Origin: Squalus acanthias
Lineage: Eukaryota
Length of the DNA: 64,000 bases
Reading direction: 5' to 3'
NCBI GenBank assembly: GCA_030390025.1
Contig: CM059431.1
Location: 113,338,001 to 113,402,000 of the forward strand
A program made the position numbers and the translations under genes. Below are positions 1 to 64,000 of the stretch, piece after piece. How positions within the stretch are numbered: the first letter of the stretch is position 1; every line of letters starts with the position of its first letter. The notes under the pieces are model-generated. The model worked only from the letters and a program-made list of their open reading frames with translations, was not told the origin of the DNA and did not search any database.

Positions 1-180
1 CCTAAACCTCTCTGACTTGCTACCTCTCCTCCTTTAAGATGCTCTTTAAAACTTACCTACTTGTCCTAGTATCTCCTTATGTGGCTCGGTGTCAAATGTT
101 GTTTGATAATGGTCCTGTGAAGCGCCTTGGGATGCTTTACTATGTTAAAGGTGCTATATAAATGCAAGTTGTTGTTGTTG
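1..180 (+). mobile_element. L2-type LINE 3' end fragment with (GTT)n tail
   Basis: Ends in ...aaaggtgctatataaatgcaagttgttgttgttg; near-identical tails at 22560-22874 and 62200-62500, and reverse-complemented at 39301-39825. Confidence 0.65.
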
Positions 181-1434
181 TGTACATAGTCAGCAGATTT
201 ACTGTGAAATAAACTATCCTAACAGCCTCTAGAGATATAATTGTACATAGTTATGGATTTCGGATGGGAACAAACCACTGTTCCAGCTAGTCTACCCAGC
301 GAATTATTCCCTTTCTTTCTGGTCAAACATCTATCATTTATAACATTCGATAACCATGAGTTCCTTTGGACACCAAAAACTTGTCTACTTCCTTTTTGAA
401 AGCCCTTAAAAGTTTCCTATTGACCACATATGCTTCTATGACCACGTGCATGAGCGAAACAATACAAAATGGAGCAAGGTGGTGAAAGTGCCCTGTAGAA
501 AGTATAGTTCATAAACTACACCACTAAGGCTGCAGTTCTGAGTGCAGATCCAAACACTGAGTTGGGGCAAGAGGAGCAAGTATAAACAAAATAGAACGAG
601 ACCACATGAAAATGAGATATAGTAGTAACTAAAATGTCTTTTTCCGTCTTGGTTTTAATTTAATCAATCGTTTCTGGATTCTCCTTAACAGGAAGCGTCC
701 TGCCTTTTAAAGCCTTGCTGTTTCCTTTTAGCAGGCTAAGTATATTCTATAACTGTGTATTGGCAACTTTTGGGATTGGTCGGCTCAAATGGGGTGAAGC
801 AAACATTTTGTTAAGAATGTATTTAGTCACTAGTTCAAAGAGTGATTAATGAAGCATTGGAAGATTAATGGATGGGTGCTTTTTCCAAATAGGCAGAAAC
901 AAGGAAAGCTTTGAAAAGATTTAAATAGAATACTACAAATCTAAGCACAGAAGGAGGCCTTTTCAACCCGCCATGCCTGTAATTCTACAACCTCCACACC
1001 AGTTGTTTATTCTCATCCCATTTTGCTGCTCTTTCCCACACCTTTTTAACATCTTTCTCTAAGCGTTTATCTAACTGCCTTATAAACACTATTAGCTTCA
1101 ATAGCCACCTGCGGTAATATACACAGGGGTAAAAATTCAGTTGGTTGCGCCTCCCGTTAGCGCCTTAAGAGGGCGTTAATGGGGCGCAAAGCCGCTAACG
1201 CCCGGGCGCAGCAATGTTTGCGCCGCTCGAGAACTTAACTTGAGATTGTGCGGCGGCGCTAAAACTTACCGCTGCGACCACCTGCGTGCGCAGATTGTGA
1301 CGTCATTCCATGGTGCAACGCCCTTGTGGCGCCCCGGAGCGGAAATTGAGTGGCGCCCCCTGCCTTACCGCCTGGCGCTTCCAACGACCGGAAGACTGGA
1401 ACGCTATCAATCGCTGTGGGGCTGGGGGGGGCGC

Positions 1435-1442
1435 TATTTAAA
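1435..1442 (+). promoter_or_regulatory. TATA-like box upstream of the element A transposase
   Basis: TATTTAAA about 200 bp before the ATG; similar TATTTAA/TTTAAG motifs sit upstream of gene starts in other elements (9668-9674, 29651-29658, about 5062, about 35883). Confidence 0.35.
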
Positions 1443-1636
1443 GGGGGCCTCTTCCTGTCTTTTTCTGTGGTCGACATTTATGCACCACTCGTTCTGAGAG
1501 AGAGAGAGAGATTCGGAGAGAGAGAGAGAGAGACTTCTACATTGACTCAACGCTTTGTGAGGTAGTTTTGCCTATTGATCCTAACTTTGCTGCTACTTTA
1601 GTTGCTGTCCCTCATTACTTTGCTTGCAAAGAGAAT

Positions 1637-2797
1637 ATGGGGGCTGCACTGATTGGGGGCGGCGTCCTGCTCCAGCTGAATCGGAGGATACAGAGATGCA
1701 GAGAGAGAGTGGCAATGATGGCCAGACGGAGGAGGGCCATCAGGCGTCTGTACAGGAGAGCTTACCCTCCCAGGGTATATCGTGAACAGCTCTCCTACAT
1801 CCATATGTCCGAGGAGCTGTGTTTGCGAAGGCTGCGATTCAGCAAGGAGGTGGTCACTGAGCTCTGCCACCTGCTGCAGCCAGATCTGCAGCCTCAACTG
1901 AGGTCCAGGACGTCTCTGTCGGTGGCAGTGAAGGTCACAGTGGCTTTGAACTTTTACGCCACTGGCTCATTCCAAGCTGCTGCTGGGGACCTCGCCAATA
2001 TCTCCCAGTTCGCGGTGCATTGCTGCATCCGGCAGGTCACAAATGCCCTCTTCAGAAGGAGACGAGAGTTCATCTCTTTCCCTATGACCCCAGACAAGCA
2101 GCGTGACTGCGCTCTGGGCTTTGCGAGGGTAGCGGGCTTCCCCATGGTGCAGGGCGCCATTGACTGCACGCATGTGGCTTTGCGTGCTCCGCGTGAGAAT
2201 GCCGAGGAATTCAGGAACAGAAAGGGGTTCCATTCCTTGAATGTTCAGTTGGTCTGTGACCACAGACAGCTGATACTCGCTGTCAATGCCCAGTATCCTG
2301 TCAGCTGCCACGATGCTTTTATCCTGCGCCAGACTACTGTGGCAGAACTTTTCGAGGCACCGCATCAGCCAGTTGGTTGGCTTCTCGGGGACAAGGGGTA
2401 TGCATTGAGCACCTGGCTGATGACACCGCTCCGTACACCCAACACCCCTGCTGAGCTGCGGTACAATGAAAGCCATCAAGCAACCAGGAACATTATTGAG
2501 CGCACAATCGGCATGCTGAAACAACGGTTCCGCTGTCTGGACCATTCCGGAGGAGCCCTGCAGTACTCGCCTGAGCGAGTATCGAACTTCGTAGTCGTGT
2601 GCTGCATGTTGCATAACATGGCAATCCTCAGGACCCAGCCAATGCCACCAGGCCTTGGAGCACCACCAGAGGAGGAGGAGGAAGAGGAGGAAGAGGACGA
2701 GGACGATGATCATCAGCAGCACCAAGGCAGGAGGGCGGCCCACAATGGTCAAACTGCAAGGACCGTCCGTCAACGGCTAATAGCAAGCCGCTTCTAG
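1637..2797 (+). CDS. Harbinger (HARBI1-like) DDE transposase, 386 aa, uninterrupted
   Basis: First ATG at 1637 inside ORF 1568..2797; motifs GAIDCTH (D 2162-2164), [18 protein letters not shown] (D 2390-2392), IIERTIGMLKQRF (E 2498-2500), CCMLHN; acidic C-terminal tract. Confidence 0.93.
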   Translation: MGAALIGGGVLLQLNRRIQRCRERVAMMARRRRAIRRLYRRAYPPRVYREQLSYIHMSEELCLRRLRFSKEVVTELCHLLQPDLQPQLRSRTSLSVAVKVTVALNFYATGSFQAAAGDLANISQFAVHCCIRQVTNALFRRRREFISFPMTPDKQRDCALGFARVAGFPMVQGAIDCTHVALRAPRENAEEFRNRKGFHSLNVQLVCDHRQLILAVNAQYPVSCHDAFILRQTTVAELFEAPHQPVGWLLGDKGYALSTWLMTPLRTPNTPAELRYNESHQATRNIIERTIGMLKQRFRCLDHSGGALQYSPERVSNFVVVCCMLHNMAILRTQPMPPGLGAPPEEEEEEEEEDEDDDHQQHQGRRAAHNGQTARTVRQRLIASRF

Positions 2798-3090
2798 GGC
2801 CCCTGCCATTGCTACCAACATTAATCAACCCAGCACGCAACCCCTAAGCCGGCCAAGGCACCAATAATTCCAACCACCAACCATGTATATTTTGAATACA
2901 GAAACTTATTTATTTACAAACTCTGTGTGTGTCAATTCCTCATGACAAACTCATAGAAATAAACACAAAAAAACAGTCAATAACATAACTGGTTCTCACA
3001 ACCTGGAGATAATGTCCAAAACACTAAACAAAAGTTGGACCATGAACCTCGACCTTTAATAAAAAAATGACCAGCATTTTGTCACACCTC

Positions 3091-4967
3091 CTACTTTTTG
3101 CCCTTCGAGGGTGATCTCCTTCCCTTGCGCACTTCCCCCCTTCTAACCCTACTGCTCCTCCGTAATGGGACCTCAGTGGCTGCAGCAAGGCTGGTGGAAG
3201 GCTGCTGCTCGTCAGACCCTGACACTGCAGATGCCCCTGAAGGACGGCCTCGACCACTTCTGGGCCTGGAGGGCCCGGCTGCAGACTGCACCAACTCTGC
3301 ATGGGCGGCAGCAGTCTGTCCTACAGGCGGTGGCAAGTGCAGTGGAGAAGTGACAGTGTTGGCAGCAGGAATGCTGTCATCGTGAGAGAGGACAGCAACT
3401 CCCTGCTCGCCCGACACACTGGCACTCCCACGGGGCAGCACTTCAGCATCCGGAGCAATCTGCCGGAGAACAGATTGCTGGCCTGCTGCGGCGCGGTGAC
3501 AGCCCCGGGGACATGTGCACGAACCATCGAGGTTGGCAGCAGTCTGTGCTCGCGTGGCCTCAATCTGAGTCTGTATGAGAGCAGTCAGAGATGGGATCAC
3601 GGCAGCCAGTGACTGAATTGCAGCACTAAGCGTTAGTGTGGCATCCGCCTGTGCTACAGCGAAGTGCTCCACACTCCTTGCCAGTGATTCAATGCATTCG
3701 GGCACACTTCCCACTGCACCCATGAGCTCAGTGTGCATGCCCACCGCCTGGGTGTTCATTTCTGCAATCAGCCGCTCCTCCTCTGCGTCCATTGCAGTAG
3801 GAGTGTCTGGCATACTCTCCCTCTGGGGAGAAGGCCCCCGTTCTTCCCTACCCCCCCCATGGCGTTGCTGCAGCCCGCTGGGTCCTGGAGCTTCACCCTC
3901 ATCAGCCCCTTCCCCCCTGCTCCCCTCCGGGGAAGGCGTGTTCCCAGTGTGGGCATGGGCTTCCTCGGGAGAGGGTGGCACTGATGCTCTGGCTTCCTCT
4001 TCCTCCTCAGCTGCAGCATCACTCCCAGTGGCAGCTTCAGGGCCCGTCTCCTCAGCTGGTGAATCACCATCTGAAAGCAGGGAGGTACAAGAGTGGCTTT
4101 AGCGTGAGGACAGGGTGGCAGTAAGGGAGGAATAAGTGCAGCGAGTTAGCAAGTTGGATTGAAAGTGTCAAAGGCTGGTGTTGTGAGGGACAAGTGGAAG
4201 GACAGAGGACAAAAAGGTGATGACCTTACCATTGCTGTCCAGAACGGGGTCGGCGTCTCCAGTGGCGACGGGACCGATCACCCGGCTTGCCACAATCCTG
4301 TGGACGCGCTCCTCAAGCTCGCTGAGGGGTTGCAGCTGAGGCCGCCCTCCACCTGTCCGTTGCTGCTGTCTCCGATTATGCGCCAGCTTGGCCTGTAAGA
4401 AAAAGGACAGCATCTGAGTAAATATACAGCCATGGTCTTGCCTGATGTGCCTCCCATAGGTGAATAGCCCTTACTGTATGCAGCCATGGTCTTGCCTGAT
4501 GTGCCTCCCATAGGTGAATAGCCCTTACTGTATGCAGCCATGGTCTTGCCTGATGTGCCTCCCATAGGTGAATAGCCCTTACTGTATGCAAAGTGTGGAA
4601 TGTGTGTGTGTGTTTGATGAAAGGGCCATAGGTGTTGGATGAGTGTTGTGCATTGGGGTTTTAAGACCCTCTGGCCATAGAGTGAGGTTGAGATGGAGGG
4701 ATGGAGAGGTATTGAGAAAAAGCCACTCACCCTGACGACCCGAGTGAGGTCGTTGAACTTTTTGCGGCATTGAGTATGGGTCCTGGGCACCATGCTCCTG
4801 GAGGAGACGCTCTGAGCCACCTCCCTCCACACTCTTCTGAACTCGCGTGGCAAAGGCCTCCTGCCACTCTCAGGGAAGAGCATACATCGTCTGCGCTCCA
4901 CTGCGCCAACCAGAGCATCCAAGGCCCGCTCGGTGAAGCGATGAGCGCGTTCTCTCACCCTCTCCAT
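3091..4967 (-). CDS. Harbinger Myb/SANT-like DNA-binding partner protein, 3 exons (4967-4731, 4392-4230, 4070-3091), 459 aa
   Basis: Exon 1 MERVRERAHRFTERAL...VWREVAQSVS...QCRKKFNDLTRVVR then GTGAGT; acceptor tttttcttacag/GCC; exon 2 AKLAHNRRQQQRTGGG...; donor G/GTAAGG; acceptor ctttcag/AT; 237+163+980=1380 nt, in frame with ORF 3091..3981 and no internal stop. Confidence 0.85.
4427..4588. repeat. Perfect 54-bp tandem repeat x3 in intron 1 of the Myb gene
   Basis: cagccatggtcttgcctgatgtgcctcccataggtgaatagcccttactgtatg at 4427, 4481 and 4535. Confidence 0.95.
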
Positions 4968-5409
4968 GCTTGGCAGCAAAATGGATTCACAGGTCTCTCC
5001 AGGCTGAGATTCAAGGCTGCAATGAGCAGGGTGTGGCTGGGGAGCAAGTGGCCCCCCCCGCTTTAAGAAGTGGCCGGCGCCAGTGTGTCTGTGTTCCCTC
5101 GCTAACTGGCAGCAGCTGCGCTGCGCTCGCGCGCTGAGTTAGCGCCTCACTCCTTGGCCTTTGCGCCTTAAGACAGGTGTGCAGCGCCTGCTTTAGCGCT
5201 CCACTCACCTCCCGGGGCGGTAAAAGTGAAGTTTCCAGTCAGTGCCGATAATTAGCGCCAGGCGCTAATATTTGCGTCCAGACGATATTTGCGCCCCAAA
5301 TGGGGCGCGACCTAATTTCTACCCCACATTGTCTTAAGGCTCTGTATGAAAAAGGTTCTGACAACTCCCTCGTTTCTACTTCTAGTACTACTACTAAATA
5401 TATTCTAGT

Positions 5410-5510
5410 AGCAAAATACTGCGGATGCTGGAAATCTGAAATAAAAACAGAAAATGCTGGAAACACTCAGCAGGTCAGGCAGCATCTGTGGAGAGAGACA
5501 CAGAGTTAAC
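5410..5510 (-). mobile_element. Distal 3' terminus of a Penelope-like element, cut off by Harbinger element B
   Basis: Continues at 9873; an uninterrupted copy lies reverse-complemented at 59068-59165. Confidence 0.75.
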
Positions 5511-6048
5511 GGCCGCGATTTTGCTGATGCTCTGAGGGCGGGTTTGGCAGCGGGTCAGAGGTTAAAATCGTTTTGATTGATAGCGGGTTGCGATCCCGCC
5601 GTCAGCCCGCCTCCACGCTACTTTGCCAAGTGCCGGCTCTGGGAGTTCCGATCGGTCCCGCCACCAAGCGGCGGGAGAGGCACTTAAGGCAGTTAACAGC
5701 TTGTTAATTGCCTGGATAAGCCGATTTTAACAGGGTCTTGCAATTTTATTGCATTTTCAGCGTGTTCCACGCCGTTCGCAAACCACGCCAGCTGATTGTG
5801 CCGGGTTCAGCAAGTGCCTGACTTCTTGACAGTTGCAGCTCCAGCATAAAGCGGAGCTCTAACATGGCTCCCTTACAGATGACAGAACTTTGTTTTTTCA
5901 GGTGTTGGAACACTTTTTGCAAGTCTACTGATCTTGTAAGTGGTGAAGCTGAGATCCATATGCACTGTGACCTCCTTGGAAAACCCTCTGGCCACATTGA
6001 CTGAGCGCTTATAACTTCTAGTCCTCAACTGAGATATATACCAGCAGA

Positions 6049-7267
6049 ATGGGAACCATTTATACCCTGTCATCCTGGTCATCAGAATCGGAGGAAGAGC
6101 AGCCGCGGCAGCAGCAGAACCAGGCACAACAGCAGCAGCAACAGCAGGAGCGCCAACCTCCTCCTCACCCACCTGATACTGCACAGGGTAGAGGGAGTCA
6201 GCGCAGGGCTGCACCACGCCGCAGGAGATACCCCCAACACAGGGTTTACAGGCCGAGGATGAGCTTCCTCAACATGACTGAGCAGCAGTGCCAAAGGAGG
6301 CTGAGACTTTCGCGAGAGGTAGTTGCTGACATCTGCGCAATGCTGCACCAACACCTGGAGCCCAGAGGAGCGGGTGGACACCAATTACCAGTCGCTTTCA
6401 AAGTCACCACCGCCCTCAAATTCTTTGCTTCAGGGTCCTTCCAGGGATCATCAGCAGACATCGATGGAATCTCCCAGTCGGCCACACACACTTGCATCAC
6501 GCAGGTAACTGATGGCCTCTTTGCAAAGGTGCACAATTACATCCACTTCTCCACGGATGAAGCAAGTGTAATCGCGCATGCGATTGACTTTGCAAAGATG
6601 GCAGGCTTTCCAAGGGTGCAGGGCGTCATAGACTGCACACATGTGGCCATTAGGGCACCCCATCACAACCCGCAAGGTCTTCCACTCCCTTAACGTCCAG
6701 CTGGTGTGTAACCACAGGAAGAACATTATGCATGTTTGCGCAAAGTACCCTGGCAGTTGCCATGACTCCTTCATCCTGCGGCAGTCTACTATGCCTCAGC
6801 TCTTCAATCCGCCAACCCAACTTTCCGGATGGCTACTTGGAGACAAGGGCTATCCCCTGAAGACGTGGCTAATGACGCCATTAAGGAGGCCATCAAACGA
6901 AACTGAGGAGCGCTACAATGCCAGCCACATTTCCACCAGAGCCATCATCGAGCAAACCATCGGCTTGCTCAAAATGCGATTCAGAAGCCTCGACAGATCA
7001 GGTGGAGCCCTACAGTACTCACCAGCCAGGGTCTCCAGAATCATCGTGGTCTGCTGTGCACTGCACAACATCGCACAGCAGCATGGCTTAGCGCTGCCTG
7101 AGGAACAAGTGGCTCAGCGCAGAGCCTCCTCCTCAAAGGAGGATGAGGAGGTGGAGGAGGAGGAGGAGGAGGACCTTACGGAGGCAGATGCGCCAGTTCC
7201 ACCAGCACGCGAGCACATTGCTGCCTGTGATGCAAGGGATGCATTAATCTATGCCAGATTCACTTAA
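6049..7267 (+). pseudogene. Harbinger transposase with a frameshift near 6672 and a poly-Q N-terminus
   Basis: ORF 6049..6693 (GVIDCTH) continues in another frame as 6641..7267 (FHSLNVQ, GDKGY, IIEQTIG); relative to the element C homolog, about 17 nt encoding PGIFVN are missing. Confidence 0.9.
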
Positions 7268-7528
7268 GTTGACGAAGCAACCACATGTGGCTGCCATCTT
7301 CTTAATACACCATACACATTGTACAATAAAGTGTGGGTTCCTATCACTCTCACCACCATCATTACAGATGAAAGGTGCCCTGGCACCTCACTGTGACACT
7401 TCCATTTCTGGGCACACATAGGTCAGCTCTTTGAATGTTTGCCATCGCATTTCTTTATTGAAATTGAAATGGCGATGATTATATTAAAGATGTATTGCAT
7501 CAAAACACCCAAGTGACTACCCTTGTGA

Positions 7529-9601
7529 CTATAGCTGCTTCATCTTTCTCTTATGCATGCTTCTACATGGTGCTTCCCCTGTGGCTTCAGCAGATGTGGA
7601 GGCCCCTTGCTCACTTTCATGCTGCTCCTGCTTCGACACCTTTGGCGGGCGTCCTCTGGGCTTGCGAGCCTGGGAGGGCTCGGCAACAGTCTGCTCCTCC
7701 TGCGACTGTGCAGGGGCTGAGACGGCCATCTCAGTTGGGTGAGGACTCTGAGGCTCTGACCGAGGGAACCGCAGTGGCATGGTCGTGTGAGCGCTTGGAG
7801 AGGAGCCCACACTTCCTTGTTGCCTGCCACCAACATCCCTCTCATGGGTCAGCCACACTTCAGTGCTAGCAAGTGACTGGGCAGCACCTTGCTGCACATC
7901 AGTGGGGCCATGAGGACCCGTACCGGCACTGGCAGTCCTCCTCAAAGGACGTCCATGAAGCTCTGGTCTCTCTGCTCAATAGCTGCCCATTGCTCCTCCA
8001 GAGATGTCAATCTATTCTGAACAATCACCATGTTTTCCTGACTCTGGCGACTTATTTCCTCCATGACCGTAGCCATCCTTTCCATGTATAATTTTATTGT
8101 GAAACAATTTCTGACGAGAGTCCCTGAATTAAGAGGAAAGATCACAGACAGCGGTTCTTAAAGGGACACTGCAGCCCCAAGATCACAATCAGCTATATAT
8201 CCAGAATATTAAACTCCAGCCAAATTATTGGGGATATTAACCATGGTGGTGCGTTCATGCGCCATTGCCTCCACAAAGGCAGTGCTCATGTTAGAGATGG
8301 ACTCCTCCATCCTCTCCACACTCGCAGTTACCCCGGATGCAAAACCTGCCAGAGACTCCTGCACTTGTTCATGGAATTCCAGCACCGCTCTCTTTCTGGA
8401 TGGCCCCAGAGTCAAAGGGTCCACATGCAGCTGAGCAGAGCTTGGAGCGCCCTGCGGCCTCCGACGAGGACTGTCAACTGCTGTCCCTGTCTCCACCATC
8501 TGCTGATGCTCACTTGTGAGCTGTGATACACCAGGTGACAACACTACTCTATCCTGCGAAGGACCCACCGAGGTGTGCATATCTGCGCTGGTGCTGGGTG
8601 CGCTTAATTCTGCTGACGCTGCACCCTCAGAGGTTGCATCTTCCTCGGGGGAGTCTTCTGGCTCTTCCTCCTAGACAGTGGGGAGGGGGGCTCTCGATGG
8701 TCCTGTGGGGGAGTAAAGGCATGAGTTAGACATGTGATATTAACATAGCATGCACATCGAATTGTGCAGATGATCATAACTCAATCTGTATGAACATCAG
8801 ATGCCATATCAGTCACTCATGCAATGTAACTGAGAGGGCTGCAAATCTATTCTGTCACCAGCTTGCTCTACTGCGCCCGTCTGACCATCCCCCACTTCCA
8901 GATCCTCAGCTCCTCCTATGATCTCCAGAGCAGCCTCCTCAGCGGTGGTCAGCTGGGCAATGGAAGGTGGACCTCCTCCTGTCCTGGCCCTCTCCCTCTT
9001 ATTGTGGGATCTCTTTTCCTGCAATGAGGGACACAAGTGGAGTTGGAGTGAGAATGTTCGAGTGAGTATAGAGAATCCATAGCATAGATGCTTAGAGGGA
9101 GACAAAGATGGAGGGAGGTGCCAATACCAAGGGCCCTCCTTGTGCGTTGTTAGTTGTTGTCATTGCATAACAGTGATAGCGAGTGTGAGGGGTGCATAGT
9201 AGAATAGTGAAGTGACTCTGTACATAGAGAGAGAGGGATGGTTATGGGTGCAAGGGATGTAAGGGTAAAGTGGGATGTGCAGGAGTAGATTGACAATGCA
9301 GAGTGCTGGTGATGAGAGGAGATGGGGAGCAGATTGAAGGTAAGTGTGATGTTAGACTCACTTTTGCTGTGTGTACCAGGTCATTAAACCTTTTTCTGCA
9401 CTGGACCCAGGAGCAAGCACACAACGATCTGGAGCTCACCTCCTCAGCAAGTTGCAGCCAGGCTCCTTTGCTTTGCTGAGGAGGCTTCCTCCCTCCGGAT
9501 GAGGGGAAGAGTACCTCCTGGCGCCCTCTCACTCCCTCCACAAGAGCATGGAGGGAGTCATCATCAAAGCGGGGAGAGGCCTTAGCTCTTGCAGCAGTCA
9601 T
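7529..9601 (-). pseudogene. Harbinger Myb/SANT partner gene, disrupted (exons 9601-9362, 9018-8859, 8702-7529)
   Basis: Exon 1 MTAARAKASPRFDDDSL...WVQCRKRFNDL then GTGAGT; exon 2 EKRSHNKRERARTGGG; exon 3 has an in-frame TAG at 8671-8673, a 154-bp insertion and a further stop/frameshift near 7945; C-terminus RKPRGRPPK. Confidence 0.82.
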
Positions 9602-9872
9602 GGCTACAATTTCAACAAGGAGAAGCAGCAGGAAAGGATAGATTCGAAACAATGCTGCATGGGCCCCTTAAATACAGCTGGCTGACAAACGTCAGCAGAG
9701 GCGAGCAGCAGACCTGAAACCACTAATTGGGCCGGGTAGCGCGCACGGACACATTAAGTAGGCCACTTAAGGCAAAATCGCTTTTTCTGGATGGCTGAAA
9801 GCGGAGGCGGGACCGGAACCTGCCGAACCTCAAACCCACACCCAACCCGCCTCCATTGATAAAATCGCGGCC

Positions 9873-10760
9873 AATGTTTCAGGTCTGTGACCCTTCATCA
9901 GAACTGGCAAAAGTTAGAGATGTAACAGATTTTAAGCAGGTGCAGAGGCAGGGAAAGTGGAGTGGAGAGGAAAGAACAAAAGGGATGGTCTGTGATAGGG
10001 TAGAAGGCAGGAAGTGGTTAAATGTTGCAAATGGGGATGGCAGAATCATCAACAGCTGCCACCTGAAAAAATTGGGGCAGAGGTTATGGTCTGAAATTGT
10101 TGAACACAATGTTGAGTCCAGAAGGCTGTAAAGTGCCTAATAGAAAGATAAGGTACTGTTCCTCGAGCTTACATTGAGCTTCATTGGAACAGTGTAAGAG
10201 GCCGAGGACAGAGAGATCAGAGTGGGAGTGGAGCGGAGAATTAAAGTGACAGGCGACCGGAAGCTCGGGGTCACCCCTACGGACTGAATGCAGGCGTTCC
10301 GCAAAGCGATCACCCAATCTGCGTTTGGTCTCCCCAATGTAGAGGAGGTCACATCGTGAGCAGCGAATACAGTATACTAAATTACAAGAAGTACAAGTAA
10401 ATCGCTGTTTCACCTGGAAGGAGTGTTTGGGGCCCTGGACAGTGAGAAGTGAGGAGGTAAAAGGGCAGGTGTTGCATCTTCTGCGCTTGCACGGGAAGGT
10501 ACCGTGGGGAGGGGAGGGACTGTTGGGGGTGATTGAGGAGTGGACCAGGGTGTTGCGGAGGGAACGGTCTCTTTGGAATGCTGAAAGGGGAGGGGAAGAT
10601 GTGTATGGTAGTGGGATCATACTGAAAGTGGCAGAAATGGCGGAGGATGATCTGTTGAATATGAAGGCTGGTGGGGTGAAAGGTGAGGACCAGGGGAACC
10701 CTATCGTGGTTCTGGGAGGGAGGGAAAGGGGTGAGAGCAGAAGTGCGGGAAATGGAATGG
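9873..10760 (-). mobile_element. Penelope-like retroelement 3' part (GIY-YIG endonuclease remnant and 3' region)
   Basis: ORF 10084..10620: PCKRRRCNTC...FTCTSCNLVYCIRCSRCDLLYIGETKRRLGDRFAE...PSGLN, the typical Penelope GIY-YIG domain. Confidence 0.88.
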
Positions 10761-11059
10761 ACGCTAAATATATTCCCCCTTGTTACCGGATTCATGATCA
10801 GTAGAAATAATCTTGCAGGCCCAGAATCCTGGAATGCCACAATCTGTGACTCACTTCGTGCCCTGATCTACCCATTGCAAAGTTACTCCAAAATTTCCTG
10901 CAAACGTAATTTGAATAGGCCACAGCGAGCATAATGACAAATCAGGGACCTCAGTAGCAAATGGCGTACTCCCATCTGCATCAATTAACGAATTAAGCAG
11001 ATCAATATTGACATGACCCAAATCATGGAATTCTGATTCCCAAATCCTTTCACTATAAT

Positions 11060-11795
11060 GGTCCGGATTTTGTGGTCAGCGCTCGCCGCTGACCACGAAG
11101 GAAGCTGCCTACCAAGATCTAGCAATCTCTGTGGTGTCATTTTCATCTTTCCCAATGTTGATTTGATTCTGCCGCCAAGCCTAGGGGATCTCCAATGTCC
11201 AGCAACATTGATGTGACCAAGCAGGCTAAGCAGCTCATTAAATTGAAGAATTCCCACAGACAGCAAAACAGGAAATAAAATGCACAGCTTATAATTCACT
11301 TTTTTAATAAATTTTACAGAGATAAAAGATTGGGACATACACATGGGATTAAGGTCAAAGCTGAAATATTATAAACAAACTTTTTTTTTATTATGGTAAA
11401 AAAATATGGAATTTTTATCATAGTGAAAAAATTTGACATTCCATAAATATAAAATTAGTTTTTCAGGGCCAGAGAAGTTGTTCAGCAGTAATTATGACTT
11501 AGTATGCCATTAAAAAACCAGTTACACCTCATTGAACACGGATTAACTTTTCTTTTGCAGCGATATTACAGTGTAAAAGGGGAAGTTCACGTCAAATCAC
11601 TGATTCTGTGCTGATTGCCATCTGTAGGGTCTTCAGCAGCACAGCTTGTGGAGGAGCAGGGAATCACTGACAGCAGCTTTCAGATTTACGCGTTTAACTG
11701 CGCATGTGTGGACACCTGAAGTTGCTGTCAGTTTCACAGGATAATGACGGTGAACGCTGACAGTTTTGCTGTCATTACAAGGCAAAACACGGGCC
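11060..11795. mobile_element. Harbinger-type MITE (736 bp)
   Basis: Termini GGTCCGGATTTTG and CAAAACACGGGCC (10/13 inverted match); AAT on both flanks; no coding capacity. Confidence 0.7.
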
Positions 11796-11959
11796 AATGA
11801 ACCTGATCACTTGCAGAAAGTTGTTTTGAGTTATGGATGCAGTCAGCTGCTTCAATTTCTGAGAATATTCCAAGTTACAGATTTATTTTTTTCACCATTT
11901 AAAAAAAATGATACCATGGAATAATTTAAGCTACCTAAAGTGTCTCTGATTTAAAAAAA

Positions 11960-13201
11960 GGGGCAAAATTGGACCTCCTTTTGCCCATTTCGACGGCATG
12001 AAATGGACAAAATGGTCCAATTTTGCGAGGCTATATTCTGTGCCTGAAATACGTCCAATGCCATATTGGCTCGGGAAATATTCAGGCATCCCTGGTGGAC
12101 GCCTTGAACTGGCATTTGGACCCTTGCATATGCTAATGTGATGGGTTTAATGACTGGTTAAGAACCCCTCTTAGAAATTGGTCAGAAACTGAGTGGGGCA
12201 TGTGTGGGGTTGTGAACATTGACTCCTACAGGTCCTGCTTCAACACTTTGCACAGGTCAGCAACAACCTACCTGCCTCCTCCTGCACTGCTCCTCAAATA
12301 TCCAAGAAAATCACTCTTGGCCGATAGAGGCTGTGGGCTGGGTAAGGCCTTCTACAAGCAGCCTCCCTCACCTCACCTGTTCTTGTCTAACAAGTCCCCC
12401 TGCTGCTTGTCCTAGCTCTTCAGGCTGTGGTTGCTGCTCCTCCTCCTCCTCCAACTGTGTCCATCCAGAGGAGTGAAGCAAAAGCAGCATCTGTGGTAAG
12501 CAGTGTGAAGGGGTTGGGGTGGGGGGTGGTGGGGAATCAGAAGGGACTACATAGAATGTACACCACAGAAACAGGCCATTGGCCCAACTAGTCCATGTTG
12601 GTGTTTATGATCCACATGAGCCTCCTCCCACCCCTCTTCATCCAACGCTACCAGCACAACCTTCTATTACTATCTCCCTCGTGTGCTTATCTAGCTTCCC
12701 CTTAAATGCATCTATGCTATTTGCCTCAACTACTCCTTATGGTAGCGAGTTCCACATTCTCACCACTCTCTGGGTAAAGAAGTTTCTCTTGAATTCACTA
12801 TTGGATTTATTAGAAAGAAGCAGACTGTAAACACACTACTCACAATGGCACACTGATCCTAAGTGCCGGCAAGGTAAGTACCCTCTGAAATTCAGCTCCC
12901 AGTCATGTCAGCTTGTGAAGCCAGTCTCAGCTTTCAGCTGGCGAGTCTGCTGCTGTGCGATACTTCTGACCCATCCAGTTAACATTGCGTGTGTCCAAAT
13001 GATGTCATGTTAGCCTTTTGGAACTTACTCATGAGGCACTCGCCTCTTTCCGACAAGTACGTTTGCGACCTGAGTCAGCTTCACACTAAAAATGGCGGTC
13101 GGCGGGTTTCCGGCAGGAACAGGGCAGTAAGTCCATTTTCGTGATTTTAACTGCTCATGCGCCCTGTACATGCCAATGGAATTAGAGTTAAAATCCGGAC
13201 C
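11960..13201. mobile_element. Degenerate Harbinger-like remnants, boundaries uncertain, with a nested CR1-like tail at about 12550-12810
   Basis: GGGGCAAAATT at 11960; AAAATCCGGACC ending at 13201 is the exact reverse complement of the 11060 TIR; no matching TSD found. Confidence 0.35.
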
Positions 13202-13494
13202 ATAAAATCCAGCATCCTTTTTGGCTTTTTCCAGCCACAAATCCTGCTTTTAAAAGTCTGTAGATCTGCACCTCCAGATCTCTGTTTACACCTGAGGTTA
13301 TATTTCCATTCTCGGTTCATTTTCCCAAAATTTGTCACTTCACGCTTATGTAAAAAAAAAAGATAATTAGGAGGCCTTAAAAAAAGAAATAAAGAAACTT
13401 GATTTAGAAGTGGTGGTTATGCTCCTTTTATGGCCCTATTGATAAATGTACTGCCCAATTTAGAATGGAGAATTCTGACCAGTAAGGACACAAG

Positions 13495-13745
13495 CTTGTT
13501 TCCTAGTCTGTGGTGAGTCAAATGAACTCAGATGGGACAGCTACAGCTGGTCTCAGTACTTTATTCCTAGGGAAGGAAAAAGTCCTCTCCTAATTGTTAT
13601 CCACTGACTACTAATGGCAAGTAGACATCGGGTGAGCAAGGATTGGTCTCAGCTGCAGTGCTCCTATCATTCACCATCTGAGCTCACACATGAAGAGTTG
13701 CCACGTGGGCGAGGTACTGAGTGAGCGGCTCTACCCATGGAACTT
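13495..13745 (+). repeat. Old dispersed SINE-like repeat (unclassified)
   Basis: Diverged similarity to about 30225-30520, 38660-38870 and 56365-56740 (shared ...gagttagctgatctcag...gctcacacatgaagaatggccac... blocks). Confidence 0.45.
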
Positions 13746-14327
13746 TACCGCTGGAAGAGTCGGGACTTTGAGCGAGAAAGGAAGAATGTTAGATTAAAAT
13801 GTGGCAAATGGTATTCCCCCAAAAGGAAGGTGAAAGAAACAGACTGGACTACTGCAGCCCATCTCCTGATGGATGGTACAAAAGCATCATTGGTCGAGGC
13901 CAGGGACAAATTGCTTATCCAGCCTCTGGGCAAATTGCTTGTCCAACCTCTTGGCAAAGGAAGATTACAAGATGCAAGGAGATTCTAGAGCCAATATATC
14001 TTTCAAATTTTGGAACTGTTGCAGGCAGAAATATGATTACAATAGCAACAAAGCTTTGCCATGAACATTACTGTCATTCAAATGTGAAGAAAGCTCTATT
14101 AATCATCATGATATCTTACTTCAAATATAAACAACAAATTACTTGTTTAGATACTCTTTCTGTACTGGATGTTGTATAGCTGGTGATGTTGTTAATTTCG
14201 TTGTTGGTAGCAACAGGAACAGGAGTAGATCATTCAACCCCTCGAGCCTGCTCCGCCATTCAATTAGATCAAGGCTGATCTGTATCGTAACTCCATCTAC
14301 CTTCCGTGGTTCTGCAACCCTTAATAC

Positions 14328-14640
14328 GGTGGCAACACGGTGGCATAGTGGTTAGCACTGTTGCCTCACAGCGCCAGGGACCCGGGTTCGAATCCGGCCT
14401 CGGGTGACTGTCTGTGTGCAGTTTGCACATTCTCCCCGTGTCTGCGTGGGTTTCTTCCGGGTGCTCCGGTTTCCTCCCACAGTCCAAAGATGTGCGGGTT
14501 AGGTTGATTTGGCTATGATAAATTGACCCTTAGTGTTAGGGGGATTAAATACGTGGGGTTATGGGGATAGGGTGGGATATGTGTCGGTGCAGGCTCGATG
14601 GGCCGAAATGGCCTCTATCTGCACTGTGGTGATTCTGTGA
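14328..14640 (+). mobile_element. tRNA-derived HE1-like SINE, inserted in a CR1 tail
   Basis: A box tggcatagtgg, B box ggttcgaatcc; 3' tail gcaggctcgatgggccgaaatggcct resembles the CR1 3' ends in this window; AATAC on both flanks. Confidence 0.8.
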
Positions 14641-15882
14641 ATACCCTTGACTAACAAAATTCTATCAATCTCAGTCTTGAAATTTCCAATTGACCCCCAG
14701 CCTTAACAGCAATACAAAGAATACATCAAGTGGGATTGGGAATCGATCGAAACAAAACTCTTACTTGCCCCAACTGCACAGGAATGAAGTAAGTATTATT
14801 GATCAATACATGCTTGAAAGGTTTTCCCGGAGCAACGGTTGTAGATGCCAAGTGGCAGATCCACTGCATGGCCATTCAGACAGGAAGTGCTATGTGCAAT
14901 TAATCAGGTTAATAAAATAAATAATAGGGTAACAAATGCTTCTATTAGTTCATCCCAATAACAGCATGAGCTTGTGACTATCCAATTTGTGGGTGTGGTC
15001 TATCTATTCCTGTCATCCATTCCCACACAAGAGCACATGTACCTACACCACAATGTGGCAACACCTATGGTCGTAAATATCCTCTCAAACTAGTGCAAAC
15101 CTGTGGCATAATCCTACGATGAACTATATAGTGTCCCCGAACCCGAGAAAATATCAAAGGCAGATTCTAAATTTGCTGAGTATTTGTGTCGTCACTTAAA
15201 ATAAAGCAGGGGCCCAGCAAAGGGTAAGGAATAAATGGTATCTGAAGACTGCAAAAGAGAGTGGAGGTGATTTTGGGAAGGTGAGTTTGCCCATTTGCAA
15301 TGCGGGTTTAAGAAATGGTGCATGCACTCATTAGGAAGCATTTGTATTAGTAAGTCTGGTGCCCCAGTCTTCTTTGCCACACCAATTAGAAAATATACTG
15401 TATGGCATATTTACTAAATATATAAAAAATGGGTTAGATGAAGAAGGGTGGGAGGAGGCTCGTGTGGAGCATAAACACCGGCATAGACCAGTTGGGCCGA
15501 ATGGCCTGTTTCTGTGCTGTAAAATTCGAAGTAATTCTATCGTCGAGGGCCTGCTGATCTTTCTGGAGGTGTTCGTTCATCTTGTACCACCTCAATCATA
15601 AAATACTGCATTAAAAAAAAACTTATCTTGAGTAGTTAAAAAATACAATTCCCCCCCAAAACTTGTTCTAAAAAATAAATAATTTCACAAGTATGAAACA
15701 CTGTACTATACACACTTCAAAAAAAATCCATACACACGCAATTGAACAGCTTTATCGAAGCCAGGGGGCTTCCTTTGCTGTCATTCCAAATGGGCGATTA
15801 AGCAAAAAAAAGAGCAAGCCTAGCAGAAATACTGCAGAACTGTGGTTTAGGTGTTCAATTAAATATTTCTGCATCAAATCTG

Positions 15883-16290
15883 GAGCTCAGTGCCTCTGAG
15901 TCTTAAAGTTGTGGATTCAAGGCCAAGTCCAGAACACATCAGCACATAATCTGGGCTGATATTTTTAGTGTGTACAGCGTGAGTACTGCAGTGTCGGGAG
16001 TGCTGTCTTTCAGATGAGATGATAAACTGAGGCTCCATCTGCCCACTCAGGTGAATGTAAAAAATCCAGTGGTACTATTTAAAGAAGAGCAGAGGAGTTC
16101 TCCCCATGTCCTGGCCAACATTTATTCCTCAACGAGCATCAATCAAACAGTATATCTGGTTATTTACCTAATTGCTGTTTGTGGGACCTTGCTGTGCGCA
16201 AATTTTGTTGCTGCATTTTTCCCTGCATTACAACAGTGACTAAAAGGACTTCATTTGGCGTCGTGAAAGGCACTATATAAATGTAAAGCT
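15883..16290 (+). mobile_element. Deu-domain (SacSINE1-like) SINE, diverged
   Basis: tRNA-like head, core gctgtttgtgggaccttgctgtgcgcaaatt, L2-like tail aaggcactatataaatg. Confidence 0.7.
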
Positions 16291-16647
16291 AATGCACAAA
16301 TTAAAGCACTTCAGCTCAATAAATGCAGGGAGCTCTGAAATGCTGCATCGCCTGCTCTTCCAATTCAGTGTTCCCTCTGCGCCGGTTACGCACCTGCTCT
16401 CTCGGCACACAGGTGCGTTTTTCACTCAACTATCCGCTTTGCCAGCAGTAATCAGCTTAGCTCCCTAACCTCTATCCTCAGTGAGGTATCCACAAGCCAT
16501 TTCCTACAAACTACAATTTGCTTGTGACGAACAGTCTGGAACTGTGTGCTGCATTGCACTCTGGATATTGCCTCCCTGTTACCCATAAATAGTTCAGGTA
16601 TTATTTCGGGGGAATGGGGAATGTAAACAGTAATTTCCAGGTTTTTG

Positions 16648-16960
16648 TCATTCATTCTTAGGATATGGGCGATGCTAGCAAGGCCAGCATTTATTGCCCA
16701 TCCCTAATTGCCCTTGAGAGGGTGGTGGTGAGCCGCCTTCTTGAACCGCTGCAGTCCGTGTGATTAAAGTATTCCCACAGTGCTGTTAGGGAGGGAGTTC
16801 CAGGATTTTGACCCAGCGACGATGAAGGATCGGCGATATACTTCCAAGTCAGGATGGTGTGTGACTTGGAGGGGAATTGGAGGTGGTGGTATTCCAATGT
16901 GCCAGCTGCTCTTGTCCTTCTAGGTGGTAATGGTCAGGGGTTTGAGAGGTGCTGTTGAAA
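16648..16960 (-). mobile_element. CR1-group LINE 3' fragment
   Basis: Same family as 24085-24420, 51875-52000 and 58845-58975; encodes a ...WNSLPNSTVG... RT C-terminus. Confidence 0.7.
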
Positions 16961-17918
16961 ATGTTTATACATGCGCATCCTGCAGCACTCTTTGAATTCA
17001 CAAGAGCCATCATTGATCTGTTGTCGAGACAAATTTTAACCCACGTACAAAGGAGGCCAGTGGGTGTAATTTTCAGCGCAGCACAAGATTCATAACCACT
17101 GCAATTGCATTTGTTAGTCTTAAGTTTGCCCACAGTGGGGAAGGGAGAGGGAGCAGGAGCAGCCAAATCCATGGCCTCCCCCCATCGCATGGAAAAGATG
17201 GAACTCCCGCAATCTCCCCAGTTCAAAAACTGCTTTACAGGATAGTAAATACAAACCCATATGAGGATGGAGGCCCTGTACATTTCTCTTCTTACGAGTT
17301 TTGAATATTAAGTGGCAAAAGTTTAAACATTTGAGAGGAAATATAAGTTGACTGACGGAGTCTAATGACAGACCCCTGGCTACGAATCCACCAAAAATGT
17401 ACAGTGTCCCTAAATTATTGGCTTCAGCACCACTTTTCCCCCAGTTTGAGGGTAGTGTACGCCAATAATATAAATTTGTTGCATTTTGTCAGCAAAGAGG
17501 CACACAAAAGGAGAGAAAAATAACCTGGTACATTATTTTATCATTTGATTGAACTGCATAGATCACAGGCTAATCTACATTATTAGTAAAAGGGGCAACA
17601 ACTCTGCACCCCAGCCTCAGAGTTTGAACAAAAAATATAGAGAGAGCCTTTTGTAGTTGACCATTAAATGCCTTCGACTTGCATCTACTATCTGGGATAG
17701 CTGCCTAACGGGAATAGGCTTCAGGTCAGATGTTCAGTTTGATCTGAAGCAATCAGTGGCTATCCGATCTGGAGCCATATTCACTTCCCTCTGCCCCTTC
17801 TCCTCCAATAAAAAGCCATGTATTTCGAAACTTTAAAAGCTATCTAAGATCACTTGTGCCCTAAAGACAAAGGCTCAATTTCTTTTATCAGTTCAACTGA
17901 CTGCAGTTGGGAAACATT

Positions 17919-20900
17919 GGCCACGATTTCACTGACCGAGGCGAGTCCAGTGCGGCCGGGGTCGGTGTCGCGGTCCCAGCCCGCTGCCTGCTGCAGCCCG
18001 CACTCTCCAAGTGATTTTACGTTAATAGGGCTTGTTAAGCCCACCCTGCGAGGTTCCCAGCCAATTAAAAGGAAGCAGGCCTGATGACGTCATCAGCCGG
18101 TTTCCTTAAAGGGGCCATGTCCAAATTGATCTTGACAGTTCTGCTGTCAGTGTTCTACAGCATTGAGGTGCTGTAAACACTGACAAGCACTGCACAGAGG
18201 TGTATGGCTGCACCCAGGCTCTCCCATGACTCCCTCCATATGCTTATGGAGGGAGTCACAACAGGCTGGGAGGTTCTCTTCCCTTCCAAGGGCGGAAAAG
18301 ACCTCCCCAGGACACCAACACAGCCTGGTTGCACATTGCACAGGAGGGCACAAGCAGGGATGTTGCCAGGAGGACCAGACTGGTGTGGCGCAAACCTTTC
18401 AATGATCTCAGTAGATCACGAAACGTTACTACCAAGTCACACTCAACCTCATCCTGCTGTGCCACTCATCACATCCCCATCACTCTGCCTTCCCTACCCT
18501 ACTCCTGCACATCCTTCTCACACCAACTTACCTTGCACCTCCAGCCATCCCTCTCTATCTACATTATCACATACCCATCTCACTAGTCACCGCTCACACT
18601 CACCCTCATCCTACTGCAAGCATACCAACTAACAACACACAAGGGTAGGCACTTTTCATGTGAAGTTTCTGGTAATGTGCTGTCAAACATTGAAACCTTT
18701 ATTTTCTGCACTTTGTGTTCTTGGACAGATTTGTGTGCACCTTTGGAAGTGGCTTAGTGAGTTGTAGTGAATGATGAGACATAACGGTACCTGCCCCCGC
18801 CACCCCCACAATGGTGATGAGTGTGAAAGGAATGGCTTGGGCATTGTAGGGATGTTTGTAAAGTTTCGCAATTATCGCGATTCGAAATAACGAGATAGAA
18901 GCAGATTCGTTTGATCAGTTTATTTAAACGAAATGCTGTCATGATTAAACAGGACACAGAAGCCTGTAAAATGGCCTGCCGCGCATCGTGGCAGAAGTTT
19001 CCAGAAGTACAGTGGGCAGACAAGATGGCGTTCGAATAAACATTTTCGATAAGCACTGATAAAGACAGGATGCAACCTGTTTGCATTTGTGACAATAGCA
19101 AAAGATATGAGTGCTGGAATCGTTTTCCATGCACAAGTAAGGACCATTGTACTGGGCAATCGAAGGCCCATCCAGACACATCAATATGCAAATATCCCCA
19201 CGGCTCTACAATGAGAGAGCCATTCTCGGGTGATTAAACAAGTATTCGGGGGCCCCCAAAACCCAGCCAGGAGGCTCCGAGCCGGTTCAACAATGGGGAA
19301 AACATTAACGGGTAGTTGGCCAGTCTCAGGTGCTACCGAAACCCGTTAAAGACAAGAATCACCCCATGCTGGGAGTTTTGAGCGCCAATATTTCACAAAG
19401 GACAAACATTAAGATTTGGGCGGGAGATAAGGGAACACAGCACTATAACTATAGACAACAAATGTCCATCGGGCTCTTATTTCTCTTATCTCTGCGGACT
19501 CTTGACTGGGGCTGAACTCTGCTGGACGAGCAGCCTTCTGTGTTTCTCTGGACTCTGTTGACTCTGGACTTTTAGCCGCACTGGACGGTTATTCGAATGT
19601 TGGGTGGAGCTCAATCGGGACGAGCCGCCTCGACGAAGGGCGAGTAACCGGGTGCACCATCACGAGTGTCGGTAAATGGTGTTTTGGACCCGAAGGCCCG
19701 AAGAGACGAGACGAGACGAGATGAGAAGAGAAGAAGAAGAATCCACGTGCCGCCACGGTCAGTAAACCCCGACCGCGCCGAATTTATACGAACTCTATCA
19801 GTTATTGCACGAACTGGTCATAGACTCTTCCTCGAATTTTATCGACAACTGGTGTCGATACAGGAAGACTCTTCTTTGAATTTTACCGGCTAACTGGTGT
19901 CGGTCCAGGAAGACTTTTCTTTGAGTTCTACAGCCGGGCCCGAGCACTGTCGAGTTCTTCATGACAACGGGGAGCCCGGCCTGCTTGCAGCAGCAGCGAA
20001 GATAAACAAGTGGGGTACAGAGACCCCTCAAAACACATGACAGTCAGGCGCTGCAGCGAAATGAGCCGAGCGCCTCACTTTAAAATTCTCCAAAGTATCA
20101 CGAGTGGTGAGCATGTTTCCCGATCCTACAAATCTAGATGTAGTGTAGGTATTGATAAGGGAGGGTGGTTTTATTAAGGATAAAGTATAATGTGTTCCCC
20201 TTTTTATGATGTGCCGTGCGTTCTTCATTACCATAGACCAAGCTTTATGAATGTATGTATACTTGTACTCTCGTTAATTTGCGCCTATGACATGTACTTC
20301 ATGATTTTGGACGCTATGCAATAAAGATTTCCATTTTGTACTATTCAACCGGGTCTATTTGAGTTTTTCTCTGCATTACTGCTCTCGCACCTAAGTCCAG
20401 TGTTAGAACCATAAGGGCGAGTGGGTCGAACCACTCACAGGTGCTTATTGCAACAAGGCTGGCCGGAGACCAGAGCAAGCAATAGTATTAGGCAACGAAG
20501 GCCTAACCCCGTACCAGCACCATCTGCGATACAAGCACGACACAAGACCCCTTACATGTTTTATGGTGTTGGTGTGGGGTGGTGCCAACCTGGCGCATCA
20601 TGTGACATCCAGGGTGTACAGCGTCAAGTGAAGTAAATCTGGGCATGATGAGGTCATCCCTGGGTCCCGGGCAGCAATGTGGTCGGGTGCTGAAGCCCTG
20701 TGTCCTGTCCAGCATCAGTTGATTGCAGAGAAGGCTGGTGTTATTGTTATTGCTGCTGGTGTGCCCGGTGATGCTGGTGTTGAGGCTGATCTTGGTGGGA
20801 TTCTGAGGACCAAGGTGAGATATTTTCAAGGGCAATGATGCTAATGGAATAGATGGCAGGTGAGGTTGAGATGACAGAAGCGATCTGTCAATGGTGAGAG

Positions 20901-21388
20901 AGGTTGTTCCAATGAGGTGGCACTGGATAGAGAGCTGGCTCCAAACACTTGCAAGCTGCATAAAGCCCAATATGTCTTCCAAATGCAGTAAGCAACAGTT
21001 TCTGAGCTTTGAAAGTGAACAGCTATAACATGGGATCTTTATACAACTTTGGCAGCTGTCAGGTCATGAGATAATTCAATGCTGAATCCACTCACGACAT
21101 GCTGAGCTGATGTGTTCCCCGAGCAGCGGGTAACCTGTGGGGGAGCACGTAAAATTGAAATGTAGGCTTAAAATAACAGTTAATTGGGTGTTAACAACCC
21201 ATTTAATGATATGAATTGCCTCCCCTGCCGCTTGGTGTCGGCTCTGTTCAGCGCTGACAGACTCAACACCTGGGAGACTTGTGTGGAGGCGGGTTGACAG
21301 CGGATTCCCTACCCGCTGTCGATCTTTGCTATTTTGACAGCTGACCCGCCTCCGAACCCGCTCTCTGAGCGCCAGCAAAATTCAGCCA
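17919..21388. mobile_element. Non-autonomous Harbinger (family D copy 1) carrying a solo LTR
   Basis: Termini GGCCACGATTTC and AAAATTCAGCCA; flanks ATT/ACT; Myb exon 1 relic at 18204-18420 (+) and transposase 5' relic at about 20690-20845 (-); collinear with 39975-41717 and 60572-62110. Confidence 0.8.
18857..20556 (+). mobile_element. Solo LTR, 1700 bp
   Basis: TGTAAAG...CCTTACA termini; TGTT on both flanks; absent at the same site in the two sister copies; AATAAA at 20320-20325; no credible ORF. Confidence 0.85.
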
Positions 21389-22559
21389 ACTTGGATTTTT
21401 CCTGCTCTCATGCAACCAAACCTTTAGCACTTTTGTTTAATTTAGTGACAGGTAAGTAATTATTTTTAGATTCTGAATGTAATCTTCCCTCTGCCACTCT
21501 GTGTGCAGACTCTGTGCAGATCTATGATTGATGCTATATTGAGAAATATACAAGGCACCTTTTTCCAATGGAATTTAATGTTATATTGTTTTCTCTATTA
21601 CCAGAAGATTGTTCTGAAAACAAGTAACATTTTGTGCATACAATAATATACAATGTAATATCATAAATTTGTCAGCAATAATTGAAAAATTTAACAAATT
21701 CAGCTAATTATGATTCAAAATACTTCCAATTCAGTTTATAGCACTTGTTTATGAAGTTCAAAAGTATATTATAAAGCAGTGACACAAACTGAAGATTTTT
21801 GTCTGTAGTTCATGGCTTTTCTTGCTGTACTGCTTTTCTTTGTTTAAAAATAAGTCCTTTTCTGTTAAGATAACTACCACCTTCAAAGTGGTATTTGTAA
21901 GTGAATGCTCTTTTAAGTCTGGATGAACTACATAAAAATGCATTGGATTACTAACAGATGTGCACGTCTGAGTAAACTGTCATCAAGTACTAGAAATAAT
22001 TAACTGATCACTAGGCCACTAATCAGCAATATAATCAGGACATGCCTAACACATCCAGTGCTTGTGGCCATCGGCTTGCTTTTGTTGTATGCATTTAAGT
22101 CTGGTGTCTGCTCTCCATTGTTTAAATAAAGTGCCTCTGTCTCGCAAACTGAATTCTCAAAGGTGAAATTTTCCCTGCCACAGATGTTAAACTAACTGGC
22201 CTGTAATTACCCAGATTAGCTCTGTCTCCATTTTTAAATTAGGTGTTACACTGGCCAGTCTCTAGACTGCGAGCACATTTCCACTCTATTCTAGGGCTTC
22301 CATCAATTCATCCTTCATTTCCTTCAATATCTATGGCTGTATCCCATCAGGTCCTGCCATTCTGTCCTCCTATAGCTTCGAACTAACTTCTTTAATACCT
22401 TTCTTTTATTGTAATATCTCTCGTCTCCTTTTTTTTTAGCCAATTCAAATTTACCTCCTCCCTGGTATTCTTCTACTTGTTAAGTATCCCCACCAATTCC
22501 TGCTTATCCTTGTACAGATATCTCTTCTTAGGGGCCCCATCTCACACTTAACAATTTTC

Positions 22560-22874
22560 TGTAACCTCCTCCAGCCCTACAACTCTCCTAGAACTCTGCA
22601 TTTCTCCAACTCTGGCCTCTTGTGCATCCCCCACTTCCTTTGCTCCACCATTGGTGGCCATGCCTTTAGCCGTCTAGGCCCTAAGCTCTGGAATTCCCTC
22701 CCTAAACCTCTCCACCTCTCTATCCTCCTTTAAGGTGCTGCTTAAAACCTAACTCTACCTGTCCTAATATCTCCTTATGTGGCTCGGTGTCAATTTTTGT
22801 CTGATTGTGCTCTTGTGAAGCGCTCTGCGACATTTTGCTACAGGCGCTATATAAAAGCAAGTTGTTGTTGTTGT
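22560..22874 (+). mobile_element. L2-type LINE 3' end
   Basis: Same tail as 1-180, ending in (GTT)n. Confidence 0.65.
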
Positions 22875-24084
22875 ACCAGAAAGATGAAGGAGAAAGGGGT
22901 AATGGCAAGCCGCAGTCACACGAGATGTTTTGGCGACTTTGACTAGGACAGTCAACTCTTATGGGCAGTTCACAAGCTACATTGGAAGGATTTGAACCAA
23001 GATCAATAAGAGGGGTGAGTATTTGTTGCTGGGCGGCAATGACGTAATGAAGAATGTTAGGGAGAAAAGTAGATATTAGTTTGAAACGCCAAAAGTTGAA
23101 GATGGAGTTTTTAAGAAGGAACAGGGTGTGATGTTAGTTTTGAAAGGAATAATATCTGAGGATAAGTATAAGATTGACAATGTTGACAAGCATGGAGGAT
23201 GAGAAGAGGAGGTTGGTTCAAGAGCTGAATCAGAGGGGGATGACTGAGTTGATGGAGAAAACGAGTCTGCTGGGGGTGGGGGAGGTGCGAGTGTAGGTGG
23301 GACGGGGACTTGAAAGACGAGCAGTTAAATTAGGTTGTTCAAAACTGTTCAATGATGTAGCGTGTTACATATTGCAGTGTGTTGACCTTTGCTGGTAAGA
23401 TAAGGGTTTCCAGATTTAACTTCCCATATGCAGCACTAATATCCTGAAGTGCAAAGCAGAGGCCATGTGCTTCCACACAGGGGAAAGAAGAGTGAGGTTA
23501 AGTCCCAAGCCCAAGTACTGCCTACAAAGTAGAGAAAAGAGACCCCAATGAGGAGAGAAAAATAATGAAGCAAAAAGAAATAGGTTTTTTTTAAAGAAAA
23601 GTTTTAATAGCATCAGACTTCTTTTCCAGGAAATAGAAAACTAGTTCATGATAAATTCTCATGATCCTAACTGTGAACTTGTTTGTACAATGAACTGTGA
23701 ATAATTTTGAAGGTTGGAATGTTTTTTTTGTGACAGTGACAGTTCATGGACCACTATGTCATCTGTGCTATAAAACCCTTATGTAAACATTTTGAGCTAA
23801 ATTCTTCATTAAATAGAATGACACAAAACTTTCTCTTAATGTTGGCAGATTATCAGATTTTGGGGAAAGTCTAACTTACAGTGATAGTCATTTATGTGCA
23901 AACTGAAATATGACAGGCAAACTGGACAAGGTTCTTAATGCGTACTGAGTCCCTGTATAAAAAGAACCATCACGTCATTTCTTTTGAATGACATTTCAGT
24001 AAATAGTGTTTGAAATGAAATAACAACTGCTGAGATTTTAGCTGTCATGGAATTGTACTAATGCTATCAGCCATCTTGATTTTT

Positions 24085-24420
24085 TATTATTCGTTCATGG
24101 GATGTGGCATCGCTGGCAAGGCCAGTATTTATTGCCCATTCCTAATTGCCCTTGAGAAGGTGGTGGTGAGCCATCTTCGTGAACCGCTGCAGTCCGTGTG
24201 GTGAAGGTACTCCCACAGTGCTGTTAGGGAGGGAGTTCCAGAATTTTGATCTAGTGACGATGAAGGAACAGCGATAAATTTCCAAGTCAGGATGGTGTGT
24301 CACTTGGAGGGGAACCTGGAGGTGGTGGTGTTCCCATGCGCTTGATGCCCTTGTCCATCTAGGCGCTAGAGGTCGCGGGTTTGGGAGGTGCTGTCGAAGA
24401 AGCCTTGGCGAGTTGCTGCA
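24085..24420 (-). mobile_element. CR1-group LINE 3' fragment
   Basis: ORF 24142..24444 ends RSKFWNSLPNSTVGVPSPHGLQRFTKMAHHHLLKGN. Confidence 0.72.
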
Positions 24421-24525
24421 GCCTTGTAACTCCAGGTTTAGCATTCATTATTCTAGGATATATAGTTGACATTCCTTAGGGACAGTAAGGTGAAGATGAT
24501 ATGTACAGCAAGCATCAAAAGCTTT

Positions 24526-24885
24526 GTGGCAACACGGTGGCACAGTGGTTAGCACTGGTGCCTCACAGTGCCAGGGACCCGGATTCGAATCTGACCTCGG
24601 GTGACTGTCTGTGTGGAGTTTGCACATTCTCCCCGTGTCTGCGTGGGTTTCCTCCAGGTGCTCCGGTTTCCTCCCACAGTCCAAAAATGTGCGGGTTAGG
24701 TTGATTTGGCTATGATAAATTGACCCTTAGTGTTAGGGGGGGATTAAATATGTGGGGTTACGGGGATAGGATGGGATATGTTAGGGGAATTAAATACGTG
24801 GGGTTACAGGGGTAGGGTGGGATATGCGTCGGTGCAGGCTCGATGGGCCGAGATGGCCTCTATCTGTACTGTGGGGATTCTGTGT
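24526..24885 (+). mobile_element. HE1-like SINE with an internal ~45-bp duplication, followed by a CR1 tail to about 25000
   Basis: Near-identical to 14328-14640; the tgttagggg..attaaata.gtggggttac.ggg block occurs twice. Confidence 0.8.
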
Positions 24886-25301
24886 GAGAAAGCAGGGATA
24901 GGGTACTGGATTTGGATGATCAGCCATGATCGTATTGAATGGTGGAGCAGGCTCGACGGGCCGAATGGCCTACTCCTGCTCCTAGTTTCTATGTTTCTAT
25001 GTAAAGAATAAGTGATGTAATATTAAGTAAAACACATCAGACAAATAGTGAGTTATGAAAAAATAAACCACTTGTGACAAGAACAACATGTGGTTTAATG
25101 ACCTGTTCTGTGGTATAGAAAAAGATTCTTTGGAATAATTTTTCAAGTATGCACTGGCAGGTGTATTTTTCCCCCTCTTGCAATATGTACCAGTGAGGTT
25201 TCCCATTGCCAACAAGTACTTGGGAAATTATTCCCCATGAGCCACACTTCCCAGTGCCACTCTGGTGTATTTTCAGTCATTCACTGCTTGGTTAACATAT
25301 T

Positions 25302-26063
25302 GGGCTGGATTTTCAATGACCCGTGGAGTCGGGTTTAGAGGCGTGTGGGGGGTTAAAGTTGCGGGGTCGGGGGTCCCGACCCCATCCCGACCCCATCCCG
25401 CCTCCACGCAATTTTGACAAAATCGGTCACGGGGTTCCCGACTCTGTCCCGCCTCCAAGAGGTGGGAGAGGCCATTAAAGCCCTTAACAAGCCCTAAATT
25501 GGCTGTGTAATGCCATTTTGAAACATTTTAGCTAGTTTAACCCTTTTCTGATGTGAAGTACGCCTGATGTGAAACACGCCAGTGAAACCTGGCGGGAGCA
25601 CAAGTGGATTGCTGACTATCAGCTGCAGGTCCGCTATTACAACGGAGATGTGATGAAGATAGTGGTAGTATTGTGATGAAGGTAGTAGTAGTATTAGGTC
25701 TGAAAGTCGCCTGTGATGCTGCTGCATTGAATGTCTTCAGAGACTGCCTGGGAGGACTTGGTTGCAAAATAAATTCATATTCTCTCTCTCTCTCTCTCAT
25801 ATTTTGCATCCAGGTCCACTCACAGCAAAAGCCAGGCAGTCTCTGAGACCAGACCAGGCAGTCTCTGACCTACAATGATGACATCATCAGAGGCGACTTT
25901 CAGACTGAAACCACTAATTGGTTCATGGGTTCCCACATGCTGGTTCTCAATTGCCCAATTAAGTGAAAATTGCATCAATCTCCCACATCCAATTTCAGGC
26001 AGGTGGATAACACGAAATGCGGATGACACGACCCCAACCCGACCCCAAGACAAAATCCAGCCC
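25302..26063. mobile_element. Harbinger MITE (762 bp) of the element C family
   Basis: TIRs GGGCTGGATTTT / AAAATCCAGCCC; both arms match the ends of 27837-29995 in opposite orientation; flanks ATT/AAT. Confidence 0.88.
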
Positions 26064-26315
26064 AATTGTTTATATACCACATGTTCTTTTATTCACAAGG
26101 AATAGTTCTAGGAACCGTTGGTAATTCAGTGAGGCGGGATTAGCATGCCGTCCTGTCACCCATTGGAATTGGGATTAAATCCAGCTCAGAATAATTGGAA
26201 ATCAAAGCCTCCTCTATGGCAGCTATGTGAATGTGGTTTTACATTAATAGAGTGCTGTTAACTGCAGATGTATGATAACTCCCAGTCAACAACACTTTTA
26301 ATTTTTTTAGACTGT

Positions 26316-26770
26316 CAGCCTTGGCTCAGTGGTAGCACTCTCGCCTCTAAGCTAGAAAGTTGTAAGTTCAAGTCTCACACACCAGCATAGGCACGATGGG
26401 CCAAATGGGCTCCTTCTGTGCAATATCATTCTATGATTCCGGAGACCTAAGCACACAATCAAGGCTGACACTTCATTGCAGTGTGGCGGGAGCGCTGTGC
26501 TTTACTGTACTGTCAGAGGTGCCATCTTTCAGATCAGACGTTAAACTGAAGCTCTTCCTGCTCCGAAGGATTTAAAATATTCCATGTCACTATTTGTAGG
26601 AGACCAGGGAGTTCTCCCAGTGTCATGGCCAACAACACTAAAACAGATTTATTTAATTGCGGTTTCAGGAACCTTGCTGTGCACAAATTGGTTGCTGTGT
26701 TTCCTTGCGGTACAACAGTGACCACATTTCAAAAGTACTTCATTGGCTGTGAGGCACTTGGGGATGTTAA
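26316..26770 (+). mobile_element. Deu-domain SINE, diverged, with a short CR1-tail insertion
   Basis: cagccttggctcagtggtagcactctcgcctct head; Deu-like core at about 26670. Confidence 0.65.
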
Positions 26771-27836
26771 AAAAAATATATAACTGCTAGTTCCTTCACT
26801 TTTCTTCCCTTTTCTTCCCTTCCCTTCACTCCATCTGGAGACACAGCCCATAATTCTGCACAAGTTAGTATGCTCTAGAGAAGCCACTGGGAAATGGGGA
26901 AAAAGCTCACATTGCTGCAGTATGATGTTGTTCTGAGATTGAAGTTGAGACACACTGTTGGATCAGCAACGTTACTGTGCTTCTGACAGTGCTATACCTA
27001 ACTTGGGAGTGCTAGCTCCTGACCCTGGATGCGAAGTTATTCAATTCCCAGCATTGACGTCTTAATTTTAATAAGTCCAATATTTCAAAAACATAAAACC
27101 ATGTTAAGATTTTTGTAGAGACCTATGTTAAGCTGAGGTGGGAGGGATGCCAGGTTTATACAGTCAGTGACGTGGTCAGCGTTGGGAGCTTGGCTTGTGA
27201 ACAAAGATTACACTCTTCACAGTGGCGTGCTCTGCAAAATTAAGCTTGAATGTAAAACAGTGGCTGTGAAGGAGGGCTAAGGAGGATTTAACAGAGCAGA
27301 GAGAGAGAATGAGTTAGGGATACAACCTAAAGAAAAATAAAACACGTACAAGAAAGGTACTTTCCATTAAAAGAGATCTATAGTAGTCCTGAGTAAAGTA
27401 ATATCTCATTTATACTGCCACTACTAACAGTAGAAATAGTTCCACCATTTAATGCTGTTACCTATGTTCCAAATTCTCAATTCGGCTGAGTGAATTTGGA
27501 CATGGTCAATAATTCCAGAAAAAAAGAAAAGAAAGACCTTTCACGACCACCAGACGTCTCAAAGCACTTTTTACAGACAATGAAGTACTTTTGGAGTGTA
27601 GTCACTGTTGTAATGTAGGAAACGCTGCAGCCAATTTGCACGCAGCAAGATCCCACAAACAGCAATGTGATAATGACCAGATAATCTGTTTTAGTGATGT
27701 TGATTGAGGGATAAATATTGGCCAAGACACCAGGGATAACTCCTCTGCTCTTCTTTGAAATAGTGCCATGGGATCTTTTACATCCACCTGAGAGAGCAGA
27801 TGGGGCCTCAGTTTAATGTCTCATCTGAAAGACAGC

Positions 27837-29995
27837 GGGCTGGATTTTGTCTTGGGGTCGGGTTGGGGTCGTGTTACCCACATTTCGTGTTGCCCCCCCG
27901 ACTCCAGATTAATGTGGATTAATGATGCGATTTTAACTTAATTGGCCAATTGAGTTCAAACATGTGGGAACCCATGGCCAATGAGTTATTCCAGTCTGAA
28001 AGTCGCCTCCGATGACGTCATCATTGCTGCTGCATTTAAGGTCTGCAACAAGCCTTGCTTCCTCTGCAGGCTGCCAAGCTTTTGGACCTGTAATCTTAGC
28101 ACCTGCAGCAGGAATGGCCAGCCAACGGCCCAGGGCCATTGTCGTAGCTCTGGTAAGAAGCTGCGAGGCAAAAGTGCTTTCTTGTCTAGGCTAAGCAAAT
28201 CTGGCCAAGATGAGTGCGTTCCTTGCATTCCGGGCAGCTATGGTCTCGCGTAATGCTGCTGCTGGTTGAGGGGCCTCTGCAACTTGTTCGTTCTCTCTCT
28301 CCTCCTCCTCCTCCTCCTCCTCCTCCTCCTCCTCATCTGAGGAGGCTATGTGAGGAGCCACTTGGTCCTTCGGCATCTGTAAGCCATGACACTGTGCCAT
28401 GTTGTGAAGTGCACAGCAAACCACGACGATTCTGGAGACCCTGGCTTCTGAGTATTGCAGGGCTCCACCTGATCTATCCAGGCATCTGAAGCGCATCTTC
28501 AGCATACCGATGGTTTGCTCGATTATGGATCTGGTGGAAATGTGGCTGGAGTTGTAGCTCTCCTCAGCTGCGTTGGATGGGCTCCTCAATGGCATCATTA
28601 GCCACGTCCTCAGGGGATAGCCCTTGTCTCCAAGTAGCCATCCGTGAAGTTGGGCTGGCGGACTGAATAGCGGAGGCACACTAGACTGGCGCAGTATGAA
28701 GGAGTCATGGCAACTGCCAGGGTACTTGGCACAAACATGCAGAACTTCCTTGTTGTGGTCACACACCAGCTGAACGTTGAGGGAGTGGAAGCCCTTGCGG
28801 TTGACAAAAATACCTGGATTGCGATGGGGTGCCTTCAGGGCCACATGTGTGCAGTCAACGACGCCCTGCACCCTTGGAAAGCCTGCCAGATTAGCTAATC
28901 CAACCGCACGCGCCGTGACACTTGCTCGATCCTTGGTGAAATGGATGTGATTGTGCGCGATGGCAAAGAGGGCATCGGTTACCTGCGTGATGCAGGTGTG
29001 TGCGGCCGCCTGGGAGATGCCGCTGGTGTCTGCTGCTGATCCCTGGAATGAGCCTGAGGCAAAAAAGTTGAGTGCGGTGGTGACTTTGACAGCCACTGGT
29101 AAGGGGCGTCCACCTGGTCCTCTGGGCTCCAGGTCTTGTTGCAGCATTGCGCAGATGTCACCCACTACCTCTTGCAAAAGTCAGAGCCGCCTTTGGCACT
29201 GCTGATCAGACATGTTGAGGTAGCTGACCCTCTGTCTGTAGACCCTGGTTGGGGGGTATCTCCTGCGCCGACGGCCTTCCATGCGCTGGCCCCTTCTGTC
29301 CTGTGCAGCTTCAGGTGGGTGAGCAGCAGCTTGGCGCTCCTGCTGTTGCTGCTGCTGTTGCTGCTGCTGTTGGTGGTGCTGTTGTTCATGGTTCTGCTGG
29401 TGCCGCGGCTGCTGTTCCTCCTCATCGGATATCCAGGAGGGAAGGAAATAAATGGCTCCCATGCCTCTGGTATATGTCTCAGTTGAGGAAGCGCTCAATG
29501 AGGGTGACGAGAGGGGTTTCCCAGGAGGTCACACTGCAGATGGGTGTCCGGCTCCAAACTGCCAGAGCTGTGGTTGTGCCTTCTAAAAGTTCCCCCAGAC
29601 CTGTTACAACAAAGTCCTGCCACCTGCAATTGATGGCTGATCAAATCTCCTATTTAAAGGTTGAGCTGTAATGAGAGTCAGCAATCCACTTGTGCTCCCG
29701 CCAGGTTTCACTGGAGTGTTTCCCATCAGGCGTGCTTCACGTGGGAAAAGGGTTAAAGTACCTAAAATGGTTCAAAATGGCATTACTGAGCCATTAGGGA
29801 TAGTTAAGAGCGTTAATGGCCTTTCGCGCCTCTTGGAGGCGGGACGGAGTCGGGAACCCCACGACCCATTTTGTCAAAATTGCGTGGAGGCGTGTTGGAG
29901 TCGGGATGGGGTCGGGACCCCCGAATCTGCTACTTTAACCCCCCCCCCCCACATGCCTCCAAACCCGACTCCACGGGGCATTCAAAATCCAGCCC
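27837..29995 (-). mobile_element. Transposase-only Harbinger (element C, 2159 bp)
   Basis: Perfect 13-bp TIRs GGGCTGGATTTTG / CAAAATCCAGCCC; AGC on both flanks; no Myb gene body. Confidence 0.93.
28191..29462 (-). pseudogene. Harbinger transposase with a single in-frame nonsense codon (TGA at 29183-29181)
   Basis: ORFs 29181..29498 and 28191..29177 share a frame; RRL*LLQEVV versus [10 protein letters not shown] in element B; DDE motifs intact (GVVDCTH, GDKGY, IIEQTIG). Confidence 0.9.
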
Positions 29996-31302
29996 AGCAT
30001 CTCCGACAGTGCAGCACTCCCTCAGCACTGCACTGGAGTGCCAGCCTAGATTTTTGTGCTCAAGTCTCTGGAGTGGGACTTGAACCCACAACCTTCTGAC
30101 TCAGCAGGCAGGAGTGCTAGCCACAGCTGACACAGCTACATACATGCAAAAACTTTGAATGTGCAATTGTGTTCACAACTTTACAATTCTGGATATGAGT
30201 AGTTGGGGTAGGAAGGATAATCCAACAAATTTAAAATAGGAGTTACCTGATCTCAGCAGGGTAACGGCAGGGTGCTCCAGTTAGGCTCATTGCCCTGCGT
30301 TAGGGAAGGAAAAATCTGCCAGGATTCCAGCATCCAATTACTGTGCAGCAACCCTGCTAGATTGCGTGTGAATGTGTGCATGTTGGGTAAGGACAAGAGT
30401 GGGCTCAACTGCAGTGTCTTCAGCAGTCAGATAGCCTGCCAGCACTCACTGCCAAAATTCACACGAGAATAATTGCCTCTTGGGTCAGGTGCCACAAGGC
30501 AACTGCTGTCCCTGAAGCCAGACGCAATGAATGGAAGAAGAAACGGGGAACAAATGAGAGGAAGGAAAAGGTGAATCAGTGCGATTCAGATTGATTTCAA
30601 TTTTAAATTGAATTTGAGCAGAGGGTAGCTCAGAGAGTTGAGTCCGGACTTGGAACTAGAAGGTTACTGGGTTTGAATGCTGGCAGGGTTCATTCGGGTA
30701 CATAAAATGAGCCCTATTTCATCCACCAGAGTAAGGTGACTGCACAATGTAATACTATACCACGCTGTTACAGTATCTGTCCTTGGATACTCCTGGCTAT
30801 TCAGCAAAGGAAAAGGAAGACCTAACAGCCAATTATATCTAAATGAGACCAACATCTGTGGATCTCTTCTCTCTCAATTTGAATTTAGATGTCATTGCTA
30901 CTGATCACGTAAGCAAGCAGTGCAAATAAGGAGAAGATCCAATGAGTTAAAAGTATATTCCTATTTTATAGTACTGTGTGTGACTCTCAGCCAAGCTACG
31001 GAGCAGCTCCTGAAACACATCCAGAATTTGACATTAATTGGAATTCATTACCTTGTCAAGCAGATTGTGATTGACTGGTCACTGACTCCTCAATCATCCA
31101 CTTCATGTACTGGATAATTCAAGTCAACTCCACATAAACATCTGTAGTCAGTCATGTAATGCATTGCCTTGTGAACCATTTGACAACCCAAGATATTTCT
31201 ACTGATGAACGTGCAAAACAGCAGAACAATTGAAAATAACAACGTAAATAATCTAACAGCCGCTATTGGATGTTGGCAAGAGCATATTGGTTTTACTTTA
31301 AG

Positions 31303-31763
31303 AAAGAAAGAGTTGCATTTATATAGCGCCTTTCACAACCACCGGACATCCCAAAGCGCTTTACAGCCAATGAAGTGCTTTTGGAGTGTAGTCACTGTTG
31401 TAATGTGGGAAACATGGCAGCCAATTTGCGCACAGCAAGCTCCCACAAACAGCAATGTGATAATAACCAGATAATCTGTTTTTTTTATGTTGGTTGAGGG
31501 ATAGATATTGGCCAGGACACCTTTAATAACTCCCCTACTCTTCTTTGAAAGAGTGCCAAGGGAACTTTTACATCAACCTGAGAGAGCAGACGGGGCCTCG
31601 GTTTAATGTCTCATCCGAAAGACAGCACCTCCAACAGTGCAGCACTCCCTCAGCACTGCAGTGGAGTGTCAGCTTAGAATTTTTTGCGCTCAAGTCCTTG
31701 GAGTGGGACTTGAACCCACAAACCTTCTGACTCAGAGGCAAGAGTGCCACCCACTGAGCCATG
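31303..31763 (-). mobile_element. Deu-domain SINE, full length
   Basis: Reverse complement of the 36843-37300 and 59182-59645 copies. Confidence 0.82.
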
Positions 31764-33970
31764 GCTTACTCTAGAACAAAACTCCAGAAATGTCCCCCTG
31801 GGGAGTGCTGATATGCTGATGTAGAATATTATAGCTCCAAGTAACATGGTAGGGGCACAAGATCACACTTGGGGTTTCCCACAAGGTGAATGATGGATTT
31901 AAGCCACACCATTAAGGGGACGCAGTGGAGCAGAGGCCAAACAGCGAGGGAGGGAACAATGGAGGGAGAGTTATTGTTCCGCTACTCTCGTGCACTGCCA
32001 AATGGCAGGTTAAAGTGCAATTTTGGCATTTATTGCAGATGCCAGAATGCCGGTCACGAGCCCACATTTTTATCAAGGGTATTTATAAAAAAAATTTAAA
32101 GGAAAAATGCCAGACCGTTACAAATATTGTAAAAGATTACTCTCAATCAAGTTTTGAAAGCGAATATGTCCATGCAGTGTAAAGAATCTGCTGAAGCTTT
32201 TTAGTTTCTGAAAAGCAAACATTTGTCATCTTGTTGTTCTGATTAATATCATCCATTGTGGGTCTCACTTTGGAATTCGCAGGACATGGGGCTGGTTATT
32301 TTAACAAACAAGAATTTGCCTCACCACAGGGTACATTAAACATGAAATTACTGAGTTCGATAGGAAGCAGTGCAGTCAGCTGTCAGACTGCTATTTACAG
32401 CTAATGTTGGATGTGCCAAACTGTCAGATCGCAACGTATAAGTAAGTTTAATCTCCTTTTATGTTTGGGAAGGCAGATCTGTAGGAAAATCATCAATCTG
32501 ATGAATAAGGGCCATTTGTGCTGACTGTCTTGTGGCTCCTCCTGCAACTATGAGTTGTCTAGTTTGTGTGAAAAGTTGTCTGTTTCCGATGGTGTTAATC
32601 ATCTGTCTCATAGCATCTTGAGAGTCTGTTCACCAACTATCAGCCGTTGTTAAATATAGGAGTCTGCCTTTATTTGTCATGCCCCTTGTGTGCTTTTAGG
32701 CTTACCCCAGGATAATCAAAAATTAAATTCTTACATTCTCAGACAGACTGGACAATGCTGCTCAAATAATTTGCTTCACAGGCATGTTACTATGGCAATA
32801 AATCATCTTAGAAAGTGATATTGTTATGGTTATGGTGAGTAAGCATGTTTAGTTTCTCGAGAATTACAAAGTGTTTTCTTAAGATATATTTTCCTGCTTC
32901 TTTCTGAAATAATAAGATAAAAATTACAATTGAAGATTTTAGCAGATGAACATTTGAGACAGCTAGCTGTATGACATTCCTCGAACTGCTACTCTAGCAG
33001 ATGTGTTAACCCATTTAAAATAGATGGATCAACTGGTTAATCAAACTGGTTACCCTGCTTTCATGTGAACCATTCGCTAATGTCCTCAATAATAATTTCT
33101 AGGTTAATTTCAATTAAAACCATTCTGCTGATTATACTCAAGCGGAGAATAGACGCATATGTTTACAGCCATTCTGAAGTTAACTTGAAAATTGCAATCT
33201 TGAGAGGTATTTGCAGGATAAGCCTGTTGTTTATCTTAGAATGGACATCTTGAGCCTCATTTAATACCAGGTATGTTGTTATTGATTTTTGCCCTGGTTG
33301 CCAGCCCTAGTGAATGCTTATGTTGGATATTCTCTCTCTGCTTGCACAAACAATAAAGCTTTTAAGGTGTGCTTTAGAGGCATAATCGTGTCTTTGGATC
33401 GATCTCCACAAGAGTCATTTAAATTAATTTTAATAATATTTGAGTTGTATAATGTAATGGATGGATTACACTGGCAGTGGGGAAATGGTCCATTTGACTT
33501 GCCTTCTGGTTTTTGAGATCATTAACCTGCTAGCCTGGGACTTCCAGCTGGGAATCCATAACCAACAGATTTCTCGAACAATGCACCACCAAGTCACCGT
33601 GCATGTAGACTGATATTCTTAACTCTTGATGCACTGTGTACAGGATTACTCAACGATGAACATTCTTCTTTCTAGGGCAGGTGCTGAGGAAACTCATTTG
33701 TTGGCAGACACATTATTTGACACAGGCCAGGTCAAAGTTTAGTACTTTTGACCTCTGGCTGAAAAACATGGTCCTTGTTGCTCTAACACCACAATAAATG
33801 GCGGGAGCAGAAAGGTGGAAGAAAAAAGTAATTAAAAGGTTTTGAATAGTAAAAAGTTCAGAATCGTTAGAGAAAAGCTGGCAAAAATAGAGTGGAATCA
33901 TAGTGGAATGATGTAACAGATCATCTCAGTCAAGTAATGGACAGAAGCATTAAAACATTAAAGAAACAAA

Positions 33971-36122
33971 GGGGGAGAAATTCGGTACCATAGCGCCTCC
34001 AGTTAGCGCCTAGCGGGGGTGCTAACGGGGCACTGAGGCAGTAGCGCTGCGAAGGCCCGGCTGTAGACTGCACCACCTCAGCATGGGCGGCAGCAGTCTG
34101 GGCTGGCTGGATGACAGGCAGCGACAAGGGCAATGGCGGAGTGGCAGTGGTGGGCGCAGGAATGCTGTCATCCTGAGAGAGGATAGCAGGTTCCTGCTCC
34201 ACTGACCCACTGCCACTCCCCCAGGGCAGCACCTCAGCATCCCTAGCAATCTGTTGCAGCATGTGATTGTTGGCCTGCTGCGACACCGTGAAAGCCCCGA
34301 TCGACGGTGGTAGACCCAGCCACGGTGGCAGCAGTCAGAGCTTGCGTGGCATCAAGCTGAGACTGTATGAGAGCAGTCTGAGATTGAATGGCACCAACCA
34401 TAGATTGCATTACAGCACTAAGACGTTGCGTCACTTCCTCCTGTGCTGCAATGGAAGCTGCCAGTTCGCCCATCACACGCGGCATCAGGTCAGGGTCTCC
34501 ACAGTCTCTCTGGGAGTCGACTATCCTTTCCAGATTGGAAATGATGGGCTCCATGGTGTGTGCAGAGCTTTGTGCAATGCTGGAGGCGGAAACCTCCACG
34601 CTCTTTACCATTGCCGACAGGCTCTTGGGCAACCTTGCCATTGCACCTATCATCTCCATGTGCCTGCCCATCACCCTTCTTCTAAAGGCCTCCCCATCGA
34701 GGTCCTCATCTGAGTCCTGTGCAGCAGAACTCGCGTGCGAACTCGCACTCCGGGGAGCTGGCCCCCGAGCTACCCTTTCCCCCTGGCCTTGCTGCAGCCT
34801 GCTCGTTCCCGGTGCCTCACCCTGTGCAGATCCGACTACTATACTAGCCTCTTAAGAATGCGTAGTGCCAGTATCTGAGCTGGTGCCTGCGGGTGAGCCA
34901 TGCAGTGACGCGGTGTGTTCTTCCTCCTCCTCTTCTCCTGCCTCACTCTCTACGGTGCCCTCAGGGACAGGCTGCTCCGGTGCTTGCTCATTATCTGAAT
35001 GCATGAAGGCACAAGAGTCGGGTTAAGGTGAGGGGTGGGGTCAGGAAGGGAGAAATGCATGCATACAGCATGATTAGCTGGAAAATGCGAAACGCTTGTG
35101 GGGTGAGGGGGAAGTGGGATGTGAGAAGAAGGAGTAGGGATGAACATACCGTTTTTGTCCCCAAGGGGGTCAACGTCGCCAGTGGTCATGGCGCCCAATA
35201 ATCTGCAGCACTCTATTCTCCAGCGCAGACAGTGGTTGGGTGTCGGCTTGTCCCCCGCCTGTGCTCCTGCTCCCTCCTGTTGTGAGCCACCTTGGCCTGC
35301 AAGAGAGAGGAAAGTGTGTGAGTGAGTGTGGAGCAATGTGTTTAGGTGATGTGCCTGCCATAGTGGAATAGCTGTCATTGTGTGAAAAGTGTGAGATGTG
35401 GGTGTGAGTGTTGGTAGGTGGAGATTGTTGGTGGGTGAGTGCTGGGGGTGTGGTGCTTTGGCCAGTGTGTGCAGTCTGAGGTTCAGATGGTGGTATGTAG
35501 CATTTGTTGAGGCATTGACTCACCCTGACCACCCGAGTGAGGTTGTTAAATTTCTTCCTGCACTGTGTGTGGGTCCTGGGGACCACAGTGCTGCCCGAGA
35601 CCTGCTGGGCAACCTCCCTCCACATGGCGCGGAAGACTTGTGGCGAGGGCCTCCTGCCACTTGCCGGGTACAGCACCGCCCTCCGTCTCTCCACAGCGAA
35701 CACCAACACCTCCAATGCTTGGTCCAAAAATCTGCGGGCTCTCTCCCTGGAGTGTGGATCTGCCATCATGAAACCTGTTTGAGTCATTCGACTCCTTGGG
35801 CTTGGCCTGCTCCTGCTTGCTGACACAGGTTCACAGGCAGCAATGCTGAGAATGAGGTTCTGCAGCATGAATGAACCTTCCCTTTAAGAACTGGAAAGAG
35901 CCTGTGGCAATGATGACTTGTGATTAGACTGCACCTGATATTGGTTAGCGCTTTGAGTGTAACTGAGCCAGGCCGTTAGCGCTTGATTTAGCGCTCCGAT
36001 ATTTTCTTTGAGCGATGACACTGAATTTTGCGTGCAGTGAAAATCATTAGTGCCTGGCACTAAATCTCAAAAACTTTTCCAAAGTTTGCGTCCATTCCTG
36101 GGTGATAATGAATTTCTCGCCC
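33971..36122 (-). mobile_element. Myb-only Harbinger deletion derivative related to element A (element E, 2152 bp)
   Basis: TIRs GGGGGAGAAATTC / GAATTTCTCGCCC (12/13); AAA on both flanks; about 80 bp of left end joined directly to the Myb 3' region; no transposase. Confidence 0.88.
34050..35769 (-). pseudogene. Myb/SANT partner gene with frameshifts, 3'-truncated
   Basis: Exon 1 35769-35524 MMADPHSRERARRF...QCRKKFNNLTRVVR then GTGAGT; exon 2 from 35296 AKVAHNRR; exon 3 homologous to element A (AAGQQS...QIARDAEVLP) with a frameshift near 34265. Confidence 0.85.
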
Positions 36123-36239
36123 AAAGTGTGTGTAAATAGCAAAGAAAGTGAGAGGTCTGGGAAAATCAGAGAGGTGGAAGACTTGGGGGTGATGTATGAA
36201 ATTGAAACCAGTTTGAAAATGAGAATGTAGCTAAAGTTT

Positions 36240-36840
36240 AAGGTTACTGTTCAGACCAGAGGGGTTGCAGTGTGCCTAGGAACAAGATGAGGTAGAGTTT
36301 TTCAAGCGTGCGTTGAGCTTCACTGGGTTGATGTATGAGGCTAATGACAGAGAGGTCAGAGTGGAAATGGGAAGGGGAGTTAGAGTGCCCAGCCATGGGT
36401 AGCTTGGGACAGAACAGAGGTCTTTAGCAAAGCAATCACCTAATCTGCATTTGCTCTCCTCAAGGTAGAAGAGACAACTCTGTGAGCAGCAAAGACAATA
36501 TATTAGATTGGAGGAAGTGCATGTAAATTCTGTCGGAAGGAATGTTTGGAGCCCTGGACAACTGTGTGGGAGAATGTGAATAGGCAATGTTGCATCTCCT
36601 GTATTTACACGGGAAGGTGTGGGGGAAGGCCAGCTGGAAATAGGGGTGGTGGAAGAGTGAAACAGGATATCATTGAGGGAATGATCACACTGGAAAGTGG
36701 TAAGAGAATGTGTTTGGTGGTGGGATCATGTTGTAGATGGCAGGAGACAAGTTGGTGAGGTGGTAGGTGATGACTGGAAGACCCTGTCATGATTGTGAGA
36801 AGTTGGGAAAGGAGTTGAAGTGAAGGTAGGGGGAATGGGT
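36240..36840 (-). mobile_element. Degenerate Penelope-like GIY-YIG fragment
   Basis: FTCTSSNLIYCLCCSQSCLFYLEESKCRLGD; similar to 10100-10760. Confidence 0.7.
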
Positions 36841-36842
36841 CT

Positions 36843-37300
36843 AAGCTGTGGCTCAGTGGGTAGCACACTTGCCTCTGAGTCAGAAGGTTGTGGGTTCAAG
36901 TACCCACTCCAGGGACTGGAACACATAAAGCTAGGCTGACACTCCAATGCAGTGCTGAGGGAGTGCTGCACCGTCGGAGGTGCTGTCTTTCGGATGAGAT
37001 GTTAAACCAAGGCCCCTTCTGCTCTCTCAGGTGGATGTAAAAGATCCCATGACGCTATTTTGAAAAAGAGCAGGTGAGTTCTCTCCGGTGTCCTGGGCCA
37101 ATATTTATCCCTCAACTAACATAACAAAAACAGATTATCTGGTCATTATCACATTGCTGTTTGTGGGAGCTTGCTGTGTGCAAATTGGCTGCCGCATTTC
37201 CCACATTACAACAGTGACTCCACTTCAAAAAGTACTTCATTGGCTGTAAAGTGTTTTGGGACGTCCGGTGGTCATGAAAGGCGCTATATAAATGCAAGTA
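36843..37300 (+). mobile_element. Deu-domain SINE, full length
   Basis: tRNA-like head (tggctcagtggg...ggttcaagt), Deu core, tail aaaggcgctatataaatgcaag. Confidence 0.85.
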
Positions 37301-37306
37301 AGTAAG

Positions 37307-37386
<80 letters not shown>

Positions 37387-37417
37387 TCCTTTCCTTTTCT
37401 TTTCTTTTCTTTCTTTC

Positions 37418-37491
<74 letters not shown>

Positions 37492-37492
37492 C
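37307..37492. repeat. (TTTC)n microsatellite expanded from the SINE tail
   Basis: Read directly; central irregular segment. Confidence 0.97.
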
Positions 37493-39300
37493 TCCCAGTC
37501 CAAGACCCTGTTAACATAAGCAGAAAGGAATTTCATGTGAACAAACTTTTTAAAACCACCGTTTCACTGCATTTCAGAGTACAAATCAGACCCAATCTTA
37601 CTAAATTTCAATTTCTGATCTGTAGCATGTAGGAACAATTTATGCATTTCAGACAGGTGCAGATTCACCAGGCTCACCTCTGGTTTCAAACCTGGACATA
37701 TGCCATTGTAACCTCACTTAGGACTTGTTTCAAAATCCCGCCTGTACAATCGCCAAATATTTTGATTTGCCTAATGCTAGACTTGTAACATTTTGATTCA
37801 TGCACTCTGCCCTGTTTTTTCCATGTGGCCAACATTTCAAATGTATATGTTAAGGACCCAGCTGACCACTTGTTCCTGAGGAGAGGTTGTAGAAAGAGCA
37901 ATGTTCCCCTCCGTCTCCCTGTGAAGATTTAAAATCCTGAGGCCTGGATTCTCAGTGGAACCTGGATCTTCAGTCAATTGGGTCTCAATGTAACCTTGGT
38001 GTTATTAGTATTTTAAACAGTGTTGACTGGCATTAGGGAAGAGTTGAAATTCTCGAGGGCAGGTTTCGACCTATTTGTTAGGTTTTGCCCCAGTAGACTC
38101 AGATCAACTAGATTTACCCTGTAATTTAGATTTTATTTTTTCAAAATGGAGGGAATAATCTTTTTATTTTATTAAGACAGACATTATGTTCACCAGATAT
38201 TTAAAATTCAAATTTGTAAATAATTACAAAGGGCTTACACATTTGTCATCAAATATAACGGCAGGTATATTGTAACAAAATAAGTCCTTTACTGTGTGAC
38301 TTTTATATATAGAAAATGGTGATTTTAATACATTAGGTGCAGTTTTGAAATAAACATTGGAATTAAATCTCATTGGTTGTCCTGCTATATAAACCCACAG
38401 AGTGACATTGCAAACAGTGCTAATTTAAGTGAAAATATCAATTTTTCAATCAATGAAATTAAAATTTTCAGTTTTTCCCAATATGATATGAAGTTGTAAT
38501 CATTGAGAATATCTCACATGGAGCCTAATTTTCTGGTGCTAATACGATATTTTGGCCCAGACCTGCCACAATTTAGAAACAAACGCTGATCCCAAAAGCT
38601 CCGTAGGTAAATGTGCAGCATGCTGTGCTCCTCATCCTTACAGTCCAGAAAAGTTGCTGGTTTGATCCCTAATCTACACTGAGTAATTGATCTCAATCAG
38701 CCCTAGGGCTCGAGAGAATAATCTACCTGATTGTAGTGAATAATGCTGGCAAGTAGACGCATGTGCATTTCCGATGAGGTCCGGGTCAGGCCCTTGTAAT
38801 AACTCATGTCGTTAAATACCAGTTCTCCTTCAAAGCTCACACATGATGAATGACAACTTAGGTGAGATACTGTATTAGTTAGAGAGGAGGAGTAAAGGAG
38901 AAAATTTGGTGGAAAAGTAATTGAGAAATTGATCAGTGCATTAGCGATCTCTTGACTTTCGTTCTGCTCCCTCCCCCATTACTCTTATCTTCCCAAATAA
39001 TTGGGAAAATAATGAGTAAAGAAGGCTTTGTTTATTTTGCTAATGGAAGTGATATGTTGAGCAGAAAAAAACAACTTTCTGCCTAAGCTCTATGTCACGG
39101 TGTTGCATTCGCAGATCATGTTCCAAACCCTACTGCTGCAAGTGTGGTGCTTTTGTTTAATGTGCTTTATTTGTGTCAGAGCTCTTTATTTAACACAAGG
39201 GCAAAAAGGAGAGACAATAGGCAATCGTGAGTGAATGCTTATGAAATTTTGAAAAACTATTTTGAGTTAATTAAGTTTTGACTAGTACGTTTGATTTTTT

Positions 39301-39825
39301 AACAACAACTTGCATTTATATAGCACCTTTAACATAGTAAAACATCCCAAGGCACTTCACAGGAGTGCTATTAAACAAAATTTGACACCGAGCCACATAA
39401 GGAGATATTAGGACAGATGACCAAAAGCTTGGTCAAAGAGGTAGGTTTTAAGGAGCGTCTTAAAGGAGGAGAGAAGTAGAGAGGCGGAGAGAGAGCGAGC
39501 GAGGCAGAGAGGTTTAGGGTGGGAATTCCAGAGTTTAGGCCTAAATGGTGGAGTGATTGAAATTGGGGATGCGCAAGAGGCCAGAAATGGAGGAGCGCAG
39601 AGATCTCAGAGGGTTGTAGGGCTGGAGGAGGTTACAGAGATAGGGAGGGGCGAGGCCATGGAGGGATTTGAACAGGAGGATGAGAATTTTTAAATTGAGG
39701 CATTGCCAGACTGGGAGGCAATGTAGATCAGCGAGCACAGGGGTGATGGGTGAACGGGACTTGATGGGAGTTAGGATACGGGCAGCAGAGTTTTGGATGT
39801 GCTTAAGTTTATGTAGAGTGGAAGC
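39301..39825 (-). mobile_element. L2-type LINE 3' fragment
   Basis: ORF 39541..39738 LADLHCLPVWQCLNLKILILLFKSLHGLAPPYL, typical of the L2 ORF2 C-terminus; (AAC)n at the left end. Confidence 0.8.
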
Positions 39826-39974
39826 CTAACTATTAACCAAACTATAAACATTCAGCTGTTGAGTCTGGGCTTAAGTCAATCCCAGGCCCCAGAGGTAAAA
39901 GGATAGCATTCTCACCCACCCAATCACCCAGTTGCAGAGGAGATTGAAACCATTAAACAATGAAGATGAACAGT

Positions 39975-41717
39975 GGCCGAAGTTTTCCAGGGTGATAGCG
40001 GGTGGGAATGGAGGTGGGTCGGGTGGGAACCCGCCATCATCCTGCCTCCACGCACCTTTCCCATGGGCATGTTTGCTGGTGCGGCAGCAACCCAACCGGC
40101 AGAGGCGGGCGACCTTATTGAAATCATTATCATGGAACTTTACAGGCACTTAAATCACCCTACATTTTAAATTTCCCTGCACGGCCACGGGATTCACACA
40201 GCTCGGGAAGCACGTCTGTCAACCTGAGGCGGGAGTTCCGTGGCCATTGCTCCAGCTGATTACTTGACAGCATCAAATGTACAGTAAAAGCTACCACCTG
40301 ACAGATGATCACTTTCCTCAGACAGAAGCTGTTGCTCAGTCCATTTCCAGCACAGATTCTGCAGGCTGCAAGTCTTTCCAGCAAAGTCTCCATCCAGTCT
40401 CACCTCATTGGAAGAACTCACTCACCATTGACAGAATGCTTCTGTCATCTGTACTTCACCTGCCATCTATTCCATCAACATGGGTGCCCTTTATACTGTC
40501 TCACCTTGGTCCTGAGAATCAGACCACGATGAGCCCCAACATCAGCAGCACCAGGCACACCAGCAGCACCAACAACACCAACTTTCTCCGCAATCACCTG
40601 ATGCTGCACAGGACAGAGGGCATCAGTACCCGAGCATATTGCTGCCCTGGAGGCCAGGGATGGCCTCATCATGGCCAGATTTAGTTAACTGTACACCCAT
40701 ATGGCTGCCATTTGATGCGCCAGGTTGGCACCACCCCACACCAACACCATAAAGCATCCCTACAATGCCCAAGCCATTCCTTTTACACTCATCACCATTG
40801 TGGGAGGTACCGTTATGTCTCACCAGTCACTGGAACTCACTAAGCCACTTCCAAAGGTGCACACAAATCTGTCCAAGACTGGAAAGTGTTGAAAATAAAG
40901 ATTCTTATGTTTGACACCACATTAACAGAAACTTTACATAAACATTGGGTAAAACACTGAAGTAGCTACCCTTGTGTATTGTTAGTTGGTATAATTGCAC
41001 TAGGAGGAGGGTGAGTGTGAGGGGTGGCTAGTGAGATGGGGATGTGATAATGTAGATAGAGAGAGAGGGATGGGTGGAGGTGCAAGGTAAATTGGCGTGA
41101 GTAAGGATGTGCAGGAGTAGGGATGGGAAGGCAGAGTGATGGGGACATGATGAGAGGCACAGCAGGATGAAGTTGAGTGTGGCTTTGTACTAACGTTTCC
41201 TGATCTAATGAGATCATTGGAACATTTGTGACACTGCACCCAGGTCTTCCTGAACACATCACTCTTTGTGACCTCCGCTGCAATCTCCAACCAGGCTGTT
41301 TTGGTCTTCTGGGGAGGTCTCTTCCGCCCATCGGAAGGGAAGAGGACCTCACTGTGTGCTGTGACTCCCTCCATAACCATACGCATATGGAGGGAGTCAT
41401 CGGAGAACCTCTGCCGCTGTGCAGTCATTGTCAGTGTTTGCAGCACTCCAATGCTGTAGTGCACTGACAGCACTATGTTAGATTAAACGTCAAATCTAAT
41501 TTGGCCATGGTCCCTTTAAAGATTCCAGCTGAAAACACGTCATGAATGACGTCACTAGACTCGCCACTTAATTGGGCCGGGTAACGCATTGGGCGGGCTT
41601 AATAGGCCTTATTAATGTAAGTTCGTTTTCAGCAGTGGGATGGAGCCAGCAGCGGGGTCATGACCCGCCATGGCCACCGCCCACACCGGACCTACCCAGG
41701 TGGGCAAAATTCCAGCC
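39975..41717. mobile_element. Non-autonomous Harbinger (family D copy 2, 1743 bp)
   Basis: Termini GGCCGAAGTTTT / AAAATTCCAGCC; AGT on both flanks; transposase 5' relic at about 40480-40630 (+) and Myb exon 1 relic at about 41430-41195 (-). Confidence 0.85.
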
Positions 41718-41997
41718 AGTGTGTCTGTTACACATCGCTAGTTAATGAAAGAGCTCTTCTAGTTTTTGTGAAAGAGAGATGATGTCCAGCAACTTCTGTT
41801 TTTTAAATTATACTTTTCCAAAGCTTTACCTTACAATTTTAAGGCAGCATTGCCTCACAGATGTCTGTCATGCTTTTTTCGTTGAATGCACTACGCACCA
41901 AAAAAATAAAAAATTGACTTCAATCCATTTTGGAGAGCTTTATATCTTTTATATATTGTAGATTGAAGTCTTGAGCGTTACGTTTTGTTCGAATTGG

Positions 41998-42820
41998 TGC
42001 AGATGGGGTATAATGTGGGAAAATGTGAAGTTGTTCATTTTGACAGGAAGAATATAAAAGAAGCACATTATCTAAATGGTGAGAGATTGCAGAGCTCTGA
42101 GATGCAGAGGGATCTGGGTGTTCTAGTGCATGAATCACAAAAGGTTACTATGCAGGTACAGCAAGTAATTAGGAAAGCTAATAGAATGTTATTGTTTATT
42201 GCGAGGGGAATTGAATACAAAAGTAGGGAGGTTATGCTTCAGTTATACAGGGCATTGGTGAGACCACATCTGGAGTACTGTGTACAGTATTGGTCTCCTT
42301 ATTTAAGGAAGGATGTAAATGCGTTGGAAGCAGTTCAGAGAAGGTTTACTAGACTAATAGCTGGAATGGGCGGGTTGTCTTATGAGGACAGGTTGGACAG
42401 GCTAGGCTTGTATCCGCTGGAGTTTAGAAGAGTAAGAGGTGACTTGATTGAAACATATAAGATCCTGAGAGGTCTGGACAGGGTGGATGTGGAGAAGATT
42501 TTTCCTCTTGTGGGAGAATCTAGAACTAGGGGTCACTGTTTAAAAATAAGGGGTCGCCCATTTAAGACAGAGATGAGGAGAAATTTTTTCTCACAGAGGG
42601 TCGTGAGTCTTTGGAACTCTCTTCCTCAGAGGGCAGTGGAAGCAGAGTCTTTGAATATTTTTAAGGCAGAGGTAGATAGATTCTTGGTAAGCAAGGGGGT
42701 GAAAAGTTATCGGGGGTAGGCGGGAATGTGGAGTAATTAGATCAGCCATGATCTCGTTGAATGGCGGAGCAGGCTCGAAGGGCCGAGTGGCCTACTCCTG
42801 TTCCTAATTCGTATGTTCGT
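41998..42820 (+). mobile_element. CR1/HER1-like LINE, 5'-truncated (RT C-terminus and 3' UTR)
   Basis: ORF 41985..42719 RDLGV...LYRALVRPHLEYCVQYWSP...RGDLIETYKI...VVSLWNSLP. Confidence 0.9.
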
Positions 42821-45800
42821 ATATATGTTATATTTGCCCCACTTCATAGCCAATAGTGGTGGGTAGCACCTTACAAAAAATTATAAAAGAAAGAGTTCAA
42901 TAATTTGTGCTATAAAAATCATTGAAATAGGTCATGTTTCATAAACAATTTTTGGTACAGAACCCACTTTAGTGATAAACTTTAAAAAGCGTAACATTTA
43001 TTTCCAGCTTTTAGAACAGTATATGTCTGTTTATAGCAATTTGGTTTGAAAATGGGAGATAGCAGTCTTGTCTTTTTTTTTCCAGATGTGGCGACTTCAG
43101 ACATGTTACTGAAGGGCTCACGAGGATAATAACAAATAATCCCTTTATATCTACAGAGAGTTTCATGCTATTGTATGTATGCCGAGACACTAAGGCTTCT
43201 TTTGAAGGTTTCTTTTTTTTTGCTGGCATTAATTCTGGAGAACGAATTTAATCCTTTTTTTCATCACAGCAACAGTGGTATGTCTGATGCATTGAAGCAT
43301 CTTACTGACGCCTACTTGACCTTGTTTAGTCTGCGGCAAGAGGCAGGGTTGGATGGCATTGGTTTGAGTGTACACAAATACACAGGAAATAACTGAACAG
43401 TACTACTTCTGTATACAGTGAGAGTCGTTTTCCATGTAATTTGTCAGGATAGACAAAGTATTGTTTACAGCCAAGCTTCCATAGATCATGAAATGACTCA
43501 GCAAATACTTTGTCAGGAAGAAATTCTGACTTTGCTCTCATTCATTGGACATATATTTATGCATCTAGTTTTGTTTTGTAAAAATTGTCAAGCAAATTGT
43601 TTTATTCCCATTGCCTAAATTCATCTTTCTTTATATAGCATAGTCAACTGTATTAGCTCGTAACTCAAATATTCTTTACATATTCTATATTCCTCCTATT
43701 CTAGTTCTGTTCTTTTTTAAAAAAAAACTCTTCCCTACCATAAGTCTGGTCTACTTATTATAATCGTTTATAGATTTAACCCATCTCTATGTTCTGTCTC
43801 CTACTCTTGCTGTCCACTTTAGCTATGGAGCAAATCTTTATATTAAAACAAAGATTATTGGCTGGAAAGCAGCTTTAAAGGGCTGCCTTCCAGCCAATCA
43901 CAAGGTCAAATTCTGACTAGTGACATGGTCACACCATAGAACTGACCACATCAACCTCTGATGAGCAGACTGCATGCAAATTAGGACCTGCTGCTGGCAA
44001 ATAATAAATTCAATAGCAGGCGCTACAGTCCAACAACATCCTGATGTGGAAGATCGTTTGTGACGTTCAAAGGGTTAATAATGTGCTGCTTTTCATTAAA
44101 ATTTTGCTTTTTGGTCAGTGCACTGGAATGCTGATGTGCTATGGCATGGTAGACTGAAGATTCTCTGTCAAAGAAAGGACATTTTGTTTAGATAAATTAT
44201 TAATACTTGCTATTATTCAAATATCTTATTGCTGCAATTAAATGGTTGCAAATCATATTAATGTTTGTTCAGGAAGAGACATTACACTGTACAAAATATT
44301 TCATATTCCATTGATTAAAAAAAACAAATTCTACACTTGATTGATGTGATTATCGGTTACATAACGCCATGTAATGAAAGTCAGTTGAATATCTCTGCTC
44401 TGCAACTGCAGATAGCAGTCTCAACTCTCGATCAGAATCTTGTGCGTCCAAACCCCACAACAAAGCTTGAGTTAGGTTGTATCGGATAAGTTGCCCTTTG
44501 GAAGAGACATTAAAACGCGGTTCCATCTGGAAGGTGTTAAATGTTCTGAGATACTATTCGAAGAAGAGCAGGGTAGTTCTTGACCGCACTCCTTTCTGAA
44601 CCAACCAGTTATTCATCACATGATTGTTATGGGATGTTGCTGGTTCAGTGTTTGCCTGCATGACAATGGTCTTGGCAATTGACGTTTCAACGGGAAAGAT
44701 GCTAAATTAAGAAAAAAAAAATTTGCATTTACATAGTGCCTTTATCATCTTTAGGATGTTCCAAAGTGCTTCACAGTCAAGTCAATATGAGCATTATATA
44801 TTATTGAAATAATTTTTAATATTTTCTTTAACTGTCTGGTACATGTCGGCCATTTCTTTTCAAATACAAAAATATAACTTCTACCCAACTGTTGGAAAGG
44901 TGTTACAAGCACTTTGATTCCAATTATTGTTGGTGCCATTTAGAATTCAAAAGTGCTTAAGGTTTAATTTGGAAAACAAAGACTAAACTGACACTTTTTT
45001 AAATTTGTTATTTTGAAAAGTAATTATTTTTTTCAATACAACCTCTTTCTAGTAACCGAATACTCCCTGAAGAATAACGTTTTTGACATTGCATATGTAT
45101 TCAGCTTCTTCAATAACTAAACTGCTTTACTTTTCAATGGAACTTTGATTTAGAAAATAGCCACATTAAATGTTTAAAAAAAAAACATAATTACAGTGCA
45201 CCCAAGCAGTTTCAATGGGTCGATTAAATCTTTTAATTCTTGCACTTAATGGTTAAAGAAATTTTCAGTCTTCTTACTGAAGAAAAATAAATAAACCTTG
45301 AAATAAAGATTAAGCTACAGTGTGATTGGACAGCATGTAAGAGCATAAGAATGTAACAAATGAAAGATATATTTGAAGTACATGTTACTCTCTGTTTCTC
45401 TTCCTCTGCCGTTTAGTTTTCTCACTACAAACACACGTATCCAAATGTTTCTACTGGCACGGCTCTCTTGCCCTCTTGCAAACCATTTCCTTTTGCAAGC
45501 ACTTCAATGTCCGTCACATAACCACTTGCTTAGCTGAGCATGAAACGTCAGCCAGCATTCAATTTGGATCACTGTAAATGAATAGCGGCCTGAAGTGTCT
45601 GGAAACATCTAAAGCAAAGCTGAGAAGGATGTGATGAATTAAAATGTTGACTTGGGTCTTTCTTTTCAGATTGGGGGACCAGATTACGCAGAGAAAGTCT
45701 TATGTAAATGATGCTTTTGACACGTAACATTGAGGCCTAGCAATCCTTCCTTGGAAATTATTTCAATCTTGGCCTTTTTTTTAAATGAATCTGCAAGAAA

Positions 45801-45992
45801 GAGCAATTTTGTACCTGCAATTTTTGGAATATTAAATTAATTTGAATTCACACACCATTCACCAAATGGTCGGAACATACCAACAATAATCCTGCTGAAG
45901 CACCAATTAATGAGCAAAGGACAAAGCGATTAACTGATATGAGACATGCCTTTTCTGGGGATCCGACCGTAAAGGAAGGAAATTTGGTCAGA

Positions 45993-46180
45993 ATGGAGGA
46001 GGGAAGATCTGGAGGCAAAGCCTGCTTCACGCAGGAAGCCCTGCAGGCTTTCTTTTGATGGTGTGAGGAAGCACTAAATTGGACTTTATGGAGTTGAAGG
46101 GGAGCACACCAATAATCAAGTGGTACGCCAGGTGTGGGAAGAGGTCACGGAGATTGTGTCGCCTACCAGCTGCACTTAGA
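45993..46180 (+). pseudogene. Highly degenerate Harbinger Myb/SANT exon 1 relic
   Basis: Hand translation MEEGRSGGKACFTQEALQAF...DGVR...VVRQVWEEVTEIVSPTSC resembles RFTERALDALVGAV...RRVWREVAQSVSSRS. Confidence 0.45.
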
Positions 46181-46714
46181 CTGAAGTATGAACTTAAGAA
46201 AAGTACAAGAGTAATCCATGAATACTGATGTGAATGTCCTGAGCAACCTACACATAGACATCACACAAAGTCGCAGATTAGCAAGTCTATGCCTAAATAG
46301 TGACACTCACAAAACATTTAAAACAAAATGAGTTCAGTTGAAGCCACTAAAGGAGGCAATGAATGTAATAAGAAGCCCATAAAATATACATATGATATGA
46401 TGGGTGATGCAGATGTAAGGCTAAATAGCCATAGGCCCAACAAGAACTCTTAATAATTCAGCAAGCAATGTACCATTGCAACTAGAAAATTGATAGTAAT
46501 GGTATTGGATCATGTATGACAACATAGAGCGTGCGCAGCAGAATTCCATTATATTAATGTTCCACAATGACATTCTCTTGTTATCCTTACAGCGACAAAA
46601 ACTTAACATTTCTATAATACTCCACACATGCAGAAAAATATCTCCAAGCGCTTACTTTATGGATGAAAAGAAATTGTGGGCATCAAGCAGGAAGGGAATG
46701 GTGAAAATTGAAGA

Positions 46715-47110
46715 TTAGGGTGGGGGCGTAAAGAAATGGAAGAAGGGAATTACTTTAAGGATGTTTTTGAAAGCAGGGAGGGAGGCAGCAAGCTGGAGGA
46801 TGGCAGGGGTAAAGTGGCTGAATGAGGGACCACCAATAGTGGAACAGGGATAAGGGAAAGCTGGTATCAGAGAAACCCAGAATACGATCATGAAGATATG
46901 ATAAGACAAGATCGTGGAGAGAATTGAAAGTGAGGAGAATAATTTTGAAGTTAACTTGCTGGGGCACAGAGAGCCAGGGGAGTTTGGAGAGAATGAGGGC
47001 AATGGCACTGTGTGGGTGAGGACGCAGGCTGTTGCGGTTTGGATGAGTTGAACCTTCCAAGAGAAACTCATGTTCAAGAGTATGAGGACGTGTGGTGATG
47101 CGCCACAGTT
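46715..47110 (-). mobile_element. Old L2-type LINE fragment
   Basis: KLPWLSVPQQVNFKIILLTFNSLHDL resembles the 39541..39738 peptide. Confidence 0.55.
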
Positions 47111-47340
47111 GAGAGCCCTTACCACCAAAGAGGGCACTTGCAGACATCAAGAAAGCCATAAAGGGCTGGAAGGATGGTGACGCTCATGGACGGAGCCAAA
47201 CTGCTGGTTTGGAGCATGATGTTTTGCATACTGTTGCATTGCTAAGCGTTGTTAGAATCATCTGGAGACAGATGGTGAATTAGCAGTGCTTGCAAGAAAG
47301 CACATACTGACTGCTGCAGCCAAATTGTTAACAGAATCTA

Positions 47341-48035
47341 GGGCCGGAATTTTCCCCTAAAAAAACGGGTGGGTTTGGAGCATGGAGGCAGTTAAAGTGT
47401 TAAAAATGGGATTCCCGAACTGATCCTGCCTCCAACCCGCCCACATCCGGTTTTGCTGGAGACGGGACGGGGGGGCGAGCGACCAACCCGCTGCCAGGGG
47501 GCGTTACTTCAATTTAAATATTGTAATGAGGCTGGAAGCCTCTTTTTCCCCCATCCATTTTGTGTCTAACTGCCTGTCGATGGGATCACACAATTCGTGA
47601 AACCCGGCAGTTAAAGCGAGGCGGGGACCGCTGCATCCAGGGGCTAAGTGGCTTTATACCTACCTCCTGGATCCAGGGTCCCTGCCTAACCCAGCCTCTG
47701 AGATCAGAGCACCCCCCCCACCATGAAGCCTCCGATCGCCTTCCCAGGCCTCTGATGCCCACCATGAGGCCTTCCCCAACCCCCCACCCCAGACCTTCCC
47801 AACCCCCTCACAACGATGATAATGAGGCCAGCCACGATCATCCAGTGGCCAGCCCCGATCCTCTCTTTCCCCCCCCCCCCACCCCGCCGCTCCCTGACCT
47901 TGGTCGATTCTCTCCCCTCCCCCCGCCGATCCCCGACCCCGGCCGATTGGCGACCCCCCTCCCGCAATCTCTCCCCCGGACCGGCCCCTCGCTTCTGAGG
48001 CCTACCTGCCTGCATTCAGCCAGCCTCTCAATCTG
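47341..48035. mobile_element. Harbinger-type terminus and GC-rich subterminal arm; partner end not found
   Basis: Begins GGGCCGGAATTTT followed by cccgcc/gcggg-rich sequence like elements B, C and D. Confidence 0.5.
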
Positions 48036-48282
48036 CCTCCCTTGAAATAAATATATAGCATCTCTTCTGATAGCATTGCAACAACACAGGAAAAGTGAAG
48101 CTGGTCCCTCACATCAATAAGACTGTACATGAAAAGGCCTTGCTTTAGATCAGTAAGATGCTGTCCCAAGGCTAGAACTGGCATCACAGCACACAGTGTC
48201 AATACTTGCACTTAAAGCAAGTGTCAGCATAGAGACACATACCCGTTAGAATGTATTCAATGAGTTTGAGGAGGGATTGCAT

Positions 48283-48797
48283 CATGAAGGATATATTGGC
48301 CTTGGAGGGAGTGCAGAGTAGGTTTACCAGAATGATACCCGGACTCCAGGGGTTAAATTACGAGGCCATTTTGCACAAACTAGGGTTGTATTCCCTGGAA
48401 TTTAGAAGGTTAAGGGGTGATTTGATCGAAGTTTTCAGATATTAAGGGGAACAAATAGGGTAGATAGAGAGAAACTATTTCCGCTGGTTGGGGATTCTTG
48501 GACTAAGGGGCATTGTCTAAAAATTAGAGCCAGACCTTTCAGGAGTGAAATTAGGAAGCACTTCTACACGCAATGGGTGGTAGAAATTTGGAACTCTCTT
48601 CAGCAAATGGCAATTGATGCTAGATCAATTGTTAATTTTAAATCTGAGATTGATAGCTTTTTGTTAACCAAAGGTATTAAGGGATATGGGACCAAAGGCA
48701 GGTATGTGGAGTTAGGTCGCAGATCAGCCATGATCTCATTGAATGGTGGAACAGGCTCGAGGGGCTGAATGCCCTCCTCCTGTTCCTATGTTCCTAT
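48283..48797 (+). mobile_element. CR1-like LINE 3' fragment
   Basis: KDILALEGVQSRFTRMIPG...RGDLIEVF; tail tgttcctatgttcctatg; close to 62605-63062. Confidence 0.88.
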
Positions 48798-49194
48798 GAA
48801 CAAGAGACCATGCTGGTGGCCAGAGAAGAGCAGGCTGTTACTAGGAGGAAGCCCATTATATCGACCTACCCTATTGCATCGTTTTGGGATTCAGACCTCC
48901 TTGGGCCAACTTTTTAAATAGCTGATGAAGTACAATATGTACATCAGCTGCTGGAATCCAGTGATGGCCGAGTGTGAGAAGTGGAAAGGTTAATGCTGGT
49001 GCAGTGGGAGCTGCCCTTCTGAGCTTGGGACTAAATGCATTTTTGAGGCTGTTTGAGGGAGCTTTTTTCTGCAGTTCTCTGTGATACACCTGATTTGGGA
49101 TTGTTTGATGCTGACGCTAATTGCCAAAAATGAAGCAACTTCCACTCTCCAGCACGGACATTTTTTTACCAAAATTCATCCTAAAACAATGAAT

Positions 49195-52100
49195 GGACTT
49201 GAATTTGCTGGAATGGCATGTTTGGCGGTGAGCGCAGTAATTCGACCTTTTGCTCCCCATTCCGCTATATTTGCGCCACAACTTGCTGGAACTTCGATCC
49301 ATTAACGGCACAGCGAGGTCAATGGCGAATCCGGGGCCTCGTGGACTGTGCGCACAGGCTGATCCCGCAGACCAACCTTCTGACACTATTAAAAAGCCGA
49401 GAGCAGACTCCGTAGTTCAGATTGAGGCACTGGGAGGTAAGTGACCTGGAACTTCTGAAATCAACGTGAATCAACTTTACAAAGTTAATTTCAGTTAAAG
49501 TAAAAAAAATACTTAGTAAAGCATTGTAAAAAGTAATTTCCAGTGTTTGCTCGCTCATTCCCTTTTCCACAGAGATGTTGCAAGACGATGTAAAAAAGAA
49601 AGAGGGGGCAGAACTTTGGAGACGAGGACCTGTGGTTCCTCCTCGATAGGGTGGACCTGAGGCAAGAACAGCCACTGGGGACTCCCAAGGGCAAGGGTTC
49701 CCCACGAGGTCAGCCAGGTGGCGTGGGGGGAGCTGCCCAAAGCGATGAGCTCCACATCGATCATGCAACGGTCGGGAGGTGAATGCAGGAAAAAATACGA
49801 TGACCTGACCAGGGCAGGCAAGGTAAGCATTCTCTGGGCTTCAATTCACAACTCGGAATTCTATTACAAGTATAAAAGTTGTCTCTTGTATTTTTTTTTG
49901 AAAGACTGACTTCAGCTGGAGACGTTGTCCTTCTATTTCAGTGCTTGTAGAGTGGGGGGTAGGTTACATCCTTTCAAGATAATCTGTTTGCCGAAAGCAG
50001 AACCCAAAGGCAAGTAAGTCGTAAAAGTCTGTTGCCGTGGGAGACGGCCTTTTCAGAGTGGTCCGTTGATGAATTTGACTGCTTCAGTATCGGCTGAGGA
50101 AAAGAGTCCAATGCCAGAAAAGAGGCCTGTCACATCGACACCTGTACCTCACAATAAGCAACACATGTAACGCAAGCAACCCGCAGGGCAAGTTGATGCA
50201 TAACGAACAGGAGCATGCTCAGTCTGCAGGTTTGTCTTAAGGCGTTGACTGCCCATGAGGACAGGGCCCTGCAAATTCAAGGGTTCAATGGAGCAGCGAC
50301 TGTGAGTCGGGTACTGTATTGGCACGTCCAGGTGAGTCCAGGTGAGTTTCATCAGCCTCTTTATTTGTCTCCTGGGCAGCGATCCACCCAAGGATGCGAT
50401 GAAGAGGAGGGAGGATAGAAATTTTTCATGTTCAAGTTGTGTTTGATGGGCTGCATGTGGCCACTTGTGGTTGTAGCAGGAGGAAGAAATTAGAGTGGGG
50501 GCCTGCTCGTGCGGTGTGTGAACACTGGCATAGACCGCTTGGGCTGAATTGCCGTTTCCATGTTGTGCATTGAATGTAAAGCTGACTACGTGATGACAAA
50601 TGAACATGCTGCACCATTGTAACTTTTTATCCTTCCTTCCCACATCGACCGGAGGAAACGAGGACTGTAGAGGCAGTGACTGAGGAGGAAAAGGAGGCTG
50701 AGCACCCTGGGGAGGAAAGCGGTAAATATGGCGTGGGCACTCCTATCACCGTGAGGGTGCTGATGTGGAGGGGACACATGACCATAGCCACCTTCCTGGG
50801 AGCTCAGCATCCTCACCAACACCCGACCCCCTCCACTCTGAACCAGGCACATTCAACTCTCCTCTAAGCAGCTGCAAAGCTGCAACTAGCAGCACGGAGC
50901 CTGTGAGATAGGCGAGACAACGGCCATGGTTTGAGTCTGACCTGTGAAGGGATCAGGGAGCATTGGGCGGGAGGGAGAGAGGGAAGATTCGCCCTTGTGA
51001 GGCAGGGTCGATGTCAGGGCCCAGCATGAGGGCAACTGGGAGCAGGTCTACAGGGATCCGATTCAGGAGCACCACGGGTATCTGCGACATCTCGCTCCCA
51101 TCGACCACCAGATGACGCTCCTCTGTGGTGGGCTGGACACGATTGGGCAAAAGTTGGACAACCTCTCTGCCAGGAGGTTGCGCGGGCACCTCCACTGCTT
51201 GCTGGTGCCCGTGCCGTGCCCGAGTCCGCCCCTTGCAGTGCCATCTGCTGCGGCAACTGTAGTGGTCCCTGAGGGACATGCTGCTGATGAACGGGGGAGG
51301 CAGAGGTTCCCAAGGCCACTTCCTTCCACCCCCCAGGCCAAGTGGCAGGACCCGGCTGCTGAAGATGAACCTCCAATGATGCAGCCAGAAGCTGTCCCAC
51401 CACAGGTGGCAGCTGCCAGCAGTCACATGACACCTGACACCCTGCACCCACCCCGCCCCCGCATGTCCACTTGGAACAGCATTCCCAACTTCCTGATCCC
51501 GAGCAACATGTGGGATGCAGAGGCCCTGGCCTTGGCACAAGGTTTGTGCACAGGGAGGGGCGAGGCGCAGGAGCACGAGGGACTAGGGTGCCCCTCTCAC
51601 TGCAGAGTCCACCTCCTCCTGCTCAGTCTCACCCTCTGCGATCCCTCAGGCATGCTTCAAACTGCAAAATAAGTTTTTGTATATAGTTTGAAAATGTTTT
51701 AGATCTCTGTTATTTCTTCATTTTTTTTTACAAATACAGCTGTTTAGCATTTCTTGCTATTCTAAAATTGTTTAGCACAGTTGAACAAATTTGCATTTTT
51801 GCACTGTTCATAAAACTAAGCACTACTTTTCAATTGACTATCTGATTACAGTGTTGCCACCACTGCCGCTTAACTCACGGGCACCACAAGGACTGCAGCG
51901 ATTCAAGAAGGCGGCTCACCACCACCTTCTCGAAGGCAATTAGGCATGGGCAATAAATGCTGGCCTTGCCAGTCAAGCCCACATCCCAGGAATTAGTAAA
52001 AAAAAATGTAGACATGTTCATTGTGGAATCATTATTTACTGCTCTTAACAACATTTCATCTAAAGTCCTGTTACAGAAAAATCTTTGCACTCTTTATAAG

Positions 52101-52943
52101 ACTGCTCACTACTTTTATGTTGAGTTGTCCTAATGAGAGTCTACAGCTTTTTTGTCCTCATGTGCTGTTGTTTGTTGACTGTTTAGTTATTGCACTGCTG
52201 CACTGGCTTAAACAATCAATTTTTCATTGCTTCAATCTCTGCCTGTCCTACTTTATGTTTACGTCACCACAGGGATCATTCCACCGAGACATTGTTCCGG
52301 ATTTCCTGATCCAACTCTACTCCGTAGGTGACTTCAGGGGCGGGGGGGGTGGGGTGGGCAAGTGGCCAGGAGGGATGGGTGTGGGGTGTGGAGAGCAAGG
52401 GCCAGGAGGGGTGGGGTGGTGGGCAGGGGCCGGGAAGGGTGGGGGAGGGGCAAGGACCGGAAGTGGCAGAGGGGGGTTGGTGGGCAAGGGCTGGGAGGGA
52501 CAGAGGAGGTTGGTGGGCAGGGACCGGGAGGGGTGGCTGTGGGGCATGTTATCATTGTCCAAACACCTGAGCCACCAGCTGCTCTCTGGCCACCCTGGCT
52601 GCTGCCACTGTGCCTTCCTCCGGGAGGCCACCACCCGTGGGCCCAGGTCACCCACACCATTATGTTCCAGCAATAAGTGGCTGCAGCGCGAATAATAGCA
52701 TAAATCCAGCAAATTGGCGATCGCCATTGACTGCGACGGAGGGCTGGGTGGCGTGATCAAACTTTTATCGCCTTAAACGAGCCATTCGATGGAGCGGCGC
52801 AAATATTCCAGCAAACTATGGTGCAATGCAACCCTTGGCGTATCTCACTTGCTTATTCTTTGCTGGAACTTTTATGTAGTAATAATGGCACGCGTCGTTA
52901 ATGTGTCTGTTCTATGGTGCGAGCTCCCAGCAATTTCAGGCCC
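49195..52943 (+). mobile_element. Degenerate Harbinger of a further family (element F, 3749 bp) with a Myb relic
   Basis: GGACTTGAATTTGCTGG versus reverse complement of the right end GGGCCTGAAATTGCTGG (14/17); flanks AAT/AAA; WGELPKAMSSTSIMQRSGGECRKKYDDLTRAGK then GTAAG at 49718-49827; no transposase recognised. Confidence 0.7.
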
Positions 52944-53415
52944 AAAATGAAAAGAAGCTACTTAGTAATTAACTGATTCATTTCTGGATAATGCAAAGCA
53001 TTGCCACTATTCATGTGTGTAACAAAATTTCAAATAAAACTGTTGGACTATAACCTGGTGTTGTGCGACCTCTCAATTTTGTAACAAAACCCACATTCCT
53101 TTTTGAGTCATTTGGGGAGTAATTTTTAAAAACCTTTGTGGTGGTGTTATATGTATCTACTACATGTGTTGTGATAGAGGAAGGAAGCTTGATGATTGAC
53201 ATAAGAAGAGTTGAGCTGTAATATGAGCTAGGAGAGCGTAAATGAATCAACAATTTTAAAATATGTTACGCTGGTGATCCTCCCAAGGAGTTGCTCGTAG
53301 AAAGTCAGACTATACCCTTTTTTTAAAATCAGGAGCATTATAGTGTGTGATGTATTATTCTGCTGCTAAGGTGACGCTGTGTTCAACTTGGCCTGTCCCT
53401 TACCACAAAGGCTAA

Positions 53416-54132
53416 GGGGGAAAAATTGGGTTGCTTTGCACCTCCCATTAGCGCCCTAAGTGGGCGCTAACGGGGCACAAAGCAACTGGCACCCGGGCGC
53501 GGCACCGCCCACGCCTCCCGTGAAATTCAGCGGGAGGTTAGCGGCGGTGCTAACAGGTAGAGCCTCGCCGTGCTGCGCCACCAGCGATGACATCATCGCA
53601 ATGCGCAGCACCCCGCTCGCGCCCCAGCCGCGATCTTCGGGAGCGCCTCCTGACTTACCGCTGGACGCTATGTCCGACGGGGTCGGGGGGGCCTACCTGC
53701 GGCCGGGGAGGTGCTATTTAAAGGCGAGGTGCGGGGCGGCCATTTTTGTTGCTGGCCGCCTGCCAGCACCTGCCTGCGCTCCCGTCTCCGGCCTCCTGAA
53801 CGGCTCCCCCCCTCCCCCCCGCCCCCCGCGGAGTGTCGGCTGCGCTCCAAGAGTCCCGGCACTTCTCTTGACTGTCGGGCTCTTTTGCCGCCACTCCCGA
53901 TCCCCGGGGGTCCGGCTGGGCCCCGGATCGCGCTGCGCAAGGCCCCGCCCCTTTAAGAAGGGGAGGAAGGCCTGCAATACCGCGGCACGTAGCGCTGCGA
54001 TATTGACTCGCAGCGCCCCAAGAGGGATGCGGGGCGCTTCCAGTAGCACCCTGCTTCCCTCTTGAGGCGCAACCACTCAATTTCTGGTGCGGGGGCGCTA
54101 ATTTTTCCGGGGCGCTACTCAAGCTTTAGCCC
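53416..54132. mobile_element. CpG-rich Harbinger MITE related to element A (717 bp)
   Basis: Left arm GGGGGAAAAATT...cctcccattagcgccctaagtgggcgctaacgggg matches 1126-1200; right end AAGCTTTAGCCC is imperfect; TAA on both flanks. Confidence 0.8.
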
Positions 54133-55069
54133 TAATTGTTGTAAATAGGTCCAACCAGAGGTTCATTAAGATTAATTGCATTGGTGATGCACGTTTGTAG
54201 ATTGGCGGGTATTTATAAATTTCAGCTCCAGGTTGGCAGAAACTAGTGTGAAATGGTTCTTTTTAATATACTTTCAACATTTTGAAATGTGGCATCTGAA
54301 GTGCGTTCCTTTTATTTATCTGTCTTTTTCACTGCAGTCAGTTTACTTTTGTTTTGTTTTAACTTAACTTGATTTCAGTCAGTGGCTTGGACAATGATAA
54401 ATACAGATGCTTTCTCTGATGTAGTTAAAAAGATTTAATAAGACAAATAATGCTAAGTTAAATATTTTACTGTATCTAAAGTATTATATAAGCACTATCT
54501 GGTGTGGTGAGTTGCTGTACTTTTACCTCCTGTATTTTGAATGCATCTCAGGCTAATCAGATGAAAATTTCCTTTCTGTAATGACTCTGAAGGTTGCATG
54601 TGATAAGTTTGAGCAGTTTCAACCAAGTGGACAGTATGTCCGCTGAACAATATCACCCAGGTTTGGCACAATTTGGCACTAAATGGAAATGTCACATTGG
54701 TGATGTAGGGATTAATTCCTGAAACTGGGGTTAAGGTTCTGAGGCAGGATACAGGGAACTTTAAATTACATAACATAATTTTTTCAATTGGGTGCAATTT
54801 ACTCCAGAATGATGGCAGTAATGGAGCTGTGTGTCTGGGAGGGGAACAAGATAATCATGAAGAACTGTGTAGAGAAGGCTTGAAAACATTTAGAAAGGTA
54901 TTACTGTATCCTTTAAATTAAATTCTGTACCCACACAATGCCTTGGCAACCCCGGACACACATTATGAATGGGTATAAATATTATTGGGCATCCTGAATG
55001 CATGCACAATGAGAAATTGCATGTAGGGCATGTGCAGTTCAACTTGCATATTTTAATGAAGCTCCTGAC

Positions 55070-56020
55070 CAAGAGATTGATTAAGAGGGGAAAAATAAAG
55101 TATGAAAGTAAACTTGCAAGGAACATAAAAGCGGATTGTAAAAGCTTCTACAAGTATGTAAAAAGAAAAAGATTAGTGAAGACAAATGTAGGTCCCTTAC
55201 AGTCAGAAACAGGAGAATTTATAATGGGGAATAAGGAAATGGCAGAGCAATTAAAGAAATACTTTGGTTCTGTCTTCACGGAAGAGGACAATGCTGAAGT
55301 ACAAAGGGACCTGGGTGTCCTTGTACACCAGTCACTGAAAGCAAACATGCAGGTGCAGCAAGCAGTTAGGAAGAAAATAGTATGTTGGCCATCATTGCAA
55401 GAGGATTTGAGTACAGGAGCAAGGATGTCTTACTACAGTTATACAGGGCCTTGGTGAGACCACACCTGGAGTACTGTGTGCAGTTTTGGTCTCCTTACCT
55501 AAGCAAGGATATACTTGCCATAGAGGGAGTGCAGCGAAGGTTCACCAGACTGATTCCTGGGATGGCAGGACTGTCGTATGAGGAGAGATTGGGTCGACTA
55601 GGCTTGTATTTCACTAGAGTTTAGAAGAATGAGAGGGGATCTCATTGAAATGTATAAAATTCTGACAGGGCTAGACAGACTGGATGCAGGGAGGATGTTT
55701 CCCCTGGCTGGGGGGTCTAGAACGAGGGATCGCAGTCTCAGGATACGGGGTAGGACATTTAGGACTGAGATGAGGAGAAATTTCTTCACTCAGAGGGTGG
55801 TGAACCTATGGAATTCTCTAGAAGGCTGTGGAGGCCAAGTCACTGAATATATTTAAGAAGGAGATAGATAGATTTCTAGACGCAAAAGGCATCATGGGGT
55901 ATGGGGATAGAGCAGGAATATGGTATTGAGATAGAGGATCAGCCATGATCATATTGAATGGCGGAGCAGGCTCGAAGGGCCGAATGGCCTACTCCTGCCC
56001 CTATTTTTCTATGTTTCTAT
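55070..56020 (+). mobile_element. CR1-like LINE ORF2 fragment with a large internal deletion near 55290
   Basis: YESKLARNIKADCKSFYKYV...FGSVFTEED joins directly to AEVQRDLGV, so the RT core is missing; 3' UTR present. Confidence 0.88.
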
Positions 56021-57059
56021 GCATGTCCTTGCCTCTTCACCTCCACCCCTCCTCCAAGGTGGAAATGCATGCGATGCAAAAAGTGGTAAGAGATCTAGAA
56101 TGACCATTCTCTGCCCACTTCTTTGCTCTGGTTCACCCAATTTACATCCAAATATTAGGCAAACTAGAGTAGAAAATCCACCCTTGACCATCTTGTGCGA
56201 TACTTGATCTAGTAGTTCTCTGTGTTGGTAAATTCAACATTAGGGCACAAAACGCGTGGTAGCAGTTCGGCCACTCGTTATACACCCTGCCAGAATTTTT
56301 TTCACTAACGTCATGGGGAGGTGCACCCTTACATTCTTGATTGTATATTCAAATTGACCCTTTGGAGACCAGGGAGATCTCGGGTTTGATTCTTGGTCTG
56401 TACTGAGTTAGCTGATCCCAGCCAAGGCAACAATAGGCGGCAGGTGCAATTGGCTTCACTTCCTCTAGGTTAAGGAAAGGGAAATTAGTCAGGGTTCCTG
56501 TTCCTGATTGCTATCCAGCAAGGTCCTGCAGGTTTGCGTGTGTGAGTGCATGGTTGCAATGATGTTCAGCGTCTGGATGTCGAGTTAGTGCAGGATTAGG
56601 CTTTGCTATGATGTCTACATCATTGAATAGCCTGCCAACACCGTCTATTAATGCTCACGTATCCATATTGGCCAGTATGATCAATGACCAATGGACAAGG
56701 CAGCTGAGGGCAACCAGCCCCCAAAGAATTGTGCCCATCAAAGGAGTCGATACCTTCAAATTCTTGAGCGGAAAATAGTTTGAAAGGAAGAGTTCAGATT
56801 CCATGGAGATTAGCACCATTTCTGTAACAGGAGTGACTTGTACGTGATGGGTAGGCTTCACCTGAACTGGGACCAGTGTCCTTGCTGGGAGAATATCTAG
56901 TGCTGTAGTTGTAGGTTTAAACTAATATGGCATGTGAGAGGGAAGACATAAGATTAGGGAGCAGAAAGGAAAGCAAAAGGGACAAAGGGTGTGGGAAAGG
57001 GGGAAAAACAAGAAAGTTATAAAGCACAGTTCAGAAAGAGGAATAAAGAGCTAAATTAC

Positions 57060-57750
57060 CAAAACATGGTTTCAGGATTAAGTGGTATAAATGTGAATAC
57101 ACAAAGCATTCAAAACAAAATTGGAGAAGCAGAAGCATTAATAACTATGGAGGGGTATGATGTAATATTTATAACAGAGACATGTCTTAGTTTGGACAGG
57201 ACTGGGAGATTGATGTTTCTGGTTATAATGCTTTCAGGAGAGATAGAAAAGGAATAAAAGGTAATATTAATAAAGTAGTTAATAATTAAAGGATTCTTTC
57301 ATAGTGCTATAATGTAAGGATGTTTCCGGTGATAACCAAATCCATATGGATAGAGTTAAGGAATAGGATGGGATAAGGCATAATTCTTGGAGTGCATTAC
57401 AGGCCTCCAAACAGTGGAGTTGAGGTCGAGAGGGAGATTTACATACAGTTTAGAGAAAAATGTAAGAACAACAGGCCAATAATATTGGGTGATTTATAAC
57501 ATCCAAAGAGAGTGTGGGATGAAGGTAATGCATGTGGTCAGAATGGAGAACACTCTTTTGAATCCCCTAAATAAGAATGTTTCTAGTCCAACAAAGGAAA
57601 ACAAATATTGCTCGATTATAGTTCTGGAAAATAAAATGGGATAAATAACTGATTGGGAGAACAATTGGGAAAAGTGAAATTGTGAAATCAATAAAGGATA
57701 ACAAAGAATCAACAACTAAGGTAATGGACTGGCAAAAAATGCAGTTCAGT
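57060..57750 (+). mobile_element. Old CR1 endonuclease-region relic
   Basis: NTQSIQNKIGE...YDVIFITET; downstream cattacaggcctccaaac (YRPP) and ttgggtgattt (GDF) remnants. Confidence 0.55.
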
Positions 57751-57759
57751 GAGATAAGA

Positions 57760-58310
57760 GGGATCAACCCAAAATTAACCGTGTGACAACCTACACCCAG
57801 TCTACACAGGCGTTGGTCCCCTTACCAAATTCAGCCCATTTTTTATGCATCCCGGGCAGACACCAAAGACAGGCGTTGGGTCCCTTGAATAAGTAAGTTA
57901 GGGGCCTAATACCCGCTAAAGGGCCCCTTTGGCAAATCGGTCACCACTGGTTCAGTGACCGCCAAGCAAAGGTAAGTTTCTGCAATTAAAAAGAAACACA
58001 CCTTCCTTTGGAGCCAGAAGGAGTAGGAGTGCTCCCCGCACTCCAGCGGTGTCGCAATCCCCCCCCCCCCCCCCCCACCGTAGCCCGCTCCTGAGAGCTG
58101 CTGGCGGTATGGCAGGCAGCCCAAAATTGACGTCTCCCGCTGGACGAGTTGTCTGTGGAGGTGTGATCAGCACAGGCAGTTCGCCCCAATTATTCAGATA
58201 AGGCCTGAGGACCAATTTCTATCGATCTTTGGAGCCTCTTGTTTCAAGCGTATGTTGATTCCGCAGCACTAGGTCTGGGCTCGAAACCAGCCCAGGCTAA
58301 TTTCTACTCC
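57760..58310. mobile_element. Probable Harbinger-type MITE remnant
   Basis: GC-rich island ending AATTTCTACTCC (element A ends AATTTCTACCCC); left terminus unclear. Confidence 0.4.
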
Positions 58311-59067
58311 AGAGAGATCAAATTAAAACTTAAACGATAGATGCAGGATGAAACTACGGCTAGCAAAACTAAAAAAAATCATAATGAATACAGAATGTGT
58401 GGTAGGGGGTGACAAAGGAGATTAGAAGGGCTAATTACAACAGTGACTACACTCATCTCCTCTGGAGATCTTCCGCCCACGGCCTCCAACTTCATAGTCC
58501 CCCAACCCCACACAGCCCGCTTCTACTTCCTTCCCAAGATCCACAAACAGGACTGCCCTGGTAGACCCATCGTTTCAGCCTGTTCTTGCCCCACGGAACT
58601 TATTTCTTCCTATCTCAACTCTTGTCCAGTCTCTTCCCACCTACATCCACGACTCTTCCCACTCCCTCCGCCGCTTCAACAGTTTCCAGTTTCCTTCTCC
58701 TTTTCACCATGGATGTCCAGTCCCTCTGCACCTCCATCCCCCACCAGGACAGCCTAAAGACCCTCTGCTTCTCCCTTGAACGGAGGCCCAACCAGTTCCC
58801 ATCCACCACCATCCTGCCCCACCTGGCTGAACTTGTTCTTTTTTTTATTCGTTCATGGGATGTTGGCATCGCTGGCAAGGCCAGCAGTTATTGCCCATCC
58901 CTAGTTGCCCTTGAGAAGGTGGTGGTGAGCCACCTTCTCGAACCGCTGCAGTCTGTGTGGTGAAGGTACTCCCACAGGCACTCCCACATTGAACAACTTC
59001 TCCTTTGACTCCACTCACTTCCTCCAAATAAAAGGTGTTGCTATGGGAACCCGTATTGGTCCTAGTC

Positions 59068-59102
59068 GTTCTGATGAAAGGTCATTGACCTGAAACGTTA
59101 AC
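59068..59102 (+). ncRNA. Candidate minimal type-I hammerhead ribozyme of Penelope origin
   Basis: GTT-CTGATGA-A-AGGTC-ATT-GACCT-GAAA-C-GTT-AAC: conserved core boxes, 5-bp stem II, palindromic loopless stem III (ACGT), short stem I GTT/AAC. Confidence 0.55.
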
Positions 59103-59181
59103 TCTGTTTCTCTCTCCACAGATGCTGCCTGACCTGCTGAATATTTCCAGCATTTTGTTTCAGCAGCAGCGTTCAATGTCA

Positions 59182-59645
59182 ATTGTGGCTCAGTTGGTAG
59201 CACTCTCGCCTCTGAGTCAGAAGGTTGTGGGTTCAAAGTCCCACTCCAGAGACTTGAGCACAAAAATCTAGGCTGACACTCCAGGGCAGTACTGAGGGTG
59301 TGCTGCACTGTCAGAGGTGCCGTCTTTTGGATGAGACATTAAACCGAGGCCCCGTCTGCTTTCTAAGGTGGTCATAAAAGATCCCATCACACTATTTCGA
59401 AGAAGAGCAGGTGAGTTACCCCCGGTGTCCTGGCCAATATTTATCCCTCAATCAACATCACTAAAACAGATTATCTGGTCATTATCACATTGCTGTTTGT
59501 GGGAGCTTGCTGTGCGCAAATTAGTTGCCACGTTTCTTACATTACAACAGTGACTACACTTCAAAAAAGGTACTTCATTGGCTGTAAAGCGCTTTGGGGC
59601 ATCTGGTGGTCATGGAAGGCGCTATATAAATGCAAGTCTTTCTTT
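59182..59645 (+). mobile_element. Deu-domain SINE, full length
   Basis: tggctcagttggtagcac...ggttcaaagtcc head, Deu core, L2-like tail. Confidence 0.85.
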
Positions 59646-60571
59646 TATTTGGGTCCTAGCTATGCCTGCCTTTTCATGGGATATGTGGAACATTCTTTGT
59701 TCCAGTCCTACTCAGGTCCCCTCCCTCAGCTCCTTTTCCACTACATTGATGACTGTATTGTTGCCGCTTCCTGCTCTTGCCCCAAACTGGAAAATTTCAT
59801 CAACTTAGCTTCCAATTTCCACCCCTCGCCTTCACATGCTCCATCTCTAACTCTTCCCTTACCTTCCTCGACTTCTCTATCTCTTTTCTGGAGATAAGCT
59901 GTCAACCAATACCTACTATAAGGTCACTGACTCCCACAGCTACCTTGTTTACACTTCCTTCCACCCTGCTTCCTGTAAGGACTCTATTCCATTCCCGCAG
60001 TTTCTCCGTCTCCGTCACATCTGTTCAGATGATTCCAGCTTCCATACCAGTGCTTTCGATATATCTTCCTTTTCCCTCAACCGAGGATTCCCCTCTACAG
60101 TGGTTGACATGGCCCTCGACCGTGCCCGTTCCATTTCCCGCACTTCTGCTCTCACCCTTCCCCTCCATCCCAGAACCACAATAAGGTTTCCCTTGTCCTC
60201 ACCTTCCACCCCCTCAGCCTCCCCATTCAATGGATCATCCACCACCACTTCTGCTCCCCTCCCCTTTCAGCATTCCGAAGGGACCGTTACCTCCACGACG
60301 CCATGGTCCACTCCTCAATCACCCCCTCCCCTTCCCACGGCACCTTCCTGTTCAAGCACAGGAGATGCATTTTACCTTCTCCCTTCCCACTGTCCAGGGC
60401 CCCTCCTGCCAGGGGAAACAGCGATTTACTTGTACTTCTTTCAAATTAGTATACTGTATTCGCGGATCACGATGTGGTCTCCTCTCCACTGGGGAGACCA
60501 AATGCAGATTGGGTGACCCCCTTGTGGAACACCTCCATTCAGTCTGCAAGTGTGACCCTGAGCTTCCAGTC

Positions 60572-62110
60572 ATTTGTACTACAGCATTGGAGTGCTGCAA
60601 ACACTGATAATGACTGCACAGAGGCAGAGGGCTGCACCCAGGTTCTCCGATGACTCTCTCCATATGCTTCTGGAGGGAATCAGAGTATGCAGGGAGATCC
60701 TCTTCCTTTACGATGGGTGGAAGAGACCTCCCCAGGAGACCAAAACAGCCTGGTTGCACATTGCACAGGAGGGCACAAGCAGGGATGTGTTCAGGAAGAC
60801 CTGGGTGCAGTGGCACAAACCTTACAATGATCTCATTAGATCATGAAACATTAGTACAAAGCCACACTCAACCTCATCCTACTGTGCCTCTCATCACATC
60901 CTCATCACTCTGCCTTCCCTACCCTACTCCTGCATATCCTTACTCACACCAACTTACCTTGCACCTCCACCCATCCCTCTCTATCTACATTATCGCATCC
61001 CCATCTCATTGGCCACCCCTCACACCCACCATCATCCTAGTGCAATTATATCAACTAACAATACACAAGGGTAGCTACTTGTGTGTTTTATCCAATGTTT
61101 ATGTAAAGTTTCTGTTAATGTGGTGTCAAACATAAAAATCTTTATTTTCAGCACTTTCCAGTCTTGGACAGATTTGTGTGCACCTTTGGAAGTGGCTTAG
61201 TGAGTTGCAGTGAATGGTGAGTCATAACGGTAATCCCCCCCTCCTGATGAGTGTGAAAGGAATGGCTTGGGCATTGTAGAGATGCTTTCTGGTGTTGGTG
61301 TGGGGTGGTGTTAACCTGGCGCATCATGTGGCAGCCATATAGTGTACAGCGTAAAGTTAACTAAATCTGGCCATGATGCAGCCATCCCTGGCCTCCCAGG
61401 CAGCAATGTGCTCGGGTGCTGATTTCCTCTGTCCTGTGCAGCATCAGGTGATTGCGGAGATGGTTGGTGTTGTTGTTGGTGCTGCTGGTGTGTCTGGTGC
61501 TGCTGGTGTTGGGGCTCATCGTTGTCCGATTCTGAGGACCAAGGTGAGACAGTATAAAAGGCACCCATGTTGATGGAATAGATGGCAGGTGAAGTACAGA
61601 TGACAGAAGCATTCTGTCAATGGTGAGAGAGTTCTTCCAATGAGGTGAGACTGGATGGAGACTTTGCTGGAAAGACTTGCAGCCTGCAGAATCTGTGCTG
61701 GGAATGGACTGAGCAACAGCTTCTGCCCGAGGAAAGTGATCGTCTGTCAGGTGGGAGCTTTTACTGCATATTTGATGCTGCCAAGTAATCAGCTGGAGCA
61801 ATGGCCACGGAACTCCCGCCTCAGGTTGACAGACGTGCTTCCCGAGCAGCGTGGTTCCCGTGGCCATGCAGTTAAATTTAAAAAGTAAGTTAAAAAAGCC
61901 TGTTAAGGTTCTGACAACAAGCTGTTAATCATCTCAATTGGGTCCCCCGCTGCTGCCGGTCGGGTCGGCTCCTCGATGACAGATGAGCCTGGGGGGAAAG
62001 GCACGTGGGAGCGGGATGACAGAGGGTTCCTGACCCACTGTCAAAAATAGCAACTTTCCCACCCGACCCGCCATCGATCGCGCCCGCTACCACCCCGGAA
62101 AATTCCGCCC
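60572..62110. mobile_element. Non-autonomous Harbinger (family D copy 3), left end deleted
   Basis: Right terminus AAAATTCCGCCC; Myb exon 1 relic MTAQRQRAAPRFSDDSL...WVQWHKPYNDL (+); transposase 5' relic MGAFYTVSPWSSESDNDEPQHQQ (-). Confidence 0.85.
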
Positions 62111-62199
62111 TTTGTGTCAGTTTTTAGAAATGATGGTGAAAGTGAGAATATATGTACACTAGAGGATGTGGAGCTATCATACGAGATAATTGTGGAAAG

Positions 62200-62500
62200 G
62201 CCTCTAACGTTGGCCTCTTGCACACCCCCGATTTTCTTCGCTCCACCATTGGTGGCCGTGCCTTCAGCTGCCAAGGTCCTAAGCTCTGGAATTCCCTCTC
62301 TAAACCTCTCCGCCTCGTTACCTCTCTTTCCTACTTTAAGACGCTTCTTAAAACCTACACCTTTGACCAAGCTTTTGGTCATCTGCCCTAATTTCTCCTT
62401 ATGTGGCTCGGTGTCAAATTTTGTTTTATAATACTCCCGTAAAGCGCCTTGGGACGTTTTACTACATTAAAGGCACTATATAAATACAAGTTGTTGTTGT
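62200..62500 (+). mobile_element. L2-type LINE 3' end
   Basis: GGRAFSCQGPKLWNSL...FKTLLKTYTFDQAF; (GTT)n tail. Confidence 0.8.
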
Positions 62501-62604
62501 TTCTGAAAAAGCTAACAGAACTCAAAGTGGGTCAGTCACATCCTGATGGCATCAACCCTCGGTGTTGAAGGAAATCAGAGAGGAAATAGCAGAAGCTATT
62601 ATCA

Positions 62605-63062
62605 TAGGAACATAGGAGCACAGGAACAGGAGGAGGCCATTCAGACCCTCGAGCCTGTTCCGCCATTCAATGAGATCATGGCTGATCTGCGACCTAACTC
62701 CATATACCCGCCTTTGGCCCCTATCTCTTAATACCTTTGGTTAACAAAAAGTTATCAATCTCAGATTTAAAATTAACAATTGATCTAGCATCAATTACCA
62801 TTTGTGGAAGAGAGTTCCAAACTTCTACCACCCTTTGTGTGTCGAAGTGTTTCCTAATTTCACTCCTGAAAGGTCTGGCTCTAATTTTTAGACTATGCCC
62901 CCTAGTCCTAGATTCCCCAACCAGTGGAAATAGTTTCTCTCTATCTGCCCTATCAGTTCCCCTTAATATCTCGAAAACTTCGATTAGATCACCCCTTAAC
63001 CTTCTAAATTCTAGGGAATGCAATCCTAATTTGTGTAATCTCTCCTCGTAACTTAACCCTTG
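62605..63062 (-). mobile_element. CR1-like LINE 3' fragment
   Basis: ORF 62721..63077 GLSYEERLHKLGL...RGDLIEVF...VWNSLP. Confidence 0.88.
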
Positions 63063-64000
63063 ATCAGAATTTTCCAATCCTTCTTAGCTATGAAAATTGT
63101 GCTGACACAGTTCACCTGCATTTTCTTTTTACAAATACTGATGAACCTGCAGTGTATTTCCAGAATTTTGCATTTTTGGTTCTTAAACTAATAATGATTG
63201 TTCATTACTCATCATGTTACCAGTCTTAACATTTCGTTACATTTTGGTTACGTTTCGGTAGCAGGATGCAGTGGTGGAGAGTAAAATGAAAAATGGAGTA
63301 TTCATTATTGGCTGAATATTTTCAGTGAAGAAAGAAGGTTCAGGTTTAAGGCAAAAAATAACTAATTTATTTTGTATGAAACATTCACATTTGTACTGCG
63401 ATAAAGGCATTAGAAAGAAAACACAATGTTTTACAATAAAATAACTGAAATGATTATGAGAAATATACAGAAGAGAATAATAAGCATAACTCATCACTTT
63501 GAAAATTAAAACATTGTCACATTCTTGGACATGGAGCAATCATTTGTTTCAATACATTTCTGGGATATAACAGATTTTTTTTATATATATATAACAGAAA
63601 TAGTTGCTGGAATACACAAGCTGTGGCCAGGGCAATTTATATTCAGAAATACACTGTAGCTAAATTAATTGAAAAATGTAGGTGTCATATAAACAATATG
63701 TACAAGAAATTTGGAAATGACTTAGTTTTCATCAATGATATAATAACACTATGAATCAAACTGTGTGCCAATTAAATGTTAAATAATTGTGTATTTCGAA
63801 ATGATTTTTAAAAAATATACATTTACTATTTTAACAAAATAATACTGCAAAACCTTGTAGCTAAATGCACCTTTTTTAAACAAACATGAAAGTTGTAATT
63901 TAATTTGCTGACAATCTGGCCTGCTCAATGGAAATGAAGCCTTAAGAGCTTCTAGTTAGAGGCTCGGTGATGAAAGAACGGTCACAATGGTTGTAAATAC

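What the first reader, a model, noticed from the sequence alone, without database searches (positions are those of the whole stretch)
1126..5325. Structurally complete two-gene Harbinger transposon, possibly still mobile
Seen: TIRs, an exact ACA TSD, an unbroken 386-aa DDE transposase, and a 3-exon Myb/SANT gene with GT-AG junctions that splice to an open 459-aa frame; the ends are CpG-rich. Known: Harbinger transposition needs both proteins, and the zebrafish Harbinger3_DR system was shown active only after consensus reconstruction. Inference: this is a young copy from a family that may be naturally active in a cartilaginous fish, and a candidate two-component vector.
Basis: partly seen in the sequence, partly recalled or inferred. 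Interest (0 to 1): 0.72.

Follow-up and report, generated by a model that had tools for sequence, protein, structure and literature searches.

The report
Intact-looking shark Harbinger transposon, ageing copy
This is a real, full-length cut-and-paste "jumping gene" with both of its genes still readable, but it is one of very many copies in a shark-like genome and shows signs of slow decay, so it is an ordinary member of a known kind with no evidence that it still moves.

Summary
The anatomy is confirmed: 12-bp terminal inverted repeats (one mismatch), an exact ACA duplication, an open 386-aa DDE transposase with its acidic residues, and a three-exon Myb/SANT gene whose four splice sites recur in a paralogue. 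Activity is not shown. Public DNA runs suggest a family of roughly a thousand or more copies in one organism label, with 98-99%-alike sequence under six further labels. This copy differs from nearly all its family at 9 visible sites; 5 are CpG transitions and all 7 coding ones change a residue. It also has valine at a glycine kept by 36 of 39 catalytically intact homologues, four residues before a catalytic aspartate. Two samples appear to carry the same insertion on flanks about 0.6% unlike the window. No empty site or spliced joint was among the rows shown. CpG-rich ends also occur in a broken neighbour, so they do not show youth. Best reading: a slowly decaying copy from a low-divergence burst that is probably about a million generations old or more. 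The scan already noted similar Harbinger copies elsewhere in this genome; sea-krait and newt Harbinger bursts are published precedents.

The parts
1123..1125 (.). Left target-site duplication ACA
   Evidence: exact match to 5326-5328
1126..1137 (+). Left terminal inverted repeat, 12 bp
   Evidence: 11 of 12 match to the right end; other copies also end at 1126/5325 in joints
1156..1190 (.). Left subterminal GCGCC-type motifs shared with the right end; candidate Myb-protein binding sites (inferred)
   Evidence: three 11-mers shared between the ends (two here, one at 1369-1379)
1435..1442 (+). TATA-like box ahead of the transposase gene (motif only, untested)
1496..1531 (+). (GA)n tracts in the 5' leader
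1637..2797 (+). Transposase ORF, 386 aa, DDE_Tnp_4; D176, D226, D252 and E288 present; V222 at a conserved glycine; C21, C158, Q219, M293 and T376 differ from nearly all family reads
2798..3090 (.). AT-rich spacer between the convergent genes, with poly(A)-signal hexamers on both strands (2909, 2958, 3055, 3058)
3091..4070 (-). Myb/SANT-like gene exon 3, ends in stop; S255 differs from nearly all family reads
4071..4229 (-). Intron 2, 159 nt, GT-AG, holds an in-frame stop if retained
4230..4392 (-). Myb/SANT-like gene exon 2; E104 (position 4318) is private to this copy or nearly so
4393..4730 (-). Intron 1, 338 nt, GT-AG; holds three 54-bp tandem units (4423-4590) where the relative at 33971-36122 has one
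4731..4967 (-). Myb/SANT-like gene exon 1, trihelix DNA-binding domain
   Evidence: PF13873 E 6.1e-9
5138..5308 (.). Right subterminal GCGCC-type motifs
5314..5325 (-). Right terminal inverted repeat, 12 bp
5326..5328 (.). Right target-site duplication ACA

Best explanation
A full-length, autonomous-structure Harbinger DNA transposon. Mechanism of the family (from established knowledge, not shown here): the Myb/SANT protein binds the element's ends and brings the DDE transposase into the nucleus and to the ends; the transposase cuts the element out and pastes it into a loosely palindromic target, duplicating 3 bases. The family amplified to about a thousand or more copies in this lineage through several selected master variants. 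This copy landed once, stayed, and has since gathered unselected mutations, many at methylated CpG. It has not yet been hit by a stop or frameshift, but its transposase is probably impaired (V222, C158). The burst is young in divergence and old in generations, because sharks mutate slowly. Shown: anatomy, high abundance, private changes. Inferred: fixation, age, impairment, silence.
For: Anatomy. Abundance: at 4318 in X2 the family letter has summed depth 654,786 against 7.1 for all else and 6.7 for the flank contig; allowing the largest overcount I can see (31 overlapping words, and 6.7 as one haplotype) leaves about 1,600 copies (the tool warns that summed depth is no copy number). Decay: of 38 element rows shown (of 211 rows in all), 9 have the other letter at 0.8 or more in both X1 and X2; 5 of 9 are CpG transitions and 7 of 7 coding ones are missense, while 12 of 23 coding rows that vary within the family are silent (Fisher p 0.024; threshold set after seeing the data). 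G at 222 in 36 of 39 homologues that keep D/D/D/E, V in none; G in 102 of 112 homologues with a residue there. Shared insertion: X1 contig 656-1150 and X2 contig 600-1150 run from unique flank 25 bases into the element, each with 3 other letters. Slow clock: 7e-10 per base per generation in epaulette shark (PMC10587355, passages) makes 0.25% about 3.6 million generations, 1.8 million at the upper bound of that rate.
Against: Both frames, all splice sites and the catalytic acidic residues are intact; my simulation gives only about 0.11 for that at 1% divergence and 0.51 at 0.3% (with an assumed indel rate), which favours the young end. Zero silent changes in 7 is itself compatible with chance (p about 0.11). 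The junction contigs reach only 25 bases into the element, under the tool's 31-base rule for bridging, and the right junction was not among the rows shown. A second X2 contig over 932 (depth about 4.9) is unresolved and could be an empty allele. Whether V222 is private or shared by the family was not visible in the rows shown. About a fifth of laid contigs are 99% or more alike to the window stretch (10,286 of 55,602 in X1; 18,484 of 98,942 in X2), which leaves room for younger subfamilies. The mutation rate comes from another species, and CpG sites run faster, so the age may be overstated several-fold.
Confidence: 0.68

Rival explanations
1. The family is still transposing in the living species: some other full-length copies are expressed, spliced and mobile, and this copy is an older bystander that could still be moved in trans.
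For: Very high abundance, with interior depth about half that of the ends, so many copies are full-length; silent-site excess among family variants points to selected, once-active masters; both ends of this copy are intact; sea-krait Harbinger-Snek has 269 intact copies in one species and reads across both genes in another (PMC8437027, parts 1-2 of 4 read).
Against: No spliced joint for X16 among 15 of 135 joints shown, and an X16 contig runs unspliced from 4561 to 5019 across the intron-1 donor (X16 is only guessed to be RNA). Four joints from the right end into the high-copy repeat at 5410-5445 occur in both X1 and X2, as expected for shared old insertions. 98-99%-alike sequence under six other organism labels suggests the family predates those splits.
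Confidence: 0.2
2. This very copy is a recent, competent, possibly polymorphic insertion.
For: Exact TSD, open frames, intact splice sites and catalytic residues; confident DDE-type model, mean pLDDT 89.9.
Against: Nine near-private changes among the rows shown, V222 at a conserved glycine, apparent sharing by two samples on flanks 0.5-0.6% unlike the window, and at most single-copy depth for the window letter at 4318 in X2.
Confidence: 0.07
3. A domesticated host gene pair of the HARBI1/NAIF1 kind.
For: Database homologues are labelled 'putative nuclease HARBI1'; both frames are open.
Against: TIRs, a TSD, very high family depth against single-copy flanks, and private changes that are all missense. 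The label is applied to many transposon copies of one species.
Confidence: 0.02
4. The family spread horizontally between cartilaginous fishes and exploded in one lineage, as Harbinger-Snek did in sea kraits.
For: Six other organism labels hold 0.50-0.60 of the words. In X13 (organism G) the element lies in long contigs at depth about 35-40, 1.4% from the window, at least about 30-fold rarer relative to the neighbouring high-copy repeat than in organism A, and with letters that are minority in A (2209, 4774, 4775). No protein above 66% identity was found in annotated sharks and rays.
Against: Names are coded, so relatedness is unknown; slow shark evolution allows 98-99% identity by descent; low-level contamination or low coverage could mimic the X13 pattern. 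This rival concerns origin and is compatible with the best explanation.
Confidence: 0.12

Closest known systems
Harbinger3_DR of zebrafish (reconstructed; Sinzelle et al. 2008, not held; known here from passages of PMC3016246 and PMC9392472)
   Same: Two genes, DDE transposase plus Myb-like partner; 3-bp duplication; flanks of this insertion match the published 15-bp palindromic target at 7-8 of 12 flanking bases, against 3 of 12 in the shifted register.
   Different: The duplication here is ACA, not CWG; both frames are open in a natural copy; no activity test exists. No sequence comparison with Harbinger3_DR was run.
Harbinger-Snek of sea kraits (PMC8437027, parts 1-2 of 4 read)
   Same: Large, low-divergence vertebrate Harbinger burst with intact two-gene copies, solo-ORF variants and short derivatives; this window also holds Myb-only (33971-36122) and transposase-only (27837-29995) elements.
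   Different: Snek is 8-12% of its genome and has horizontal-transfer evidence and RNA reads; here abundance is only a rough bound, and origin and expression are open.
Pleurodeles waltl Harbinger expansion (PMC5741667, passages)
   Same: Vertebrate genome with bursts of Myb-bearing Harbingers.
   Different: Expression shown in newt; not shown here.
Chondrichthyan 'putative nuclease HARBI1' predictions (Pristiophorus, Heptranchias, Narcine and others)
   Same: Same transposase clade, up to 66% identity.
   Different: None is this family; several have lost the catalytic Glu. Harbingers are reported in whale shark and grey reef shark repeat tables (passages), but at 1.58% total DNA transposons in the latter.
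Naturally mobile PIF/Harbinger elements: maize PIF, rice Ping/mPing (titles and abstract start) and Caenorhabditis inopinata Turmoil2 (10.64898/2026.05.26.728016, passages)
   Same: Two-protein architecture.
   Different: Those have observed new insertions; this element has none.

Membership tests
Harbinger/PHIS superfamily, two-gene autonomous type | DDE transposase of the DDE_Tnp_4 kind with catalytic acidic residues | tested here: met
   PF13359 E 2.5e-38; D176, D226, D252, E288 at columns where the same residue is the majority. Their assignment as metal ligands is recalled from HARBI1 annotation, not from a call.
Harbinger/PHIS superfamily, two-gene autonomous type | Second gene with a Myb/SANT trihelix domain | tested here: met
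   PF13873 E 6.1e-9; splice sites conserved in paralogues
Harbinger/PHIS superfamily, two-gene autonomous type | Terminal inverted repeats and a 3-bp target-site duplication | tested here: met
   12-bp TIR, ACA/ACA; the relative at 33971-36122 has AAA/AAA in the same register. The TIR is shorter than the 'usual' 25-50 bp of PMC9179366.
Harbinger/PHIS superfamily, two-gene autonomous type | Interspersed multi-copy family | tested here: met
   Summed depth 1e5-1e6 in the element against 7-34 in the left flank bins, X1 and X2
PIF/Harbinger group in the strict sense of Han et al. 2015 (PMC4482050, passages) | TSD is TWA | tested here: not met
   ACA here; AAA, AGC, AAC/AAT and ATT/AAT at four other Harbinger-like elements of the window. 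Not filed in this group.
NuwaI group (Han et al. 2015) | TSD is CWG | tested here: not met
   ACA; the shifted register gives CAG/CAC, a mismatch, and fits the known target flanks worse. One head-to-tail joint in X1 would fit a CTG reading. Not filed in this group.
Active (currently mobile) transposon family | Insertion polymorphism or new insertions | tested here: inconclusive
   Left junction seen in two samples; no empty-site joint among 15 of 135 shown; no assembly held
Active (currently mobile) transposon family | Spliced expression of the Myb gene and expression of the transposase | tested here: inconclusive
   One run guessed to be RNA: unspliced contig across the intron-1 donor, no spliced joint among rows shown
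Active (currently mobile) transposon family | Excision and integration with both proteins | not testable with these tools
   needs a cell assay
Domesticated HARBI1/NAIF1-type genes | Single-copy, syntenic, no TIR or TSD | tested here: not met
   TIR, TSD and high family depth; synteny not tested

The most novel reading that the evidence does not exclude
This shark family is a naturally active vertebrate Harbinger: among its thousand or more near-identical, largely full-length copies some still express both genes and move, and the family has also crossed between several cartilaginous fish species. It would be a vertebrate two-component system that works without reconstruction, with a relaxed 3-bp duplication inside a palindromic target.
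Probability: 0.15. Interest if true: 0.65.

Novelty: new member of a known kind. Interest (0 to 1): 0.3.

Why it matters
As it stands: a well-preserved example of a very abundant, apparently uncatalogued shark Harbinger family. It shows that Harbingers, undetected in elephant shark (PMC9179366), are major repeats in some sharks (five Harbinger-like elements make up 21% of this window), and that an intact look is weak evidence of activity in a slow-mutating genome. With so many close copies, the family's active form would be easy to infer and to test as a two-component vector. If natural mobility were shown, it would be the vertebrate case that my paper searches did not turn up.

Tried and rejected
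No whole genome is held, so no copy census. No RNA holder listed on record; this is no evidence on expression. Protein searches found no member of this family: best 66% identity among 323 hits (120 listed), 61% among 39 shorter proteins, and one distant hit for Myb exon 1; so the family state at residue 222 stayed unknown. No PDB sequence match; Foldseek gave no match at E 0.001, the top weak rows being DDE integrases and transposases (RSV, piggyBac, TnsB, Tn5; E 0.013-0.019). A search of the window with the joined flanks found no paralogous empty site. CpG-rich ends rejected as a sign of youth. The shifted boundary 1127-5324 rejected (mismatched TSD, poor target fit). No right end found for the related left end at 53416. 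The Squalomix genome-size preprint has no mention of Harbinger or PIF in its main text (10.1101/2025.06.08.657570, term search); its supplements are closed and may bear on shark repeat content. The Harbinger3_DR paper itself is not held. A search of earlier findings by sequence gave nothing.

Full report
Observation. The ends at 1126 and 5325 form a 12-bp inverted repeat with one mismatch, flanked by ACA on both sides. The alternative boundary 1127-5324 gives CAG/CAC and fits the published Harbinger3_DR target flanks at 3 of 12 bases, against 7-8 of 12 for 1126-5325; the related element at 33971-36122 has an exact AAA duplication in the same register (target consensus from a passage of PMC3016246). 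The ends share three 11-mers built on GCGCC, which I infer to be binding sites for the Myb-like protein. The transposase frame 1637-2797 is open for 386 aa and matches DDE_Tnp_4 at E 2.5e-38. The convergent gene splices at GT-AG junctions to 459 aa, and exon 1 matches the Myb/SANT domain. The splice model has independent support: all four sites align with those of the Myb-only relative at 33971-36122, and the intron-1 sites recur in the more distant broken element at 5511-9872.

What it is. The best 71 of 120 listed homologues are from sharks and rays, at most 66% identical, so the host is very likely a cartilaginous fish and this family was not found in the protein collection. D176, D226, D252 and E288 stand at conserved columns; that they are the metal ligands is recalled from HARBI1 annotation. 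The AlphaFold model is confident (mean pLDDT 89.9). It has no close solved relative; the weak top Foldseek rows are DDE integrases and transposases. It is a two-gene member of the Harbinger/PHIS superfamily. It fails the TSD definitions of the TWA (PIF/Harbinger) and CWG (NuwaI) groups of Han et al. (PMC4482050, passages), so I do not file it in either; four other elements in the window also have other triplets.

Abundance. Twenty of 21 listed runs hold part of the stretch; organism A holds 0.79-0.84 of the words in five DNA runs, and six other labels hold 0.50-0.60, which corresponds to roughly 1.2-2.2% divergence. I laid 4 of the 21. In the two organism-A DNA runs the flank contig has depth 15.4 and 6.7, while summed depth in the element is of the order 1e5-1e6. 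The tool warns that this is no copy number. As a bound: at 4318 in X2 the family letter has depth 654,786 and everything else 7.1; dividing by the greatest overcount I can see (31) and taking 6.7 as one haplotype leaves about 1,600 copies. Interior depth is about half that of the ends, so many copies are full length. In X13 (organism G) the element lies in long contigs at depth about 35-40 and 1.4% from the window, and is far rarer; descent, horizontal transfer and contamination cannot be told apart with coded names.

Is this copy young and competent? One search showed 40 of 211 difference rows, 38 within the element. At 9 of them the other letter has a share of 0.8 or more in both A runs (threshold chosen after seeing the data; 3052 and 2213 pass in X2 only and are left out of this class). 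Five of the 9 are CpG transitions in the window copy, and all 7 coding ones change a residue: C21, C158, Q219, M293, T376 in the transposase and E104, S255 in the Myb protein. Among the 23 coding rows that vary within the family, 12 are silent, above the 25-29% expected without selection (p 0.004-0.018; Fisher p 0.024 between the classes). This is the usual signature: selected master lineages, then unselected decay of a landed copy. On its own, 0 of 7 silent is compatible with chance (p about 0.11). The transposase also has valine at 222, where 36 of 39 homologues with all four acidic residues have glycine and none valine; in the model it lies in the turn between a strand and the helix that begins at D226. 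Whether V222 is private was not visible in the rows shown, and its effect is inferred.

Is the insertion polymorphic? X1 and X2 (two samples, two studies) each have a contig running from unique flank to 1150, with 3 other letters in 495 and 551 bases. That is 25 bases into the element, short of the tool's 31-base rule, and the right junction was not shown; one of the samples may be the window's source, though both differ from it at 844 and 932. Taken at face value, the insertion is older than haplotypes that differ by 0.5-0.6%. No empty-site joint is among the 15 of 135 joints shown; a second X2 contig over 932 is unresolved. At the epaulette-shark rate of 7e-10 per generation (PMC10587355, passages), 0.25% is about 3.6 million generations, or 1.8 million at the upper bound of that rate. 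CpG sites run faster and the rate is from another species, so I take only the order: about a million generations or more.

Do intact frames and CpG-rich ends show youth? Weakly, and no. Under neutral decay with an assumed indel rate, both frames and the splice sites stay open in 51%, 32% and 11% of trials at 0.3%, 0.5% and 1% divergence, so a family of this size should hold many intact-looking copies without being active. The broken neighbour at 5511-9872 has ends nearly as CpG-rich (0.98 and 0.81 against 1.14 and 0.98). Expression is open: the one run guessed to be RNA gave an unspliced contig across the intron-1 donor and no spliced joint among the rows shown.

Comparison and verdict. Both proteins are needed for Harbinger transposition, and Harbinger3_DR was reconstructed (passages of PMC9179366, PMC9392472 and PMC3016246; the primary paper is not held). 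Intact two-gene copies from recent vertebrate bursts are published for sea kraits (PMC8437027), bursts with expression for the newt (PMC5741667), Harbingers are listed in shark repeat tables, and a spontaneous insertion is reported in a nematode. I found no paper showing natural mobility in a vertebrate (open-licence library only). Earlier notes of this scan describe similar full-length Harbinger copies and the target preference in the same genome; I did not check whether they are this family. Verdict: a real, well-preserved, ordinary copy of a very abundant shark Harbinger family; present activity of the family is possible (about 0.15-0.2) but unshown, and this copy is a poor bet as the active form.

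Noticed in passing
   Followed up: partly
window 33971-36122: A 2.15-kb Myb-only relative of the focal element with exact AAA duplication and the same exon structure but frameshifts; 65-77% DNA identity in parts.
   Followed up: partly
window 27837-29995 and 25302-26063: A transposase-only Harbinger (AGC duplication, one stop in the frame, 79% alike to the 5511 element) and a 762-bp short element with the same terminal sequences.
   Followed up: partly
window 53416-about 54100: CpG-rich stretch whose start is 74% alike to the focal left end; no matching right end found nearby.
   Followed up: partly
window 4423-4590: Three 54-bp tandem units at 98-100% identity inside intron 1; the relative at 33971-36122 has one unit.
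   Followed up: partly
run X1, joint 5325 to 1126: A contig joins the right end to the left end with one T between (depth 45): a head-to-tail pair or a circle junction; it could also be read as a CTG duplication with 3-G ends. Unexplained.
   Followed up: no
run X1, joints 1147 to 5192 and 1463 to 5192: Internally deleted derivatives of the family that keep both ends (depth 52-63).
   Followed up: no
run X13 (organism G): The family is present at low depth in long contigs, with two variants at about equal depth in two stretches and letters that are minority in organism A.
   Followed up: partly
window 18151-18857, 40026-41656, 60575-62109: Further repeats, 72-87% alike, with weak matches to Myb exon 1 (tblastn E 2e-6 to 6e-4): more decayed Harbinger-like copies.
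   Followed up: no
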